A DNA stretch of 64,000 nt from Nitrospirota bacterium (GCA_016215115.1 JACRLN010000015.1:22741-86740); one strand, 5' to 3'. Counted from the first letter of the stretch, positions 1 to 64,000 are shown. Numbers and translations: made by a program. Notes: a model not told the origin generated them from the letters alone.

Positions 1-874
1 GACTTCCTACAAGCCCTTCGATTATGAGTTTTGAGTTTTGATTTTTAAGTTTTGAGGTTTTTCCCGCCTTCTGACTTCTGACTTCTGACTTCTGACTTAC
101 CAGTCTCGCATATGCGCCTATTGGAACCTGACAGCCTCCTTCGAGCTTTTTAAGGAAGGCACGTTCAGCCTTTACACATAAAGAGGTAGCCCTGTGGTTT
201 AATTTCTTCAGCAGTTTGTTTATAAGTTGATCATCCACCCTGCATTCTACTCCAACAGCGCCCTGTCCTATTGCAGGAAGGCTGATTTCAGACGGCAGGA
301 TTTCTGTAATCCTTTTTTGCAAGCCAAGTCTCTTTACCCCGGCGGTTGCAAGTATAATTGCATCGAATTGTCCTTCATCAAGCTTTCTAAGTCGCGTATC
401 AAGATTGCCCCGCAGTTGCGTAATTTTCAGGTCAGGACGTTTATTCAGAAGCTGGCATATCCTTCTAAGACTGCTCGTACCCACGTGAGCGCCATTCGGC
501 AGACTTTTAAAGTTTGGTATTTGAAATTTGGAATTTGAAATTTTAGTAAAAAGCGCATCCCTCGCATCTTCCCTTTTGCAAATGGCGGCAAGATGAAGAC
601 CTTCAGGCAGATCGGTCGGGACGTCTTTCATGCTGTGAACCGCAAGGTCCGCCGTTTTCTTCAGGAGCGCTTCTTCAATTTCTTTTACAAAAAGCCCTTT
701 CCCGCCTGCCTGTGCCAGAGGGACGTCAAGTATCATGTCTCCGGTAGTCTTTATTTTCTTGAGTTCAACCTCGAGGTCCGGATTGTTTTTCTCAAGCTGT
801 GCCTTTATCCACTCCGCCTGCCAGAGTGCAAGCTTGCTTCCACGTGTTGCGATAATTATTTTACGTTTCTTCAT
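1..874 (-). CDS. hemC: Porphobilinogen deaminase (hydroxymethylbilane synthase), runs off the left window edge
   Basis: Not in ORF track. Manual translation from ATG at 874 gives [22 protein letters not shown]...REDARDAL...VGTSSLRR...[12 protein letters not shown]. Start overlaps the hemA 3' end. Confidence 0.95.
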
Positions 875-2144
875 CTTTACCTTTCTCTGTCTCTAATTGA
901 AATAGCTTCTGGACCACATCCAGCATTGTTTCCTTGTCGTTATTTTCGGACTTGAGAGCGGCTGTTGGAGGATGTATGAGTTTATTGACAATGGAAATTG
1001 TGAGATACTCAATGGCTTTTACTTTTTCTTCTTCCATGGGCCCGAGCTTTTTAACAGTTTTCTCAAATTCAGCCTTTCTTATTTCTTCAGCCTTGTTGCG
1101 AAGCGCCACAACAGTCGGAGTTGCAGCCAACGAGGCATGCCATTTAAGGAAAGAACCAATCTCCTCATCAACAATCTGTTCGGCCTTTTCCGCCTCTTTG
1201 GCCCGTTCCTGTACGTTTGTATCGACAATCCCCTGAAGACTGTCAACATCATAAAGGTAAACATTATCAAGGTCATTTATCTGAGGGTCGATATTCCTCG
1301 GCACCGAAATATCAATTATAAACATCGGCTTTTGTTTCCGTTCTTTCATTGTCTTGTGCACCTGTTCTTTTAATAATATATAGTGAGGAGCGCCTGTTGA
1401 GCAGATTACAATGTCGGTGTGTAATAATTCCTGAACAAAGTTTTCAAATGTAATCACTTTTCCATGAAACTCCAGGGCAAGTTCTTCCGCCCTTGCCATT
1501 GTGCGGTTTGTAATAAAAACATCTTGTACGCCGCTGTTTATTAAATGCCTGGCTGCAAGTTCTGCCATCTCTCCTGCGCCGATTAACATAAAGGCTTTTG
1601 TAGAAAGGTCCTCAAAGATTTTTTTTGCCAGCTCCACAGCGGCAAAGCTGATGCTTACCGCACTTGCGGCAATCCTGGTCTCTGTCCTGATGCGCTTTGC
1701 CACAGAGACCGATTTCCGCATAAGTTTATTTAAAAGAACACCTGTAGTTTTATTCTTTAATGCGGTATCATATGCATCTTTTAACTGGCCGAGGATCTGC
1801 GGCTCTCCCACCACCATGGAATCGAGACTTGAGGCCACGCGGTACATATGTCTTATAGCCTCGGTCCCTTTATGTAAATAGAGTGACTTATCCAGAAGGT
1901 CCCTCGATACTTTATGGAACTCAGAGATAAAGTCCTTTATGCTTTCGATTCCGGAATCCATATCACTTACGCCGGCATAAATTTCGACTCTGTTACATGT
2001 TGAAAGGATGATGTTTTCCTTCACCGCATTTGACTTTTTCAGGATATTAATAGCCTCTTCAAGCTTGGGGCCGTCAAAGGCAATCTTTTCCCTTACTTCA
2101 ATTGGCGCTGTTTTATGGTTAAGTCCGACTATGAGTATGTTCAT
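861..2144 (-). CDS. hemA: Glutamyl-tRNA reductase
   Basis: [29 protein letters not shown] and DISVPRNI motifs; likely start MNILIVG at 2144. Confidence 0.97.
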
Positions 2145-2246
2145 ATTTATAAAGTGATGAGGATTCAAGAATTCGAGGATTCAAGTTAACAACTCATAAC
2201 GAAGTTGCGATTAACTTGAATCCCTGATCCCATACATCCTTAGTTT

Positions 2247-3074
2247 TCACATAAAGACATGCTGTCCTTTCAGGATCAAAGCAATTCCAAAAAATGCAAA
2301 AATAACAATAATAAAGCCAACAATTGAGAGGATAGCTGCTTTCTTTCCGCGCCACCCAACAGTAAGTCTGAGATGCAGTACGATTGCATAAACAAGCCAG
2401 GTTATGAGCGACCATACTTCCTTCGGATCCCATCTCCAGTAAGTCCCCCAAGCCGAATTTGCCCAGATAACTCCTGTTATCATTGCAAGGGTCAACAATG
2501 GAAATCCAAGGGTTATCAGATGATAATTAATTTCATCCAGTGTTTGAAGGCTCGGAAGCTTTTGGAAAAGCATGGTGAGGTGTTTTGATTTTACATTTCG
2601 CTCCTGAAGGAGATACATTATACCAATACCGCAGGCCATAGCAAAAGCAGCGTCTCCTAAAAATGCCAGAATTACATGAATTACAAACCAGTAACTTTGC
2701 AGGACAGGACTCAAAACCTTTATTTCCCTCGGGAAAATAGACGATGAAAACATGAGAAGAAAAACAATCGGCATGATAAAGGAGCTTAGAAGCCCAAGCT
2801 TGTACCTGAATTCATGAATAAAGAACAATATCAGGATGCTCCATGAGAAAAAAGAAGTTGCCTCATGCATGCTGGTTACAGGAATATGTCCGCCTTTAAT
2901 ATATCTCATGATTATATTTGCAGTGTGAAATATAAACCCGATTAATGACAAATAGAGTGATACCTTGGAGGTGTCTTTCTTCCCTCTGAAAATTTCAATA
3001 ATTCCTGAAATGGTTGCGATAAAATAAAAAGTAAGGGCTAATTCAAAGAGAAGTACATTTGTTTCAATTTGCAA
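2247..3074 (-). CDS. ccsB: System II cytochrome c biogenesis protein (CcsA/CcsB/ResC family)
   Basis: Multi-TM protein with WWD motif WANSAWGTYWRWDPKEVWS and conserved His; TTG start with AAGGAG SD. Confidence 0.9.
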   Translation of the reverse strand: MQIETNVLLFELALTFYFIATISGIIEIFRGKKDTSKVSLYLSLIGFIFHTANIIMRYIKGGHIPVTSMHEATSFFSWSILILFFIHEFRYKLGLLSSFIMPIVFLLMFSSSIFPREIKVLSPVLQSYWFVIHVILAFLGDAAFAMACGIGIMYLLQERNVKSKHLTMLFQKLPSLQTLDEINYHLITLGFPLLTLAMITGVIWANSAWGTYWRWDPKEVWSLITWLVYAIVLHLRLTVGWRGKKAAILSIVGFIIVIFAFFGIALILKGQHVFM

Positions 3075-3156
3075 AGTTTGGACTCCTTTTAGGAATTTTT
3101 TTAACCACAGAGGAAATAGAGTGAGATAGAACCCCTATGGTAAATCCTTAATGCAA

Positions 3157-3729
3157 TCACTCAATATATTGTCTGACATAGGAGAGGAATTTGTCAATTT
3201 CCCCTTTTTTGTTAATCAAATCAATCCAAAAAACTTTTGTATCTTTTTGTAATATAGGCGTTAAGAAGGAAAGGTTCTCAACTTGTATTTCAGAATTGAT
3301 AAGTATTATATCAGCCTTTTTACACACTTTTGATGCTGTAGGCTTAATCTCCCCGTTTTCACCAATGATGAATATTGCAAGATTGGGACTTAAGAAATCC
3401 AGAGGACTGTTACCTTCTATCACGACTCCTTTGAGACCGGTCATCTTTGCCAGGGCGATGTTTAAAGCATCTTCAAGTTCGTCCCCGCCAGGGCTTTGAA
3501 TCCAGACAACCTTTTCAGCGCCGGATCTAAGAAAGATTGCCGTATCCTTGCCATCTTCGCTCAATATCTTTGCGTCATCCACAACAGAAGTATAAAGGGA
3601 TGTCTTTGTGAACTTGATCCCTCCAAATCCCTTTATATTTTCGAGCAGGATTGAACAGAGCGTTGTCTTTCCTACTCCGCTGTGCGCACCTGCAACCGAT
3701 ATGATTTTAAATGAATCTTCAGCGAGCAT
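3157..3729 (-). CDS. MobB-like P-loop NTPase (molybdopterin-guanine dinucleotide biosynthesis-related)
   Basis: Walker A GAHSGVGKTT, GKDT and VVIEGNS motifs; near Moco genes. Start moved to 3729 because the upstream part is 7-bp repeat DNA. Confidence 0.65.
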   Translation of the reverse strand: MLAEDSFKIISVAGAHSGVGKTTLCSILLENIKGFGGIKFTKTSLYTSVVDDAKILSEDGKDTAIFLRSGAEKVVWIQSPGGDELEDALNIALAKMTGLKGVVIEGNSPLDFLSPNLAIFIIGENGEIKPTASKVCKKADIILINSEIQVENLSFLTPILQKDTKVFWIDLINKKGEIDKFLSYVRQYIE

Positions 3730-3850
3730 AAGTAAAGAATACAGGATGCAGGATGCGAGATGCAAGATACGGCGATATGTTAATATTATCTGTAAGCCTG
3801 AAGGCTCTTAGCATTTAGAAAATCAGTTTGTTCTATAAAATTAAAACAAT

Positions 3851-6394
3851 ATGCTTATCTTTGCCATTTCTCTCATATTGGGGATTACTTCATTTCACTT
3901 CTTTCATGTTATCCCGGTATCAATCATTATCTGGTGCATCGCAATAAGTGTTTTATTGTTTATCAGGCAGAAAAATACTAAAAAGATATTATTTATAATC
4001 GTTATTTTTGTATCAGGATTTTTCTACTGCTTTGTGCGGCAGGATAATATCCCTGAAATAAAACTGCCAGACAGAGAAATATCATTTCAGGGCAACATCA
4101 TTGATGTTCCCGAAATCTCAAACGGGAAAATTCGGTTTACTATTGATCAGGTTTCCGTAGAGGGCCAAGAAATCACGGGTAAAGTTAAGTTGTATTTATC
4201 AGAAGAATCAGTTACCAATAAAGACTTCATAGCTGCAAGTGGGGAGAGAATAGATGCCGTTACAAAATTAAGGGAACCTGATGTTCTTCATAATCCGGGC
4301 CTGCATTCATACGATCTGAAAAGAGATGGAATTGTGGCTTTTGGTTATATCAGGGAGATCCAGGTAATCGGGGAAAGTAAGAATCTATGGTCCTGGATTC
4401 AGAATAAACGTTATTTACTCGGAAAGACCCTTGATAATAGTCTCTCCGCAGAAAATGCAGCTTTACATAAAGCAATAATCCTTGGACTTACCGGTGGTAT
4501 TAATCAGGAAATGAGGGATGCCTTCAGCGCAACAGGGCTTGCACATATTCTCAGCATATCAGGGACTCACTTCGGACTTCTTGCCTTCATGATTTTTCAA
4601 TTAATCAAGATGCTCGTGAAATACCTGCCGGAAGATATATTTAAGCGGATGACCCTCCATATCACGCCCTCTCAGATAGCTGTTTTGATTACACTGCCTG
4701 TATTGGTATTTTATGCATTGATTTCAGGAATGAGCACCCCTACAGTCCGTTCCCTCATTATGATTTTTATTTACATGCTTGCGATTTTTCTTGGAAGAAG
4801 GGGGCAATGGCTGAATTCTTTATCAATTGCCGCTTTTATAATTCTCCTCTATAAGCCTGCGGCGATTTTTGATCTTTCCTTCCAGCTTTCTTTTATGGCA
4901 GTGCTCTCAATAGGATTTGCAACTGAGAGCAGAGCAAAAGACAGGGGGCAGGATTCAGGAGTCAGGAGTCAGACAATCCCCCCATCCCCCCTTTATAAAA
5001 GGGGGGCGAGGGGGGATTTAGTAACTGTAGGCAAATTGGAACTACTAAACACAAAATATGCCCTGTTGATCGAAAAAATAAAATCTGCAACCCTTATGAC
5101 AATCGCTGCAGTTTTGGGGACCGCGCCTATCGTGGCCCTTATATTTAAACAGTTCCCTTTGATTTCGCCAATTACAAATTTGATAGTAACGCCGTTTATC
5201 TGTTTTGTAGTCCTGCCGCTCGGCTTTTTTACATCATTCGGTGCGCTTATATTGCAAATGACATCAATACCATTTAACGGCTTAACAGATATGGTTACTC
5301 ATTTTGCTTTACAACTAATTAAATTTCTTTCAAAAATTCCTTATTCAAGCCTTCATGTCCCCGTGCCATCATTTGTGATGATAGTTTTTTATTACTTATC
5401 ACTGATATTTCTGCTTAAATCATCAGGCCGGCGGAGACTTCTTCCACTGGTCCTTGTTATATGTTTCTACTTGATAAGTCCTTATTTATCCAATAATGCT
5501 TTCAGAATTACTTTTTTAGATGTTGGACAGGGAGACTCGTCTATTGTGGAACTGCCGGATAAAAAAGTAATGCTTATTGACGGTGGAATGTATGAACCTG
5601 ATATGGGAAAGGCAGTTATTGCCCCGTACTTGTGGTCCCGGGGACTAAGAAGCATCGATTATCTTGTGTTGACTCATCCCCATCCGGATCATTACGGTGG
5701 GCTCATTTACATCATGGAGAATTTTAAAATCGGAGAAATCTGGTTAAACGGCGGAAAAACTTTCGGATCAGAGAATTTTTTTCAAAAGATAAAAGAAAAG
5801 AAAATTCAATATAAGGTACTTAAGCGGGGAGATGTACTTGAGGCAGACAAATATAAAATTTACGTATTTCATCCTTATGATGAATTTTTTGCAGATTCAC
5901 TGCGGGGTGCGTTCTCCAATCATAACAGCAGTTCCCTTGTTTTAAAGATTGAATCAGATAAAGCTTCAATCCTTTTTACAGGCGATATCGAGACAGAGGC
6001 TGAAGAAAGCTTGCTGCCTCTGGGAACATGGCTTAAAAGCGATATAATCAAAGTCCCTCATCATGGCGGAAAGACGTCGAGTTCCGCAGGATTTCTAAAT
6101 GCTGTCAGTCCTCAAACAGCGGTTGTCAGCGCCGGCAAAAACAATTCCTTTAATCATCCTCATAAAGAAACAATTGAAAGATATAAAGCTGCCGGTGCGA
6201 GAATTTACAGAACCGATGTTGACGGGGCAGTCACGATAACCTTGAGAAAAAATCCCCCCATCCCCCCTTTAATAAAGGGGGGCGAGGGGGGATTTTCATA
6301 TGAAGTTAAAACTTACTGGGACACTGAATTCAAGAAAGTTACAACCTGGCGGGATGAAATAAGAAATTTGAGGCTTTTATTCTTCCCCTTTTAA
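3851..6394 (+). CDS. comEC: DNA internalization competence protein ComEC/Rec2
   Basis: GLAHILSISGTH competence domain, SFQLSF, C-terminal MBL fold (LDVGQGD, THPHPDHYGG, VPHHGG). Confidence 0.95.
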   Translation: MLIFAISLILGITSFHFFHVIPVSIIIWCIAISVLLFIRQKNTKKILFIIVIFVSGFFYCFVRQDNIPEIKLPDREISFQGNIIDVPEISNGKIRFTIDQVSVEGQEITGKVKLYLSEESVTNKDFIAASGERIDAVTKLREPDVLHNPGLHSYDLKRDGIVAFGYIREIQVIGESKNLWSWIQNKRYLLGKTLDNSLSAENAALHKAIILGLTGGINQEMRDAFSATGLAHILSISGTHFGLLAFMIFQLIKMLVKYLPEDIFKRMTLHITPSQIAVLITLPVLVFYALISGMSTPTVRSLIMIFIYMLAIFLGRRGQWLNSLSIAAFIILLYKPAAIFDLSFQLSFMAVLSIGFATESRAKDRGQDSGVRSQTIPPSPLYKRGARGDLVTVGKLELLNTKYALLIEKIKSATLMTIAAVLGTAPIVALIFKQFPLISPITNLIVTPFICFVVLPLGFFTSFGALILQMTSIPFNGLTDMVTHFALQLIKFLSKIPYSSLHVPVPSFVMIVFYYLSLIFLLKSSGRRRLLPLVLVICFYLISPYLSNNAFRITFLDVGQGDSSIVELPDKKVMLIDGGMYEPDMGKAVIAPYLWSRGLRSIDYLVLTHPHPDHYGGLIYIMENFKIGEIWLNGGKTFGSENFFQKIKEKKIQYKVLKRGDVLEADKYKIYVFHPYDEFFADSLRGAFSNHNSSSLVLKIESDKASILFTGDIETEAEESLLPLGTWLKSDIIKVPHHGGKTSSSAGFLNAVSPQTAVVSAGKNNSFNHPHKETIERYKAAGARIYRTDVDGAVTITLRKNPPIPPLIKGGEGGFSYEVKTYWDTEFKKVTTWRDEIRNLRLLFFPF
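4975..5018. repeat. CCCCC...GGGGG palindromic element inserted in frame in comEC
   Basis: aatccccccatccccccttt-ataa-aaggggggcgaggggggatt; near-identical copy at 6249-6295. Confidence 0.85.
6249..6295. repeat. Second CCCCC...GGGGG palindromic element in frame in comEC
   Basis: Encodes KNPPIPPLIKGGEGGF; matches the 4975-5018 copy. Confidence 0.85.
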
Positions 6395-6452
6395 CCGTTC
6401 TCACAGAACTATTACAAGGTCTTCGTCCGGTCTTTTGGCGGGAGAGTCTTAC

Positions 6453-7463
6453 TTATCCGCCGATTTTAGACATGTTCTTGATGTGATCGGCTACAGCTAT
6501 ATTTTCATCAAGCTTATGTCTCTCAGGTTTTATGCTGATGGTGTAGAGGAACAATCGTTCTATATCTTCATCATCAGCGCCGTTCCTCATGGGGGTCTTA
6601 ATATCAACTTCATCTTTAGAAAAGAGGCAGGGTCTGATTTTCCCGTTAGAAGTAAGACGCAGCCTGTTGCAGGATTTGCAAAAATGGTCGCTGATCGGGC
6701 TTATTATCCCGATAACCCCTACAGCGCCTTTTATCCTGTAGTTTCTTGAAGGGCCTTCCCCTCTGAATTTAAAACTCTCCAGACCTCCAAGCCTGGAAAT
6801 AATTCCCATAATCTCTTTTGAGGACACGCACTTTTCTCTTCTCCACATCCCGTTGCTGGTCACCGGCATGAATTCAATAAATCTTATGTGGTAGTCTTTT
6901 TTAAAAGTCAGAGATGCAAAGGACAATATTTCATCGTCATTGATCCCCCGAATCGGGACCATATTTATCTTTACGGGAGAAAGACCGACCCGCTCTGCTG
7001 CTTTTATTGACTCCCAGACACGGTTAATATCTCCTTTTTTTGTTATCTCCTTATATCTTCCGGCATTCATTGTATCGAGACTTATATTGACACGGTCCAG
7101 CCCTGCTTTCTTTAAATCTCCTGCAAGCTCTGCCAACATAATTCCGTTTGTAGTGAGACTTAAATTGTTTATGCCGATCTCTTTGATAGATGAGATCAGG
7201 CTAATAATATTTTTTCTAAGGAGAGGCTCTCCACCGGTGATCCTGACTTTTCTCAATCCGTGTTTATGGGCAATACGTACAAATCGCACTATCTCTTCAT
7301 CAGTCATGATCTCTGCATTATTAAAATACTTCAGCTCTTTTGAGGACACGCAATATACGCATTTGAGATTGCATTTATCTGTTATGGATATACGCAGATA
7401 GTCGATACGGCGGTTGAATGAGTCTTTTACAGGTAATAATTCTTTTATTGATGAGTTATTCAT
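6453..7463 (-). CDS. moaA: GTP 3',8-cyclase
   Basis: YLRISITDKCNLKCVYC radical SAM motif, FCKSCNRLRLT, C-terminal MSKIGG. Confidence 0.97.
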   Translation of the reverse strand: MNNSSIKELLPVKDSFNRRIDYLRISITDKCNLKCVYCVSSKELKYFNNAEIMTDEEIVRFVRIAHKHGLRKVRITGGEPLLRKNIISLISSIKEIGINNLSLTTNGIMLAELAGDLKKAGLDRVNISLDTMNAGRYKEITKKGDINRVWESIKAAERVGLSPVKINMVPIRGINDDEILSFASLTFKKDYHIRFIEFMPVTSNGMWRREKCVSSKEIMGIISRLGGLESFKFRGEGPSRNYRIKGAVGVIGIISPISDHFCKSCNRLRLTSNGKIRPCLFSKDEVDIKTPMRNGADDEDIERLFLYTISIKPERHKLDENIAVADHIKNMSKIGG

Positions 7464-7482
7464 TTTGTAAACCTTAAAGCCG

Positions 7483-7557
7483 TCATTCCGGCAGTCCTTA
7501 AGCCGGAATCCAGTTCCTTGTTAAAAGACTCTGGATTCCCGCCTTCGCGGGAATGAC
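7483..7557. repeat. GTCATTCC...GGAATGAC REP-like double hairpin
   Basis: gtcattccggcagtccttaagccggaatcc...ggattcccgccttcgcgggaatgac; many copies in the window. Confidence 0.85.
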
Positions 7558-7610
7558 AACTCATCTGTTTGTTGACAACTTTTTTGAAGAAGATCCTTTC
7601 TTATTATTAA

Positions 7611-8753
7611 TTACTTTCCGAAAGGACAGACAGGATAGCGGCATTGATCACATTTTAAACAAAGCCCTCCGTGTCCAAGTTCTGCGATCTCTTTTCTACT
7701 TATCTTCTCGCCGGCTAAAATCCTCGGTAAAATCAGATCAAATACCGTTATACTGGCGTACATGCCGCATGCCGGCATCCCAAGAACAGGAATTAGTTCG
7801 GAAGTTCGGAAGCTCGGAAGCTCGGAAGTATGGGAATCTGTTGCTTCTGCACTTCTGTACTTCCGCGCTTCCGCTCTTAGATACGCCACCAGAAACATGG
7901 ACCCCGGGAGGACCGGAGAACCGTATATGAATTCCTCGACACCCAGATTTCTGATCGCAAACCGTGTTACATCATCCGGATCGACAGACATCCCTCCTGT
8001 TGTGATGATCAGGTCAGCGCCGACAGATATCAATTCCCTGATCCTGTCTTCAATATGCTTTGTATCATCCGGCGCAAAACGGACTCCGATGATATCTCCG
8101 CCAGCGTCTTTTATTTTCTTTCTAATCACGGGTTCAAATGCGTCTTTTATCTTTCCGTAATAAACCTCGTTGCCTGTTATCACTATCCCGGCTTTAGGCT
8201 TGCTCATCTCTTTCACTCTCAACACACCCTGAGCGTTTTGAGCTGTTTTTACAGCCTGCTCTACAACAACCCTTTTCACAACAAGGGGAATGGCCCGTGT
8301 TCCTGCAACAAGCTGCCCTTTTTTAACAACAGTGTTGTTATGGACAGTTGCGCACATTACATCGCCGAGCATGTTGAATTCAAGAAGGGCCTTTTGTTTG
8401 ACATCCAATAATCCATCCCTTGCTGCAATGAGGTTTATCTTTCCTTCGCTCGGTTCCCCTTCCATTTTAACGCCATCACCAGCAAGAGCCTTTGCAATCG
8501 CTAACGCGGCGTCGTTTTCATGAATCTCGTCTTCTTTGATCTCAAGAACAAAGAGGTTTTCCTTGCCCAGCCTTTGAAGATAGTCGATGTCTTCTTCCCG
8601 CACAATATGACCTTTTTTAAAGGCTCTGCCTTTGAATTCACCCGGTCTTATCTCGGTAATATCATGGGCCATAACCATTCCGACTGCTTCTTTAACCGGC
8701 ACTACCTTTGTGCCGATACCTTTCTTATTAACGTCGTTCTGAATTTCACACAT
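7611..8753 (-). CDS. Molybdopterin-binding (MoeA/MoCF biosynthesis domain) protein
   Basis: AVGMVMAHDITEI, ITGNEV, TGGMSVDPDD, GMPAC and C-terminal GGLCLKCDQCRYPVCPFGK. Confidence 0.85.
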   Translation of the reverse strand: MCEIQNDVNKKGIGTKVVPVKEAVGMVMAHDITEIRPGEFKGRAFKKGHIVREEDIDYLQRLGKENLFVLEIKEDEIHENDAALAIAKALAGDGVKMEGEPSEGKINLIAARDGLLDVKQKALLEFNMLGDVMCATVHNNTVVKKGQLVAGTRAIPLVVKRVVVEQAVKTAQNAQGVLRVKEMSKPKAGIVITGNEVYYGKIKDAFEPVIRKKIKDAGGDIIGVRFAPDDTKHIEDRIRELISVGADLIITTGGMSVDPDDVTRFAIRNLGVEEFIYGSPVLPGSMFLVAYLRAEARKYRSAEATDSHTSELPSFRTSELIPVLGMPACGMYASITVFDLILPRILAGEKISRKEIAELGHGGLCLKCDQCRYPVCPFGK

Positions 8754-8821
8754 AAGATGTTTCCTTAACTCTGAAAGTTGTCGGGCCAGAAGCCTGACCT
8801 ATTAGCAATCAGCCAAATAAG

Positions 8822-9199
8822 TCAGACATCTTGCCTGACAATTTTCTTTTTTCTAATATAACGCTTTCCTGACCCGAAGACCTCTGAAAATTTCCTGTCG
8901 ATAATCTTATTTACACCGTCTTCAAGCATCTTATATCTTCGTAAAAGCTCTTTTGCTTCTGCTGTAAGATCTGCACCGCCTCCACTTTTGCCTCCCACCC
9001 TTCTTTCCACAAGCGTCCTCCCGAACCTTTGTTCCATGGCTTTAATGTAACTCAAAGCCTTTCTGTAGGAGATATTTATATCTTTTGCCGCCCTGTTTAT
9101 TGAGCCATATCTGATAATCCCTTCAAGCAATGCCCGTCTTCCGCTGCCAAATACAGCTTCGCCATCTATTTCGAGCCATATTTTAGAGCGAATCTCCAT
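8822..9199 (-). CDS. modE: ModE-family winged-helix regulator (HTH only)
   Basis: GSINRAAKDINISYRKA and GGKSGGGA motifs; Moco gene context. Confidence 0.8.
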   Translation of the reverse strand: MEIRSKIWLEIDGEAVFGSGRRALLEGIIRYGSINRAAKDINISYRKALSYIKAMEQRFGRTLVERRVGGKSGGGADLTAEAKELLRRYKMLEDGVNKIIDRKFSEVFGSGKRYIRKKKIVRQDV

Positions 9200-9203
9200 A
9201 TAT

Positions 9204-9226
9204 CGTTATAACATAATTGCCTAACG
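9204..9226. promoter_or_regulatory. Putative ModE operator
   Basis: Inverted repeat CGTTA-N13-TAACG directly upstream of the modE start, overlapping a TATAAC -10. Confidence 0.55.
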
Positions 9227-9246
9227 CCGGTCTATAAAAAAATAAT

Positions 9247-9873
9247 TTATTCACGGAATATATAATAAGCCCCATGCACGCAGGCCTTACAATAAACCTT
9301 GTCGTTCACTGATATGTCTCTCATGTCCTGAACATATTCTCCGCATTTATCGCATTTAACCCTTTTTAAGGGCTTGCCCGGCATATCTTCAGGGTTTATT
9401 TCAACCTTCACATTCATCACATCAAAAAGTTCTTCATCCGACATTATCTTGTAGGCCTCAAGCTGCGCCTTATATTTATCCTCGATTTCAGGAAAGTAAT
9501 TCTTGGCCTTATCACGGGAATCTTCTCTTGCTACAACCCTCACTGCATTATTTGTCTTCAGATTCAAATATGCAGCAGCCATCTTGCCGTAATCCATAAA
9601 CTTCATCGTCCTGTGTCCAAGACTGCAGCCTGTTACAGACTGAACTGCGTCTGTAGCGCATCTGTCCATCTCTACAAAGACGATAAGGCTTTTTCTATCT
9701 TTACCTTTGGGGTCGTTAATCCCAACCTTTCGTAAGCCAAGCATACTCATTCTCACCCCAAGAACCTGCCCGGGACAAAGATGACCGTGAGTCTTTACAG
9801 ATTCTTCAAGGAGCTCTTCAAAATTAAAATTATTTTTCCCACTCTGAGACATAAATAACTTTTCCCCCTTCAA
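9247..9873 (-). CDS. FmdE-family protein with C-terminal Zn finger
   Basis: HGHLCPGQVLG, DRCATDAVQSVTGCSLG, CDKCGE...CKAC. Confidence 0.9.
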   Translation of the reverse strand: MKGEKLFMSQSGKNNFNFEELLEESVKTHGHLCPGQVLGVRMSMLGLRKVGINDPKGKDRKSLIVFVEMDRCATDAVQSVTGCSLGHRTMKFMDYGKMAAAYLNLKTNNAVRVVAREDSRDKAKNYFPEIEDKYKAQLEAYKIMSDEELFDVMNVKVEINPEDMPGKPLKRVKCDKCGEYVQDMRDISVNDKVYCKACVHGAYYIFRE

Positions 9874-9907
9874 TTCAAATTTACAATCTTTACTGAAATC
9901 CTGTCAA

Positions 9908-10879
9908 TCAAACTAATTTTTTAAACTCTTCTTCCGCTTCTCTTATTAATTCCTCAGGTTCATCTGTATAACGAGGTGAAAAGTGAATAGCCTCTAATCT
10001 GCCCACTCCTGCCTCCCTTGCAATCATGCCGGCTTCTTTAGAAGTAAGATGGTACCTGTCTCTGGCCCTGTCTTTATCTTTGTCTGAGAAATATGTCTCT
10101 ATATAGAGGACATCCGAGCCTTTTGCGAGTTGAATTATTTTCTTTATATTTTCATCACTGCCCAGCACGTCAACAACATAGGTAATCTTCTGCCCTCTGG
10201 CTATGTTGGCAATATTTTTCAGTTCTATAAATGTAAAAGCCTTACCGTTGACAGTAAAAAGTCTGTCTGTTATATTTTCTCTTATTGCTGCCTTTAATTC
10301 TCCAAGCCATGGACCGACCGGAAGATCCATTCTGTTCAGTTTATCCTTATCAATGTTTATGTGGTAATCCTCCTCAAGGCTGAATGCAAGACACGGAATC
10401 TGATGATCAAGGATTGCCGCAGAAACTTTGGAAAATGAATTTTCCAATAGAACCGCATTATAAGGCAATGTCTCCATATTCTCCCGCTTAAAGGAGTTTT
10501 TTGCCTTAAAGGCGGCTCTCTTAATAGAGTTATTGTCTATTTCTGAGATGTAAATGACCAGAGGATAATCCCCAATGAGGTTCCATGTATAACTTCTCAG
10601 TTTGCCCTCTATACAGTCAATAAACCCTTTTGGACCATAAAGCCTGAGGGGATTTTCTTTTTTCAGGCAGATTCTCAGGACATTATCAAAACCGATAAAG
10701 TGGTCCACATGAGTATGCGACACAAATATATCGTTAGTCTTGAGAATGTCCCTTGCAGAAAGATTTGTTGTAAAACCAAGGTCAAACATTAATGCACAGC
10801 CCTCTCTCAGAACCCTTACATAAAGACCCGGGTCTTCAAAAGGTTTATTGATAAGCCTTGAGTGGAAAGATGGTTTCAT
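9908..10879 (-). CDS. Ribonuclease Z-like metallo-beta-lactamase
   Basis: SHTHVDHFIGFD, HLTS and IHFSPRY motifs. Confidence 0.85.
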   Translation of the reverse strand: MKPSFHSRLINKPFEDPGLYVRVLREGCALMFDLGFTTNLSARDILKTNDIFVSHTHVDHFIGFDNVLRICLKKENPLRLYGPKGFIDCIEGKLRSYTWNLIGDYPLVIYISEIDNNSIKRAAFKAKNSFKRENMETLPYNAVLLENSFSKVSAAILDHQIPCLAFSLEEDYHINIDKDKLNRMDLPVGPWLGELKAAIRENITDRLFTVNGKAFTFIELKNIANIARGQKITYVVDVLGSDENIKKIIQLAKGSDVLYIETYFSDKDKDRARDRYHLTSKEAGMIAREAGVGRLEAIHFSPRYTDEPEELIREAEEEFKKLV

Positions 10880-10947
10880 AGAAAATATTAGCTTAAATAG
10901 TGATATAATAGAAATAACTTTTTAATATTGAGACTTAATAATTATTA

Positions 10948-11081
10948 CCAAAATTGAGCGATTCTTAAATGAATAAACAGCATTTTAAGTTTATCAGTCT
11001 TGGTTATTTAATCTCACATGTCAGGTGATGCATTATCCCCTCTTGATAGAGGGGAAGAAACAAAGAATCGCTCAATTTAGG
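10948..11081. mobile_element. MITE-like element with 19-bp terminal inverted repeats
   Basis: CCAAAATTGAGCGATTCTT ... AAGAATCGCTCAATTTAGG; internal cccctcttgatagagggg hairpin; no ORF. Confidence 0.65.
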
Positions 11082-11137
11082 ATATTATATAATATCCGAT
11101 TTAATATCTATGTCTTTTTATAATAACGGAGGATTTA

Positions 11138-12130
11138 ATGCCTGAATTAAGGAAAGACCCCGTATGCGGCAGATGGGTAATTATTTCAATTGAAAGGGGC
11201 AAGCGTCCATCTGATTTTAGCATGAGAATTTCTGCAAAAAAAGGAGGCTTCTGTGCTTTCTGTGAAGGGAATGAACGCACTACTCCTCCTGAAATATTAG
11301 CCTTCAGGCCCGATGGAAGCAAGCCAAATACCCCCGGATGGACTCTCAGGGTTGTTCCCAATAAATTCCCGGCCCTCAATATAGAAGGGAATCTGAACAG
11401 AAGCGGGGATGGAATATTTGATAAAATGAACGGGGTTGGCGCCCATGAAATAATAGTAGAATGCACAAACCACAACCTAACGCTTTCAACAATGCCTTTA
11501 AAATCCGTTGAAGATATTCTCTGGGCCTTTCACCACAGGATCACGGACCTTAAGAGAGACAGCCGTCTTAAATATGTTCTTGTCTTTAAGAATGAAGGCG
11601 AAGAGGCGGGCGCTACACTTGAACATACACACTCTCAGCTTATTGCTCTCCCTATTGTTCCGCATTTGGTGGAGGAGGAAATTGAACAGGCAAAGCAGTA
11701 TTACAGTTACAAAGAAAGATGTATTTTTTGTGACATAATAAATCAGGAAAGAACCAGCAAGACACGGGTAATTTCTGAAAACGAAGATTTTATCGCACTG
11801 GCCCCTTTTGCGCCACGAGCGCCGTTTGAGACAATCATATTCCCCAAAAAACATGAGTCCAGCTATATGCCTGACGGAAAAGTTCATCTTTTAGCGCAGA
11901 TCCTCCAGAGAACATTGAAGCAGATAGACAAAGTCCTCGACATGCCTCCATACAATATGATGATTCACACATCTCCTTTTAAAATCGAGGTAAATGAATT
12001 TTATCACTGGCATATTGAGATACTGCCTAAACTTACAAAGATTGCAGGTTTTGAATGGGGTTCAGGTTTTTACATTAATCCAACTCCTCCGGAAGAGGCT
12101 GCAAAGTTTATGAGGGAAGCAGAGATATAA
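11138..12130 (+). CDS. galT: Galactose-1-phosphate uridylyltransferase
   Basis: PELRKDP, CAFCEGNE, VVPNKFPAL, GATLEHTHSQ, YHWHIEI, AGFEWGSG. Confidence 0.93.
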   Translation: MPELRKDPVCGRWVIISIERGKRPSDFSMRISAKKGGFCAFCEGNERTTPPEILAFRPDGSKPNTPGWTLRVVPNKFPALNIEGNLNRSGDGIFDKMNGVGAHEIIVECTNHNLTLSTMPLKSVEDILWAFHHRITDLKRDSRLKYVLVFKNEGEEAGATLEHTHSQLIALPIVPHLVEEEIEQAKQYYSYKERCIFCDIINQERTSKTRVISENEDFIALAPFAPRAPFETIIFPKKHESSYMPDGKVHLLAQILQRTLKQIDKVLDMPPYNMMIHTSPFKIEVNEFYHWHIEILPKLTKIAGFEWGSGFYINPTPPEEAAKFMREAEI

Positions 12131-12272
12131 TAAGACGGTCATAAGTAAAGCCACATAGATTGTCATTCCCGCAGTCCGTTGAGCGGGAATCCAGACGCTA
12201 AAGAACTGGATGCCCGATTAAGAACTTCGGGCATGACGATTCATTTATGTGTCTTTCCTTATGAATTCATTA
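12131..12272. mobile_element. MITE-like element (CATAAGTAAAG.CACATA TIRs) with REP core
   Basis: TIRs enclose gtcattcccg...cgggcatgac; inverted near-copy at 42423-42592. Confidence 0.7.
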
Positions 12273-12319
12273 ATATTTAAAGATAATTTTATAACATCCT
12301 ATGAGGATGATATAGCATC

Positions 12320-15300
12320 ATGTCAGAAATAGCAGATAAACAGCAGAAAGAAAAGTCCTTAGAAGTAGAAGTTTTAACGAAAGTTGCACAGATTTCAAGT
12401 TCAACTCTTGAACTAAGAGAGATACTTGACACCATCTCGCATGTTATTGCAGACACACTAAATAAGGACCTGTGTTCCATCTGCCTTCTTAAACCGGAAA
12501 AAAAGGTTATTTGTATCGAGGCGTCAAAAGGGGTGAGCAAGGAAGCTGTAAATGTATTTTGCATTAAGGATGAAGATGATGTTGTTTCCAAACTATTTAA
12601 AAACTTTCAGCCTCTTGTAGTGGAGGATATAAGGAAAGCCCCTTATGTCAAGGCGATCATCAACCCTGAAGCAGAAGATTTGCTTTCCCTGCTTGCAATC
12701 CCGATCGTAAAAGACAATGCTGTTACCGGAATCTTCATGATCCAGACCAGGGAACCTTACATATATAGTGAAGATGAAATTAATATTCTCAGCATAGTCT
12801 CGTATAACATCGGTACAGCAATACGGAACGCAGAGCTTTACAGAAGCGTTAAATCACAGCTTGATGAACTGAAAGTTATACACGAAGTCGGCAAAGCAAT
12901 AACATCCATCCTGAATATTGATGAACTCCTTCCCTATATTTGTGAAGAAGTATCAAAGGTCTTTAACGTAAAGGGCTGCGTTCTCAGACTCTTTGAAGAG
13001 GAAATGCTCCAGATAAAAGCTTCTTATGGATTGCCGGATACCTTCAAGCAAAAAATGGCCCTGCACCTTGGTGAAGGGATAGCAGGACATGTTGCGCTTT
13101 CCGGTGAACCTCTCATAATAGATGAAGTATCAAGGATGCCTGAAAACATGCGTGTTCCTGAAATTCAGGCGACCTCTGTATTATGCGTTCCTCTTACAAT
13201 TGGTGAACGTATTATTGGTACACTGGGACTATATGATAAAAAAGATGAATGGGGAATCATAACCTTTTCAAAAGATGATTTAAACACTTTAATGACTTTT
13301 GCCTCTGCTTCATCTATTGCCATAGAAAATGCAAGGCTGTACAAGGCAGAAATAGAAAAAGAAAAAGAAGTGACGCAGACAAAGGACTATCTGAAAAGTC
13401 TTATCGATAATTCTGCTGATGCAATCATTATCTCAGATATATACGGCATAATTACGTCCTGGAACAAGGGAGCCGAAAATATCTACGGTTTTAAGCAGGA
13501 CGAGGTGGCAGGAAAATTTCTCCCGATGATTCCTCAGTTTCTTATTGAAGAAGAAAAGGCCTTCATGGAAAAAATAAAGCAGAAAGAAACGTTAAGAAAC
13601 GTGGAAACAATAAGGCAGACAAAAAATGGCAGACTTATTGAAGTAAGCCTCACCCTTTCACCAATTCTGGATTCAGCAGGAAAAGTTACCGGGATAAGCG
13701 GTATATCCAGAGACATATCTGAAAAGAAAATGGTTGAAAAAGAATTGATAAGAAAAAACCAGGAGCTGTCACGACTGTTTTTTATTAATTCTGTCGTAAG
13801 GAGCACACTTGATTTAGACAAGCTTCTTAAAATGGTGCTTACTGTTGTTACGATGGGTGACGGACTCGGTTTTAACAGGGCCATACTTTTTCTTGTTGAC
13901 GAATCATTGAATATGCTCAAAGGAATAATGGGCGTAGGTCCCGGCAGCCCTGAGGAAGCTAAAGAAATATGGCTTTCCATGGAAGGCAAGAGCCTGGGGG
14001 CTATTATTGAGGACATAGAAAGCGGACCTGGCCATCTTGATTCCTATCTTGACAGGTTGAGTCAAAATTTAAATATAAGCCTTGATACGGATTGCATCCT
14101 CAGCCGCTGTATTAAGGAGAAGAGACCTTTTAACATTCAAAACGCCAAAGCGGAACCGCTGGTAACACCCTACCTTATTCAGATGGTAGGAGCTGAGGCT
14201 TTTGGCATTGTTCCTCTCGTATCAAGAGACAAGGTAATAGGATTGATATGGGTCGACAATCTCTTTACGGGAAAACCCATTAAAGATGAAGACCTGCAGT
14301 TTTTGATGGGCTTTTCAAGTCACATTGCTTATGCCATAGTAAACGCAAGACTTTTTGAGAATGTGTCCCTTGCCAGGGCTGAACTGAAGAACATATTTGA
14401 ATCAATATCCGACATGGTTTATTTTACCGACAATGAATTTACTATAAAACGCATTAACCAGGCTGTTGTCAAGAGAATCGGGAAACCTGAAGAAGAGATT
14501 GTGGGGAAAAAATGTTATAAAATATTTCATGGAATGGACCAACCATGGGAAGCCTGCCCTCATACCAAGTCAATAAATTTAATGAAACCATTTGTCGGAG
14601 AAATTGAAGACCCTTATCTTGGAGCTGCCTTTGTTGTCTCAAATTCTCCGATCATGGATTCTTCCGGCAATATTGTTGGAACAGTTCATCTATCTCGGGA
14701 TGTAACAGAACTTAAAACGCTGAGAGAGCGTGTTGCTCACTCTGAGAGAATGGCGGCCCTTGGAGAATTGGCTGCAAGGGTAGCGCATGAGATAAGAAAC
14801 CCGCTTATTTCCATTGGCGGTTTTGCCAGGAGACTGGAGAAAAAGCTTTCAAATGATACAGCGGAATATGCAAAGATCATTGTAAATGAGGTTACAAGAC
14901 TTGAAAATATCCTCAAGGAGATATTAGGCTTTGTGAAAAGTTCCAGGGTTAACAAGGTCAGCGTGGATATCAACGAATTTGTGAACAATATCATTGACTT
15001 TTTTGCACCTTCAATAAGTGAAAAACAAAATACAATAGTAAAAGAACTGTCTGAAACTCCTTTAATTTCATCAATTGACCCTGACAGGATAAAAGAAGCC
15101 CTGCTTAATATAATTTCAAACGCTTCCCAGGCCACGGACCATGGAATAATTACTGTAAAGACAAGACAGGAAGATAACGAAGCAGTTATCGAGCTGTCAG
15201 ATACCGGCTGCGGTATCAAGCCTGAAGACCTAAAAAATATTTTTAACCCTTTTTTTACAACAAAACCTCAGGGAACAGGGCTGGGCCTTGCAGTAACTCA

Positions 15301-15400
15301 CAAAATTATCCAGGAACATGACGGCAAGGTCAAGGTTGAAAGCGTATGGGGAGGAGGTACCGCTTTCAGGATTTATCTGCCATTAGAGAAAGCACAATGA
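12320..15400 (+). CDS. Cytoplasmic GAF-GAF-PAS-GAF-PAS sensor histidine kinase
   Basis: AHEIRNPL H-box, NIISNA, DTGCGI, PFFTTK, GTGLGL. Confidence 0.92.
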   Translation: MSEIADKQQKEKSLEVEVLTKVAQISSSTLELREILDTISHVIADTLNKDLCSICLLKPEKKVICIEASKGVSKEAVNVFCIKDEDDVVSKLFKNFQPLVVEDIRKAPYVKAIINPEAEDLLSLLAIPIVKDNAVTGIFMIQTREPYIYSEDEINILSIVSYNIGTAIRNAELYRSVKSQLDELKVIHEVGKAITSILNIDELLPYICEEVSKVFNVKGCVLRLFEEEMLQIKASYGLPDTFKQKMALHLGEGIAGHVALSGEPLIIDEVSRMPENMRVPEIQATSVLCVPLTIGERIIGTLGLYDKKDEWGIITFSKDDLNTLMTFASASSIAIENARLYKAEIEKEKEVTQTKDYLKSLIDNSADAIIISDIYGIITSWNKGAENIYGFKQDEVAGKFLPMIPQFLIEEEKAFMEKIKQKETLRNVETIRQTKNGRLIEVSLTLSPILDSAGKVTGISGISRDISEKKMVEKELIRKNQELSRLFFINSVVRSTLDLDKLLKMVLTVVTMGDGLGFNRAILFLVDESLNMLKGIMGVGPGSPEEAKEIWLSMEGKSLGAIIEDIESGPGHLDSYLDRLSQNLNISLDTDCILSRCIKEKRPFNIQNAKAEPLVTPYLIQMVGAEAFGIVPLVSRDKVIGLIWVDNLFTGKPIKDEDLQFLMGFSSHIAYAIVNARLFENVSLARAELKNIFESISDMVYFTDNEFTIKRINQAVVKRIGKPEEEIVGKKCYKIFHGMDQPWEACPHTKSINLMKPFVGEIEDPYLGAAFVVSNSPIMDSSGNIVGTVHLSRDVTELKTLRERVAHSERMAALGELAARVAHEIRNPLISIGGFARRLEKKLSNDTAEYAKIIVNEVTRLENILKEILGFVKSSRVNKVSVDINEFVNNIIDFFAPSISEKQNTIVKELSETPLISSIDPDRIKEALLNIISNASQATDHGIITVKTRQEDNEAVIELSDTGCGIKPEDLKNIFNPFFTTKPQGTGLGLAVTHKIIQEHDGKVKVESVWGGGTAFRIYLPLEKAQ

Positions 15401-15453
15401 ACTAATAAGCAGAATTAATTAAAAAAATAAAAATTATGAAAGGAGAAAACATT

Positions 15454-15801
15454 ATGAAACTTCTTGTTGTTGATGATGATTTAAATATACAACGTCTTTA
15501 TAAAGAAGAGTTGGAAGAAGAAGGATATGAAGTTGTTATTGCTACCACCGGGAAAGAAGCTCTGGAGATATTTGCAAAAGAAAAATTTGATATTGTAACG
15601 CTTGATATACTTATGCCCGATATTGACGGCATAAGCCTCTTAAGAAAAATGAAAGAGCAGCGCCCCAATATTCCAATCATTATGTCAACAGCGTATGATT
15701 ACAGGGATGACTTTGCAGTATGGGCGTCTGAGGCATATATCGTTAAATCATCCGATCTGGGAGAGTTGAAAAATACTATAAAAAAACTTATAAATGGATA
15801 G
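15454..15801 (+). CDS. Single-domain response regulator
   Basis: LLVVDDD, LDILMP, STAY; AAGGAG SD before ATG 15454. Confidence 0.9.
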   Translation: MKLLVVDDDLNIQRLYKEELEEEGYEVVIATTGKEALEIFAKEKFDIVTLDILMPDIDGISLLRKMKEQRPNIPIIMSTAYDYRDDFAVWASEAYIVKSSDLGELKNTIKKLING

Positions 15802-15943
15802 AGAGGCATTTTTTCGATAAGACATTGCATACGGGTCGGTTCCGACCTGTCTCATCAAAAGCGCTTTAAACAGTTTAAGTGGTTCAAACGCCTTAAACAG
15901 CTATTACGGATTAAGCATAACGGTTGTCAAAATCATCACATAT

Positions 15944-16085
15944 GAGGTTTTGCAAAAGTCTTGTTTTGTCATTCCCGAGGTAGTAATCGGGAATCCAGTT
16001 TCTTTGAAAAACAAAGGCTTCTGGATACCCGTTTTCACGGGCATGACGGCCCAGGTCATTTAGCAGGGACTTTTACAAGAACCTC
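15944..16085. mobile_element. MITE-like element with IS5/IS1182-like TIRs around a REP core
   Basis: GAGGTTTTGCAAAAGTC ... GACTTTTACAAGAACCTC enclosing gtcattcccg...cgggcatgac. Confidence 0.65.
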
Positions 16086-16156
16086 ATGTGTTTACAAAAT
16101 AATCATTAATTGGGTAATATTCATTAGCTGATAGCTGACAGCTATCAGCTTTTTTT

Positions 16157-16249
16157 GGAGAGGTGGCCGAGTCGGTCGAAGGCAGCCGCCTGCTAAGCGG
16201 TTGTGGGGGTAACACTCCACCCAGGGTTCGAATCCCTGCCTCTCCGCCA
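16157..16249 (+). tRNA. tRNA-Ser(GCT)
   Basis: GGAGAGG/CCTCTCC acceptor stem, anticodon arm gccgc-ctGCTaa-gcggt, long variable arm, GGTTCGAATCC T-arm, encoded CCA. Confidence 0.96.
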
Positions 16250-16291
16250 TTGAGCAAGTTAAGAGTGTCAAGTTATGAGTTAAGAGTTAAT

Positions 16292-16320
16292 GTAGGGGCG
16301 AGGCGGCGCCTCGCCCCTAC
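16292..16320. repeat. GTAG-type REP palindrome
   Basis: gtaggggcgaggcggcgcctcgcccctac; relatives at 33469, 33701, 38717, 49162 and 55103. Confidence 0.85.
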
Positions 16321-16364
16321 GCCTCTTTCAATTAATAACAAACAACAAAGGTAAAGGAGGAGAA

Positions 16365-16961
16365 ATGAAAAAATTATTTTCAGTATTGATTGTTGTTGCA
16401 GTGATGTCGCTTTTAATTGCAGGATGCAAGAAAAAAGAGGAACAACCACAGCCTGCGCCACAACAAAAGGGTGCAATTCCGCAGGGGCCCGTTGTTGAAA
16501 CACCAATGTCGCAACCTTCCGCACCGCCGGGACAGATGCCGCCAGGACATGGAATGCCTGGAGCTGCAGTTCCAAAGGTAGAATTTCAGGTAGTGGTCCC
16601 TCAGGAAGTAAAAGATCACTGGTCTGCGGTAAAATTCATTATTGAAGACAAGATACAGAAAAAGCAACAGGAAATTTCCGCACCCATCGGCGGAGAGATG
16701 AAAATCCCTGATTCAAATATAATTGTAAAGGTTGGACCTTTTCTTCCGGATTTCAAGATGGATTCAAATATTATCACGTCATCTACTAATGAACCGAAAA
16801 ATCCGGCTGTAGGGGTAATCATTTATGAGAACGGAAAACAGATATTTCCTGAGCCCGGGAAAAAGTTGGGGTGGTTTTGGGCTCGCAAGGAACTCCAGAT
16901 GATGCACCTGTTCCAGCATCAGAGATTTGCGGTAGCATTAAAAGAAGGTGTAAAAAAGTAA
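16365..16961 (+). CDS. Lipoprotein with Pro-rich linker (DUF2155-like)
   Basis: Lipobox LIAGC, PPGH linker, GPFLPDFKM...NPAV; strong SD. Confidence 0.7.
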   Translation: MKKLFSVLIVVAVMSLLIAGCKKKEEQPQPAPQQKGAIPQGPVVETPMSQPSAPPGQMPPGHGMPGAAVPKVEFQVVVPQEVKDHWSAVKFIIEDKIQKKQQEISAPIGGEMKIPDSNIIVKVGPFLPDFKMDSNIITSSTNEPKNPAVGVIIYENGKQIFPEPGKKLGWFWARKELQMMHLFQHQRFAVALKEGVKK

Positions 16962-16967
16962 TGGAGG

Positions 16968-16990
16968 ACCCTGCGGAAAGACCGCAGGGT
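16968..16990 (+). terminator. GC-rich hairpin after the lipoprotein gene
   Basis: ACCCTGCGG-aaaga-CCGCAGGGT; weak U-tract. Confidence 0.45.
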
Positions 16991-17016
16991 ATCTAATTTG
17001 ATTGTATTTTGAATTC

Positions 17017-17137
17017 TGTCATTGACCCGAAACTACCTTTAAAACTGTCATTCCGGCAGTCCTTAAGCCGGAATCCAGCTATAGAAAAGACTCTGGATTC
17101 CCGCTCAAAAGACTGCGGGAATGACGGACAAGGGCAG
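17017..17137. repeat. REP-core element (gtcattgacccgaaa subfamily)
   Basis: Related copies at 49881-50035 and 50458-50525. Confidence 0.7.
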
Positions 17138-17158
17138 ATTTCCGCAAAAGCTGGACTA

Positions 17159-17473
17159 TTATTCGACAGGCGTGACGACAGCCATGACTATGAGCCGTTC
17201 GCCTTTGTCAGCATTAAATCCATGTTGGACCATTGGGTCACAGTGGATACACGTCTTTTCATTTGCCTCGATCTTTTCCTCGCCGACAGTAAAAGTGCCT
17301 TTTCCCTCAACAACGTACATTAGCAGTCTCAGCGGCGCTTTATGCGGGTCGAGTTTCTGTCCCGGCTCAAGGCACATAAGCGCTACTCTCATTTCAGGCT
17401 TGTCAAATATCATCTCTCTTGATATTTTGTTCGGATAAAACTTTATTAATTTCTTCAAATCAAATGTTTCCAT
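17159..17473 (-). CDS. Cupin-domain protein
   Basis: LEPGQKLDPHKAP, YVVEGKG, HGF; GGAGG SD. Confidence 0.88.
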   Translation of the reverse strand: METFDLKKLIKFYPNKISREMIFDKPEMRVALMCLEPGQKLDPHKAPLRLLMYVVEGKGTFTVGEEKIEANEKTCIHCDPMVQHGFNADKGERLIVMAVVTPVE

Positions 17474-17587
17474 TATAGCCTCCTTTTTGTTTGCTTATGC
17501 ATTCTTAATATTGATCAACGGTTGCCGTTTAATAAATGACAGAAGCTCATGTGTATTATTTATAACATTTGATGAGCAAAAGCAACC

Positions 17588-17601
17588 ATGATATACATCA
17601 T
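17588..17601 (-). promoter_or_regulatory. CRP/FNR-type box upstream of the cupin
   Basis: ATGATATACATCAT, 23 bp from a minus-strand TATAAA -10 (17559-17564). Confidence 0.65.
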
Positions 17602-17718
17602 AAAAGAAAGTACAAAGCGAGTTTTAAATTATTTCGGTACTGCGAAGTTGAAAGCCAGGATAGTTTATGATATAAGAAAATTAACGAAATTTAATTGAGT
17701 TACAAGAAGGAGGATAAA

Positions 17719-18345
17719 ATGAAGACAGGTTTTATTAAGATGACAGGTTTAATAATTATCAGCATTGTTATCTGCTTAATCCCTAACATTGCCAATGCGC
17801 ATTGTGATACGCTTGCAGGTCCGGTAGTGATAACTGCGAAAGCAGCGCTGGAAAAGGGAGATATAACGCCTATTTTAAAATGGGTGAAAAAAGAAAATGA
17901 AAAAGAAATTCGTGAAGCATTTGCTAAAACGTTGGCAGTAAGAAAGCAGAGCAAAGAAGCAAAGGAACTTGCGGATATGTATTTCTTTGAAACACTTGTC
18001 CGTATTCACCGCGCAGGTGAAGGTGCTCCTTATACAGGACTTAAACCAGGTGAAGCAATAGAACCGATTATCGCCGAGTCTGACAAGGCATTGGAGAGTG
18101 GTTCGTTTGATGATCTTGTAAAGGATGTGACGGATGCCGTGGCTAAAGGGATACGTGAAAAATTTGCCCATGCCAATGAGACAAGAAAACATGCAGATGA
18201 CAGCGTTGAAGCCGGCCGTGAATTTGTAGAAGCCTATGTAGTATTTACCCATTACGTTGAGAGATTGTATAACGATGCTACTGCTAAAGTTGAACATCAT
18301 GGAGAAATGAAGGCGTCGGAACCAGAAAAGCACCACCATCATTAA
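17719..18345 (+). CDS. Secreted helical protein (DUF6448-like) with His tail
   Basis: Signal peptide ending ANA, then HCDTLAGPVV; FFETLVRIHRAGEGAPYTGLKP; KHHHH C-terminus. Confidence 0.75.
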   Translation: MKTGFIKMTGLIIISIVICLIPNIANAHCDTLAGPVVITAKAALEKGDITPILKWVKKENEKEIREAFAKTLAVRKQSKEAKELADMYFFETLVRIHRAGEGAPYTGLKPGEAIEPIIAESDKALESGSFDDLVKDVTDAVAKGIREKFAHANETRKHADDSVEAGREFVEAYVVFTHYVERLYNDATAKVEHHGEMKASEPEKHHHH

Positions 18346-18348
18346 TTA

Positions 18349-18398
18349 GAGCCTGTTTATAAACTCTGTTAATCTGTCATTCCGGCAGTCCTTAAGCC
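18349..18398. repeat. Truncated left half of a GAGnCTGTtTATAAA MITE
   Basis: gagcctgtttataaa...gtcattccggcagtccttaagcc, then an abrupt end. Confidence 0.6.
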
Positions 18399-18518
18399 CC
18401 TTGTCTTTATAGGTGCTATAAAGGATAAAACCGTACTATGCATATTATTCCTCCACTTGTTTTATGGGCTATGAAGTGACTCTTACCAATTATGCTTGAA
18501 GGGATGGCCATGTCAAAA

Positions 18519-18548
18519 TTGACAACGATCCTAAAGTGCATTTATGAT
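18519..18548 (+). promoter_or_regulatory. sigma70 promoter for the SCO-PCuAC operon
   Basis: TTGACA-18 bp-TATGAT, 6 nt before in-frame ATG 18555. Confidence 0.6.
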
Positions 18549-18554
18549 GGTGTT

Positions 18555-19307
18555 ATGAATAAGAAGGAGAAGTCCCTTAACGCAGGCAAGGCAATAAAAA
18601 TACTTCGATTTGCATTTCCCGGAATGGTATTGCTTTTGCTCGGTATCTGGTTCGGAAAAGGTTTGAATACTGTTTCTGTTTTGAAAGAAACAGATGAATT
18701 CCCAAGCGCCACTGTATTGGAAGTTCCCGTTCCGCTGCCGGAATTTTTATTGACAGATCATAGCGGACAGGAATTTACCACTTCCAGTTTTAACAGGAAA
18801 TGGACTTTTATGTTTTTTGGATATACTCACTGCCCTGACATCTGTCCTACTGCGCTTGTTGATCTCAATGCCGTCTATAACAATCTTGCTGAAAAAGATG
18901 ACCTTATTGAGAAAAAATTCCACATAGGCACACAGGTCGTTTTTGTAACAGTGGACCCCCAACGGGATTCAGTGAAAGAACTGAAAGAATATGTACCTTA
19001 CTTCAACGATGACTTTATAGGATTAACCGGCAAGCCTGAGGTAATTGACTCGCTTGCGCGTCCTATGGGCGTTGCCTACAGGAGGGTGCCCGGAATGAAT
19101 TCAGAGGATTATCTTATTGATCACAGTGCTTCATTTCTGCTCATAGATCCTCTTAGAAGATTGCGTGCAATTTTCTCACCGCCTCATAACCCTGGTCAGA
19201 TTACAGAAAAGTTCCGAAAAATCCGCAAGAAATTTACAGAGGAATGCTGCATAACACCTGATAAGAAACTTGAAACCGTTATTTTTGATTACAGGGAGAA
19301 AAAATGA
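18555..19307 (+). CDS. SCO1/SenC copper chaperone
   Basis: FFGYTHCPDICP, VTVDPQRD, DHSAS; N-terminal TM. ORF track start is 18492. Confidence 0.92.
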   Translation: MNKKEKSLNAGKAIKILRFAFPGMVLLLLGIWFGKGLNTVSVLKETDEFPSATVLEVPVPLPEFLLTDHSGQEFTTSSFNRKWTFMFFGYTHCPDICPTALVDLNAVYNNLAEKDDLIEKKFHIGTQVVFVTVDPQRDSVKELKEYVPYFNDDFIGLTGKPEVIDSLARPMGVAYRRVPGMNSEDYLIDHSASFLLIDPLRRLRAIFSPPHNPGQITEKFRKIRKKFTEECCITPDKKLETVIFDYREKK

Positions 19308-19771
19308 AGAAGGTTATATCTGTTGTATACATTTTTGTTTTAACGGCTTTATGTTCATCAGTCTTTGCATCCGACGCTATCATGGTGCATAATGCATGGA
19401 TACGTTCAGCTCCGTCAAATGTTAAAGTAATGGCTGCATACATGACAATTACAAATATTTCCAATGAGACAAGGGCGATGACAGCAGTATCAAGCAAGTT
19501 ATTCAATAAGGTCGAGATTCATCGAACTGAAATGCATGAAGGCACGGCAAAGATGATATCGCAGAAAGAGTTGATAATCCCCGCCGGAAAATCTGTATCA
19601 CTTGAGCCGGGAGGATACCATCTTATGCTGATAGACCCAAAAACAGTGCCGCGTGAGGGGGAGCAAGTCGATATGGAACTGCACTTTGATGATGGCCAGA
19701 CATTACATATTAAAGTACCGGTTCGTACTGGAGCAGATAAGGGCAATATGATGGATAAACATCATCATTAA
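19304..19771 (+). CDS. PCu(A)C periplasmic copper chaperone
   Basis: AWIRS, AAYMTI, VEIH...M, LEPGGYHLML; signal peptide; ATGA overlap with SCO. Confidence 0.92.
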   Translation: MKKVISVVYIFVLTALCSSVFASDAIMVHNAWIRSAPSNVKVMAAYMTITNISNETRAMTAVSSKLFNKVEIHRTEMHEGTAKMISQKELIIPAGKSVSLEPGGYHLMLIDPKTVPREGEQVDMELHFDDGQTLHIKVPVRTGADKGNMMDKHHH

Positions 19772-19825
19772 ATATATCTTGCCTTGATAAGCATATTCTC
19801 TTTTTTTACTTTTGAAAACAAATTA

Positions 19826-20137
19826 TTACGCCGATGGTCTAAATTTCTGCCCCGGTTTTAACAGGATGAATTTGTCTGTACCTTCTTCCTGTTTAACTGT
19901 TTTGAAAAAGTCGCAAGACACACATGATACGAACTTTTTGGCAAAATCACATTGAACCTTTCCCCCGCAGAATGTACCGGCAACAGCCCAACAAATACGG
20001 CCTGCATTTTTGCCACCATTCATACCACTGCAGGAAGTTTCTGTGGAAGCCGGACATACTCCCATTTCTTTAACTTTGACTCTGCCAATCTCTTTTCCAC
20101 ATTTCTTGAATTCCCAACAATTTTGTTTAACTGACAT
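19826..20137 (-). CDS. Stand-alone two-CW Cys-rich domain protein
   Basis: NCWEFKKCG...CPA...NAGRICWAVAGTFCGG...CVSCDF; GAGG SD. Confidence 0.8.
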   Translation of the reverse strand: MSVKQNCWEFKKCGKEIGRVKVKEMGVCPASTETSCSGMNGGKNAGRICWAVAGTFCGGKVQCDFAKKFVSCVSCDFFKTVKQEEGTDKFILLKPGQKFRPSA

Positions 20138-20240
20138 TTTTTATCCTCTCGATATCGATAATACTATGTAGTATTAAAGCATATGATATTAATTTAAAAT
20201 AAGGATTAATAATTGATTATGGAAGGGTGAGAAAATCTAC

Positions 20241-21485
20241 CTACTGAATAAGGGACATAAGTTTCGTTTTGAGATTGATTTTTTTATTTGTAATGCCGAG
20301 TTTTTTTCTTATATTTCTACGGTGAGTCTTGATAGTGTCTATAGATATGTTTAAAATTTCCATTATTTCCTTATCTTGTTTCCCGTCTATAATCAAGTCG
20401 GATATCTGAATTTCTTTTGGAGTAAAATTCAAATACTTTGATGACAATCTTCGTGAAAAAGGAGATACTATTTCTTTCAGATTTGATTCGACGATATTCA
20501 CATATGTGAGGCCTCTTTTGGAAGTCAGCTTGTTATTTTTCAGTTTTTCCATATAAGGCAAGACCAACTGTTTTACATTAGACAAGATATTGTATTCAAA
20601 CTCTCTTCGGTCTTCATCCTTATGTTTTAAAAAGGCTTTTAGTGCTGCATTGCTTTCCATGAGCTCCTCTGCGTACAGCTTCAGTTCTCTTTCTGTATTC
20701 CTAAGCTTGTTTTCCCTCATCTTGCCCTCCGTGATGTCGCGGAAGTACCATACTCTCCCATAGTAGTTGCCGTTAGCATCTATTAAAGAAGAGGAATATC
20801 TGTCAAAATATCTGCCGTCTTTCAATGATATTTCATCTCTGCTTTTTTCCTCTCTGTTCGCATAAAGATACTTTACCTTTTTAAGGAATTCATCAGGTTC
20901 GTTCAGTTGAGTTATAGCATATTGAAGCAGTTCATCATCGTTTCCCGTATTCCATAATTCCTGCGGGATATTCCACATCTCCCTCATGAGATTATTATAT
21001 GAAATAACTTTCCCTTTATTATCTACTACAAGTATTCCATCAATTGAAGTCTCTGACTGGGCTTGAAGGAGGGTGGTCTTGAACAGCAGTTCATTCTCTA
21101 TATGAGCTTTCTGTAACGCCAACTCTGACTTCTTATGCTCGGTGACATCTTTAGCAATATGAACAGCGCCGAGAATCTCTCCCTTTTCATCAAATATGGG
21201 CGAGGTCGATACTTGTAAATAGATTTCCAGGCGGGTTTCAAAAAATTCCTCTGTAAACGGTTCTCCGGTTTCCATGGTCCGCTTATAAGGACAATCAGAC
21301 CGGGGCTCACTTGTCCCGTGAATCACTTCATAACATTTTTTCCCGATAAGCTCACTTCTTTTTTTCTTCAGGACATCGGAAAAGGCATTGTTTACCCTGA
21401 CAATATTAAAATCTTTATCATGAATTGAGATCAACTCACTAATAGAATTAAAAGCTGTTTCCCATTCGTTTGATGTTTTTCTCAT
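20241..21485 (-). CDS. PAS-PAS-LuxR HTH transcriptional regulator (possibly N-terminally truncated)
   Basis: GKKCYEV PAS, FTPKEIQI...TIKTHRRNIRKKLG HTH; no clear SD. Confidence 0.82.
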   Translation of the reverse strand: MRKTSNEWETAFNSISELISIHDKDFNIVRVNNAFSDVLKKKRSELIGKKCYEVIHGTSEPRSDCPYKRTMETGEPFTEEFFETRLEIYLQVSTSPIFDEKGEILGAVHIAKDVTEHKKSELALQKAHIENELLFKTTLLQAQSETSIDGILVVDNKGKVISYNNLMREMWNIPQELWNTGNDDELLQYAITQLNEPDEFLKKVKYLYANREEKSRDEISLKDGRYFDRYSSSLIDANGNYYGRVWYFRDITEGKMRENKLRNTERELKLYAEELMESNAALKAFLKHKDEDRREFEYNILSNVKQLVLPYMEKLKNNKLTSKRGLTYVNIVESNLKEIVSPFSRRLSSKYLNFTPKEIQISDLIIDGKQDKEIMEILNISIDTIKTHRRNIRKKLGITNKKINLKTKLMSLIQ

Positions 21486-21503
21486 TTTATTAATAATCAG
21501 TGG

Positions 21504-21720
21504 TTATTTTCTTATTCCAGGTACATTCCCAGCATTTTCCAAATATTTTTCTGTTACTTCAAACACATTAAAATAACCGTTAATCACCTGACCCTGGCTC
21601 TTGAATTTCCTGTCAGGCTCCACAGTCCCGATCTTTTTCTTTACCTCAGGCTTTTTCATGTCTATAACATAAACAGATGGGAAGGCCGGATCACCCCGGC
21701 CTTCCATGATAGAAATACTT
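21504..21720 (-). pseudogene. C-terminal remnant of a paralog of the adjacent beta-propeller
   Basis: VYVIDMKKPEVKKKI...GQVINGYFNVFE aligns with VYEIDLSGVSPLVSKKI...GQVVNTYTNIFE. Confidence 0.6.
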
Positions 21721-23100
21721 CTATTCAAATAGTTTTCCCGGAATTTCAAAGATGTTGGTATAGGTGTTCACGACTTGTCCGGTCCCGCCTCCTGCCGGGG
21801 TGGTTAAATCAGGCATCACTATTGTAATTTTTTTGGATACAAGAGGTGACACGCCGCTCAGGTCAATCTCATAAACGGCTCCGTCTACTCTGTTGGAGAC
21901 GAATCCCGTTTCGCCGTCCGCTGTAAATGTGATATGCCCTATATGTATGCCGGTTCCGACTGCAAGATCAGTTTGTGCCCAGTTATTTGACTGATCTAAG
22001 AGTGTCAGCATATTGGTTCCATACTTGGTAATTGCCACAGTCTTTCCATTAGGGCTGAGATAGGCATGGCCGTCCCCACCTGCAGATGTCACCACATGGG
22101 CTGCCAACTGTAATGTTGCCGCATCATAGACATCAACTGTAATGCCTGTAAGGTTATTACCGGGGCCGCGGTTGCAGAAGTAGAAATACTTGCCGTCCAG
22201 GCTGAAGTTTCCATGATGACCTTCAATCACCTCATTATTCACCAGTACACCGTTAAGCATGGGAACAGACATTGTTATGTTTTCCAGGTCAACAACGTAG
22301 ATATGTGGAGCAACAACAGGATTGGCAGAGTTATAAAGCGTCCCTGACGGACCTTCTGTTACAATCCACATCTCCTTGCCGTCATTGGAAGGAGCCATGT
22401 AATGCGGATTATTGTTATATCCCGGTATGGAAAGATCAAATGTTTTTACCAGGGTAAACAACTCGCCTTTCTTATTGGGCGTTTTAATTACATAGACCTT
22501 GTCGTCATCATAGCTTGATGTGAAGAAATATTTGCTGTTCCATGACCAAGCGTTATGCATCGACTGATTCCCGTTGGAGTTAGGATTAGTCAGAGTAAGG
22601 TCGATATTCTGATACACTGTATCGGTAGAGGCATCAATAAAGCTTACCCTTAGTGTTCCATCAGGATTACGCCTCCACTGGTTGACTCCTACCCATTTGC
22701 CGTTTGGGGAGACAATGGCATGCTTCGGCCTGATGTCGCCAGTTCCTATAATGATATCTTTAGTCTTTGCGAGTTTTCTGGTGCTGATCACTGTTACTGT
22801 GTTCATATTGGCGCCTGCATTACTCACGTACAGTTTTTTTCCGTTAGGCGTGAGCGCTGCGAGAGTGCCGCCTGTATTCACATCCCCCGGGATGCCGTTT
22901 CCGTCCACATCGGTGTCAATTGATTTAATAACCGCTCCTGTAGCCTCATCAATCACATTTACCAATCCCCTGCTATGCAAGGCATAGGTGTAAGAACTCT
23001 CTCCATCGTCATCGCCATAACTGACACTGGGAATAGCAAACACACCGAGTAAAAACAACAATACTAAACAACCTATACTTTTAAAACACTTTTTAGTCAT
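21721..23100 (-). CDS. Secreted YVTN/YncE-like seven-blade beta-propeller with His at blade starts (putative multicopper protein)
   Basis: Sec signal; repeated (S/T)P(N/D)GK blade motifs; His 127, 182, 233, 295, 296, 345, 386/389; GGAGG SD. Confidence 0.8.
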   Translation of the reverse strand: MTKKCFKSIGCLVLLFLLGVFAIPSVSYGDDDGESSYTYALHSRGLVNVIDEATGAVIKSIDTDVDGNGIPGDVNTGGTLAALTPNGKKLYVSNAGANMNTVTVISTRKLAKTKDIIIGTGDIRPKHAIVSPNGKWVGVNQWRRNPDGTLRVSFIDASTDTVYQNIDLTLTNPNSNGNQSMHNAWSWNSKYFFTSSYDDDKVYVIKTPNKKGELFTLVKTFDLSIPGYNNNPHYMAPSNDGKEMWIVTEGPSGTLYNSANPVVAPHIYVVDLENITMSVPMLNGVLVNNEVIEGHHGNFSLDGKYFYFCNRGPGNNLTGITVDVYDAATLQLAAHVVTSAGGDGHAYLSPNGKTVAITKYGTNMLTLLDQSNNWAQTDLAVGTGIHIGHITFTADGETGFVSNRVDGAVYEIDLSGVSPLVSKKITIVMPDLTTPAGGGTGQVVNTYTNIFEIPGKLFE

Positions 23101-23285
23101 GTAACCTCCTCTTTTGATAACAACTATTTACCAGAGCGAAATGCCTGGCTGTTTCCACTTATCCCGCGCTTTCACCTCCTTTCAGAGAAAATTGGTTGAC
23201 AGGTAATTTTTGAATTCAAAGATTTTGTAATTTCAAAAAAACTTAATCCGATAAGACAAGAGTTTCAGTGATAGAATACTTATAA

Positions 23286-23300
23286 GCAATTATGATTCCA
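23286..23300 (-). promoter_or_regulatory. sigma54 -24/-12 promoter for the beta-propeller gene
   Basis: Minus strand TGGAATCATAATTGC with correct GG-N10-GC spacing. Confidence 0.7.
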
Positions 23301-23377
23301 TGATAAGAATTAACAGATTATCGTTTAAAATGCACCGGATAAGCGAAGCTTGCTATTTATATAAACCGTATAGAAGC

Positions 23378-23482
23378 GCAACAAATTTTGCAGTCAACTC
23401 ACAAAGGGATTATTATCCCTTGAATATTAAATATATTTTTCAGAAACGCAAAAGATGTTGCAGGCTTGCAAAAGATGTTGCA
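23378..23482. promoter_or_regulatory. Three candidate enhancer (UAS) sites for the sigma54 activator
   Basis: GCAAAAGATGTTGCA at 23448 and 23468 (20-bp period) and inverted GCAACAAATTTTGCA at 23378. Confidence 0.6.
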
Positions 23483-23497
23483 CTATTTTGGAAGGAC

Positions 23498-24913
23498 TTA
23501 TGAACTTCTTGATTTCCTCAGCAGCCGCCTGTTAAGGGCCTGACGGGTAATGCCCAGAAAGGATGCAGCGATGCCCTGTTTACCTTTAGCGCGATTCATT
23601 GCCTCAGCTATTGCAAAGTCTTCGATTTCATTCAGGGTAGGAAATCTTCCCTGAATTTGCGGCCACACGATTGATTCCTTAAGAGGTTCAGAAAGAAGCT
23701 CTTTCCCATATGCTCCTTTCTGAATGAGATAATGCTTGAAACTATCAACTGACAGTGAACCGGATTTATATTGGGCAACGATATCATAAACCATAGTCTG
23801 CAGCTCACGCACGTTACCGGGGAAATTATAATTTGAAAGCAGGGTTACAATCTTGTGCGAATATACAGGCTTTCCTTTTGACAGTGATTTTAAAGCCTGT
23901 TCAAGGAAATAGTCAAAAAGCAATGGTATATCTTCACTCCTTTCACGCAGTGGGGGAATATGAACACTATGACCGCAAAGTCTGTAATATAAATCTCTCC
24001 GAAACGTTCCATCGGCAATTGCCTTTTCAAGGTCTTTATTGGTAGAGGCAACAATACGCGCATCGCTTTTTCTTGGGACATCAGCGCCAATCGGGTAGTA
24101 TTTCTGTTCCTCAAGAAGACGCAGGAGCTTGACCTGCGAGATCTCATTTAGGTCGCCTATTTCATCAAGAAGCAAAATCCCTCCTGATGCCTGAACAATC
24201 AGCCCCTCTCTTTCCTGTTCAGCGCCGGTAAAAGCCCCTTTTTTATGACCAAATAGTGTATCTGAAAATATTGCATCATCAAGGCCGGCCACATTCACTG
24301 GGACAAACTTGCCCTTCAGTCCGCTCAAGACATATATTGCTTTTGCAAGCAGTTCTTTCCCCACGCCGGTTTCACCAAAGATACAAACAGGCCTTTGTGT
24401 CTTTGCAATTGCTTCAACGTAACGGAAGATGGACAGCATTTTGAGGCTGTTCGTAATGATTGACGAAAAAGCATCCTCGCATTCAATGCCGTCGGCAAGA
24501 AGATGGTGTTTGAGATAAGACACTTCATTATGCAGGTCTCTGAACTCAAGCGCCATTGTAACACTCGTAATAAAACGGTTCTTGTCAACAGGTTTGACGA
24601 GATAATCAAAGGCACCTTCTTTCATGCACTCCACGGCGGTCTTCAATTCATTTACAGCAGTCATGACAATAACCGGTATTTGGGGGAATTCACGTCTGAT
24701 TTTTGAGAGCAATTCATTTCCTGACATATACGGCATAACCAAATCCAGCACGATAACAGCTACATTCTTTTCAGATAGTAACTGCAAAACTTTCCTGCTG
24801 TCCTCAAGAGTCAGAACCGGAGCAATTCCCGCATAACGCAGGAAAAGGCTGTAGTTGAGTAAGATTTCTTCCTCGTCATCTACGAGGAGTATCGGAAGAC
24901 CATCGCTGTTCAA
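23498..24913 (-). CDS. NtrC-family sigma54-dependent response regulator
   Basis: REC domain, GETGVGKE, GAFTGA, LLDEIGD, FPGNVREL, Fis HTH; TTG start with AGGAG. Confidence 0.95.
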   Translation of the reverse strand: MNSDGLPILLVDDEEEILLNYSLFLRYAGIAPVLTLEDSRKVLQLLSEKNVAVIVLDLVMPYMSGNELLSKIRREFPQIPVIVMTAVNELKTAVECMKEGAFDYLVKPVDKNRFITSVTMALEFRDLHNEVSYLKHHLLADGIECEDAFSSIITNSLKMLSIFRYVEAIAKTQRPVCIFGETGVGKELLAKAIYVLSGLKGKFVPVNVAGLDDAIFSDTLFGHKKGAFTGAEQEREGLIVQASGGILLLDEIGDLNEISQVKLLRLLEEQKYYPIGADVPRKSDARIVASTNKDLEKAIADGTFRRDLYYRLCGHSVHIPPLRERSEDIPLLFDYFLEQALKSLSKGKPVYSHKIVTLLSNYNFPGNVRELQTMVYDIVAQYKSGSLSVDSFKHYLIQKGAYGKELLSEPLKESIVWPQIQGRFPTLNEIEDFAIAEAMNRAKGKQGIAASFLGITRQALNRRLLRKSRSS

Positions 24914-26796
24914 TTAATTGCTCCTTAAAACGTAATTTATCATATACTGGAAATGTAATACAGGCGGTAGATCCCTTGCCCGGTTCAGAGGTAAATTCCA
25001 TACTGCCTTTATGCTCCTTTATGATTGCATATGATATTGAAAGCCCAAGGCCGGTACCGCCCTGATTTAACTTCGTAGTGAAAAATGGCTCGGTAATACG
25101 GAGTCTTGTCAATAGGTGTGTAAATAGCCATCAGGCGGCCATCCTTTCCAGCACCTTTGATTCTTGTTTTATCACCCCATCGACAAACGTTTTTCCGTTA
25201 TAAACATCAGGCAGCAACCAGTGACCCTTTAGGGAGCGAACATGTAACGTGAAAATTATTGGTGAATTTTTTTATTTCTGCATTAAGAAAGAATATTGCG
25301 TTCTCAACAACTTTATTGACGTCGACTTTCTCGTCCAAGTTTCCTGTGTCAGCTCTGGCAAAGTTTTTTAAACTGTCAACAATGTTTTTTATCCTTTCCG
25401 TACCTTTGGTAATAGTGTTAAGCAGTCTTGGAACAAGACTCTGAATTTCCGAAAATTTCATATCTCCGATAGGGAAATCACCGTTTTTTTTGTAATGCTC
25501 GTTAAGCACCTGAAAGATATCTTCCCAGATGTCATTGAACAGTTGAGCATTGGACATTATAAAGCTGTTGGGGTTGTTAATCTCATGGGCTACGCCTGAA
25601 ACGAGGGTGCCGAGGGAAGTCATCTTGTTTGCATGAATAAGTTTTGCCTGAATTATCTTCGCCTCTTCTTCTCGGGCCTGCTCCTCTGCCTGTTTTTTTA
25701 TAATCTCACGCGACCTGACAACTTCTTCTGTCAAATGCTGAAAACGTTCTTCAAGGATATGGAGCTGGTCACCTTTCTGTATTTCCTGCTGCTGTAAGCC
25801 CAAAGTATGCTGAGAGAAATCAGCTACGCGGCGTGTTACGCGTTGAATGCGCTGCGTAATCCAGAATGTGACTGCCGCAAAAGCAGTTATAAACACAATA
25901 GCCGATATGGCGCGCTCCCTGCGCTCCTTCGTAATAAGCGTTCTGGTTAATGAATTCACCTCTGTCATTGATATGAACGAGGCGAATCTCACAACAAGTT
26001 CCGAGGAGCCGTAATCAAAAAACTCCTTGCCGGTCATAAGATAACCGTCCTTCAGAACATCAAGCGGTGTGCCTTCCGGAATTGCCGTAAGATTACTGCT
26101 CGTCAGCACGCGGGGATTTTCCCCCGGAGTCAACAACGCCGCTACGCCTCTGTTTGTTGAACCGCCAATTGAAGCGTTCAGAAATTTCTCATCTATGGGG
26201 GTGGCAAGCATCAACGTGGCAAGCAGATTTTGATGAGAATCCGCATACGGAGCGGATGTCACCAGAAAAGGGGCGCTGTTAAAAGTGATCAGGTAGCTCT
26301 GCCCGCTGCTTTTTTCAATGAGCAGGCCCGGCGGATGAAGCAAAGGCTGCGGCAGAGTCTCCTTATAGCTTTGATATGCCTCTCTGACATTTCCCCGTGA
26401 ATCTATTAATAATGCGTAACCTGGGGAGGCAAGTGTGTGCAGCATTGAACGGCTGGGAAACCACGGCGGAGGGTGATCGTAATACGCAACCCCGGCTATA
26501 TTTCCTTCATGCCATTTGCGGCTCTCAATATAATCACTGAAGTTCTTTTGTATTATGGAAAGCCTTGCCAGGTGCTGATAGACCTTTACATACCGGTCAA
26601 ATCGAAGCCGGTCTTCCATTGCCTGATGTCCGAGTCTTTCAGTTAATTGAGCTAAAAAAATATCCTTTATTCGGCGGCTCTGAACATAATCCAGTACAAC
26701 CCATAACACAATCCCCGTAATAACGCTGATCGCTGTCAGCTTGAAGGTTAACGGAATCCGGTAATACCGATTACGACATTCTGTGCGAATATTCAT
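24876..26796 (-). pseudogene. Membrane sensor histidine kinase broken by an IS remnant, with N and G1 boxes deleted
   Basis: 5' part has VAHEINNP and ends at NFHVTC. 3' part resumes at RITEPFFTTK...GTGLGL in a separate ORF. Confidence 0.8.
25101..25238 (-). mobile_element. IS256-family right-end remnant
   Basis: Encodes RSLKGHWLLPDVYNGKTFVDGV...ERMAA* followed by TTTACACACCTATTGACAAGACTC terminal repeat. Confidence 0.75.
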
Positions 26797-26869
26797 AGCG
26801 AACTCAATAAAATGTATTTAATAAACCACCTTATCTTTCACCGTGCCTCAGCGCCTGCGGTTAATGGTA

Positions 26870-27901
26870 TTATCGGGATAAATGCGCATCTGGCTCCCCG
26901 GTTAATTCATTGCCTTTAAATTTCCAGCCGGCTTTTCGCAGACGTGAAGCGGGAATGATGTTGTGCGCTTTATCAAGGTTTTCAACATGCTGCAATAAAT
27001 ACTCAACCAATCCTTTGGCGCGCGGATTTTCAACCCCCTTCCCTTCCCAAGTTGCAAGATTATAGACGCGATATAATGGATACCTCAGGGATATCAGATG
27101 TTCCGCTTCATACGGGCTGTAGCCGTTAATCCTGATGGCTTTAACTTTCCCTTTATCCTTATAACGAATGGTGTTCCATAAAACTTCATATCCTATGGCT
27201 CCAGGATTTAATGCAACCTGAGAAATCATATCGGGAATGGCCCCTACATCTTGAATGCCTGGGTCAAACATATCTTCGTTGTCAAGGAGCAGCCGCCAAT
27301 GTCCCGGTCTTAATTTGCAGTGCAATCTTGTTACAGGTTGAATCAGCAGGTTTGGACCCTTGCCGCCGTTGGAAGTAGTCAGCTCTGACCAGCGGCGGAT
27401 TTCTCCTCTAAAAATCTGCCGAGCCTGTCCGATTGAAATGTTATCAACAGGATTAGCAGGATGGACCAGAAGCGCCTTCGCATCAATTCCAAGCGTATGA
27501 AACCTCAGCCCGGGCAGCCTGTCTGTTTTGTCAGGCGGACAGCAAAATCCGCCGATATCCACTGTTTTATTAACCAGCGCGCCTGAAGTAATTCCACATG
27601 TGCCCTCATTAACGACAATCCTGAGTTTATGTTTTTTCCCGTATTCCTGAATAAGGGGCTGTAGGGCGTCATACAGATGCTGATCAAGGGAAAGCACAAG
27701 GTCTGCATCACCTTCCGATTTCTCATATTTAATAGGTTGTCTTATCCAAACCTCCGGCATCGATTGTGTTTGCAAAGGATCAGTAAAAGACGGCCCTTTT
27801 GCATTATCTTGTGTGTTGTGTCCGGTAAATCCTCCTGTTAAAAATAATACCAGCACGGCAAGAAAGTATATGGGAAACATTCGACGCCTTGATATTTTCA
27901 T
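26870..27901 (-). CDS. PstS-like periplasmic binding protein with Cys/His motifs, upstream of the kinase
   Basis: VHPANPVDNIS, IFRGEIRRWSEL, NPGAIGY, YPLYR; extra GTCG, GGFCCPP, RLHCKLRPGHW. Confidence 0.78.
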   Translation of the reverse strand: MKISRRRMFPIYFLAVLVLFLTGGFTGHNTQDNAKGPSFTDPLQTQSMPEVWIRQPIKYEKSEGDADLVLSLDQHLYDALQPLIQEYGKKHKLRIVVNEGTCGITSGALVNKTVDIGGFCCPPDKTDRLPGLRFHTLGIDAKALLVHPANPVDNISIGQARQIFRGEIRRWSELTTSNGGKGPNLLIQPVTRLHCKLRPGHWRLLLDNEDMFDPGIQDVGAIPDMISQVALNPGAIGYEVLWNTIRYKDKGKVKAIRINGYSPYEAEHLISLRYPLYRVYNLATWEGKGVENPRAKGLVEYLLQHVENLDKAHNIIPASRLRKAGWKFKGNELTGEPDAHLSR

Positions 27902-28184
27902 ATTATTTCCTCTTTCCCCGTTCATAGGTTTTAGATGTAAAAACAATTACCTCGTTTTTTGACAATAAATAAGGTGGAATATTTATTTGTTTTTAGTATA
28001 ACAAAACAACAAATAAGTATAGTGATTTTTATTCTATATGAAGATGAGTAGACTTACAAAGAAGCTGCATGATAGAACGTAGAACTTATAATCTTAATCA
28101 GTAATTAGTAACTTTTGACAAGCCCGAAGAAGTATTGCTTGGTGATAGGAATATCTTGATATAAAGAAGATCAAAACCCGTGAG

Positions 28185-30329
28185 CTATAATGCCGACTCG
28201 CTTGCAGCCGATTTCAGCGCCTTATGGTAAAACTTGTTCACATACTCTTTTACCATTCTGCGTGCACTGAATCCGGCCCCTGTATTCTTTATTGCCTCTT
28301 TCATGACTTTCACCCATTGGTGAGGGATACCGTCATCTTCAATCTTGTAGTACAGCGGTATTATCTCTGATTCAAGGAGAGTATAAATTGCTTCGGCATC
28401 CCGGTCATCACCAAACCCGGGGAATCCCCATCCGTTCCGTCCGTTAAAACCCTCTATCCACCAGCCATCCAGAATGCTCAGGTGCGGGACCCCGTTGAGG
28501 GTCGCTTTCATTCCACTGGTTCCACATGCCTCCATCGGAGGCACAGGATTGTTGAGCCAGAGGTCTACTCCGTGCACCATGTATTGTGCAAGTTGTTCAT
28601 CATAGTCTTCGACAAAGGCTATCCTTCCGGCAAAATCGGGGTTTTCAGTAAAATTAAATATACGCTGGAGTATTCTTTTGCCCTCATCATCTGCAGGGTG
28701 GGCCTTGCCGGCAAAGATGATCTGGAGAGGTCTCCAGCGACTATTGAGAAATTTCTTCAGACGATCAAGATCATGGAATATCAGGTCTGCCCTCTTGTAG
28801 GTCGCAAAGCGGCGGGCAAAACCCATAGTGAAAGCCATCGGGTCCAGTAATGTTCCACCGGCTATAATATTGAGTGGACTGTTCCTTTCTTCCACCCATC
28901 TTTTCCGTGCCTGTTCCCGTATAAAATTAATCAGTTTAATTTTTACCCATATGTATGCCTGCCACAATTCTTCATCAGGAATGTCATCAACCGTCTTCCA
29001 GATATCCGGATTGTCGTGATCTTTCAGCCAGCTTTCACCAAGGTATTTATTGAAAAGAAGTTCCATCTTCGGTTCTATCCATGTAGGAACATGAATGCCA
29101 TTGGTTATGGAGTCAATGGGAATATCTTCTTCTTTTCGATCAGGCCAGAGGGACCGCCACATTTTCCGGGCTACTTCGCCGTGCCTTTTGCTCACACCAT
29201 TATTATAAGCCGACATCCTGAGCGCAAAGGCCGTCATGTTAAATCCTGCTGCAGGCTGCTCCGGATGTATTCCCAATTGGAGAAAGACGTCACGGTCCAA
29301 TCCCAGTTTTGGATAGTAGTGGCTGAAATACTTGTCCATGAGATGGAAGGGAAAAACATCATGCCCGGCCGGCACCGGGGTATGGGTCGTAAAAACAGTG
29401 GTATCACGCACCTGCCGTGCTGCGTCGTCAAAACCCATGCCGTCCTCTATACGCTCCCTGATCCGTTCCAGTATGGCGAATGCCGGGTGCCCCTCATTGA
29501 GATGTAATACAGAATGCCTTATGCCGAGGGTGTCTAAAACCTCGCGGCCTCCTATGCCGAGCACGATTTCCTGACGCAGCCGCTGTTCCATATCGCCTAT
29601 ATAGAGATGAGCGGATATTAACCGGTTCCACGGGTCGTTCAACTCTATATCCGTATCCATTAAATAAAGAGGTACCTTGCCGACAGAGACCTTCCATACC
29701 GCTACAAATATCGGGGGATCAATAAACGGCACCTTGACCACAAGTTGTTGACCTTTATCATTGAGAACCCTTTCGATTGGCGCTGCATCTCTGTCAAGAA
29801 TCTCATCTACGTGTTCCTGCCAGCCATCCACACGGATCTTCTGACGGAGATACCCTTCAGGGTACATGAAACCCATTGCTACCAGCGGTATCCCCAGGTC
29901 GCTGCATTCTTTGAGGTGATCACCCGCCAAAAAACCCAGTCCTCCGGCGTAGAAGGGGAGAGAACGATGCAATCCGTATTCAGCTGAAAAATAGGCTATG
30001 GGTGAACATCCTGTATCTAAAATATTTTCTGCAAACCAGCATGGTTTCCCTCCCATTTCATTATGAAATCTCTCAAGTACCGCGTCATAATGCTCCAGGT
30101 AGTCGGGATTACCCGCTGCTGATTCGAGGATTTCCCTGGGAATTTCTCTTAACATCTTTACCGGGTTATGAACGCTTTCCTTCCACGCCGGACGATCCAG
30201 CATTTTAAAGAGCATCCTTGCTGCAGGATGCCAGCTCCACCAGAGGTTATATGCCAGTTCCCCAAGACCTGCTATTCTATCAGGGACATGAGGAAATCTG
30301 TCTCGTAATAGACCTGCATCTTGTAACAT
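28185..30329 (-). CDS. glgP: Alpha-glucan (glycogen/starch) phosphorylase
   Basis: YFSAEYG, GGLGFLAGD, HLNEGH, ARRFATYKR, EACGTSGMK. Confidence 0.95.
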   Translation of the reverse strand: MLQDAGLLRDRFPHVPDRIAGLGELAYNLWWSWHPAARMLFKMLDRPAWKESVHNPVKMLREIPREILESAAGNPDYLEHYDAVLERFHNEMGGKPCWFAENILDTGCSPIAYFSAEYGLHRSLPFYAGGLGFLAGDHLKECSDLGIPLVAMGFMYPEGYLRQKIRVDGWQEHVDEILDRDAAPIERVLNDKGQQLVVKVPFIDPPIFVAVWKVSVGKVPLYLMDTDIELNDPWNRLISAHLYIGDMEQRLRQEIVLGIGGREVLDTLGIRHSVLHLNEGHPAFAILERIRERIEDGMGFDDAARQVRDTTVFTTHTPVPAGHDVFPFHLMDKYFSHYYPKLGLDRDVFLQLGIHPEQPAAGFNMTAFALRMSAYNNGVSKRHGEVARKMWRSLWPDRKEEDIPIDSITNGIHVPTWIEPKMELLFNKYLGESWLKDHDNPDIWKTVDDIPDEELWQAYIWVKIKLINFIREQARKRWVEERNSPLNIIAGGTLLDPMAFTMGFARRFATYKRADLIFHDLDRLKKFLNSRWRPLQIIFAGKAHPADDEGKRILQRIFNFTENPDFAGRIAFVEDYDEQLAQYMVHGVDLWLNNPVPPMEACGTSGMKATLNGVPHLSILDGWWIEGFNGRNGWGFPGFGDDRDAEAIYTLLESEIIPLYYKIEDDGIPHQWVKVMKEAIKNTGAGFSARRMVKEYVNKFYHKALKSAASESAL

Positions 30330-30412
30330 GATTTTGTATCTCCTTAAAGAGAATATTACCGCGTTTTTCCCTTGCCTTCAACTTTTTTATGGTACATATT
30401 TTTTACAACCTC

Positions 30413-30459
30413 TTGACAATCAATTCCAATTATGGTAAAACAAGACTAATTTAGTCCTG
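30413..30459 (+). promoter_or_regulatory. sigma70 promoter with overlapping palindromic operator (Rrf2 autoregulation)
   Basis: TTGACA-17 bp-TAAAAC followed by AAGACTAATTTAGTCCTG. Confidence 0.55.
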
Positions 30460-30572
30460 TTTCAAATGGATATATTATTAACTATGCCAGTTATGGATAA
30501 GACAGTTACAGTTTCTTATTATTCGAGAAAATTCGTGATAATTCGTGGCTAATATTTTTTTCAGGATAAACC

Positions 30573-30974
30573 ATGTATGTAACAAGAAAAGCAGATTATG
30601 CCATTCGATGCGTTCTTTATCTGTCGAGACATGTTGAGCGGGTGGCAAGTGTTGAAGAGATTTCAGGGGAAATGTCTGTCCCGAGAACCTTTCTCGCTAA
30701 AATCCTCCAGCGTCTCTTGAAGACAGGTATTGTGAAGTCTATCCGCGGAGTGAAAGGAGGGTTTCAACTTGCGAAGAAACCTCAGGACATTAACCTTCTT
30801 GAGGTGATAGAGACTATCCAGGGATCCTCTGCGGCAAATATATGTGCGATTGATAAAAGGTTGTGCAAACTCAGCAACACCTGCAGTGTTCACCCTGTTT
30901 GGGTGGAAATAAGAGGAATGGTAGAGAAAAGACTGAGAGAAGAAAATTTCGAAACATTGTTAAAGAAGAAATAA
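30573..30974 (+). CDS. Rrf2-family Fe-S transcriptional regulator
   Basis: DYAIR, RGVKGGFQLAK, C-x6-C-x5-C-x2-H. Confidence 0.92.
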   Translation: MYVTRKADYAIRCVLYLSRHVERVASVEEISGEMSVPRTFLAKILQRLLKTGIVKSIRGVKGGFQLAKKPQDINLLEVIETIQGSSAANICAIDKRLCKLSNTCSVHPVWVEIRGMVEKRLREENFETLLKKK

Positions 30975-31117
30975 TATTTTTTAAGGTAAATCAGTATATT
31001 GTTTGTCCTGTTTCATCATATAAGACAATATTGGCGGTTATTGTCATTTAAAAGAATTGCAATTTGATATAGATGTGATATAAATGAGAAAAGGAGTTTA
31101 TTAAGAAGGAGGCTTTT

Positions 31118-32515
31118 ATGAGCGATTATCAATACGATAATGAGACAGTGAAAGGTTTTATTATTTCCTCCATCTTCTGGGGAGTGGTGGGTATCCTTGT
31201 AGGTCTCTGGATATCCATACAGATGTGGGCGCCCTCGTGGAATATCCCGCCTTATTTTACTTTTGGAAGATTGAGGGTAGTACACACAAACGGTCTTGCG
31301 TTTGGACTTGGGATAGGAGCGATCTTCGGCATTTGCTACTACATTACGATGAGACTTACGAAGAGGCCGCTTTTATTCCCCAAACTCGCAAGGTTTCATC
31401 TGTATCTTTTTAATGCAGCGATAGCCCTTGCTGCATTAAGTTTATTTGCGGGGATGAACCAGTCCCTTGAATATGCGGAGCTGGAATGGCCTCTGGATGT
31501 CGGCGTTGTCATCCTATGGGTTATCTTTGCGGTTAACATCTTCGGTACGATAATAAAGAGGAAAGAGGAGCAGATGTATATATCCCTCTGGTTTATCATC
31601 GCAACGGTTATTACAGTTGCTGTGCTGTATATCGTTAATAATCTGTCTATCCCTGCTGGGCTGTTCAAGTCATACCATCTCTTTGCCGGCGTAAACAGCG
31701 CTAACGTTGAATGGTGGTACGGGCATAATGCGGTCGGTTTTATATTTACAACGCCGATACTCGCAATGTTCTACTACTTCCTGCCGAAGTCAACAGGGAT
31801 CCCGATATACAGCCACAGGCTTTCCATTATTGCATTCTGGTCGCTGGTGTTTGCATATCTGTGGACAGGAGCGCACCATCTGATTTATACACCCCTTCCC
31901 GACTGGATACAGACCCTCGCCATAGTATTTACAATTTTTCTGATTGCGCCTTCATGGGGCTCTGTTGTGAATGGTTTTTATACTGTAGGAACCGATTGGT
32001 CCAAGATGCAAACAAATTACCTTACAAAGTTTTTTATTCTCGGGATAACCTTTTACGGTCTGCAAACAATACAGGGACCTACTCAGGGCTTAAGGGTTGT
32101 AAGCCAGTTAATCCATTACACCGACTGGGTGCCGGGACATGTACATATGGGCACCATGGGCTGGGTAACCATGACAGTGGCAGCCTCCATCTATTACATC
32201 ATTCCCAGGATATATGACACGGAGATATACAGCGAGAAGATCGCTAACACACACTTCTATCTCGTTTTGATAGGACAGCTTATATTTTCTATTACTATGT
32301 GGATTACAGGTATTCAGCAGGGCGCTCTGTGGAAGGCAGTAAATCCTGACGGCAGCCTCAAATATACGTTCATGGAAACTCTTGTGAGGAATTACCCGTT
32401 CTGGAAGATGAGGACTGTAGGCGGCGTGATATTTACTATCGGTATGCTATTTTTTATTTATAACATTTTTATGACCATACGCAAGGGTAAGTCCCTTGCG
32501 GCGGCAAAGGCATAA
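31118..32515 (+). CDS. ccoN: cbb3-type cytochrome c oxidase subunit I
   Basis: GRLRVVHTN, WWYGHNAVGF, GAHHLIY, WVPGHVHMG. Confidence 0.96.
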   Translation: MSDYQYDNETVKGFIISSIFWGVVGILVGLWISIQMWAPSWNIPPYFTFGRLRVVHTNGLAFGLGIGAIFGICYYITMRLTKRPLLFPKLARFHLYLFNAAIALAALSLFAGMNQSLEYAELEWPLDVGVVILWVIFAVNIFGTIIKRKEEQMYISLWFIIATVITVAVLYIVNNLSIPAGLFKSYHLFAGVNSANVEWWYGHNAVGFIFTTPILAMFYYFLPKSTGIPIYSHRLSIIAFWSLVFAYLWTGAHHLIYTPLPDWIQTLAIVFTIFLIAPSWGSVVNGFYTVGTDWSKMQTNYLTKFFILGITFYGLQTIQGPTQGLRVVSQLIHYTDWVPGHVHMGTMGWVTMTVAASIYYIIPRIYDTEIYSEKIANTHFYLVLIGQLIFSITMWITGIQQGALWKAVNPDGSLKYTFMETLVRNYPFWKMRTVGGVIFTIGMLFFIYNIFMTIRKGKSLAAAKA

Positions 32516-32528
32516 GGGAGGTGAGAGA

Positions 32529-33464
32529 ATGACAGGTGAAATATACAGAAAACCGGTAATGTTTGCGATAGTCGCCACTGTCGTTATCCTTATTGGTACG
32601 GCAATAACCATGTTTATTCCCATGCTGACGCCCCAGATGCATCCAAGGCTTGAAAATCTGAAACCTTTTACGGCCCTTCAGCTTGCGGGAAGGGATATAT
32701 ATCAGAGAGAGGGCTGCAATAACTGCCATACCCAGACCGTCAGGCCCCTCAAGACCGAAGTAATGCGATACGGTGAATATTCAAAAGCAGGTGAATTCGC
32801 CTATGACCATCCGTTTTTATGGGGTTCAAAGAGGACGGGGCCCGACCTTGCAAGGGTCGGCGGGAAATATCCCGACGCATGGCACTACAGGCATTTTGAA
32901 AACCCGCAGGCCTTCTTTGCAGAATCCAACATGCCTGTTTACGAATGGCTTAAGGACAACAAACTTGATCCGGCAAAAATTGAAGCGCATATGAAGGCGC
33001 TCGGATTCCCATACATACCTGAAGATATTGAATTGCTGAAAGACAAGACCGAGCTTGATGCGCTCGTTTCATACGTTCAGGTTATAGGCGCCTCGGTTAC
33101 AAAAAAAGCTGTACCGATGGCAACGCCGGCAGTTACGGAGAAAGAGCACATTTCAAATCCGTTTGCCGGTGATCCGAAAGCAATCGCAGCAGGGAAAAAT
33201 ATCTTTGCTAAAAATTGCGCTGTTTGTCACGGGGAAAATGCACAAGGCGACATCGGTCCGAACCTTACGGATAAAGCATTTTTATATGCAGAAGGAGATG
33301 TGCCGGATGACGATTATTTTGAGATTATCAACAACGGAACGACCCCCGGCATGATTGAAGAGGGGCGTACGGCAAAAGGCGGTATGATCCCGTTCAAAGA
33401 CACTTTAAGCAAAGACGAAATATGGTCGGTAGTCGCTTATATAAGGTCAATACAGGGGAAATAG
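32529..33464 (+). CDS. ccoO: cbb3 oxidase subunit II fused to a CcoP-like cytochrome c domain
   Basis: EGCNNCHTQ, WGSKRTGPDL, then CAVCH...IGPNL...GGM. Confidence 0.92.
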   Translation: MTGEIYRKPVMFAIVATVVILIGTAITMFIPMLTPQMHPRLENLKPFTALQLAGRDIYQREGCNNCHTQTVRPLKTEVMRYGEYSKAGEFAYDHPFLWGSKRTGPDLARVGGKYPDAWHYRHFENPQAFFAESNMPVYEWLKDNKLDPAKIEAHMKALGFPYIPEDIELLKDKTELDALVSYVQVIGASVTKKAVPMATPAVTEKEHISNPFAGDPKAIAAGKNIFAKNCAVCHGENAQGDIGPNLTDKAFLYAEGDVPDDDYFEIINNGTTPGMIEEGRTAKGGMIPFKDTLSKDEIWSVVAYIRSIQGK

Positions 33465-33522
33465 AAATGCAGGGGCGTTGCATGCAACGCCCCTACGGAA
33501 AATTGACAATTCAGGAGGAATT

Positions 33523-33729
33523 ATGGGTGAAGAAATTGACAACATAGAAAACTTTGAAGCAAAAGAGACATCTAAAAAAATCCCGATTGGATGGCAGTTG
33601 CTTTTCTGGGGATTGATTTTGTGGGGCATCTATTATTTTGTCTCTTATACCCCTGCGATTAGCGGATGGTCACAGGGAAAAGCGTATGAGGAGTCGATAG
33701 GTAGGGGCGAGGCGGTGCCTCGCCCTTGA
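33523..33729 (+). CDS. Stand-alone CcoP N-terminal membrane-anchor protein
   Basis: KKIPIGWQLLFWGLILWGIYY; GGAGG SD; C-terminus runs into a GTAG REP. Confidence 0.75.
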   Translation: MGEEIDNIENFEAKETSKKIPIGWQLLFWGLILWGIYYFVSYTPAISGWSQGKAYEESIGRGEAVPRP

Positions 33730-33757
33730 GGATTAAATTTAACAGGAGGTAATAAAA

Positions 33758-34378
33758 ATGTCAGAAGCATGTGCATGTTTAGGGTGTAATATCGGTGCAG
33801 CAGTCCCGGATTTTACACTGGAAACATATGAGCCGTCAAAAGGCGACTTTGGAGAAATACGTCTTGAAACATTGAAGAAGAATAAAAAATGGACCATACT
33901 TTTTTTCTATCCCGCAGATTTTACTTTTGTCTGAGCTACTGAATTTGCTGCTCTGGCAGAGCAGTATGACAGATTCAGGAAAATGGGCGCAGAGGTCCTT
34001 ACTGTAAGCAGGGATACGAAATTCGTCCACCTTGCATGGCAGAGGGAGGAGAAACAGCTTGCAAACGTGAAATATCCTATGGGGTCCGATACCACAGGAA
34101 AGCTCGCAAAGATGTTCGGAGTTTACGATGATGCGACCGGTCTTTCATTAAGAGGCACTTTTATTATAAGCCCTGAAGGCAAGCTGCTGAACGCAGAAGT
34201 CAATTACTTTAATATGGGAAGGAATATTGATGAGCTGATGAGGAAATTCAAGGCTAATCTCCATCTTTCAAAACACACTGCTGAAGGGTGTCCTGCAAAA
34301 TGGAAGGATGAAGGTGATAAGACGCTGAAGCCTTCTGCGAAGTTAGTCGGACGGGTGCACGAGGAGATGACTAAATAG
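33758..34378 (+). CDS. prxU: Selenocysteine-containing peroxiredoxin (AhpC/Prx1 type), 206 aa
   Basis: AGGAGG SD, ATG 33758; FFYPADFTFV-TGA(33932)-ATEF at the peroxidatic site; same frame as ORF 33983-34378 with resolving GCPAKW. Confidence 0.9.
33939..33978 (+). promoter_or_regulatory. Candidate bacterial SECIS hairpin
   Basis: CTGAATTTG/CAGATTCAG lower stem and CTGCTCT-GGC-AGAGCAG upper stem just 3' of the TGA. Confidence 0.7.
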
Positions 34379-34520
34379 AGTCTGTGTATAAATTGCAAGT
34401 TTTCAATTTCGTCATGCCCGAAGTCTGTAATCGGGCATCCAGAACTTGTTAAAAAAACTGGATTCCCGCTCAAAGGACTGCGGGAATGACGGTTCAATGT
34501 TTGAATTTATACACAGACAC
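34378..34520. mobile_element. MITE with GAGTCTGTGTATAAA TIRs and REP core
   Basis: TIRs GAGTCTGTGTATAAA / TTTATACACAGACAC, flanked by TAAATA on both sides; relative at 62686-62855. Confidence 0.75.
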
Positions 34521-34551
34521 TAAATAAGGATGAATGAGAAAGGATGACATT

Positions 34552-34644
34552 ATGGATATATCCATTATCGCAACAATCGGGTTTACCTGCGCTGCAGTTG
34601 CAGGAATAGCGGTCCTCTATTTTATCGCAAAGGGGAAAATGTAA
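34552..34644 (+). CDS. 30-aa single-TM peptide in the cco cluster
   Basis: MDISIIATIGFTCAAVAGIAVLYFIAKGKM*, preceded by AAGGA SD. Confidence 0.55.
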   Translation: MDISIIATIGFTCAAVAGIAVLYFIAKGKM

Positions 34645-34729
34645 GCTCTGTCATTCTGGCTTGTCCAGAATCCTTTTCTATAAAGATTCCGAACAAGTCG
34701 GAATGACAACCATTGGAACGGAGTTTGAT

Positions 34730-34873
34730 ATGAAACAGCAGGCGATTGCATATCTCCTTTTTGGCGCTGCCCTGGTTGTGCTCTTTGGTGTAATAATTTT
34801 TTTCTATTACTCAAAAGAACGGCACAAAAAGGTCGAAGAAGCCAAGTATAAAATGCTTGATGACAAAGATTAG
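34730..34873 (+). CDS. ccoQ: cbb3 oxidase small subunit CcoQ-like
   Basis: One TM followed by VEEAKYKMLDD; GGAG SD. Confidence 0.75.
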   Translation: MKQQAIAYLLFGAALVVLFGVIIFFYYSKERHKKVEEAKYKMLDDKD

Positions 34874-36071
34874 GCGGATACAGCCGTGGAGACGGTTTGC
34901 CGAGGCTGTTCAGGCGGTTATCCTCATCGGGCTTCCTTTCCTTAAGATAAAGGGAGAAAGCGCTTTACGGTTTGATATCCCCACGCTGAGGCTCCACTTC
35001 TTCGGGACAAGCATCTGGATGGAAGAATTTTTTATTGTCCTCGGCGCTGTAATGTTTCTGACATTCCTGATTGTATTTATTACATTGATGTTCGGCAGGA
35101 TATGGTGCGGGTGGTTATGTCCCCAGACGGTGCTGATTGATTTTACGCGGTTTGTGGATAAGATGAAGTCAAAAGGGCTTTTATATAAAGCGGGCGCTCT
35201 TTCCTTAACGCTTTTAATCAGCATCCTAATTGCTGCAAATCTTATATGGTATTTTGTTCCCCCGTATGAATTCATTCCGCAGGTAATGGAAGACAGCCCC
35301 GGAAACGTGACAAGGGGTTTCTGGATAGTTTTGTCGGGGATAATATTTCTGAATTTTCTACTGCTCAGGCACAGGTTCTGTGCGACTGTGTGTCCATACG
35401 CAAAACTGCAGGGCGTCATGTTTGATAATAAAACACTGGTAATATCATTTGACCCCCGGAGAAAGGAAGAATGCATGAAATGCATGGCATGTGTCAGGAC
35501 CTGTCCTGTGGGGATTGACATAAGAGAGGGTTTGAGCTCCGCCTGTATAAACTGCGCTGAATGCGTCGACGCCTGCGCAGAAATGATGGAACAAAAACAA
35601 AAGAAGTCCCTGATAGGCTACTTCTTTGGTTTACCCGGCGGAACAGGGAGGCTGTTGCGCCATAATGCCTTAATAACAGGTTCGGCAGCAGGCGCATTTC
35701 TTATCTTCCTGCTGTTCCTCTCATTTTCACGTGTCACCATTGATATGACCATCCTTCCGAACTATGCTTCCCCTCCAAGGATAACAGGGGGGAAAACGGC
35801 TGTTAATTCCTATATCCTTTCTGTAAAGAACACCGGGAAATCGGATACGGAACTCTCGATTAAAGCCGGAAGCACAGATGAGGCGGTAAAAGTACTGCCT
35901 GATAAAATTCTGCTTAAAGCCGGAGAATACAAGAAAGTCACTGTCTATGTCTTTGTCAAAAACTTCGGCAGTAAATCCCTGACAAAGCTGATTGATATAT
36001 CCATCGAGTCAAGAGAAACCAATAAAATCATGGTGACCAGGAAAGCAAGTTTTATTATTCCGGAAGCGTAG
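34857..36071 (+). CDS. ccoG: CcoG/FixG 4Fe-4S membrane protein
   Basis: GRIWCGWLCPQT, FCATVCPY, CMKCMACVRTCP, CINCAECVDAC. Confidence 0.9.
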   Translation: MMTKIRRIQPWRRFAEAVQAVILIGLPFLKIKGESALRFDIPTLRLHFFGTSIWMEEFFIVLGAVMFLTFLIVFITLMFGRIWCGWLCPQTVLIDFTRFVDKMKSKGLLYKAGALSLTLLISILIAANLIWYFVPPYEFIPQVMEDSPGNVTRGFWIVLSGIIFLNFLLLRHRFCATVCPYAKLQGVMFDNKTLVISFDPRRKEECMKCMACVRTCPVGIDIREGLSSACINCAECVDACAEMMEQKQKKSLIGYFFGLPGGTGRLLRHNALITGSAAGAFLIFLLFLSFSRVTIDMTILPNYASPPRITGGKTAVNSYILSVKNTGKSDTELSIKAGSTDEAVKVLPDKILLKAGEYKKVTVYVFVKNFGSKSLTKLIDISIESRETNKIMVTRKASFIIPEA

Positions 36072-36527
36072 ATGAAGATTTTGATTATTACTATAACGGT
36101 AGTGGTCCTTTCCGCTGTAATCGCCACGATTATTATCGGCAAACAAACTTTCGACGGTACTGTCGAGGAAAAACCGTACGAACAAGGACTGTTATGGGAT
36201 AAGATACGGAGCAACAAGTACGAATCAGGCTGGAGCGCGGTTATTAATAACAGGAAATTTAAGAAAGGAGACGATGTGGTCAGCATTTCTGTTTTTGATA
36301 AATACGGGAAGCCGCTTTCTGACGCCTCAGTCTTCTTAGTAGTCAGCCGGCCGTCCACAACAACCTATGATAGAAATTACGAAACCATGAGACGTAGTGA
36401 TAACTCTTACGCGGCAAAGGTCTATTTTCCTTTATTCGGATATTGGGATATAAAAATAACAGTTGCTAAAAAAGGGGAAAGTGTTATATTTGAAGAAAGA
36501 ATATTTGCAGAAGAGGAACAGCGATGA
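36072..36527 (+). CDS. FixH/CcoH-like protein
   Basis: N-terminal TM, VEEKPYEQGL, SRPST, FPLFGYWDI; operon position. Confidence 0.75.
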   Translation: MKILIITITVVVLSAVIATIIIGKQTFDGTVEEKPYEQGLLWDKIRSNKYESGWSAVINNRKFKKGDDVVSISVFDKYGKPLSDASVFLVVSRPSTTTYDRNYETMRRSDNSYAAKVYFPLFGYWDIKITVAKKGESVIFEERIFAEEEQR

Positions 36528-36976
36528 AAAATAAAATCTTTTTAGCGATAATCCTGTCGTTTCCCTTATTTGCGGTAAACGTTTTTGCCATGCAGTACAG
36601 CCATTCTTTTAGCGCAAAAACAGACTGCGCTCTTGAAACCGGAACGTGTGTAAAAACAATCGGGACAGACAATGTTCAGGTAGAGTTTGATATTAATCCG
36701 AAACCCGTAACGACAATGTCCGACCTTGTTTTCACTGTTACCGTCAAAAAGGATGAAAGACCTGTCACGGATGCCAAAGTCGGGCTCGACCTGACAATGC
36801 CGGGCATGTTCATGGGTGTTAACAGGCATGTCCTCAGTCATGTAAAAGACGGCAGATATGAAGGGAAAGGGGTTCTCCCCGTATGCCCTCACGGAGGGGT
36901 GTTATGGAAGGCAGAGGTGACTGTTGAAAGGGATGGCAGGTCTGCGACAGTGAGTTATATTTTTGAGGTGAAGTAA
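36524..36976 (+). CDS. FixH/YtkA-like exported protein
   Basis: Signal peptide, DLTMPGMFMG, GRYEGKG, LPVC. Confidence 0.7.
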   Translation: MKNKIFLAIILSFPLFAVNVFAMQYSHSFSAKTDCALETGTCVKTIGTDNVQVEFDINPKPVTTMSDLVFTVTVKKDERPVTDAKVGLDLTMPGMFMGVNRHVLSHVKDGRYEGKGVLPVCPHGGVLWKAEVTVERDGRSATVSYIFEVK

Positions 36977-37134
36977 TTTTAAGTGCAATTAAAAAATCCC
37001 CCTGCTTCCCGTTGCGATGCTAAGCAGCAACGGGAGCCCAGCCCCTTTTACAAAGGGGGAGATTGGTCATATTCCCCTCTTTGAAAAAGAGGGGTTAGGG
37101 AGATTTTACATGAAAATTTTTGTATTAAACGATT

Positions 37135-37815
37135 ATGGAACTCGGCTATACTCTCGCATTTACAACAGGTCTGCTGGGAGGGTTTGGACATTGCATAGGT
37201 ATGTGCGGCCCGCTTGTTGCTTCTTATACAATACGCAGCTCTCCATCTCTTCCTTATCGCTCATCAATTATAAACAACCTTCTCCCTCATCTCTTTTATA
37301 ATATCGGACGTATCACCACATATATGTTCATAGGCGCTGTCATGGGTCTTGCAGGTTCGTTTGTTAACGTGGCAGGCAGGATCTCAGGTTTTCAGAATAC
37401 AGTAGCAATTATTGCTGGGTTATTAATGATACTCATGGGGCTGAGTATTTCGGGTATTGCCGGAGGGATGGCGTGGCTCGAAAGACATAATAATCTCATC
37501 CTGAAGTTTGCCAAAAATATTTTACAGGGCGAATCCCTCTGGCAGTATTATCCTCTTGGGGCGCTTTTTGGTTTTCTCCCGTGCGGCCTGTCATACACGC
37601 TCTTTATGGCTGCCGCGGGAACAGGCAGCATGCTGTCCGGGATGCTTACAACTTTCTTCTTCGGAATCGGGACACTTCCCGCGTTACTGCTGTTCGGACT
37701 TGTTGCAGGATATTTGAGCCATAAGCTGAGAGGACTGCTGTACAAATTGTCCGGAATAATTATTATTTTGATGGGGATATATTTTTTAGGTATCAATATT
37801 TATGCAAAAGTGTGA
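37135..37815 (+). CDS. DsbD_2/UreH-like membrane protein of cbb3 assembly clusters
   Basis: GHCIGMCGP, YNIGRITTY, GFLPCGL, FGIGTLP. Confidence 0.85.
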   Translation: MELGYTLAFTTGLLGGFGHCIGMCGPLVASYTIRSSPSLPYRSSIINNLLPHLFYNIGRITTYMFIGAVMGLAGSFVNVAGRISGFQNTVAIIAGLLMILMGLSISGIAGGMAWLERHNNLILKFAKNILQGESLWQYYPLGALFGFLPCGLSYTLFMAAAGTGSMLSGMLTTFFFGIGTLPALLLFGLVAGYLSHKLRGLLYKLSGIIIILMGIYFLGINIYAKV

Positions 37816-40225
37816 TCATTGCCTTCTGGAATTTCCGGATAGAGAAGCCGTGTACGATGAAGTCAAAGGGCAGAGGAAGGTCTTCTGCTGTAACGGCTGT
37901 AAGGGCATCTACCGGCTTATTAATGATGAGGGGCTTGGAGAATTCTATAAAAAGAGGGCTTCATGGGTTCCGGGGCCCGCAGAAGATAAACCTGTAGACA
38001 CGGCTGCATTTAATGAACATATAATGCAGACAGGAAATGAACTTGAGACAGACATAATCCTTGACGGCATAAGGTGCGCTTCCTGTGTCTGGCTGAATGA
38101 AAAAATTCTCTACAGGACCATTGGCGTAACTTACGCCAATGTGAATTATGCCACACATAAAGCGAAGATACGATGGAATCCTCAGGAGACCGGGATTGAT
38201 AATATTCTCGCAAGGATAAAATCCATCGGATACACACCCAAGCCCTTTACTTCAAAGGCTTATGAAAAAGAGATGGAAAACCGGAAGAGAGACCTCCTCA
38301 TAAGATTCGGGACTGCCTCGTTTTTCTCAATGCAGCTTATGCTTTATGCCGTTGCACTATACGCAGGCTATTTTCAGGGGATCGATGAAGAGACTAAAAA
38401 CATATTCCATTTAATCTCGCTTGTGCTGACAACACCGGTAGTGTTTTATTCGGGATGGCCTTTCATAAACGGGGCGGTGAGAGGGTTAAGGAATCTTCAT
38501 TTCAATATGGACCTCCTCATTATGACAGGCTCCGGTTCGGCATATCTGTACAGCATCTATGAGATGTTTTCAGGAGGCAAGGTCTATTTTGATACAGCCG
38601 CCATGATAATAACCTTAATCCTTCTCGGCAGATATATAGAAGCCGGGGCCAAAGGGAGGGCCTCACAGGCAATAACAAGGCTTCTATCTCTTAGTCCGAA
38701 AGAGGCACGGCGTATTGTAGGGGCAATTCATGAATTGCCCCTACGGAGTTCGGAGTCAATTCCAATATCTTCCATAAAAGCCGGTGACATGATTGAGGTA
38801 ATCCCAGGGGAGAAGATACCGCTTGACGGAGTTGTTATGGAAGGGTCATCAGAGGTTGATGAATCCATGCTTACGGGTGAATCAAAACCTGTATCCAAGT
38901 CAGCAGGAAGCGATGTCTTCTGCGGGACGCAAAACCTTTACGGCAACTTTATATTTAAAGTCAATAAAACTGCAGGAGACACGGTACTCTCGCAAATCAT
39001 AAAGACTGTTGAGGAGGCCCAGGCCAGGCGCGCCCCTGTGCAGACAACAGCAGACAGGGTTGTCGGGATTTTTGTCCCGGCAATATTATTATTGAGTTTT
39101 GCAACCTGGATGTACTGGATATTTCACGGCAGTTTCACAACAGATGCCGTAATGAACGCCGTCTCCGTGCTTGTGATAGCCTGTCCCTGTGCATTAGGAC
39201 TCGCAACACCGCTTGCCATACTCGTCGGGACTACAAAGGGGGCGTCAAAAGGGATTCTGATAAAAGGCGGAGACGTGATAGAGAAATCAAAAAATATTGG
39301 AATTATTGTCCTGGACAAAACAGGCACCCTTACAGAAGGCAGGCCCGTACTGAGCTCATTCAAAGGGATAGGGATGTCAGACACGGAGGCCTTGCGCCTT
39401 GCCTCCTCGCTTGAACGGCTCTCCGAGCATTCCATAGGAAAGGCGCTTGTCAGCGCATCAAAGGCACTTGAGCTGAATGACGTAACCGATTTTAAGGCAT
39501 ATCCCGGCAGAGGCCTTAAGGGTGTGATAAACGGGAAGCCCGTCCTGATTGGAAACAGGGAGTTTATGGAGTCAAATGGAATTGATGCTGCTTCTGACCG
39601 TAACCTGCTGTCTGAAATAGAATCCTCCGAATTGTCCGGGGCTACAGTAGTTTATTTATCGTATGAGGGGAATCTTGCCGGCACCTTCTCAGTCTCGGAT
39701 ACTGTGCGAAATGAGGCTGCGGATGTTGTTAAGATGTTAAAACATAAAGGGCTTGATGTGGCGATGATAACCGGCGATAATATTAAAACAGCGGCAGCGG
39801 TCGCGAGAGAGGCCGGTATAGATACGGTTAAGGCGCAGATGTCACCTGTTGAAAAGGCAGAAGAGATCAAACGGATGCAGGAGTGCGGAAGGCGGGTGAT
39901 AATGGTGGGAGACGGAATTAACGACGCCCCTGCATTGGTGCAGGCTGATGTCGGGATAGCAATGGGAAGGGCGACTGACATAGCTCTTGAAAGCTCCGAC
40001 ATGGTTTTGATGAGAAACGACCTCAGGCTGCTTCCTTATGCCGTCAACCTTTCAAAAAAGACATTCTCTGTTATCAGACAGAACATCTTCTGGGCATTTT
40101 TTTACAATGCAGTTGCAATACCGCTTGCCGTGGTGGGAATTCTTCACCCTATTGTTGCAGCCGGGGCTATGGCGCTAAGTTCATTAAGCGTTGTCGGAAA
40201 TTCATTGAGGCTGCAAAGAGGCTGA
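37802..40225 (+). CDS. ccoI: Cu-transporting P1B-type ATPase CcoI/FixI
   Basis: CDHC, FCCNGC, CASC, ACPCALG, DKTGTLT, SEH, GDGINDAP. Confidence 0.93.
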   Translation: MQKCDHCLLEFPDREAVYDEVKGQRKVFCCNGCKGIYRLINDEGLGEFYKKRASWVPGPAEDKPVDTAAFNEHIMQTGNELETDIILDGIRCASCVWLNEKILYRTIGVTYANVNYATHKAKIRWNPQETGIDNILARIKSIGYTPKPFTSKAYEKEMENRKRDLLIRFGTASFFSMQLMLYAVALYAGYFQGIDEETKNIFHLISLVLTTPVVFYSGWPFINGAVRGLRNLHFNMDLLIMTGSGSAYLYSIYEMFSGGKVYFDTAAMIITLILLGRYIEAGAKGRASQAITRLLSLSPKEARRIVGAIHELPLRSSESIPISSIKAGDMIEVIPGEKIPLDGVVMEGSSEVDESMLTGESKPVSKSAGSDVFCGTQNLYGNFIFKVNKTAGDTVLSQIIKTVEEAQARRAPVQTTADRVVGIFVPAILLLSFATWMYWIFHGSFTTDAVMNAVSVLVIACPCALGLATPLAILVGTTKGASKGILIKGGDVIEKSKNIGIIVLDKTGTLTEGRPVLSSFKGIGMSDTEALRLASSLERLSEHSIGKALVSASKALELNDVTDFKAYPGRGLKGVINGKPVLIGNREFMESNGIDAASDRNLLSEIESSELSGATVVYLSYEGNLAGTFSVSDTVRNEAADVVKMLKHKGLDVAMITGDNIKTAAAVAREAGIDTVKAQMSPVEKAEEIKRMQECGRRVIMVGDGINDAPALVQADVGIAMGRATDIALESSDMVLMRNDLRLLPYAVNLSKKTFSVIRQNIFWAFFYNAVAIPLAVVGILHPIVAAGAMALSSLSVVGNSLRLQRG
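38717..38744. repeat. 28-bp perfect GTAG palindrome inside ccoI
   Basis: gtaggggcaattcatgaattgcccctac, identical to the intergenic copy at 55103-55130. Confidence 0.9.
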
Positions 40226-40226
40226 T

Positions 40227-40388
40227 ATGTGGAGCATACTTATTCTGATATTTCTTACCTTGTGCGCCGGTATTGCCGCCTGGCTGTTTTTTCTGTGGGC
40301 CGTAAAGAGCGGGCAGTACGACGACGTTGAAAGGCCCAAATACAGGATGCTTGACGAAGAAAAAGATGAAAAAATCAAAAAACAATAA
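40227..40388 (+). CDS. ccoS: cbb3 oxidase maturation protein CcoS
   Basis: Not in ORF track: MWSILILIFLTLCAGIAAWLFFLWAVKSGQYDDVERPKYRMLDE... Confidence 0.88.
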   Translation: MWSILILIFLTLCAGIAAWLFFLWAVKSGQYDDVERPKYRMLDEEKDEKIKKQ

Positions 40389-40458
40389 CTGCTGTTGTGC
40401 TCAAGAAGGTCTTTCAAAAAGCCGCTAACCGTAAAAAATTAAGCCTGAGGATTATGAC

Positions 40459-40764
40459 TTATAAGTTAACAAATTGAAGGTTGGTCATTGACAGTGACAT
40501 CTCTTTCAGGAAAATCATATCGGGTTTGCCAACAACACCTGCCTTTTCCATGCACTGACGCAATGCTTTGGATTTTGTGAACCTGCGTGCGCTTCCGAGA
40601 CTATCCCACTCCAGTAGAATCACCATTTCATTCTGGTTATCCGAGCTTCGAAAAGCCCGGTAACTCTTTTCACCGAATTGCCTTCTCATCTCGAAGGCAT
40701 CATTAAACGTATTTTTCCATCTTTTATAATTCTCAACTTTATACCTGACAAGAATAAATGCCAT
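40459..40764 (-). CDS. Dimeric alpha-beta barrel (ABM/cyclase-like) protein
   Basis: VRYKVENYKRWK...LLEWDS...MEKAGVVGKP; GGAGG SD before ATG 40764. Confidence 0.7.
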   Translation of the reverse strand: MAFILVRYKVENYKRWKNTFNDAFEMRRQFGEKSYRAFRSSDNQNEMVILLEWDSLGSARRFTKSKALRQCMEKAGVVGKPDMIFLKEMSLSMTNLQFVNL

Positions 40765-41054
40765 ATTTAATCCTCCATACCTAACTATTGATAAATATTG
40801 ACTCTTGTGCAACAAGCTCAACTTTTTCGTCATTCCCGCAGTTTTTAAGCGGGAATCCATGGTGTTACAGCCTGATCATGACCACCGTTGTCACCCTGAG
40901 CGTATTGACGCTCATTGTATAACACAAAGCTCATTACTTTTGTCTAATTAAAAATTGTTCTATATATATAAAACAAGTTAATAAAAACGGCTCGTTCTCA
41001 TAATGAGCGGGTAAATTTAAGCTTGTATTTTCAAAAGAGGAAGGGCGGGTTAAG

Positions 41055-41198
41055 AATTCCCCTCTAAAAAGAGGGGTGCAGGGGTGTGTATTAAGAGGGC
41101 ATTAGAAGACATTAAAAGCAGTGTTAAAAAAGATTAAAAATAAATACACCCCTTAATCCCTGCTTAAGGCACCTACTGTTGGCTCTTGATAGAGGGGA
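41055..41198. repeat. CCCCTCT...AGAGGGG palindrome pair
   Basis: ttcccctctaaaaagaggggtgcaggggtgt ... acaccccttaatccc...tcttgatagagggg; relative near 36994-37087. Confidence 0.6.
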
Positions 41199-41220
41199 AA
41201 AAAAGACATTCAGTCAATTT

Positions 41221-41412
41221 CTACTCCTCCGTAAACGTTATTGCTTCCACAGGACAGATGTTTGCGGCTTCTTCACAATTACATGTGTTACATTTATCTT
41301 CATCTTTAACATATGCCTTATTATCGTCCTTAAGTTCAAATACCTCGGGGCAGATCTCAACACACGAGCCACATCCTATGCAGAGATCAAAGTCAATGAC
41401 AGGTTTTTTCAT
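41221..41412 (-). CDS. Small ferredoxin
   Basis: CIGCGSCVEICPEVF...CPVEAI. Confidence 0.92.
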   Translation of the reverse strand: MKKPVIDFDLCIGCGSCVEICPEVFELKDDNKAYVKDEDKCNTCNCEEAANICPVEAITFTEE

Positions 41413-42361
41413 AGTATTCTCCTTTTAGTGATTTCTCATGATCCGGCAGAACATCGTCCTGCTTTTTAACAGCTTCCTTAACCGGTAGGACACATGATCT
41501 GGACTGCGCAAAGCTGAATACTCCTCTATTCTTACCTAATTCTTTATTGCATGCAGTGATACATTCACCGCAGTTTACGCAATTTATATCTTTTCTGAGC
41601 AGTCTCGGTTTTACATTCATGAAACATACCTTTTCACATTTCTTGCAGTCTGTGCAGGCGCCCAGTTTTACGACATCTGTTTTTATTCTTAATGAAACAG
41701 GGCTGGCCCATCCAAACAACATCTGCATAAGGCCTGCACCGCATACATATTTACACAGTGTATGGCGTACGATCATTGCAGAGATAAACATATAGATTGA
41801 GACCCCGATGATCCCTGCTTTTACACCGAAAGTAAATTCCCGGTTCAATACCTGAGTCCAGACAGTCCGCGGGTTTACAAAATATCCTGTCAAAACAACT
41901 CCCATAAACAGAGGTATGGCTATCATGCTAAATAACGCAAGTATTATATAAGGGAGCCTTTTTTCCGCAGGCGCACCGGGATCATTAGGCTTTTTTGTGA
42001 AAAGGCTTCTTCTGCCAAAGATCTTCATTGTGAAGAAATCAAAGAGCTCAAACAATGCGCCTTCTGGGCAAAACCACCCGCAAAAGAATCTTCCGGTAAG
42101 CGCCCCGAGAATCGGGAAAATGCTCAGGACAGTGATCCAGGGCAATACCGCCTTAAGGAAGAACCGCCACGCTACATGTGACGCATTTTCAAAGGACTGG
42201 TTTAAATAAAAACCCTCCTCTAATCCGATACTCCATTCTTTTCCAAATACAATCAGACTCCTTGTATCAGAGTCGATTCTCAGGATATCAAGAAAAGGAG
42301 CGCCTATTATCAGAAGGATGAAAAAAATCTGGGTGGCTCTGCGATAAGTAGAAATCTGCAT
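41393..42361 (-). CDS. NapH/MauN/FixG-family 4Fe-4S membrane protein
   Basis: FFCGWFCP, LCKYVC, CTDCKKCEKVC, CVNCGECITAC; multiple TMs. Confidence 0.85.
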   Translation of the reverse strand: MQISTYRRATQIFFILLIIGAPFLDILRIDSDTRSLIVFGKEWSIGLEEGFYLNQSFENASHVAWRFFLKAVLPWITVLSIFPILGALTGRFFCGWFCPEGALFELFDFFTMKIFGRRSLFTKKPNDPGAPAEKRLPYIILALFSMIAIPLFMGVVLTGYFVNPRTVWTQVLNREFTFGVKAGIIGVSIYMFISAMIVRHTLCKYVCGAGLMQMLFGWASPVSLRIKTDVVKLGACTDCKKCEKVCFMNVKPRLLRKDINCVNCGECITACNKELGKNRGVFSFAQSRSCVLPVKEAVKKQDDVLPDHEKSLKGEYYEKTCH

Positions 42362-42395
42362 GTTTTTTTATAACATTTGTCCGGGTTGTAAAACC

Positions 42396-42409
42396 ATGAG
42401 CTAAATCAT
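42396..42409 (-). promoter_or_regulatory. CRP/FNR-type box upstream of the NapH-like gene
   Basis: ATGAGCTAAATCAT, 23 bp from a TATAAA -10 (42367-42372). Confidence 0.6.
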
Positions 42410-42422
42410 AGGGCGGGCTAAC

Positions 42423-42592
42423 TAATGAGTTCATAAGTAAAGACACATAAATTAAGCGTCATGCCCGAAGCCTGCCCCCGCAGGTTGTAAGCGGGGGTTC
42501 TTAATCGGGCATCCAGTTCTTTAGCTGTCTGGATTCCCGCTCAACGGACTGCGGGAATGACAAGCTATGTGGCTTTACTTATGACCGCCTTA
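42423..42592. mobile_element. Inverted copy of the 12131-12272 MITE with a nested insertion
   Basis: Same TIRs and core, plus extra gcctgcccccgcaggttgtaagcggggg. Confidence 0.7.
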
Positions 42593-42636
42593 GTAACTAT
42601 TTAAGAAAACATAATAAAAAGACGATATTATGAGTT

Positions 42637-45087
42637 ATGAACCTCAATTGTGCGGCGAAAGAGCGAAAACGTTTAACAGCATTCATTGATTTTCTCATAA
42701 TCGGAATTCTCGGAAGTGCACTGTATTTAATAGCCGTTCAAACGGAAGCGCACTTAATAATTGACCAATGGGCTGAAGGCAGGCGTTTTTTAGGGCTTGA
42801 GCTTGACGAGGCTTTTGTAATATTCGCATTTTTAGGGATTGCTTTCAGTGTTTTCAGCCTGCGCAGGTGGAATGAGCTTAGCCATGAAATTTCAGAACGC
42901 AAACGACTGCAAAAAGCGCTTGAGGAAGAAATAGCAAAGACTCAAAATTATCTTAATATTGCAGGAGTCATGTTTGTGGCTATCGACAAAGAGCAGAAAA
43001 TTTTTCTGATGAATGACAAAGGCTGTAAGATCTTAGGATACGATAAAAGTGAGATTATCGGTAAAAACTGGTTTGATACCTTCCTTCCAGAAAGAATAAA
43101 ACATGATGTAAAAGCTGTCTTTATAAAGTTGATAGCCGGAGATGTTAGTCCTGTCGAGTATTTTGAAAACCCTGTTTTAACAAAGAGCGGAGAAGAGAGA
43201 ATTATAGCCTGGCATAACATGATATTGAGGGATGAAAGAGGGAAAATTACAGGTACCCTTAGTTCAGGAGAAGACATCACCGAACGCAAATACGCAGAGG
43301 ATGTGTTAATGGAGAGCGAAGAACGGTTTCACTCTGTTGCACAATCTGCAACCGATGCCATTATTTCAATAGACAGCAGCGGGGTTATAGTTTTCTGGAA
43401 TACTTCGGCAGAAAGACTTTTTGACTACCCTGTTGAAGAAGCGATTGATAAATCACTTACAATTATAATGCCTCATCAATTTCGTGAAGCCCACCAAAAG
43501 GGACTCAGCAGACTTACTTCAACCGGTGAATCAAGCCTTATTGGAAAAACAATTGAAATAGTCGGACTCAAGAAGGACGGCAGCGAATTTCCTATAGAGC
43601 TGACCCTTTCAACGTGGAAAACAAATAAAGGGACGTTTTTTACCGCTATCGTACGTGATATCACAAGCCGCAAGCAGGCAGAGCAGATGCTGCTGGAATC
43701 AGAGGAGAAATTCAGAAATTTAGCAGAGCAATCGTTAGTCGGTATTTATCTTGTACAGGATGAGAAATTCAGGTATGTCAATCCTGTGCTGGCTGAGATA
43801 TTTGGTTATGCGGTCGAAGAGTTGATAGACAAAAAGCAGACAGTTGACCTGGTACTTCCGGAAGATTTGCCAGTTGTCAGGGAAAATGTAAGAAGAAGGG
43901 AATCAGGAGAAGTCCAATCCATTCATTACGATTTTAGAGGGAGAAAAAAGAACGGAGAGATTATTTATGTAGATGTTTATGGCTCCAAAACCTTATATCA
44001 GGGACGGCCTGCAGTTATAGGGACTTTACTGGACATCACCGGGCGCAAACATGCAGAAGATCGGATCATGAGGCAGAGCCGGGAGATTGAGTCAAGGAAT
44101 GTGGAACTATCAACGCTCTATAAAATTTCATCAGCAATAAGCTGCACAATAAACATAAACGATCTTTTTTCCAACATACTGAATACCATCACAGAGATCG
44201 ATATAATGAAGGTTGAACGCAGAGGCGGCATACTTCTCATTGACGGCGATAAGATGAACCTTGTTTCACATCTCGGTCATCCTGCAGCATTTCTGGATAT
44301 GCATAAAAATATGACTGTAAATGATTGCCTCTGCGGTTTGGCGGCAAGGACTGGAGAGATGATAATCTCAAAAAATTCCCATACGGACTGCCATCATACA
44401 ATAAACTATCCGGGCATGACACCTCACGGACATATTATTATACCGCTAAAAGTGATAGATAAAATTATTGGAGTGTTATATCTCTATTTGCCTGTTGATT
44501 TTGATATAGATGAGAGGACCATACAGACTTTCATTGCCATAGGCAACCAGATTGGGATAGCCATTAACAACTGCCTGCTTCATGAAAAAGCGAAAATGCT
44601 TTCACTTTATGACCCGCTTACTAAAGTCGCCAATAGAAATCTTATGAATGTTGAACTGGAGAAAAATTTTGCGAGATCAAAGAGGTTTAAGAGCCCGTTT
44701 TCCATAATCATGACGGATCTGGATAATTTCAAGGCATATAATGACACTTACGGTCATACATATGGTGACAGGCTGCTTGTTAAAGTTGCGAAAATTCTTT
44801 CAACAAAAGTAAGAACCGTGGACCTTGTTGCCAGATACGGAGGAGAAGAATTTTTAATTATCCTTCCTGATACGGAGCTAAAAGGGGCCTGTGAGGTAGC
44901 CGAAAGAATAAGGAAATCTGTTGAGGCCATGACAGCTGTTACACTCAGTCTCGGCGTTATATCCTATTCTTCAGAGATATTAAATATGGAAGCCTTCATA
45001 AAACAGGAAGATGATGCCTTATACCGGGCTAAACAAAAAGGCAAAAACCGTGTTGAAGTAAGTAATACCGGAATGAAAGTAGGGTGA
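42637..45087 (+). CDS. Membrane PAS-PAS-PAS-GAF diguanylate cyclase
   Basis: DPLT, DLDNFKAYNDTYGH, RxxD I-site (RTVD), GGEEF. Confidence 0.93.
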   Translation: MNLNCAAKERKRLTAFIDFLIIGILGSALYLIAVQTEAHLIIDQWAEGRRFLGLELDEAFVIFAFLGIAFSVFSLRRWNELSHEISERKRLQKALEEEIAKTQNYLNIAGVMFVAIDKEQKIFLMNDKGCKILGYDKSEIIGKNWFDTFLPERIKHDVKAVFIKLIAGDVSPVEYFENPVLTKSGEERIIAWHNMILRDERGKITGTLSSGEDITERKYAEDVLMESEERFHSVAQSATDAIISIDSSGVIVFWNTSAERLFDYPVEEAIDKSLTIIMPHQFREAHQKGLSRLTSTGESSLIGKTIEIVGLKKDGSEFPIELTLSTWKTNKGTFFTAIVRDITSRKQAEQMLLESEEKFRNLAEQSLVGIYLVQDEKFRYVNPVLAEIFGYAVEELIDKKQTVDLVLPEDLPVVRENVRRRESGEVQSIHYDFRGRKKNGEIIYVDVYGSKTLYQGRPAVIGTLLDITGRKHAEDRIMRQSREIESRNVELSTLYKISSAISCTININDLFSNILNTITEIDIMKVERRGGILLIDGDKMNLVSHLGHPAAFLDMHKNMTVNDCLCGLAARTGEMIISKNSHTDCHHTINYPGMTPHGHIIIPLKVIDKIIGVLYLYLPVDFDIDERTIQTFIAIGNQIGIAINNCLLHEKAKMLSLYDPLTKVANRNLMNVELEKNFARSKRFKSPFSIIMTDLDNFKAYNDTYGHTYGDRLLVKVAKILSTKVRTVDLVARYGGEEFLIILPDTELKGACEVAERIRKSVEAMTAVTLSLGVISYSSEILNMEAFIKQEDDALYRAKQKGKNRVEVSNTGMKVG

Positions 45088-45088
45088 T

Positions 45089-45994
45089 ATGGCAAAACTG
45101 AATTGCTGGGAATTTAAAAAATGCGGAAGGGAGCCGGGCGGCGACAAAGTGTCCGAATTCGGTATATGTCCGGTAGCGCTTGAGGACCGGACAGACGGAG
45201 TGAATAATGGGAAGCACGCGGGCCGGGCCTGCTGGGTTATTGCCGGTACCTTTTGCGGAGGAAAGATTCAGGGGACGTCTGCTGTCAAGATCGACACCTG
45301 CATGAAGTGCGACTTTTACAAGGCGGTCCTTGACGAGGAAAAGCTGAATTTCCAGACCGCTCAGGATATACAGGACAAAATAACAAGACATATATTTACA
45401 GTAGGGCAGCCCCTGCAGCTTAACTCTAAAAAGCACAAAGATGTATGGACTAATTTAACAGGCTGGGAGGCAAATACATGCCTTATTGCACAGCTTCCTT
45501 ACACAGGAGGCGCTCCTATAGATTTATTCAGCAGGGATAAATGCACGATCAGATTTATTAATGACGATAACGCCTTTGGTTTTGAGACTAAAGTGATACA
45601 CGTGCAGTACCACCCGATCCCGTTGCTTTTTTTAAGATACCCTTCTGTTATTAAAAAACTTCCTTTTAGAAGACATAAAAGATTAAAGGTCAATATCCCT
45701 GCCAAATTATATTATGACGGGGAACTTGCTGTTGAGGCCCTTGTTGCCGACATTAGCGAAGGCGGTTGCCTTTTGAAAGTATTATCAATTAATGCCAAAG
45801 AGTTTAGCGCTGACAAAAACTGCAGGCTGACATTTTCAATCCTCGATACCGCTCTCGAACGTCTCGAGACTTCAGTCAAGAATATTCATATACATGAAAA
45901 CATGAAAATGTTAGGCGTGGAGTTTAATAATATCAGTCCGGAAAACCTGAAGATCATAAAATCGTTTCTGGATATTCTCGGCAGTTCGGCTTGA
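45089..45994 (+). CDS. Two-CW domain fused to PilZN/PilZ (YcgR-like c-di-GMP effector)
   Basis: NCWEFKKCG...GRACWVIAGTFCGG; RRHKR and DISEGG PilZ motifs. Confidence 0.85.
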   Translation: MAKLNCWEFKKCGREPGGDKVSEFGICPVALEDRTDGVNNGKHAGRACWVIAGTFCGGKIQGTSAVKIDTCMKCDFYKAVLDEEKLNFQTAQDIQDKITRHIFTVGQPLQLNSKKHKDVWTNLTGWEANTCLIAQLPYTGGAPIDLFSRDKCTIRFINDDNAFGFETKVIHVQYHPIPLLFLRYPSVIKKLPFRRHKRLKVNIPAKLYYDGELAVEALVADISEGGCLLKVLSINAKEFSADKNCRLTFSILDTALERLETSVKNIHIHENMKMLGVEFNNISPENLKIIKSFLDILGSSA

Positions 45995-46077
45995 AACGGG
46001 TTTTAGATGTGATATAGTTACTTATAGAAGAAGCTGTATGCAATAGGGGCTGATAACCATCTTAACGGGTAAAAGCA

Positions 46078-49000
46078 ATGTTTAAATCCCTTACAGCAAA
46101 ATGTATCTTTATAAGCCTCACAATCCTTTCATTCATAACCATCCTCCTATATACAAGTTTCCGGTTTACGCATCACATAGAAGGAGAAGCCGCAAAGATA
46201 AACCTTGCAGGAGAGATGCGGTTTCGTTCCTTTGAGATGGCATGGCTGTCTCAAAAGATTGTGGAAAGGATTCATGAAAAGACAAAAACAGAGAGAGCGT
46301 CGTCAATAGCGGAACTTAAGCATGAGATTAATAATTTTGAAAAGATAACAGGGGAGTTAACAAACGGCAACAGGGCGCTTAATATTAAACCCATCGGATA
46401 TCACAGCAAAGAAGAGCTGTTGATTTTCAACGGTCTTCTTGATGAATGGAATAACATCTTCAAGCCGGCGTTGTTAAAGATAATTGAGCTTCCTGAGGAT
46501 TATACGGAAGTTCAGGCCAGGGAAGTATTAGAAGAATACGACAGGCGTATTCATGGATACGTATATAAAATAGACAGGTTTGTAAAGGCTATTGAAGAGC
46601 ATTATGAGGAAGAGATTGAGGAGTATGATAACTTCAGATTTTTAATCATATGGCTTTTTGTGTTTATTGCCATTCCTATTATTATTTTTGTAAGGAATTC
46701 CATAGTAAGGCCCATCCTGAGATTAAAAGATACCGTCTTAGAGATAGAAAAAGGCAATTTTAACGTCAGAACTGAAGTAAGAACCAAAGACGAGATAGGA
46801 TTGCTCGCAAATACATTCAATGACATGGCGAGTACATTGGGGCAGCTTTTTCATGAAAATAAAGAGCATCTTAAAGAACTAAATATATTGAATGAAATTT
46901 CAAGTGCGGCAAGCAGGTCGCTTACCCTTGAGGTTATGCTTGACATGGTTATGGACTCGATACTGAACCTTGAGCCTTTGAAGCTTGAGAAAAAAGGCGC
47001 GATATTCCTGTGCGACGAAAAGGGAAAGACCCTTCAGCTTGTCGTATCGCGCAATTTCCCTGATGAACAGAAAAGAGGATGCGCCTTTGTTCCTTACGGG
47101 GAATGCATTTGCGGAATTAGCGCTGAAAAAAATGAGATGCTGATATCTGAAAGCAGTGTTGAAGACAAAAGGCATTCAAAGGTAAATAGCGGTGCAAAAG
47201 AGCACGGGCATATAATCCTTCCTCTGAAATCAAGGGACAAGAAAATCGGGATACTCTGTCTTTATCTGCCGGCAGGGATAAGACTGTCGGGCCGGGAGGA
47301 GGAAGTCTATAAGTCCATCGCCGATATCATCTCTGTTTCCATGCAGAACGCCCTTAACCACAGGCAGGTTGCCATGCTTGCTCAATCCCTTGAAAGCAGT
47401 ATCGATATGATAGTCATCACTGATATTGAAGGCAAAATAACGTATGTCAATTCAGCAGGGATAAGACAAACAGGATATTCGCAGGATGAATTGATGGGTC
47501 AGCCCGTCTCTATTATACAGTCTCCCAATAACCCCGGTGGGCGTGGAGAGGAGATTTTCAGAAAAACTCTTGAAGGCGGATGGTTTGGAGAGACTATTAA
47601 TAGAAGGAAAGACGGCTCCGAATTCCCTGTGCTGTTGACAACATCGCCTGTAAAAGACGCAGAGGGTAACATTATTGCGCTCATAGGTATTGCAAGAGAC
47701 ATTACAGATATGGAGAAAGTAGAAGAAGCTTTGCGAAAAAGTGAAGCCAGTCTTCGTAAGGCCCAGCAGATTGCCAGTCTTGGGAACTGGGATTGGGATA
47801 TAGTAAGAAACGAATTGAGCTGGTCTGATGAGATTTATCGCATTTTTGGTTTAACTCCCCAGGAATTTGGGGCAACATATGAGGCATTTTTGAAATCCGT
47901 CTATCCTGATGACAGGGAGCATGTGAAAGAATCGGTTAATCAGGCTTTATATGAGAGAAAGCCTTACAGCATTGACCACCGTATAGTTCTGCCGGACGGC
48001 ACAGAGCGCGTTGTACACGAACAGGCAGAAGTCGTTTTTGATGAGTCCGGCAAACCGGTTCTCATGTCCGGCACAGTACAGGACATCACGGGACTCAAAC
48101 AGGCTGAAAAAGAACTTCGCAGGAATTACGATATCCAGAATGTGATTAATGTAATTTTAAGCTTCTCGCTGGAAGATATCCCTATTGAAAAAGTCCTGAA
48201 GCGCACGATGGACCTGCTTCTTTCGATCCCCTGGCTTTCATTTGAATCAAGGGGCTGTATATTCACTGTTGAAGAGGACACCGGCATACTGGTAATGAAA
48301 GCTCAAAGCGGACTTTCCATACCGATTCAGAAGGAATGCGCACGAATTCCTTTCGGCCGATGCCTTTGCGGACAGGCGGCCTTGACACAGGAAATACAAT
48401 TTGCCGGCTGCCTCAACAAAATGCATGAGATTCGCTATGAAGGCATTACCTCTCATGGACATTACTGCACCCCTGTTTTATTTGGAGGCAAAACTATCGG
48501 GGTGATAAATATATATTTAAAAGAAGGTCATCACCGCAATCAACAGGAAGAAGAATTTCTGACCGCTGTCGCCAATGCGCTGTCCGGCATCATAATGCGA
48601 AAGAAGGCGGAGAAGGCGCTTGAGAAGTTTAATGAGGAACTTCTGGAAAAGGTTAAAGAAAGAACTGAAGAGCTTGAACAAGCAAAACTTCAGGCAGAGG
48701 CGGCGAACAGGGCCAAGTCGGATTTTCTCGCAAACATGTCACATGAACTGAGAACGCCTCTTAATTCAATCATCGGTTTTTCCCAGTTAATGATTGACAG
48801 AATAGCGGGCGCTACTACAGATGAGCAGAAGGAATATCTGACAGATATTTATGACAGTGGAAAACACCTGCTTTCGCTGATAAATGATATCCTTGATTTG
48901 TCAAAAATCGAGGCGGGGAAAGTAGAGCTTGATCTCTCGGAATTCGACCTGAAAGAACTTATTGACAGGAGCCTTGTTATGTTTAAGGAAAAAGTGCTGA

Positions 49001-49863
49001 AGCACTACATAAGGCTTCAGGTTGAGGTAGAAGAAGGGATTGGCGCTATCACGGCGGATGAGAGGAAGATAAAGCAGGTTTTGTTTAATCTTCTTAGCAA
49101 TGCGTTTAAGTTTACGCTGGACGGGGGCAGCGTGCGCTTATGCGCACGGAGAGTGTCCGGTGTAGGGGCAGGGCTTGCCCCTGCCCTGCATGAAAAAGGG
49201 CAATCGCAAGGGTTGCCCCTACAAGATTTCATCGAAATCAGTGTCGAGGATTCCGGAATTGGTATCTCAGTGGAAGACCAGCCAAGGCTTTTTCAGCCGT
49301 TTCAGCAGCTCGAATCGCCGATGTTAAAGAAGCGTCCCGGCACAGGGCTCGGACTCAATCTGTGCAGACAACTTGTAAAACTTCATGGGGGCAGAATATG
49401 GGTTGAAAGCGAGCCCGGCAAGGGAAGCAAATTTATATTTGTGATTCCGCGTAAAGTAAATAAGCCTGTCGAACAAAGAATAATAGACCCTTTAAGAAGG
49501 GTTCTTACGTGGCAACGCTTTTTGGCACATCTTGAGAGATTTCTATCTTTTTACAAAAGGAATAAGCGCCAGCTTGGACTGATGAAGGTAAAGTTTTACG
49601 AAATAAACAGACCCGAAAAACATGTCTTTATTGTTAAAGTATTGAAGGATAATATCCGAAGATATGAAGTAATAACATATAATGAAGACAATGATTGCTA
49701 TTACATTATCCTCCTTGATGCTGACAGTCAGGCAGTGGACCATGCTGCCAACAGGATAGGCACAGTGTTGAAAGAAAACGGACATCCTAATATTATAAAG
49801 ACCGCAGTCTATATACAAGACGGAGAAACGGTTGAGGAGTTGTTAAAAGCGTTGAATAAGTGA
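46078..49863 (+). CDS. NarX/PilJ-type sensor-HAMP-GAF-PAS histidine kinase
   Basis: P-box-like AAKINLAGEMRFRS, HAMP DEIGLLA, MSHELRTPL, NLLSNAFKFT, GTGLGL. Confidence 0.92.
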   Translation: MFKSLTAKCIFISLTILSFITILLYTSFRFTHHIEGEAAKINLAGEMRFRSFEMAWLSQKIVERIHEKTKTERASSIAELKHEINNFEKITGELTNGNRALNIKPIGYHSKEELLIFNGLLDEWNNIFKPALLKIIELPEDYTEVQAREVLEEYDRRIHGYVYKIDRFVKAIEEHYEEEIEEYDNFRFLIIWLFVFIAIPIIIFVRNSIVRPILRLKDTVLEIEKGNFNVRTEVRTKDEIGLLANTFNDMASTLGQLFHENKEHLKELNILNEISSAASRSLTLEVMLDMVMDSILNLEPLKLEKKGAIFLCDEKGKTLQLVVSRNFPDEQKRGCAFVPYGECICGISAEKNEMLISESSVEDKRHSKVNSGAKEHGHIILPLKSRDKKIGILCLYLPAGIRLSGREEEVYKSIADIISVSMQNALNHRQVAMLAQSLESSIDMIVITDIEGKITYVNSAGIRQTGYSQDELMGQPVSIIQSPNNPGGRGEEIFRKTLEGGWFGETINRRKDGSEFPVLLTTSPVKDAEGNIIALIGIARDITDMEKVEEALRKSEASLRKAQQIASLGNWDWDIVRNELSWSDEIYRIFGLTPQEFGATYEAFLKSVYPDDREHVKESVNQALYERKPYSIDHRIVLPDGTERVVHEQAEVVFDESGKPVLMSGTVQDITGLKQAEKELRRNYDIQNVINVILSFSLEDIPIEKVLKRTMDLLLSIPWLSFESRGCIFTVEEDTGILVMKAQSGLSIPIQKECARIPFGRCLCGQAALTQEIQFAGCLNKMHEIRYEGITSHGHYCTPVLFGGKTIGVINIYLKEGHHRNQQEEEFLTAVANALSGIIMRKKAEKALEKFNEELLEKVKERTEELEQAKLQAEAANRAKSDFLANMSHELRTPLNSIIGFSQLMIDRIAGATTDEQKEYLTDIYDSGKHLLSLINDILDLSKIEAGKVELDLSEFDLKELIDRSLVMFKEKVLKHYIRLQVEVEEGIGAITADERKIKQVLFNLLSNAFKFTLDGGSVRLCARRVSGVGAGLAPALHEKGQSQGLPLQDFIEISVEDSGIGISVEDQPRLFQPFQQLESPMLKKRPGTGLGLNLCRQLVKLHGGRIWVESEPGKGSKFIFVIPRKVNKPVEQRIIDPLRRVLTWQRFLAHLERFLSFYKRNKRQLGLMKVKFYEINRPEKHVFIVKVLKDNIRRYEVITYNEDNDCYYIILLDADSQAVDHAANRIGTVLKENGHPNIIKTAVYIQDGETVEELLKALNK
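49162..49222. repeat. GTAG REP doublet in frame in the HATPase domain
   Basis: gtaggggcagggcttgcccctgccc...gggcaatcgcaagggttgcccctac encodes VGAGLAPALHEKGQSQGLPL. Confidence 0.85.
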
Positions 49864-49880
49864 ACAGTGGTATTGCCGGT

Positions 49881-50035
49881 TTATTGACCCGAAAATATCT
49901 TTAAAGTTGTCATTCCGGCAGTCCTTAAGCCGGAATCCACCCTTCGACAGGCTCAGGGTGACATTTGTCATGGTGAGCTTGTCAAACCATGGATTCCCGC
50001 TCAAAAGACTGCGGGAATGACGGACAAAGGGTAAA
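49881..50035. repeat. Composite REP element with nested cccttcgacaggctcagggtgac repeat
   Basis: Same flanks as the 17017-17137 element, with a different repeat in the middle. Confidence 0.7.
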
Positions 50036-50075
50036 AAATCGACTTTATAAATACACACTAAGTAACCGACTATAT

Positions 50076-50447
50076 ATGAAGATACTCATAGTTGATGATG
50101 ACGCAAAAAACCGCAAGCTTTTAAAAGCCGCTCTTCAGCATTGTGAATATGAGACAATAGAAGCTGACAATGGCTACCGCGCCGTCAGAATTGCAAGAGA
50201 GAATATGCCGGATCTGATCTTAATGGACGTCCAGATGCCGGTAATGGACGGCATAAGTGCATTAAAGGCTATTCGTGCAGAAGAAGGAATGAAGCATATC
50301 CCGGTAATAGCGGTAACTTCTTATGCCATGAAAGGCGATCTGGAGAAATTTCTTACAGAGGGATTTGACAGTTGTATGACAAAACCAATAGATATAAAGG
50401 AATTCATAGAAGTGGTTGAGAAGTATTTAAAAGGAAGGGAACAGTGA
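50076..50447 (+). CDS. Single-domain response regulator (DivK/CheY-like)
   Basis: ILIVDDD, LMDVQMP, VTSYAM, TKP. The ORF-track N-terminal extension is REP DNA. Confidence 0.9.
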   Translation: MKILIVDDDAKNRKLLKAALQHCEYETIEADNGYRAVRIARENMPDLILMDVQMPVMDGISALKAIRAEEGMKHIPVIAVTSYAMKGDLEKFLTEGFDSCMTKPIDIKEFIEVVEKYLKGREQ

Positions 50448-50574
50448 ATATAGTTATGTCATTGACCTGAAAATACCTTTAAAACTGTCATTCCGGCAGT
50501 CTTTAAGCGGGAATGACAAAGTAAGGTAAACCTGTTATAAGTACAGTGGATTACGAATCAAACATGGAGACAAT

Positions 50575-51636
50575 TTGCCTGAAGAAACCAAAAAGCCTAA
50601 TATCCTCATAGTTGACGATGAAGAGCGAAACCTTAAGCTTATGTCTGCCATACTAATAAATTATAATTATGTCTTTGAAACGGCAAAAAACGGTCTTGAG
50701 GCATTGGAGAAAACAGAAAAATTTAAACCTGATCTGATTTTTCTTGACATCATGATGCCCGAGATGGACGGATATGAAACATGCAGAAGACTCAAAGAAA
50801 ATCCTGCAACGCAACATATCCCTATTGTGATAGTAACTGCGCTTATGGACAGAGGAGCCCTGCTTAAAGGTCTTGAGACAGGCGCAAATGATTTCCTCTT
50901 AAAACCTGTGGATCCAGCAGAGGTTGCCATAAGGGCAAAAAACCTTCTGAAGATAAAAGAATTTGAGGATTTTCTTAAAAAGCACAATGAATTGCTTGAT
51001 GCAGAAGTAAAGAGAAAAACAATGCAGTTAAAAGACAGTTATGTTGATACGATACACAGGCTTACAAAGGTTGCTGAATATAAAGATGAAGATACCGCGT
51101 CTCACATAAAGAGGTCCGGCTATTACTCAACAATATTAGCGCGTAAATCAGGATGGACGGAGGAAGAAATCGAGAACGTTTTTTATGCGGCGCCAATGCA
51201 TGATATAGGCAAGATCGGCATTCCTGCAGAGATACTCCTTAAACCTGCCGGGCTTAACCCGGAGGAGTTTGCGCTTATGAAGACACATACAATTATAGGA
51301 GCTAACATTCTAAGCAGTAAGACCTCCAAAATTATTCAGATTGCAGAGATAATCGCTTTGAGCCATCATGAGAGATGGGATGGGTCAGGATATCCAAAAG
51401 GACTTCAACAGGAAGCAATACCTATTGAGGGAAGGATATACAATATTTGCGACCAGTATGACGCACTCCGCAGTAAAAGACCGTACAAACCTGCATTTGA
51501 CCATGAAAAGACCTTTAAGATTATTACAGAAGGCGACGGAAGGACCAGGCCGGAACACTTTGACCCGAAAATACTCGAGGCATTTAAAGATTCTCACAGG
51601 GAATTTGAAGAAATATATGAAACGCATAAAGATTAG
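50575..51636 (+). CDS. REC-HD-GYP cyclic di-GMP phosphodiesterase (RpfG-like)
   Basis: [23 protein letters not shown]. Confidence 0.93.
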
Positions 51637-51645
51637 TTTCCCCAT

Positions 51646-51676
51646 AAAAAAAGGTCGGGCTTTCAACCCGACCTTT
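51646..51676. terminator. Hairpin terminator between convergent HD-GYP and norB genes
   Basis: AAAAAAAGGTCGGG-ctttcaa-CCCGACCTTT; the A-run reads as a U-tract on the minus strand. Confidence 0.65.
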
Positions 51677-51699
51677 CGGATTTCCTGATTTATTCCATT

Positions 51700-53067
51700 T
51701 TACTCCACAGCAACGGATTTTTTCCCAAGTGTGAGAATATCAGTTACGAGTATTAACACGCCGACAAGAAAGCCGACTCCAAAAATAGCCCTGAATATCC
51801 AGAACCACAGATTATAGCTGGCTTTGACTGTCACATAATCAAGGCCGAGGAGACGTTCAAGATATGTCTGTACCATTCCGGCGCCAGTAATGGTTATCAC
51901 AATAAAGATCATTGAAATTGTCATCCACCAGAAAGACAGAAACCCTCTGGACTGGTTAAAATCTTTGACCCCCTTGATTGATGGCAGTGTTACATACATC
52001 ATCGCTACGATGAGAAGTACATATGCGCCATAAAATGCAAGATGTCCGTGTGCAGTGGTTATCTGTGTGCCGTGGGTCCATTGGTTTACCTGCGGCAGGG
52101 TATGTATTACACCCCACAGACCTGCGCCGACGAAATTAAATATCGCATGGGCTACAGTAAGATATAAGCCGATTTTGTTCTGTACAACGCCGCGTGTCTC
52201 CCTTGTGGTCCTGAAGGCGTCCCACACCATCAGTAATAAAGGTATCGGTTCAAGTGAGCTGAAAATACCGCCTACCCATAACCAGTATTTTGGCGTTCCG
52301 ATCCAGTAATAATGATGTCCGAGACCAAGTATGCCTGTGAACAGCACAAGTCCTGTCTCAATATACATCCATTTTGCAAGCACTTTTACATCAGCACCGA
52401 GAAGTTTGTGCAACATGAAAGCAAGCAACGCTGCTGCAATCAATTCCCATGAACCTTCAACCCAGAGATGCACTACCCACCACCACCAGAACTGGTCTTT
52501 CACCATGCTTTTTGTATAAAACATTCCCGGCAGGTACATCAGCGCCAGAAAAGTCAGACCGCCGAGAAGCACACCCTGGACCGCGGTAAATTTTTTTGTT
52601 TTAAAAACCGTCATGATACAATTAAACAAGAACAGGAGCACCGAGACAACTATCAGTATATCAGCCCATCTCGGAGCCTCTATATATTCTCTTCCTTCAT
52701 TCAATAAACGAGTCCCGAATACTTCCATGTTAGTCTGTGGATTTAAACCCATCACAATATACCCGACTACAACAGCGGTTACCGCGATAACGGTGGCCCA
52801 GAACTGCAAGTGTCCAAGGGGAATGCTCCATAATTCGGTTTCTGATTCTTCAGTGACTACATAATATGTAGCCCCCATCATGCCCATTAGCAGCCACACC
52901 ACGAGTGCATTAATATGCAAGGTCCTTATTGTGTTGAAGTTCAGAATAAAGAAATCCGGCCATATGAACTGAAGTGCGGCGACGATGCCGACGATAATCT
53001 GTACCAGAAAGAGCAGCACAGAGGCCGTGTAAAAATTGTGCGCTATCTGATGACTTTGATATTTCAT
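51700..53067 (-). CDS. norB: Nitric oxide reductase large subunit (cNOR)
   Basis: RTLHIN, GREYIE, VVHLWVEG, GHHYYWIG, AHGHLAFYG. Confidence 0.95.
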   Translation of the reverse strand: MKYQSHQIAHNFYTASVLLFLVQIIVGIVAALQFIWPDFFILNFNTIRTLHINALVVWLLMGMMGATYYVVTEESETELWSIPLGHLQFWATVIAVTAVVVGYIVMGLNPQTNMEVFGTRLLNEGREYIEAPRWADILIVVSVLLFLFNCIMTVFKTKKFTAVQGVLLGGLTFLALMYLPGMFYTKSMVKDQFWWWWVVHLWVEGSWELIAAALLAFMLHKLLGADVKVLAKWMYIETGLVLFTGILGLGHHYYWIGTPKYWLWVGGIFSSLEPIPLLLMVWDAFRTTRETRGVVQNKIGLYLTVAHAIFNFVGAGLWGVIHTLPQVNQWTHGTQITTAHGHLAFYGAYVLLIVAMMYVTLPSIKGVKDFNQSRGFLSFWWMTISMIFIVITITGAGMVQTYLERLLGLDYVTVKASYNLWFWIFRAIFGVGFLVGVLILVTDILTLGKKSVAVE

Positions 53068-53090
53068 AGTTCTCCCTCCATGTATAAAAT

Positions 53091-53762
53091 TTATTTCAAT
53101 GTAATTAAATATTCCCCGATCTGTCTAAGATCTTCATCGCTGAGATGGTGAAAGCTTGGCATTGCAGAATCAGGAACAACCGTATCAGGGTCTTTAAGAT
53201 GCCTTATATGCCACTCAACATCCGGTCTTACATTCCCAATGTGGGTGAGGTCAGGTCCTGCGGTGCCGCCTATGCCATTGATCTGATGACATGCTGAACA
53301 ATCATTTTTTTGAAAAAGCATCTGGCCTGTACTTGCAGTTTTACCGGAAATGGCGCCGGCAAGAATGGGTTTGGGAGGCCAGCCATTAGTATCCACTTTG
53401 TCCATCCAATCCAGAAATGCAATAAGATTGTCCGCCTCTTTTTCGGAAAGTCCCAGTTTTGGCATTGCAGAATTGGGTTTTATTGTGCGTGGGTCCATAA
53501 TGAATTTTTTCAGATATTCTTTCGGTTTGCGTTCAACAGCCTTTGTCAAATCAGGGGCAAAATATGAACCATTCCCTAAAATTGTATGACAGCCGATACA
53601 GTCATACTTATGCCACACCTTTTTCCCGGCATTCACCTGTTCCGTGATTTCCGGCGCCCTCTTGTCAAGCTTTCCCATTGTATCAACGGTGAGGATCACA
53701 AGAACAACGAAACAGAGAAGGCTGCCGTAGATAAATAAGTTTTTTGCAGCGTTTGTACTCAT
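53091..53762 (-). CDS. norC: Nitric oxide reductase cytochrome c subunit with an extra haem domain
   Basis: TM, CIGCHTILGNGSYFAPDL, and a second CSACH...GPDL...SAMP domain. Confidence 0.9.
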   Translation of the reverse strand: MSTNAAKNLFIYGSLLCFVVLVILTVDTMGKLDKRAPEITEQVNAGKKVWHKYDCIGCHTILGNGSYFAPDLTKAVERKPKEYLKKFIMDPRTIKPNSAMPKLGLSEKEADNLIAFLDWMDKVDTNGWPPKPILAGAISGKTASTGQMLFQKNDCSACHQINGIGGTAGPDLTHIGNVRPDVEWHIRHLKDPDTVVPDSAMPSFHHLSDEDLRQIGEYLITLK

Positions 53763-53855
53763 TGAGTAACCTCCTTATTATTATTTTGAAGTTAGAAAGA
53801 CATGGTTCATCTTTAAATTGATATTTTTTATACCTGATTCCTTTATATCCAGTAA

Positions 53856-53883
53856 ATGATTTACATCATATGATTTATATCAT
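53856..53883 (-). promoter_or_regulatory. Tandem CRP/FNR-type boxes upstream of norC
   Basis: ATGATTTACATCAT followed by ATGATTTATATCAT; the first is 23 bp from a TATAAA -10 (53827-53832). Confidence 0.7.
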
Positions 53884-53987
53884 ATACGCTATATATCATA
53901 TAAAAGTGATGTATGCAACCATATATAATTGCTCACAAGAGGTATAAAAAAAGTTCTTCTGGGAAAAGTGTGAATAAGCTAAACGCT

Positions 53988-54120
53988 GTCATTCCCGCGG
54001 TCTCCCCGATTACTACCTTCGGGGACAGGCTTAAGCGGGAATCCAGACGTCGTCCCTGCGAAGGCGGGGAACCAGAAAACAAAAACCTCTGGATTCCCGA
54101 TAAAAAACTTCGGGAATGAC
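53988..54120. repeat. Composite GTCATTCCCG REP cluster
   Basis: Several nested hairpins ending in gggaatgac. Confidence 0.75.
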
Positions 54121-54245
54121 GAGACGACACTTTGCATATATCTTGATTGATATAAATAGTTTATACCCACAGAAATGTCAGACGAAGGGAAAAAAGATAG
54201 CGATATGATCGCTCTGTAAAAAGCCGGACAGGCATAAATAGTTGT

Positions 54246-55082
54246 TTAAGACTGAAGGGCGCAGGTTGAGCAGGTCTCTCTAAATTTCACTCCTCTGCAC
54301 AACCGTGATACCCCTTGGTGACAGAGGGCGAAATCATATTTCAATGGATCTTCGGGGTCTAATTTCTTCAACGATTCAGTTATCTCTTTAGCGGTCTTCC
54401 AGTCCGAAGCCTTTCTTTTTGTCAAACCAAGACATCTTGAAATCCTTGCTATATGGGTGTCGAGAGGAATGATTAACTTAGAAGATGAGATTTTATTCCA
54501 GATACCAAAATCGATATCTTTAGTTCGGACCATCCATCTAAGAAACAGATTTAATCTTTTACACGCACTGCCGCTTTCAGGTGAGGGGAAAAACTGCTTC
54601 AACCCATTTGGCTTGATATTTCTGCCGTAAACCGGTGATGTGTCAATGTTCATAAAATAGTTTGCGAACTTCTCAAGCGCATATTTAATATCTTCCTGCT
54701 CCAGTTTGTAATAGTGATAGAAAATATTTTTCAGCGAGCCCCATTCTTTCAACGTATGGCTAATCATATAAACAAAGCAGAGGACGTCGTCTTCTTTATT
54801 GAATCTGTAGCTGATTCCCTGAAGATGCTTTTTATCTCCGCTCAGATTAAAGTCTTTAAAGAAACCTGCAGGATGTTTGCCGCCGGGTTTTAGAATTTTC
54901 TCTATTACAGACTTGAAAAGATCCACCTTCCCGTAAGCAAAACATGAGGCGATGAACCCTGCTATTTCTATATCATCCGGATTGGAATATTTATGAGGAA
55001 ATTCAATCGGATCATGCTTGATCCGTTTTTTAAAATTATATTCATTATAAAACTTATCAAGGGTCTTTTTGAGAGGATGCAT
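54246..55082 (-). CDS. TIGR02757/DUF2400 family (HhH-GPD-like) protein
   Basis: DPIEFPH, SACKRLNLFLRWMVR, PLDTH, DPLKYDFAL. Confidence 0.88.
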   Translation of the reverse strand: MHPLKKTLDKFYNEYNFKKRIKHDPIEFPHKYSNPDDIEIAGFIASCFAYGKVDLFKSVIEKILKPGGKHPAGFFKDFNLSGDKKHLQGISYRFNKEDDVLCFVYMISHTLKEWGSLKNIFYHYYKLEQEDIKYALEKFANYFMNIDTSPVYGRNIKPNGLKQFFPSPESGSACKRLNLFLRWMVRTKDIDFGIWNKISSSKLIIPLDTHIARISRCLGLTKRKASDWKTAKEITESLKKLDPEDPLKYDFALCHQGVSRLCRGVKFRETCSTCALQS

Positions 55083-55102
55083 AAGCTAATATTACCATAA
55101 TA

Positions 55103-55130
55103 GTAGGGGCAATTCATGAATTGCCCCTAC
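55103..55130. repeat. GTAG REP palindrome (intergenic)
   Basis: Identical to 38717-38744. Confidence 0.9.
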
Positions 55131-55213
55131 ATATTTTCTGGATTCCCGCCTTCGCGGGAATGACGAAAAAGCGGATATTATTTATACAGGTTTCACTAAT
55201 TGATCGAAATATT

Positions 55214-55242
55214 TTGACGAATAAAAAATTTACAACTATAAT
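55214..55242 (+). promoter_or_regulatory. sigma70 promoter of marC (leaderless)
   Basis: TTGACG-17 bp-TATAAT, with ATG 6 nt downstream. Confidence 0.7.
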
Positions 55243-55248
55243 CTACAT

Positions 55249-55836
55249 ATGCTTGAAGTCCTGAAAAACCTGCCGATGACGTTTATCCCCATTTTTGTTG
55301 CGATGGATGTTTTTGCCGTCCTTCCGATATTCATATCAGTTACCAGCGAGATCGCCGAGGATCAGAAAAAGATAGTTGTCAGACATTCGATAATTACAGC
55401 GCTGGCAGTAAGTCTTGCCTTTGTTGCCGTAGGAGAAGCGGTTTTCAGAATTTTAGGGATTACCGTTGATGACTTCAAGATAGCAGGCGGTCTGGTACTG
55501 CTTGTTATCGCCGTACTCGATCTCCTGAGGTATAGCGGAGAAAGGAGAAAGATAGAAGACACAATCGGCGTTGTTCCAATAGGAGTGCCTTTGATTGTAG
55601 GACCTGCGGTACTCACGACCCTGATAGTGCTTATTGACCACTACGGCGTCACACCGACAATAATATCTCTTATTATAAATCTGATAATAGTATGGGCGTC
55701 TTTTGTAAAGGCACAGGAGATAACCAGATTGATCGGCAAAAACGGCATTATTGCACTTTCAAAGGTAATGGCGATCCTCCTCGCGTCTATTGCAGTAATG
55801 ATGATACGTCTGGGGGTAACGAATTTTATAAAATAG
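55249..55836 (+). CDS. MarC-family membrane protein
   Basis: FKIAGGLVL, VVPIGVPLIVGPA; six TMs. Confidence 0.9.
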   Translation: MLEVLKNLPMTFIPIFVAMDVFAVLPIFISVTSEIAEDQKKIVVRHSIITALAVSLAFVAVGEAVFRILGITVDDFKIAGGLVLLVIAVLDLLRYSGERRKIEDTIGVVPIGVPLIVGPAVLTTLIVLIDHYGVTPTIISLIINLIIVWASFVKAQEITRLIGKNGIIALSKVMAILLASIAVMMIRLGVTNFIK

Positions 55837-55877
55837 CTGATAGCTGTCAGCTATCATCTGTCAGCTTTTGTAAAAAT

Positions 55878-56288
55878 ATGGAACTCATTGACGATCATTA
55901 CTGTTTTGTATGCGGGAAGAAAAATCCAATCGGGCTGAAACTGGATTTTTCTTTTGATGGAAAGACAATCACAACTGAATTTGTCCCTCAAAAGGAGCAT
56001 CAGGGATATTTTAACATCGTTCACGGCGGGATTATTTCTACCCTTCTTGACGAGGTGATGGTCAAACTTGCAATAGAAATGGGGATGCCCGCGGTTACTG
56101 CCCATATGAATATCCGTTTGAGAAAAGCGCTGAATGTTGGTGAGAAGATAACTGTTCAGGCAGAGATATTAAAAGATACGAAAAAGATTTTGGAAGTGTA
56201 TGCAAAAGCGGTAACGGAAGATAATGTGATCGTTGCTGATGCGACAGGGAAGCTGATGAAGATAAGTTCTGAGATCAAGACATTTTAA
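55878..56288 (+). CDS. PaaI-family thioesterase
   Basis: CFVCGKKNPIGL, HQGY...VHGGIISTLLDE. Confidence 0.88.
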   Translation: MELIDDHYCFVCGKKNPIGLKLDFSFDGKTITTEFVPQKEHQGYFNIVHGGIISTLLDEVMVKLAIEMGMPAVTAHMNIRLRKALNVGEKITVQAEILKDTKKILEVYAKAVTEDNVIVADATGKLMKISSEIKTF

Positions 56289-56318
56289 AATACCGCCGGT
56301 TCTATAACCTTTTGCTGT

Positions 56319-56386
56319 GTCATTCCGGCTTGACCGGAATCTTTCCTCTCTTAAAAGAAGAAGGATTCCCGACAAGCGGGAATGAC
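56319..56386. repeat. GTCATTCCGG...GGGAATGAC REP element
   Basis: Double hairpin; relatives at 34650-34707 and a half copy near 58111. Confidence 0.75.
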
Positions 56387-56419
56387 AGAATTGTGTAACT
56401 TCATTTATAGGACATATCC

Positions 56420-56824
56420 CTAATACCTTCCGCTGAAATAATCTTCGAGGATATGCCTGTGATCGAAGGCAATGTCTTCAGGGAGGGTTTCTCTTGTAAA
56501 AATCCCAACTTCCTTTGCATCGTCTGCCGCTACAGGCGTACCTGATGCTGTGGCAATGAAAATAGTGGATACTGTATGATGCCTTGGATCTCTTCCGGGA
56601 TTGGAGTATGTATGAAACTGCCTTATTAATTTAATATCAAGCCCTGTCTCTTCTTTTGCTTCACGGCGTACAGCATCCTCAAGGGATTCTCCATAATCAA
56701 CAAACCCCCCGGGGATGGCCCAGCCGGGTGGAGGGTTCTTTCTTTTGATAAGTATTATCCCTCCTTCTACTTCAATAATTGCATCGACCGTGACAACGGG
56801 ATTTCTCGGTTTGGTTTCCATCAT
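56420..56824 (-). CDS. NUDIX hydrolase
   Basis: Nudix box [24 protein letters not shown]; RDPR; AFDH. Confidence 0.93.
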
Positions 56825-56842
56825 GCAATTTAATAGCGACTA

Positions 56843-57070
56843 TTAGCTTTCAAAATCAAGATGAATATCTTTCTCAGGAGAAATGGTGGATATGGCATGT
56901 TTGTAGACAAGCTGCTGAACATCATTTTTCAGCAAGACCACGAACTTATCAAAACCTCTTATAAGGCCCTTTAAACGTGTCCCGTTTACGAGAAATATTG
57001 TAACCGGTATTTTCTCTTTTCTTACGTAATTTAAGAACAGGTCTTGAAGCTTATGCTCTGCATTGCTCAT
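56843..57070 (-). CDS. hfq: RNA chaperone Hfq
   Basis: [24 protein letters not shown]; follows miaA. Confidence 0.96.
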
Positions 57071-57127
57071 AGGTCTCCTTTATAAGGGTTTTATATCATT
57101 ACCCTTTCTCACCTCAATCAACTTTCA

Positions 57128-58078
57128 TTAAGAGTAAATCAATTCATTCAGAATTTCAACCTCATTAAGTACCTTTTCATATATAAAGGCTGAATCCATT
57201 ATGCCGGTTACGTCCACCCACTTTATGTCAGGTTCTTTCTTAAACCATGTAATCTGTCTTTTTGCATACATCCTTGTGTGCTTTTTCAACAGTCGAACAG
57301 CTTCTTCAAGCCCGATTTGTCCCTTTATGTAAAGCGACATTTCCTTGTATCCAAGTGCCTGCAGGGCTGTTCTGTCCGGGTTTAGTTCTAAAAGATTTTT
57401 TGTCTCATGCAAGAGACCTGCTTCTATCATTTTATCAACTCTATCTTCAATGAGTGTGTAAAGTTCTTTCCTGTCTCTCGAAAGTCCGATCTTAATAAAG
57501 TCATATGGTCCGGGTATTGTTGATGTAATATGTAATTCGGAAATAATTTTATTCCCCTGTACAGCCACTTCGATTGCCCGTATTATTCTCCTTGAATCAT
57601 TGGGATTGATTTTTACGGCTGCTTCAGCATCAATACCCTGAAGATGTTTATAAAGATACTCCTTGCCGTAAATCTGTTCCTCTTCCTTTAACTTCTCCCT
57701 TATTGACCAATCTGCCGAAGGACCTTCAAAGAGACCTTGCGTGAGCGACCTGATATATAGACCTGTGCCGCCGACAATTATGGGAATCTTATTCCTCACA
57801 TGTAAACCATTTACAATTTTCGTTGATTCTTCCTTAAACATCCCGGCGCTGAAAGTCTGGTCAGGAGACAAAATGTTGATTAAATGGTGAGGGACTTCCT
57901 TGAGTTCAACCGGAGAAGGTTTTGCAGTGCCTATGTCCATGTGCCGGTAGATCTGCATCGAATCAGCGCTGATGATTTCTGTTTTCAGCGCCTTTGCAAG
58001 AAGAATGGAAACGCCTGTCTTGCCTACGGCGGTAGGGCCGAGAAGGATGATGACGGGTTTATTTTGAATGAGACTCAT
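57128..58078 (-). CDS. miaA: tRNA dimethylallyltransferase
   Basis: GPTAVGKT, SADSMQIY, DIGTAKP, VGGTGLY, YAKRQITWF. Confidence 0.96.
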   Translation of the reverse strand: MSLIQNKPVIILLGPTAVGKTGVSILLAKALKTEIISADSMQIYRHMDIGTAKPSPVELKEVPHHLINILSPDQTFSAGMFKEESTKIVNGLHVRNKIPIIVGGTGLYIRSLTQGLFEGPSADWSIREKLKEEEQIYGKEYLYKHLQGIDAEAAVKINPNDSRRIIRAIEVAVQGNKIISELHITSTIPGPYDFIKIGLSRDRKELYTLIEDRVDKMIEAGLLHETKNLLELNPDRTALQALGYKEMSLYIKGQIGLEEAVRLLKKHTRMYAKRQITWFKKEPDIKWVDVTGIMDSAFIYEKVLNEVEILNELIYS

Positions 58079-58491
58079 ATTATTTATAGTTCAAACCGTA
58101 TCTTTTTGTTGTCATTCCGGCTTCTCCGGAATCTTTTCTCCATAGAGCATCCATTGAGAGCGATTTTCTTAGGATAACAAATTTGTATTTCAATAGGCAT
58201 GAAATCCTGTTTAACAGTTTTTGCTTGTGGAATATTTTCCTCATTCTTTAAGATCGCAAATTGCGACCTTAACACCAGACATGGGACAGCATCGGAAATA
58301 TCTATCATATGCATTTACCTAAGAGGAAGAGAAAGTTGATTCTTCTTGCCAACAATCCTGCGAAAGTGTTTAAATTTGGACTTCATTATCAATATGACAT
58401 GCCGCATATGGCTAAAATAGGGTAAAATGTTATAATTAAATCAGCATGGGGATATCTTTAGACCTTTAGTAAACTTTCCGATAAAATAATC

Positions 58492-59049
58492 ATGATGATT
58501 GAACACACCAGAGAAAAACTCATTAACGCGATAATTTATTTTCTTGACAAGACAAAGTTCTGCGGCAAGACTAAATTATTTAAGCTCCTTTACTACCTTG
58601 ATTTTATGCACTTTAGAGAGACTGGAAAGTCTGTTACAGGGCTTGATTATTTTGCATGGGATTTCGGTCCTGTTCCTGTGGATCTGTTTAAAGAAATGGG
58701 TAATCCTCCGGAAGATCTGAAGGAAAATATATTTATTCCAGCCAAGACTGATAAATCATTTATAGAGATGAAGCCAAAAAAGAAATTTGATGATAAATAT
58801 TTTACAAAAAGAGAATTGAGATTATTAGACAATATAGCTTTTATATTTAAAGAAGCCAAAGCAGAGAACATGATAGAGGCATCGCACCTGCCGAATCATC
58901 CATGGGATAAGACAATACAATCCAAAGGTGAACGGTCTAAGATCGATTATATTTTAGCCATTGATGATACGGATAAATCATTATCTTTAGATGAGGTTAA
59001 AGAAAGGTTAAAGGATAAAGAGGAAATAAAGAAAGCCTTTAATGGATAA
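58492..59049 (+). CDS. Panacea (SocA/DUF4065) domain antitoxin-like protein
   Basis: KTKLFKLLYYLDF, YFAWDFGPVP, SHLPNHPW. Confidence 0.85.
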   Translation: MMIEHTREKLINAIIYFLDKTKFCGKTKLFKLLYYLDFMHFRETGKSVTGLDYFAWDFGPVPVDLFKEMGNPPEDLKENIFIPAKTDKSFIEMKPKKKFDDKYFTKRELRLLDNIAFIFKEAKAENMIEASHLPNHPWDKTIQSKGERSKIDYILAIDDTDKSLSLDEVKERLKDKEEIKKAFNG

Positions 59050-59437
59050 GGGGACAATTCTTTTTCACAGGGCTCTTGAATTCAAGAACGGCGAAACTGG
59101 CAAAAAACTACTGATTATTCTTAATACTCCACAAAGTAGTGAACCGTTTCTTTGTTGTAAAACTACGTCCAAACAGAAGTATGGTTTGGATAAAGAGGGT
59201 TGTTATAGCAGTAAGAACATATATGTTTTAAATCCGGCAAAAAATTGTTTTCCTGATAAAACTTGGGTACAATTTCACGAGATATATGAGTTTAATAATC
59301 ACTCATTCCTTCAGGCACATTTCAAAAAAGATCTCGATATTAAAGGCAAGCTGCCAATCAACATAATAAATGCAATAGTTAAATGCGTTAGAAATTCTGA
59401 CGACGTATTAAAATATCATTTGAGCCTGTTAAGATAG
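59042..59437 (+). CDS. Hypothetical protein, candidate toxin (PemK/MazF-like pattern)
   Basis: Overlaps the Panacea gene by 8 nt; KGTIL...GKKLLIIL...KTTSK pattern. Confidence 0.6.
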   Translation: MDKGTILFHRALEFKNGETGKKLLIILNTPQSSEPFLCCKTTSKQKYGLDKEGCYSSKNIYVLNPAKNCFPDKTWVQFHEIYEFNNHSFLQAHFKKDLDIKGKLPINIINAIVKCVRNSDDVLKYHLSLLR

Positions 59438-59450
59438 TTGAGCAAAAATT

Positions 59451-61163
59451 CTATTTCCTCTTAAACATCTTCTTTAAATCATCAAGCGAAAGAAAAACCC
59501 TCGTAGGCCGTCCGTGCGGACATTTATAAGGCTCGTCTGTTTTATCAAGATCGGACATCATCTTTGAGAGTTCAGCATTATTCAGATACTCACTTCCTCT
59601 AACAGAATTGTGGCAGGCAAGCTTTGCTGCGATGTTTTTTAAAAGGTTTTGTCCGGTCACTTCTCCCTTTATGCCGATCGTTTCTTCTTCAATAATACCT
59701 GCTGCTACGTCTATAAGAAGCCCTCTTATGTCCGCTTTATGAAGTTCTCCGGGCAGCGACCTCACGATCACATTATTGCCGCCGAAATCATCAATTTCAA
59801 GTCCAAATCCCTCAAGCAGCCCTCTATTTTTGATTATTATGTGATATTCGCCGACAGGCAATTCAATCCTCAAAGGAAGAAAAAGCGATACTGCTTCGAT
59901 AGAAGTTTTTTTTAAAAACTTTTCGTAAAGTATCCTTTCGTGTGATGCATGCTGGTCAATGATAAACAGGCCGTTCTTTGTGACCGTTGCAAAAAACGAT
60001 TCTCCAATGTGGAAGAACGGCTGCACATCATGTGTAATTCCTTCAGAGAAGATATCAGTCTGTGAGGTATTAATAAAATCTGCGACTTGCTCTCTTACTG
60101 CCGGATTCTCAGAAAAGCCGTAAGGATACAAGGATATAGTTCGATTCGCCGGCAAGGGAAGATTCTCTCTCCGAATATCCGGATTCAATGCTTCATACAC
60201 TGCTGTTTCAACTATTCTGTGGATTTCATCAGGGGTCTCAAATCTGACTTCACGTTTTGCAGGATGGACATTAACATCAACTTTATTGTGATCAATATCG
60301 AGAAAGATAAAATATGCCGGATGCCTGTCCCTGGGGATCAGGTCGCTATAGGCCTTATATACTGCATGATTAATAGTAGGATTTTTCACAGGACGTTTAT
60401 TTACAAATATATATTGATGGCTTTTCCCGGCCCTTGTGAAATTTGCGCCGGAGATAAACCCGTAAATCTTTAATCCCCTTCCTTCCTTTACTACTTCGAG
60501 GAATTCTCCGGCTAATTCATTACCATAAAGCTGGGCAAACCTTTCTTTTAGACTTGATACAGCAGATACATTCAAAAGCTCACTATTGTTGTGTGTGAGA
60601 GAAAATGATATTGCCGGATATGCAAAGGCCTTTTGCATTACAATCTCAATGATATGAGAAAGCTCTGTAGGGTTACTTTTTAAAAATTTCCTTCTGGCCG
60701 GGGTATTGTAAAAAATATCCCTTATCTCAACAGTGGTCCCCATCAGAGGAGGCGCATCCGTTATCTCTTTTTTCTGGCTTACCCCGATTTCTATTTTAAC
60801 TCCCGACTCAGAATTAACGGTTGATGTGGTCAGCGTAATCTTCGAGACAGAGGCTATGGCCGGCAACGCCTCACCTCTGAAACCAAGCGTGGATATATCA
60901 AAAAGGTCGTCTTCAGATTTAATCTTGCTCGTTGCATGTCTTTCAAAGCACCGCAGGGCATCATCTCTTTCCATGCCGGTTCCATTGTCAGACACCTTTA
61001 TGAGTTTCTTCCCGCCGTACAAAACTTCAATATCTATCTGTGTTGCAGCGGCGTCTACTGAGTTATCTATAAGTTCCCTGACTATAGAGGCAGGCCGCTC
61101 GATCACTTCACCGGCGGCGATTTTGTTAATTAGGATGTCGGGAAGAACACTTATTTTTGACAT
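59451..61163 (-). CDS. mutL: DNA mismatch repair protein MutL
   Basis: IAAGEVIERP, HATSK, GFRGEAL, DVNVHPAK, DQHASHER, CPHGRP. Confidence 0.97.
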   Translation of the reverse strand: MSKISVLPDILINKIAAGEVIERPASIVRELIDNSVDAAATQIDIEVLYGGKKLIKVSDNGTGMERDDALRCFERHATSKIKSEDDLFDISTLGFRGEALPAIASVSKITLTTSTVNSESGVKIEIGVSQKKEITDAPPLMGTTVEIRDIFYNTPARRKFLKSNPTELSHIIEIVMQKAFAYPAISFSLTHNNSELLNVSAVSSLKERFAQLYGNELAGEFLEVVKEGRGLKIYGFISGANFTRAGKSHQYIFVNKRPVKNPTINHAVYKAYSDLIPRDRHPAYFIFLDIDHNKVDVNVHPAKREVRFETPDEIHRIVETAVYEALNPDIRRENLPLPANRTISLYPYGFSENPAVREQVADFINTSQTDIFSEGITHDVQPFFHIGESFFATVTKNGLFIIDQHASHERILYEKFLKKTSIEAVSLFLPLRIELPVGEYHIIIKNRGLLEGFGLEIDDFGGNNVIVRSLPGELHKADIRGLLIDVAAGIIEEETIGIKGEVTGQNLLKNIAAKLACHNSVRGSEYLNNAELSKMMSDLDKTDEPYKCPHGRPTRVFLSLDDLKKMFKRK

Positions 61164-61191
61164 ACCTGATTATATTACAACAACCTCGCCC

Positions 61192-62655
61192 CTACTTTAT
61201 CATCTTCTCAACAAAGATAAAAAACCTTCCCAGTCGTTTATAGGTGAGATACAGGTAGATCTCAACAAAAAATTTATAGTTCCGGTTTTTCCATCTCCAC
61301 AGTGACAGTTTGTGCAGGGGGCCGAACACTAAATTGCTCCAGAAGCTCTTTAGAAATCTGTCATAGCGGAATGCAAGAAAAGAGTTAATGTAAATCGCGT
61401 TCAACAGTTTGGGGTCCTTTATCCAGGGGTTTCTTACTTCATCATTCGTAAAATTCTTCCATCCCTCAAGGTGTGTCGGCGCCCTGAAACCGGCCTTCAA
61501 GGCCTCTTCATATAATAAAGTACCGGGTAAAGGGACATATGGCTGGATAGGCACTTCTGCGCCGGGATGCCTCCTGCGTATTTCATCCGCGAAATCCAGC
61601 GTCCTGTTCATCTGTTCCTCTGTCTCGCCGGGCAGGCCGATCAATAAAGAGTAAAGCGTTGGGATATGGCCCTGTGAAGCTACCCGAATGCCTTCGTCGA
61701 TCATTCGCCTATTCTGTCCCTTCCTGATGTATTTCAGCACCTCGTCATCGGGAGATTCAACTCCGAAGAACAGGTATACGCAGCCGCCTTCTTTGAACTT
61801 CCTGATAAGCTCAGGGGTGAAAGTATTTATTCTTACATTGGCGATCCATTTAAAATCAACTTCTTTCAGGAGTTCGAGGATATTCAGCATCAGATCCTTT
61901 TTGCCTGCAAGAAAGGTGTCATCATAGAACGTTAATTTGTGGACGCCGAGGTCCTTCAGTTTCAGAAGTTCGTTCCTTATTTTCTCAAGGCCTTTTACCC
62001 TGCAGACATTTTTATGAAAATATACGTTGTAGCAGAAGCCGCATTTATGCGGGCACCCTCTCGAAGATTCATAGCCGATATTCTCCAGTGTATCAGAGGA
62101 CCTTCTGATGTATTCCAGGAGTATTTCTTTGCCTTTGCCGTCATACGGAAACGGAAGGACTTCTATATCAAGGAAGTCCCGGTCTTTGTTCAGAATGGTT
62201 TTCCCCTTGCTCTTCCAACCGAGGCCGTCAATATCAGCAAACTCTTTTTTGCCATTCTGCAATGCATGGACCAGTTCAAGAAGCGTCTGCTCCCCTTCCC
62301 CCTTTACCACAAAGTCAACAAATTCAGACTCCAGTGTTTGTTCTGCCATCATGGAGGGATGGGTTCCACCCCATACAACAGGAATTTCCGGATTTGTTTT
62401 ACGGATATGTTTTGCAAGTCTGAGCGTATTTTTTATCTGAAAACAGGTCATGGTGGAAAGACCTATAAGCAGGGGGCGTCTCTTCACCAGCTCCCTGAAC
62501 CGTTCGTCTCTATGAATCCTTTCGTCAAAATATTCAACCTCTATGTCATGCTGCTCAAGGTAGGCGCCGAGGGAAAGGATCGCCAGCGGCGTCCACGCGT
62601 GATAGGGGAACGGACTTGCATTTGCGTAAGCTAAGACGACCAAGTTTTTATTCAT
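61192..62655 (-). CDS. B12-binding radical SAM protein
   Basis: VWGGTHPS, GEGE, SRGCPHKCGFC. Confidence 0.9.
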   Translation of the reverse strand: MNKNLVVLAYANASPFPYHAWTPLAILSLGAYLEQHDIEVEYFDERIHRDERFRELVKRRPLLIGLSTMTCFQIKNTLRLAKHIRKTNPEIPVVWGGTHPSMMAEQTLESEFVDFVVKGEGEQTLLELVHALQNGKKEFADIDGLGWKSKGKTILNKDRDFLDIEVLPFPYDGKGKEILLEYIRRSSDTLENIGYESSRGCPHKCGFCYNVYFHKNVCRVKGLEKIRNELLKLKDLGVHKLTFYDDTFLAGKKDLMLNILELLKEVDFKWIANVRINTFTPELIRKFKEGGCVYLFFGVESPDDEVLKYIRKGQNRRMIDEGIRVASQGHIPTLYSLLIGLPGETEEQMNRTLDFADEIRRRHPGAEVPIQPYVPLPGTLLYEEALKAGFRAPTHLEGWKNFTNDEVRNPWIKDPKLLNAIYINSFLAFRYDRFLKSFWSNLVFGPLHKLSLWRWKNRNYKFFVEIYLYLTYKRLGRFFIFVEKMIK

Positions 62656-62685
62656 AGTTTCTATATCTTGAGACAGTTATAATTA

Positions 62686-62855
62686 GAGGCTGTTTATAAA
62701 TTGCAGGTTTTTATTTTTGTCATGCCCGAAGCCTGCCCTCGAATGTTGTAATCGGGGGTCTTTAATCGGGCATCCAGAACTTATTAAAAAGACTGGATTC
62801 CCGCTCAACAGACTGCGGGAATGACGCTTCGGTGTTTGACTTTATAAACAGACAT
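62686..62855. mobile_element. MITE (GAGGCTGTTTATAAA TIR family) with nested insertion
   Basis: Colinear with 34378-34520, plus inserted gcctgccctcgaatgttgtaatcgggg. Confidence 0.72.
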
Positions 62856-62858
62856 TAT

Positions 62859-63839
62859 TTAACCGGGTAACATCTCCTTCTTTGAAAACGGATAACTTAT
62901 CACAGCATATATCGCAGCTATCATGATATCGATGCCTAAAAAATAATTTAAAAAAAGGGCTTTCACAGCAAATAAAAATCCCGCCTCTTTCCGCATAAAA
63001 TTCCACCATCTCATATTGGCGAGCAGAAAAATAATTAAAAGTGAGATAACAGCATATCTTGCCGCTTCAAGAAGAGGGATAAAAAAAAATAATATAAAAG
63101 TTAAAAATGCGCAGACTGCTGCAATCCCGTTGCCTGGAGCAGTAGGCCCGGCATTATCAAGTTTTTTCTCCCTGAAAAACAGATACATCCACATGACAGC
63201 ACGTTTGAAATAATTCCTCACCGCCTGTCTGAAATTGGCAAATTGGTGCTTCACCACAATCTTCTTGTTTAAAATAATACAGTCCGCTTTATTTATCCTT
63301 CTTGCAAGCTCAAAGTCCTCTACATCCGCACCTTTATAAGATTCATTATAACCGCCGATCTTCTGAAAAAAATCTTTCTTTATTGCGCCGCATCTCGGGG
63401 CAAATACGCTGACTTTATTCCCGGGTGTGTCTATCAGATGTATATATTCAAACATTGCCATATACGACGGCACAAAGCCTTTGTTCAACGGCTCTGTAGC
63501 GCACACGCCTATAACGCATTTTGCAGAAGGGTTATCGTCAAAATAATCTTTTACTTCCCTGACAGCGCCGTCAAGAACAATTACATCTGAATCAAGGAAG
63601 AATATTATGTCGCCTTCCGCAGCCTCTACCCCGATATTCCTTGCCTTTGCAGGACCGCCGTTTATTGCCAGTTGAATGACCCTCACAGGATAGCTTTCTG
63701 CGATTTTTACTGTATCGTCTTTTGAGTAATCGTCAACAATTATTACCTCCATATCGTCAACTTTATTTCTGAATATGGAGTCAAGAAGGGGTGTCATGAA
63801 CCTTTCTGCGTTATATGTGGGGATAACGATAGAAATCAT
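62859..63839 (-). CDS. Family 2 glycosyltransferase with C-terminal TMs
   Basis: SIVIPTYN, VDDYSKD, ARNIG, FLDSD, VEDFEL. Confidence 0.92.
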   Translation of the reverse strand: MISIVIPTYNAERFMTPLLDSIFRNKVDDMEVIIVDDYSKDDTVKIAESYPVRVIQLAINGGPAKARNIGVEAAEGDIIFFLDSDVIVLDGAVREVKDYFDDNPSAKCVIGVCATEPLNKGFVPSYMAMFEYIHLIDTPGNKVSVFAPRCGAIKKDFFQKIGGYNESYKGADVEDFELARRINKADCIILNKKIVVKHQFANFRQAVRNYFKRAVMWMYLFFREKKLDNAGPTAPGNGIAAVCAFLTFILFFFIPLLEAARYAVISLLIIFLLANMRWWNFMRKEAGFLFAVKALFLNYFLGIDIMIAAIYAVISYPFSKKEMLPG

Positions 63840-64000
63840 TTATTTTTAAAGTATAATGGTTATAACTTTATAAAATCAAATTATTATTCAGAACGTAACC
63901 CTTCAGTGAAAGGTGGAAGCAACACGCCTCAGATGTTATTTTTTGAATCAGGGCGGTTTCTTCTTTTTAAGGAGGTGGGGTATCTTTATGGAACAAGAGG

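Follow-up and report, generated by a model that had tools for sequence, protein, structure and literature searches.

The propeller gene and its invariant histidines

The minus strand of the window, by which we mean the whole 64,000-nucleotide stretch of Nitrospirota DNA analyzed here, encodes a secreted, eight-bladed propeller of the YVTN/lactonase type (P0001, 459 aa; 21721..23100), recognized from its open reading frame (ORF), a fold model and a family alignment. Genes for a PstS-fold binding protein, a sensor kinase and an NtrC-type regulator lie upstream of it on the same strand, and genes for SCO and PCuAC proteins lie past its 3' end on the plus strand. The initial annotation had described a Sec-exported propeller free of CxxCH and of a CuA domain. 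The ORF and a hydrophobic, Sec-type N-terminus confirm this description; Cys residues are restricted to positions 5, 11 and 309, and neither CxxCH nor a CuA motif occurs in the 459-aa sequence. An 81-codon minus-strand ORF (21504..21749) matches the propeller's final blade and C-terminal tail with 42% identity across 52 aa (E 4e-8) and is the remnant of a second copy.

P0001 carries His residues at PKH127, SMH182, NPH233, GH295H296, DGH345 and H386xxH389, in motifs that read EGHH, NPHY, DGHA and IGHI. We aligned 69 relatives (30-92% identity) from Nitrospirota, Aquificota, Deinococcota, Thermodesulfobacteriota and Pseudomonadota. H127, H182, H233, H295, H296, H345 and H389 are 100% conserved among them, H42 is kept in 74% and H386 in 25%. 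The blade-start His of six blades on which the initial annotation had built its metal site, and whose conservation in homologues it had proposed to check, are thus upheld for seven residues but not for H386. Near-invariant columns number 50 out of 459 and hold seven of the 11 P0001 His (hypergeometric P = 2.9e-5). Six of the invariant His precede an S/T-P-x-G turn by four residues in six consecutive blades (blades 3-8), and this shared spacing indicates that they occupy equivalent repeat positions. K126, M181, Y234, E249, N310, R311, Y347, Y360 and E452 are also invariant, as is the C-terminal tail F451-E452; about ten polar residues besides the seven His are 100% conserved across the 69 sequences. 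Since seven pore His are always conserved, we infer that the pore almost certainly holds metal ions.

Judged by sequence, the relatives form a discrete and undescribed family without a dedicated Pfam or NCBIfam model. The expectation that such proteins would be annotated only as YncE-like was partly right, since source annotations use 'YncE-like' but also 'cytochrome D1 domain'. The family is centred on sulfur-oxidizing, chemolithotrophic and hot-spring lineages, including Thioalkalivibrio, and it occurs patchily, in 11 of the 301 Nitrospirota genomes sampled.

Fold and comparison with known propellers

The AlphaFold model of P0001 (pLDDT 86.8) has eight blades. In structural comparison it comes closest to NirF (Z 34.2), followed by cd1 nitrite reductase (Z 33.6) and NirN (Z 32.9); AztD (PDB 6ck1) reaches Z 27.6 over 327 aligned residues, and E. 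coli YncE ranks 41st (Z 24.8). The NosZ- or thiocyanate dehydrogenase (TcDH)-like fold expected from the initial annotation was therefore not recovered, as both of those enzymes are seven-bladed.

The top matches would suit a NirF/NirN-like tetrapyrrole binder, or a non-metal scaffold of the YncE kind, and the invariant Arg, Lys and Tyr residues offer possible contacts for carboxylates. The Pfam model Cytochrom_D1 (PF02239) gives 25.0 bits for P0001 against a cut-off of 25.5, and the relatives P0066, P0009 and P0085 exceed the cut-off with 54-77 bits (77 for P0066) on what is a broad domain model. However, P0001 has no haem c domain, and NirF, NirN and cd1 have a single axial His where P0001 has a ring of seven invariant His that recur at equivalent points of its blades. 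No other Cytochrom_D1-type propeller passes the cut-off in this 99.4% complete genome, where the best match to the NirJ2 model reaches 311 bits (cut-off 500); these queries therefore revealed no haem d1 pathway. As for YncE, which has seven blades, the NCBIfam 7_blade_YncE model matches 21 of 26 tested members weakly (best 6.9e-14), below its cut-off, and does not appear among the models matched by P0001. Orthology to YncE or NirF, which had been named as grounds for rejecting a copper enzyme, is thus not indicated by any curated cut-off, and we regard a tetrapyrrole binder or scaffold as very improbable.

By model cut-offs and motifs, P0001 is also neither a NosZ nitrous-oxide reductase nor the clade III, lactonase-type form L-NosZ. 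It scores 21.3 bits on the NCBIfam L-NosZ model (cut-off 700), which all 26 tested members match weakly and well under the cut-off (best E 1.5e-25). A genuine L-NosZ in our dataset (L084, 751 bits) carries the CuA motif CX2FCX3HXEM (sequence CQQFCGPLHLEM) and all four CuZ motifs (DXHH/GXHH, PHG, GPLH and EPH); none of these motifs, and no cupredoxin domain, was found in P0001. NosZ and L-NosZ nevertheless resemble P0001 in having seven His, one adjacent pair among them (H295-H296 in P0001), predicted to stand at the start of innermost strands, and L-NosZ shares the YVTN/lactonase-type repeat. They differ in blade number, and the pair of P0001 lies in the sixth blade. In BLASTP, H127, H345 and H389 fall on the blade position that the second GIHH histidine takes in L084; GIHH corresponds to the DXHH/GXHH motif, whose His bind CuZ in NosZ.

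Identity with TcDH was likewise rejected. The profile alignment extends over about 78 positions, or one to two blades (E 1e-5 to 1e-6), TcDH ranks 35th or lower in Foldseek (TM 0.53-0.54, rmsd 9.5-9.9), and it is missing from the 50 best chains of a wide structural search. The two are alike as periplasmic propellers with a His-rich pore that also includes Lys and Glu, and both TcDH and the present family are found in Thioalkalivibrio.

AztD, a zinc metallochaperone of the Paracoccus denitrificans periplasm (PDB 6ck1/6cmk), provides another parallel, as a secreted eight-bladed propeller with pore His from successive blades. Its description reports that the pore Zn is bound by H124, H167 and H218 of three successive blades, a spacing similar to that of H127, H182 and H233 in P0001, that AztD genes often adjoin COG0523/CobW-type genes and ABC transporters, and that AztD is controlled by Zur (PMC6689063). 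AztD has three pore His and P0001 seven, and no equivalent of the His-x-x-His-x-Asp of AztD transfer site 2 (on the N-/C-terminal extension) was noticed in the P0001 sequence. Membership in the AztD family was rejected, as the NCBIfam model NF038015 matches two of 26 members (best E 0.015); the PDB profile match to 6cmk_B also has an E of 0.015.

Candidate sigma54 promoter and three-component circuit

A candidate sigma54 -24/-12 promoter (TGGAATCATAATTGCT, minus strand, 23285..23300) lies about 185 nt upstream of the propeller ATG. Further upstream, between 23377 and 23482 on the minus strand, are three palindromic activator-site-like repeats of the TGCAAC-N4-TTTGCA type: TGCAACATCTTTTGCA (23467-23482), TGCAACATCTTTTGCG (23447-23462) and TGCAAAATTTGTTGCG (23377-23392). 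Taken by itself the promoter match is at chance level, as the window holds 28 matches with at most two mismatches and 28 +/- 5 are expected. Its position speaks for it, as does the roughly five-fold enrichment of -24/-12 sites in the regions preceding homologue genes (14 of 75 loci; random segments gave 2.7 +/- 1.5, and never more than 7 in 200 draws). Of the earlier proposal of a sigma54 promoter with three upstream activator sites, the three repeats are present, and the promoter is backed by its position and by the homologues, but not by the match alone. rpoN is present in the genome. No shared Zur-like box was seen in those upstream regions that were read by eye; in Thioalkalivibrio denitrificans (L032), two perfect TGGGGCA-N3-TGCCCCA palindromes stand ahead of the propeller operon, along with a GG-N10-GC element.

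The adjoining gene (23498..24913, minus strand) encodes an NtrC-type sigma54-dependent response regulator with receiver, AAA+ and Fis-type HTH domains. It is preceded by a sensor histidine kinase gene (24876..26796; ORF 25207-26796) and a gene for a PstS-fold periplasmic binding protein (26870..27946, likely start ATG 27901), both on the same strand. All three genes of the previously described binding protein-kinase-NtrC triad are therefore present, but the kinase is interrupted near 25100-25222: compared with its orthologue in the closest relative (L001), residues 1-510 are in one frame and 567-640 in another, and residues 511-566 (L001 numbering), which belong to the ATP-binding domain, are absent. 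The circuit may consequently be dead in this genome, or the assembly may be wrong.

The binding protein, the presumed ligand sensor of the triad, has four invariant Cys (in GxC, GxCCP and RxHC) together with invariant Arg and His. Four Cys, two Arg and one His line its anion pocket, which suggests that the signal could be a thiophilic anion, a metalloid or a soft metal. Among 80 homologue loci, 17 contain an NtrC-type activator and 12 the four-Cys binding protein, the latter being one of the co-occurrences that the initial annotation had proposed to check; linkage of the propeller to this sigma54 circuit of three components extends across phyla. The arrangement is similar to that of the AioXSR and ZraPSR circuits, in which a periplasmic sensor acts through a kinase and an NtrC-type sigma54 activator on a periplasmic output, but the binding protein has a PstS fold rather than the AioX type, and the triad proteins reached no curated AioXSR or ZraPSR model.

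Gene neighbourhoods of the family

Across the 80 homologue loci, for which 146 neighbouring proteins were scanned for Pfam domains, gene contexts are heterogeneous and most loci have no informative neighbour. The initial annotation assigned the propeller its own copper chaperones. SCO (SCO1/SenC; 18492-19307) and PCuAC (19304-19771) are indeed 2-3 kb past the 3' end of the propeller gene, where they belong to a separate plus-strand operon with a DUF6448 gene (17695..19771), and they may be no more than neighbours of the propeller system. A multicopper enzyme loaded by these two proteins could draw on several further observations: both genes directly adjoin the propeller of L002 (66% identity), L005 has an SCO gene 3 kb upstream of its own propeller, and the DUF6448 protein has His-Cys-Asp right after its signal peptide and an HHHH terminus. 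All-His multinuclear sites are typical of copper, and the invariant M181 beside H182 would suit Cu(I). Against this, SCO was found within 3 kb in two of the 80 loci and PCuAC in one, neither occurs in the 10-kb flanks of L001 (92% identity), and neither belongs to the 25 Pfam families seen most often in the 146 flanking proteins. Because the window and L002 are related, the synteny they have in common counts as one observation. The window also encodes a cbb3-type haem-copper oxidase (31118-33464), a common client for chaperones of this kind and a sufficient one here. The claim of dedicated copper chaperones is thus not sustained, and we consider this model unlikely.

Other partners are far more frequent. 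ZrgE/DUF3299 is encoded within 3 kb in 12 of 80 loci, in 11 of them at most 300 bp downstream and often with overlapping ORFs, and the linkage arises at no fewer than three separate places in the propeller tree. In L032 there is a complete propeller-zrgE-zrgA-ATPase-FtsX permease operon that includes a MacB-type ABC system. A COG0523 GTPase with a CxCC motif adjoins the propeller in 12 of 80 loci, and all 12 of these propellers have twin-arginine signals, as do 5/5 Thermaceae members and L080, which is of the same type (its contig is too short to show the neighbour, and it was excluded from the tree). ArsP_1-type permeases occur in five loci. Cytochrome c accounts for 4/146 scanned neighbours, and there is no consistent adjacent redox partner. 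ZrgE, ZrgA, MacB-type ABC systems and COG0523 proteins are kinds of partner tied to zinc handling in the literature; in Vibrio parahaemolyticus, one report gives 75- to 205-fold induction of zrgE, zrgA, zrgB and zrgC under zinc deficiency (PMC9817125).

These partners, together with the shared eight-bladed fold and His spacing, make a periplasmic metal-binding protein of the AztD kind, acting as chaperone, buffer or sequestering agent, the main rival to an enzyme, and a His-rich tract behind the signal peptide of L056 points the same way. The His ring might then bind Zn (or Cu) and exchange it with ZrgA/ZrgE-ABC or other binding proteins, and the triad might sense periplasmic metal status, as ZraS/ZraR control ZraP. 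We hold this reading as a whole to be possible but rather doubtful. The AztD model hardly reaches the family, control is by sigma54/NtrC even for the zrg-like operon, and the ten or so invariant non-ligand polar residues resemble an active site more than a shared docking surface. Tat export in two clades would be odd for an apo scavenger, and in the window's own genome no DUF3299 gene was found and the cobW/HypB-type genes amount to one, of 260 aa.

Proposed function

Weighing these observations, we favour, with roughly even confidence, a periplasmic metalloenzyme of a new family with a multinuclear, His-bound centre, for which we infer metal binding, nuclearity and catalysis. Two sets of three neighbouring His and one extra would make the centre bi- or trinuclear, in a pattern that can be likened to CuZ, the TcDH centre or type-3 copper sites; Cu, Zn and Ni are possible pore metals. 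The substrate would be a small periplasmic compound. Transcription would start at the sigma54 promoter under activation by the adjacent NtrC-type regulator, which would be signalled by the kinase working with the PstS-fold protein. In other lineages, metal could be supplied in the periplasm by ZrgE/ZrgA and the MacB-type ABC system, or alternatively loaded by the COG0523 GTPase before Tat export.

An enzyme is favoured because the conserved His and polar residues exceed the needs of metal ligands alone, because three of the His align with the second His of the L-NosZ GIHH motif, and because control lies with sigma54/NtrC, without an obvious Zur site, even in the L032 zrg operon. The twin-arginine signals fit folding or metal loading before export, and the patchy distribution in sulfur-oxidizing, chemolithotrophic and hot-spring lineages, with sulfur and metalloid contexts, also favours it. 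The enzyme reading is weakened by the lack of a consistent redox partner, by the heterogeneous and mostly uninformative loci, by the interrupted kinase, and by the fact that ZrgE/DUF3299 and COG0523 are the gene kinds surrounding AztD, itself an eight-bladed protein with a pore His triad.

Thiocyanate dehydrogenase and, to our knowledge, all known nitrous-oxide reductases are His-lined propellers. More speculatively, the present family could be an independent group of His-lined propeller catalysts beside NosZ, L-NosZ and TcDH, with eight blades and a CuZ-like seven-His multinuclear centre, that transforms a small sulfur, nitrogen or metalloid compound in the periplasm of chemolithotrophs and hot-spring bacteria, is switched on by a new Cys-lined PstS-fold sensor and is matured by lineage-specific ZrgE/ZrgA-ABC or COG0523 loading. 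We advance this fuller scheme tentatively; if it is true, the enigmatic Zrg components gain a client. A new family with a NosZ-like ligand count, widespread in sulfur-oxidizing and thermophilic bacteria, could hide an unrecognized step in the cycling of sulfur, nitrogen or metalloids, and if it proves to be a chaperone instead, periplasmic metal traffic would have a second route based on a propeller.

Some propeller contexts belong to sulfur or metalloid metabolism. In Meiothermus, genes for an FCSD-type flavoprotein, a SoxC-like Mo enzyme and a cytochrome c lie upstream of the propeller, and a TsuA-like transporter, ArsS and YedF are encoded nearby in G013. The Cys-lined PstS-fold sensor also seems to represent a signalling module that is widespread but so far unstudied, with strong matches in 26 of the 301 sampled Nitrospirota genomes, most of which are without the propeller.

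Results and discussion

The propeller gene is a 459-codon open reading frame (ORF) on the minus strand (21721-23100). The encoded protein, P0001, has a hydrophobic N-terminus of the Sec-signal type and no CxxCH motif, as the initial annotation had described; cysteines occur only at positions 5, 11 and 309. Against Pfam, P0001 gave only weak matches to generic propeller models (Lactonase, PD40 and Cytochrom_D1, the last falling just short of its cut-off of 25.5 bits with 25.0). Against NCBIfam, weak matches to YVTN-type models, including that of hydrazine synthase beta, were all far under their cut-offs, and PQQ_ABC_repeats scored 54.7 bits (cut-off 287). Hydrazine synthase beta was also the sole match in a sequence search of solved structures (E = 2.3e-8), over approximately one blade pair. 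A word-indexed search recovered 88 relatives, with 63-70% identity to P0001 in seven of them and 34-43% in a large group of 400-430 aa. Their source names are solely "YncE family", "YVTN family" or "cytochrome D1 domain-containing". When 1.84 billion cluster representatives were searched exhaustively, 12 relatives reached E ≤ 1e-30 and 32 reached E ≤ 1e-10; past these 32, weaker matches are only single blades of generic propellers, so this is a small, discrete family. No fused forms of at least 805 aa were found at E ≤ 1e-20, which is weak evidence. The family was not found described in a literature search, and the supplementary AztD network clusters and COG0523 neighbour tables might contain it.

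Species-representative genomes yielded 85 stretches encoding relatives, from which 80 loci were retained. These propellers occur in Nitrospirota (including the closest relative, L001, with 92% identity), Thiobacillaceae, Rhodocyclaceae, Thioalkalivibrio, Chromatiaceae, Thiomargarita, Acidiferrobacteraceae, Hydrogenophilales, Meiothermus and Thermus, Aquificaceae and Hydrogenobacter, and Caldimicrobium. At E ≤ 1e-40, 11 of 301 sampled Nitrospirota genomes carry the propeller, and the one genome of the same genus in that sample does not. The genome containing the window (99.4% complete) has a single copy. The propeller gene is overlapped at its 3′ end by an 81-codon ORF (21504-21749, minus strand), which resembles the last blade and C-terminal tail of the propeller (E = 4e-8; 42% identical over 52 aa) and is the leftover of a second copy.

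Seven histidines (H127, H182, H233, H295, H296, H345 and H389) are invariant in an alignment of 26 family sequences and again in one of 69. P0001 has 11 histidines; for seven of them to lie in the 50 near-invariant columns (of 459) has a probability of 2.9e-5. H127, H182, H233, H296, H345 and H389 each lie four residues ahead of the S/T-P-x-G turn of their blade, and so occupy the same place in the repeat in each of six successive blades, a place taken in blade 2 by an invariant leucine. Histidines in six successive blades had been described in the initial annotation, and this is confirmed; H386, which it also listed, is conserved in only 25% of the family alignment (H42 in 74%). Other invariant residues include K126, M181, Y234, E249, N310, R311, Y347, Y360, F451 and E452. 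From the equivalent innermost-strand positions, and by analogy with precedent, we infer that the seven histidines would meet in the propeller pore.

The strand pattern of an AlphaFold2 model built on the alignment (pLDDT 86.8, pTM 0.86) indicates eight blades. In a structural comparison with 48,161 representative chains, eight-bladed propellers ranked first, namely NirF (Z 34.2, 356 residues aligned), cd1 nitrite reductase (33.6) and NirN (32.9), with WD40 and designed eight-blade proteins at Z-scores near these. AztD (27.6, 327 aligned), tetrathionate hydrolase (24.8) and YncE (24.8) followed. A tetrapyrrole-related or non-metal role, of the kind to which such neighbours might point, seems to us very improbable. 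The likeness to NosZ and thiocyanate dehydrogenase (TcDH), both seven-bladed, put forward in the initial annotation was not supported. TcDH appeared in Foldseek only from rank 35 (TM 0.53-0.54, rmsd 9.5-9.9) and was not retrieved in a solved-structure sequence search with residues 80-180 alone. Representatives of NosZ and TcDH were outside the 50 best chains of the structural comparison, which is not proof that the folds differ.

P0001 and L-NosZ have their repeat type and ligand position in common, and H389, H127 and H345 align by BLASTP with the second histidine of the L-NosZ motif GIHH. The L-NosZ model gives weak matches to all 26 family members (best 1.5e-25), at about the level of generic YVTN models. 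However, a reference L-NosZ from a Nitrospirota genome scores 751 bits and carries the motifs GIHH, NPHG, GPLH, GEPH and CQQFCGPLHLEM, whereas P0001 has none of these and scores 21.3 bits against a cut-off of 700, which excludes it as an L-NosZ. No L-NosZ was found in the genome containing the window.

On the plus strand of the window, a DUF6448 gene (17695-18345) precedes the SCO and PCuAC genes. Its secreted product has a predicted mature N-terminus of His-Cys-Asp after the signal peptide and the C-terminus HHHH, features suggestive of metal handling within a copper operon. Sco and PCuAC have an established role in haem-copper oxidases. An Rrf2-family regulator gene followed by genes for a cbb3-type oxidase (30573-33464, plus strand) lies 11-13 kb beyond SCO/PCuAC; the oxidase genes encode a CcoN-like protein (31118-32515, 465 aa) and a CcoO/P-like protein (32496-33464, 322 aa) in which FixO is fused to a cytochrome c domain. 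This oxidase is a likely client of the SCO/PCuAC genes. By tblastn across the 80 loci, 41 of which have at least 3 kb of flank on both sides, two loci have SCO and one has PCuAC no more than 3 kb from the propeller. In view of these tallies, service to haem-copper oxidases is the better explanation of the window copies. The suggestion that the propeller has chaperones of its own is thus not supported, and we consider its dedicated maturation by SCO/PCuAC improbable. The propeller itself may nonetheless contain copper.

Two further genes lie in this region. Between PCuAC and the next regulator gene is a gene for a small protein with two CW domains (19826-20137, minus strand; NCBIfam NF045718, 99.7 bits), which has eleven cysteines and no signal peptide; homologues lie directly downstream of the propeller at L002, another homologue locus, and within 3 kb at L001. 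Directly downstream of the propeller, on the same strand, is a PAS-PAS-LuxR (GerE) regulator gene without a receiver domain (20241-21485), matches to which were found within 3 kb at none of the 80 loci and farther away at one.

Other genes accompany the propeller more regularly, according to frame-composition gene calls and the tblastn tallies. A COG0523 GTPase gene is found within 300 bp downstream at 12 loci and DUF3299 within 300 bp at 11 (12 within 3 kb). An ABC ATPase is present within 3 kb at 10 loci and an ArsP_1-type permease at five (adjacent at four), with DUF1980 at three. Among 146 of the 147 proteins in a first batch from the propeller flanks (loci L001-L042, less the 1253-aa ORF of L011; a second batch numbered 127), the most frequent Pfam families were kinase and sigma54-activator domains (6-8 proteins), DUF3299 (7) and cytochrome c (4). 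The COG0523 partners carry a CxCC motif. Haas et al. (2009; PMC2770081) describe clustering of COG0523 subfamily 5 genes with beta-propeller genes and znuABC, and according to a table in PMC9817125, DUF3299 is ZrgE, whose zrg operon is induced by zinc deficiency. At the Thioalkalivibrio denitrificans locus (L032), the propeller, ZrgE, ZrgA (Pfam E = 4.5e-58), an ATPase and an FtsX/MacB-type permease are encoded in that order on one strand. Ahead of this operon (2662-2715 of the locus) are two perfect TGGGGCA-N3-TGCCCCA palindromes and then a GG-N10-GC element, from which the zrg-like genes appear to be controlled by sigma54 rather than Zur.

A chaperone or buffer function would accommodate several of these observations. 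AztD, as presented in PMC6689063, provides a precedent with the same blade number, pore histidines from successive blades, and CobW-type and ABC neighbours; ZrgE is tightly coupled to the propeller, and a regular redox partner is lacking. We nevertheless regard such a function as somewhat unlikely. By-eye inspection upstream of the COG0523- and DUF3299-linked genes identified no common Fur/Zur-type box, with one perfect 16-bp palindrome at L073 only. Also by eye, twin-arginine signals were seen on all 12 COG0523-linked propellers, on L080 (a propeller of the same type, whose contig ends before any neighbour and which was omitted from the tree) and on all five Thermaceae members, and lipoprotein boxes on the Rhodocyclaceae DUF3299-linked propellers.

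The elements of the proposed sigma54 circuit are present in the window. Three palindromic repeats and a GG-N10-GC element are located upstream of the propeller gene, followed further upstream by genes for an NtrC-type activator (23498-24913), a histidine kinase (24876-26796) and a PstS-family binding protein (26870-27946), all on the minus strand, and rpoN is present in the genome. Sites of the -24/-12 type (with a score of at least 5 of 7) occur upstream at 14 of 75 usable loci, compared with 2.7 ± 1.5 (maximum 7; 200 draws) for random segments of the same loci. NtrC-type genes were found at 17 of the 80 loci with a second query, loci L102 and L103 share the arrangement, and the circuit-bearing loci are scattered across several clades of a quick tree. 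The kinase gene is interrupted: relative to the 640-aa orthologues at L001 and L002, residues 1-510 and 567-640 (L001 numbering) are encoded in different frames, and the approximately 56 residues between them (511-566), which belong to the ATP-binding domain, are missing. Either a pseudogene or a fault in the assembly could account for this.

The binding protein resembles PstS phosphate-binding proteins in fold (Foldseek E = 3e-17, TM 0.63/0.80) and has the cysteine motifs GxC, GxCCP and RxHC, with four invariant cysteines and invariant R192, H194 and R203. Copies with GxC and GxCCP lie 0.2-4.6 kb from the propeller at 12 of the 80 loci (excluding L037, a weak hit that lacks the motifs). Several proteobacterial copies have twin-arginine-like signals. 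At E ≤ 1e-80, a profile of this protein, with the cysteine motif verified in a subset of copies, matched 26 of the 301 Nitrospirota genomes, including six of the 11 with a propeller; the sensor module is therefore broader than the propeller. These PstS-fold, four-cysteine proteins are a family of their own, and look like an unstudied sensor module of NtrC-type systems. They reach up to five copies per genome (in G262), and most of their occurrences are in the absence of the propeller. Selenocysteine was rejected for these proteins, as the in-frame TGA codons fall past the stop codons.

Taken together, the observation of a histidine-bearing propeller with a sensing circuit is confirmed. Of the overall interpretation, an undescribed, His-lined periplasmic propeller under sigma54 control stands, while copper, dedicated chaperones and the NosZ/TcDH likeness are wrong or unproven. 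We favour an enzyme, at about an even chance, because many invariant polar residues surround the histidine positions, control is of the substrate-type sigma54 kind with no recognisable metal-limitation box, export is by the twin-arginine route in two clades, and the distribution is patchy and linked to lifestyle. The family merits biochemical work. In Meiothermus, the propeller occurs with an FCSD-type flavoprotein, a SoxC-like molybdoenzyme and cytochrome c. In genome G013, a plus-strand run (6997-13737 of locus L101) encodes a TsuA-like transporter, a 95-aa ORF, the propeller, a C_GCAxxG protein, ArsS (357.7 bits, cut-off 300), YedF and an arsenosugar glycosyltransferase. The surroundings at L101 are concerned with sulfur, selenium and arsenic handling, and the immediate propeller neighbours there are common to two related genomes. 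As a lead only, a look-alike cluster in the ESM Atlas bears the automatic name "putative methanethiol oxidase", and the MtoX model matched three of 26 family members (best 1.5e-4).
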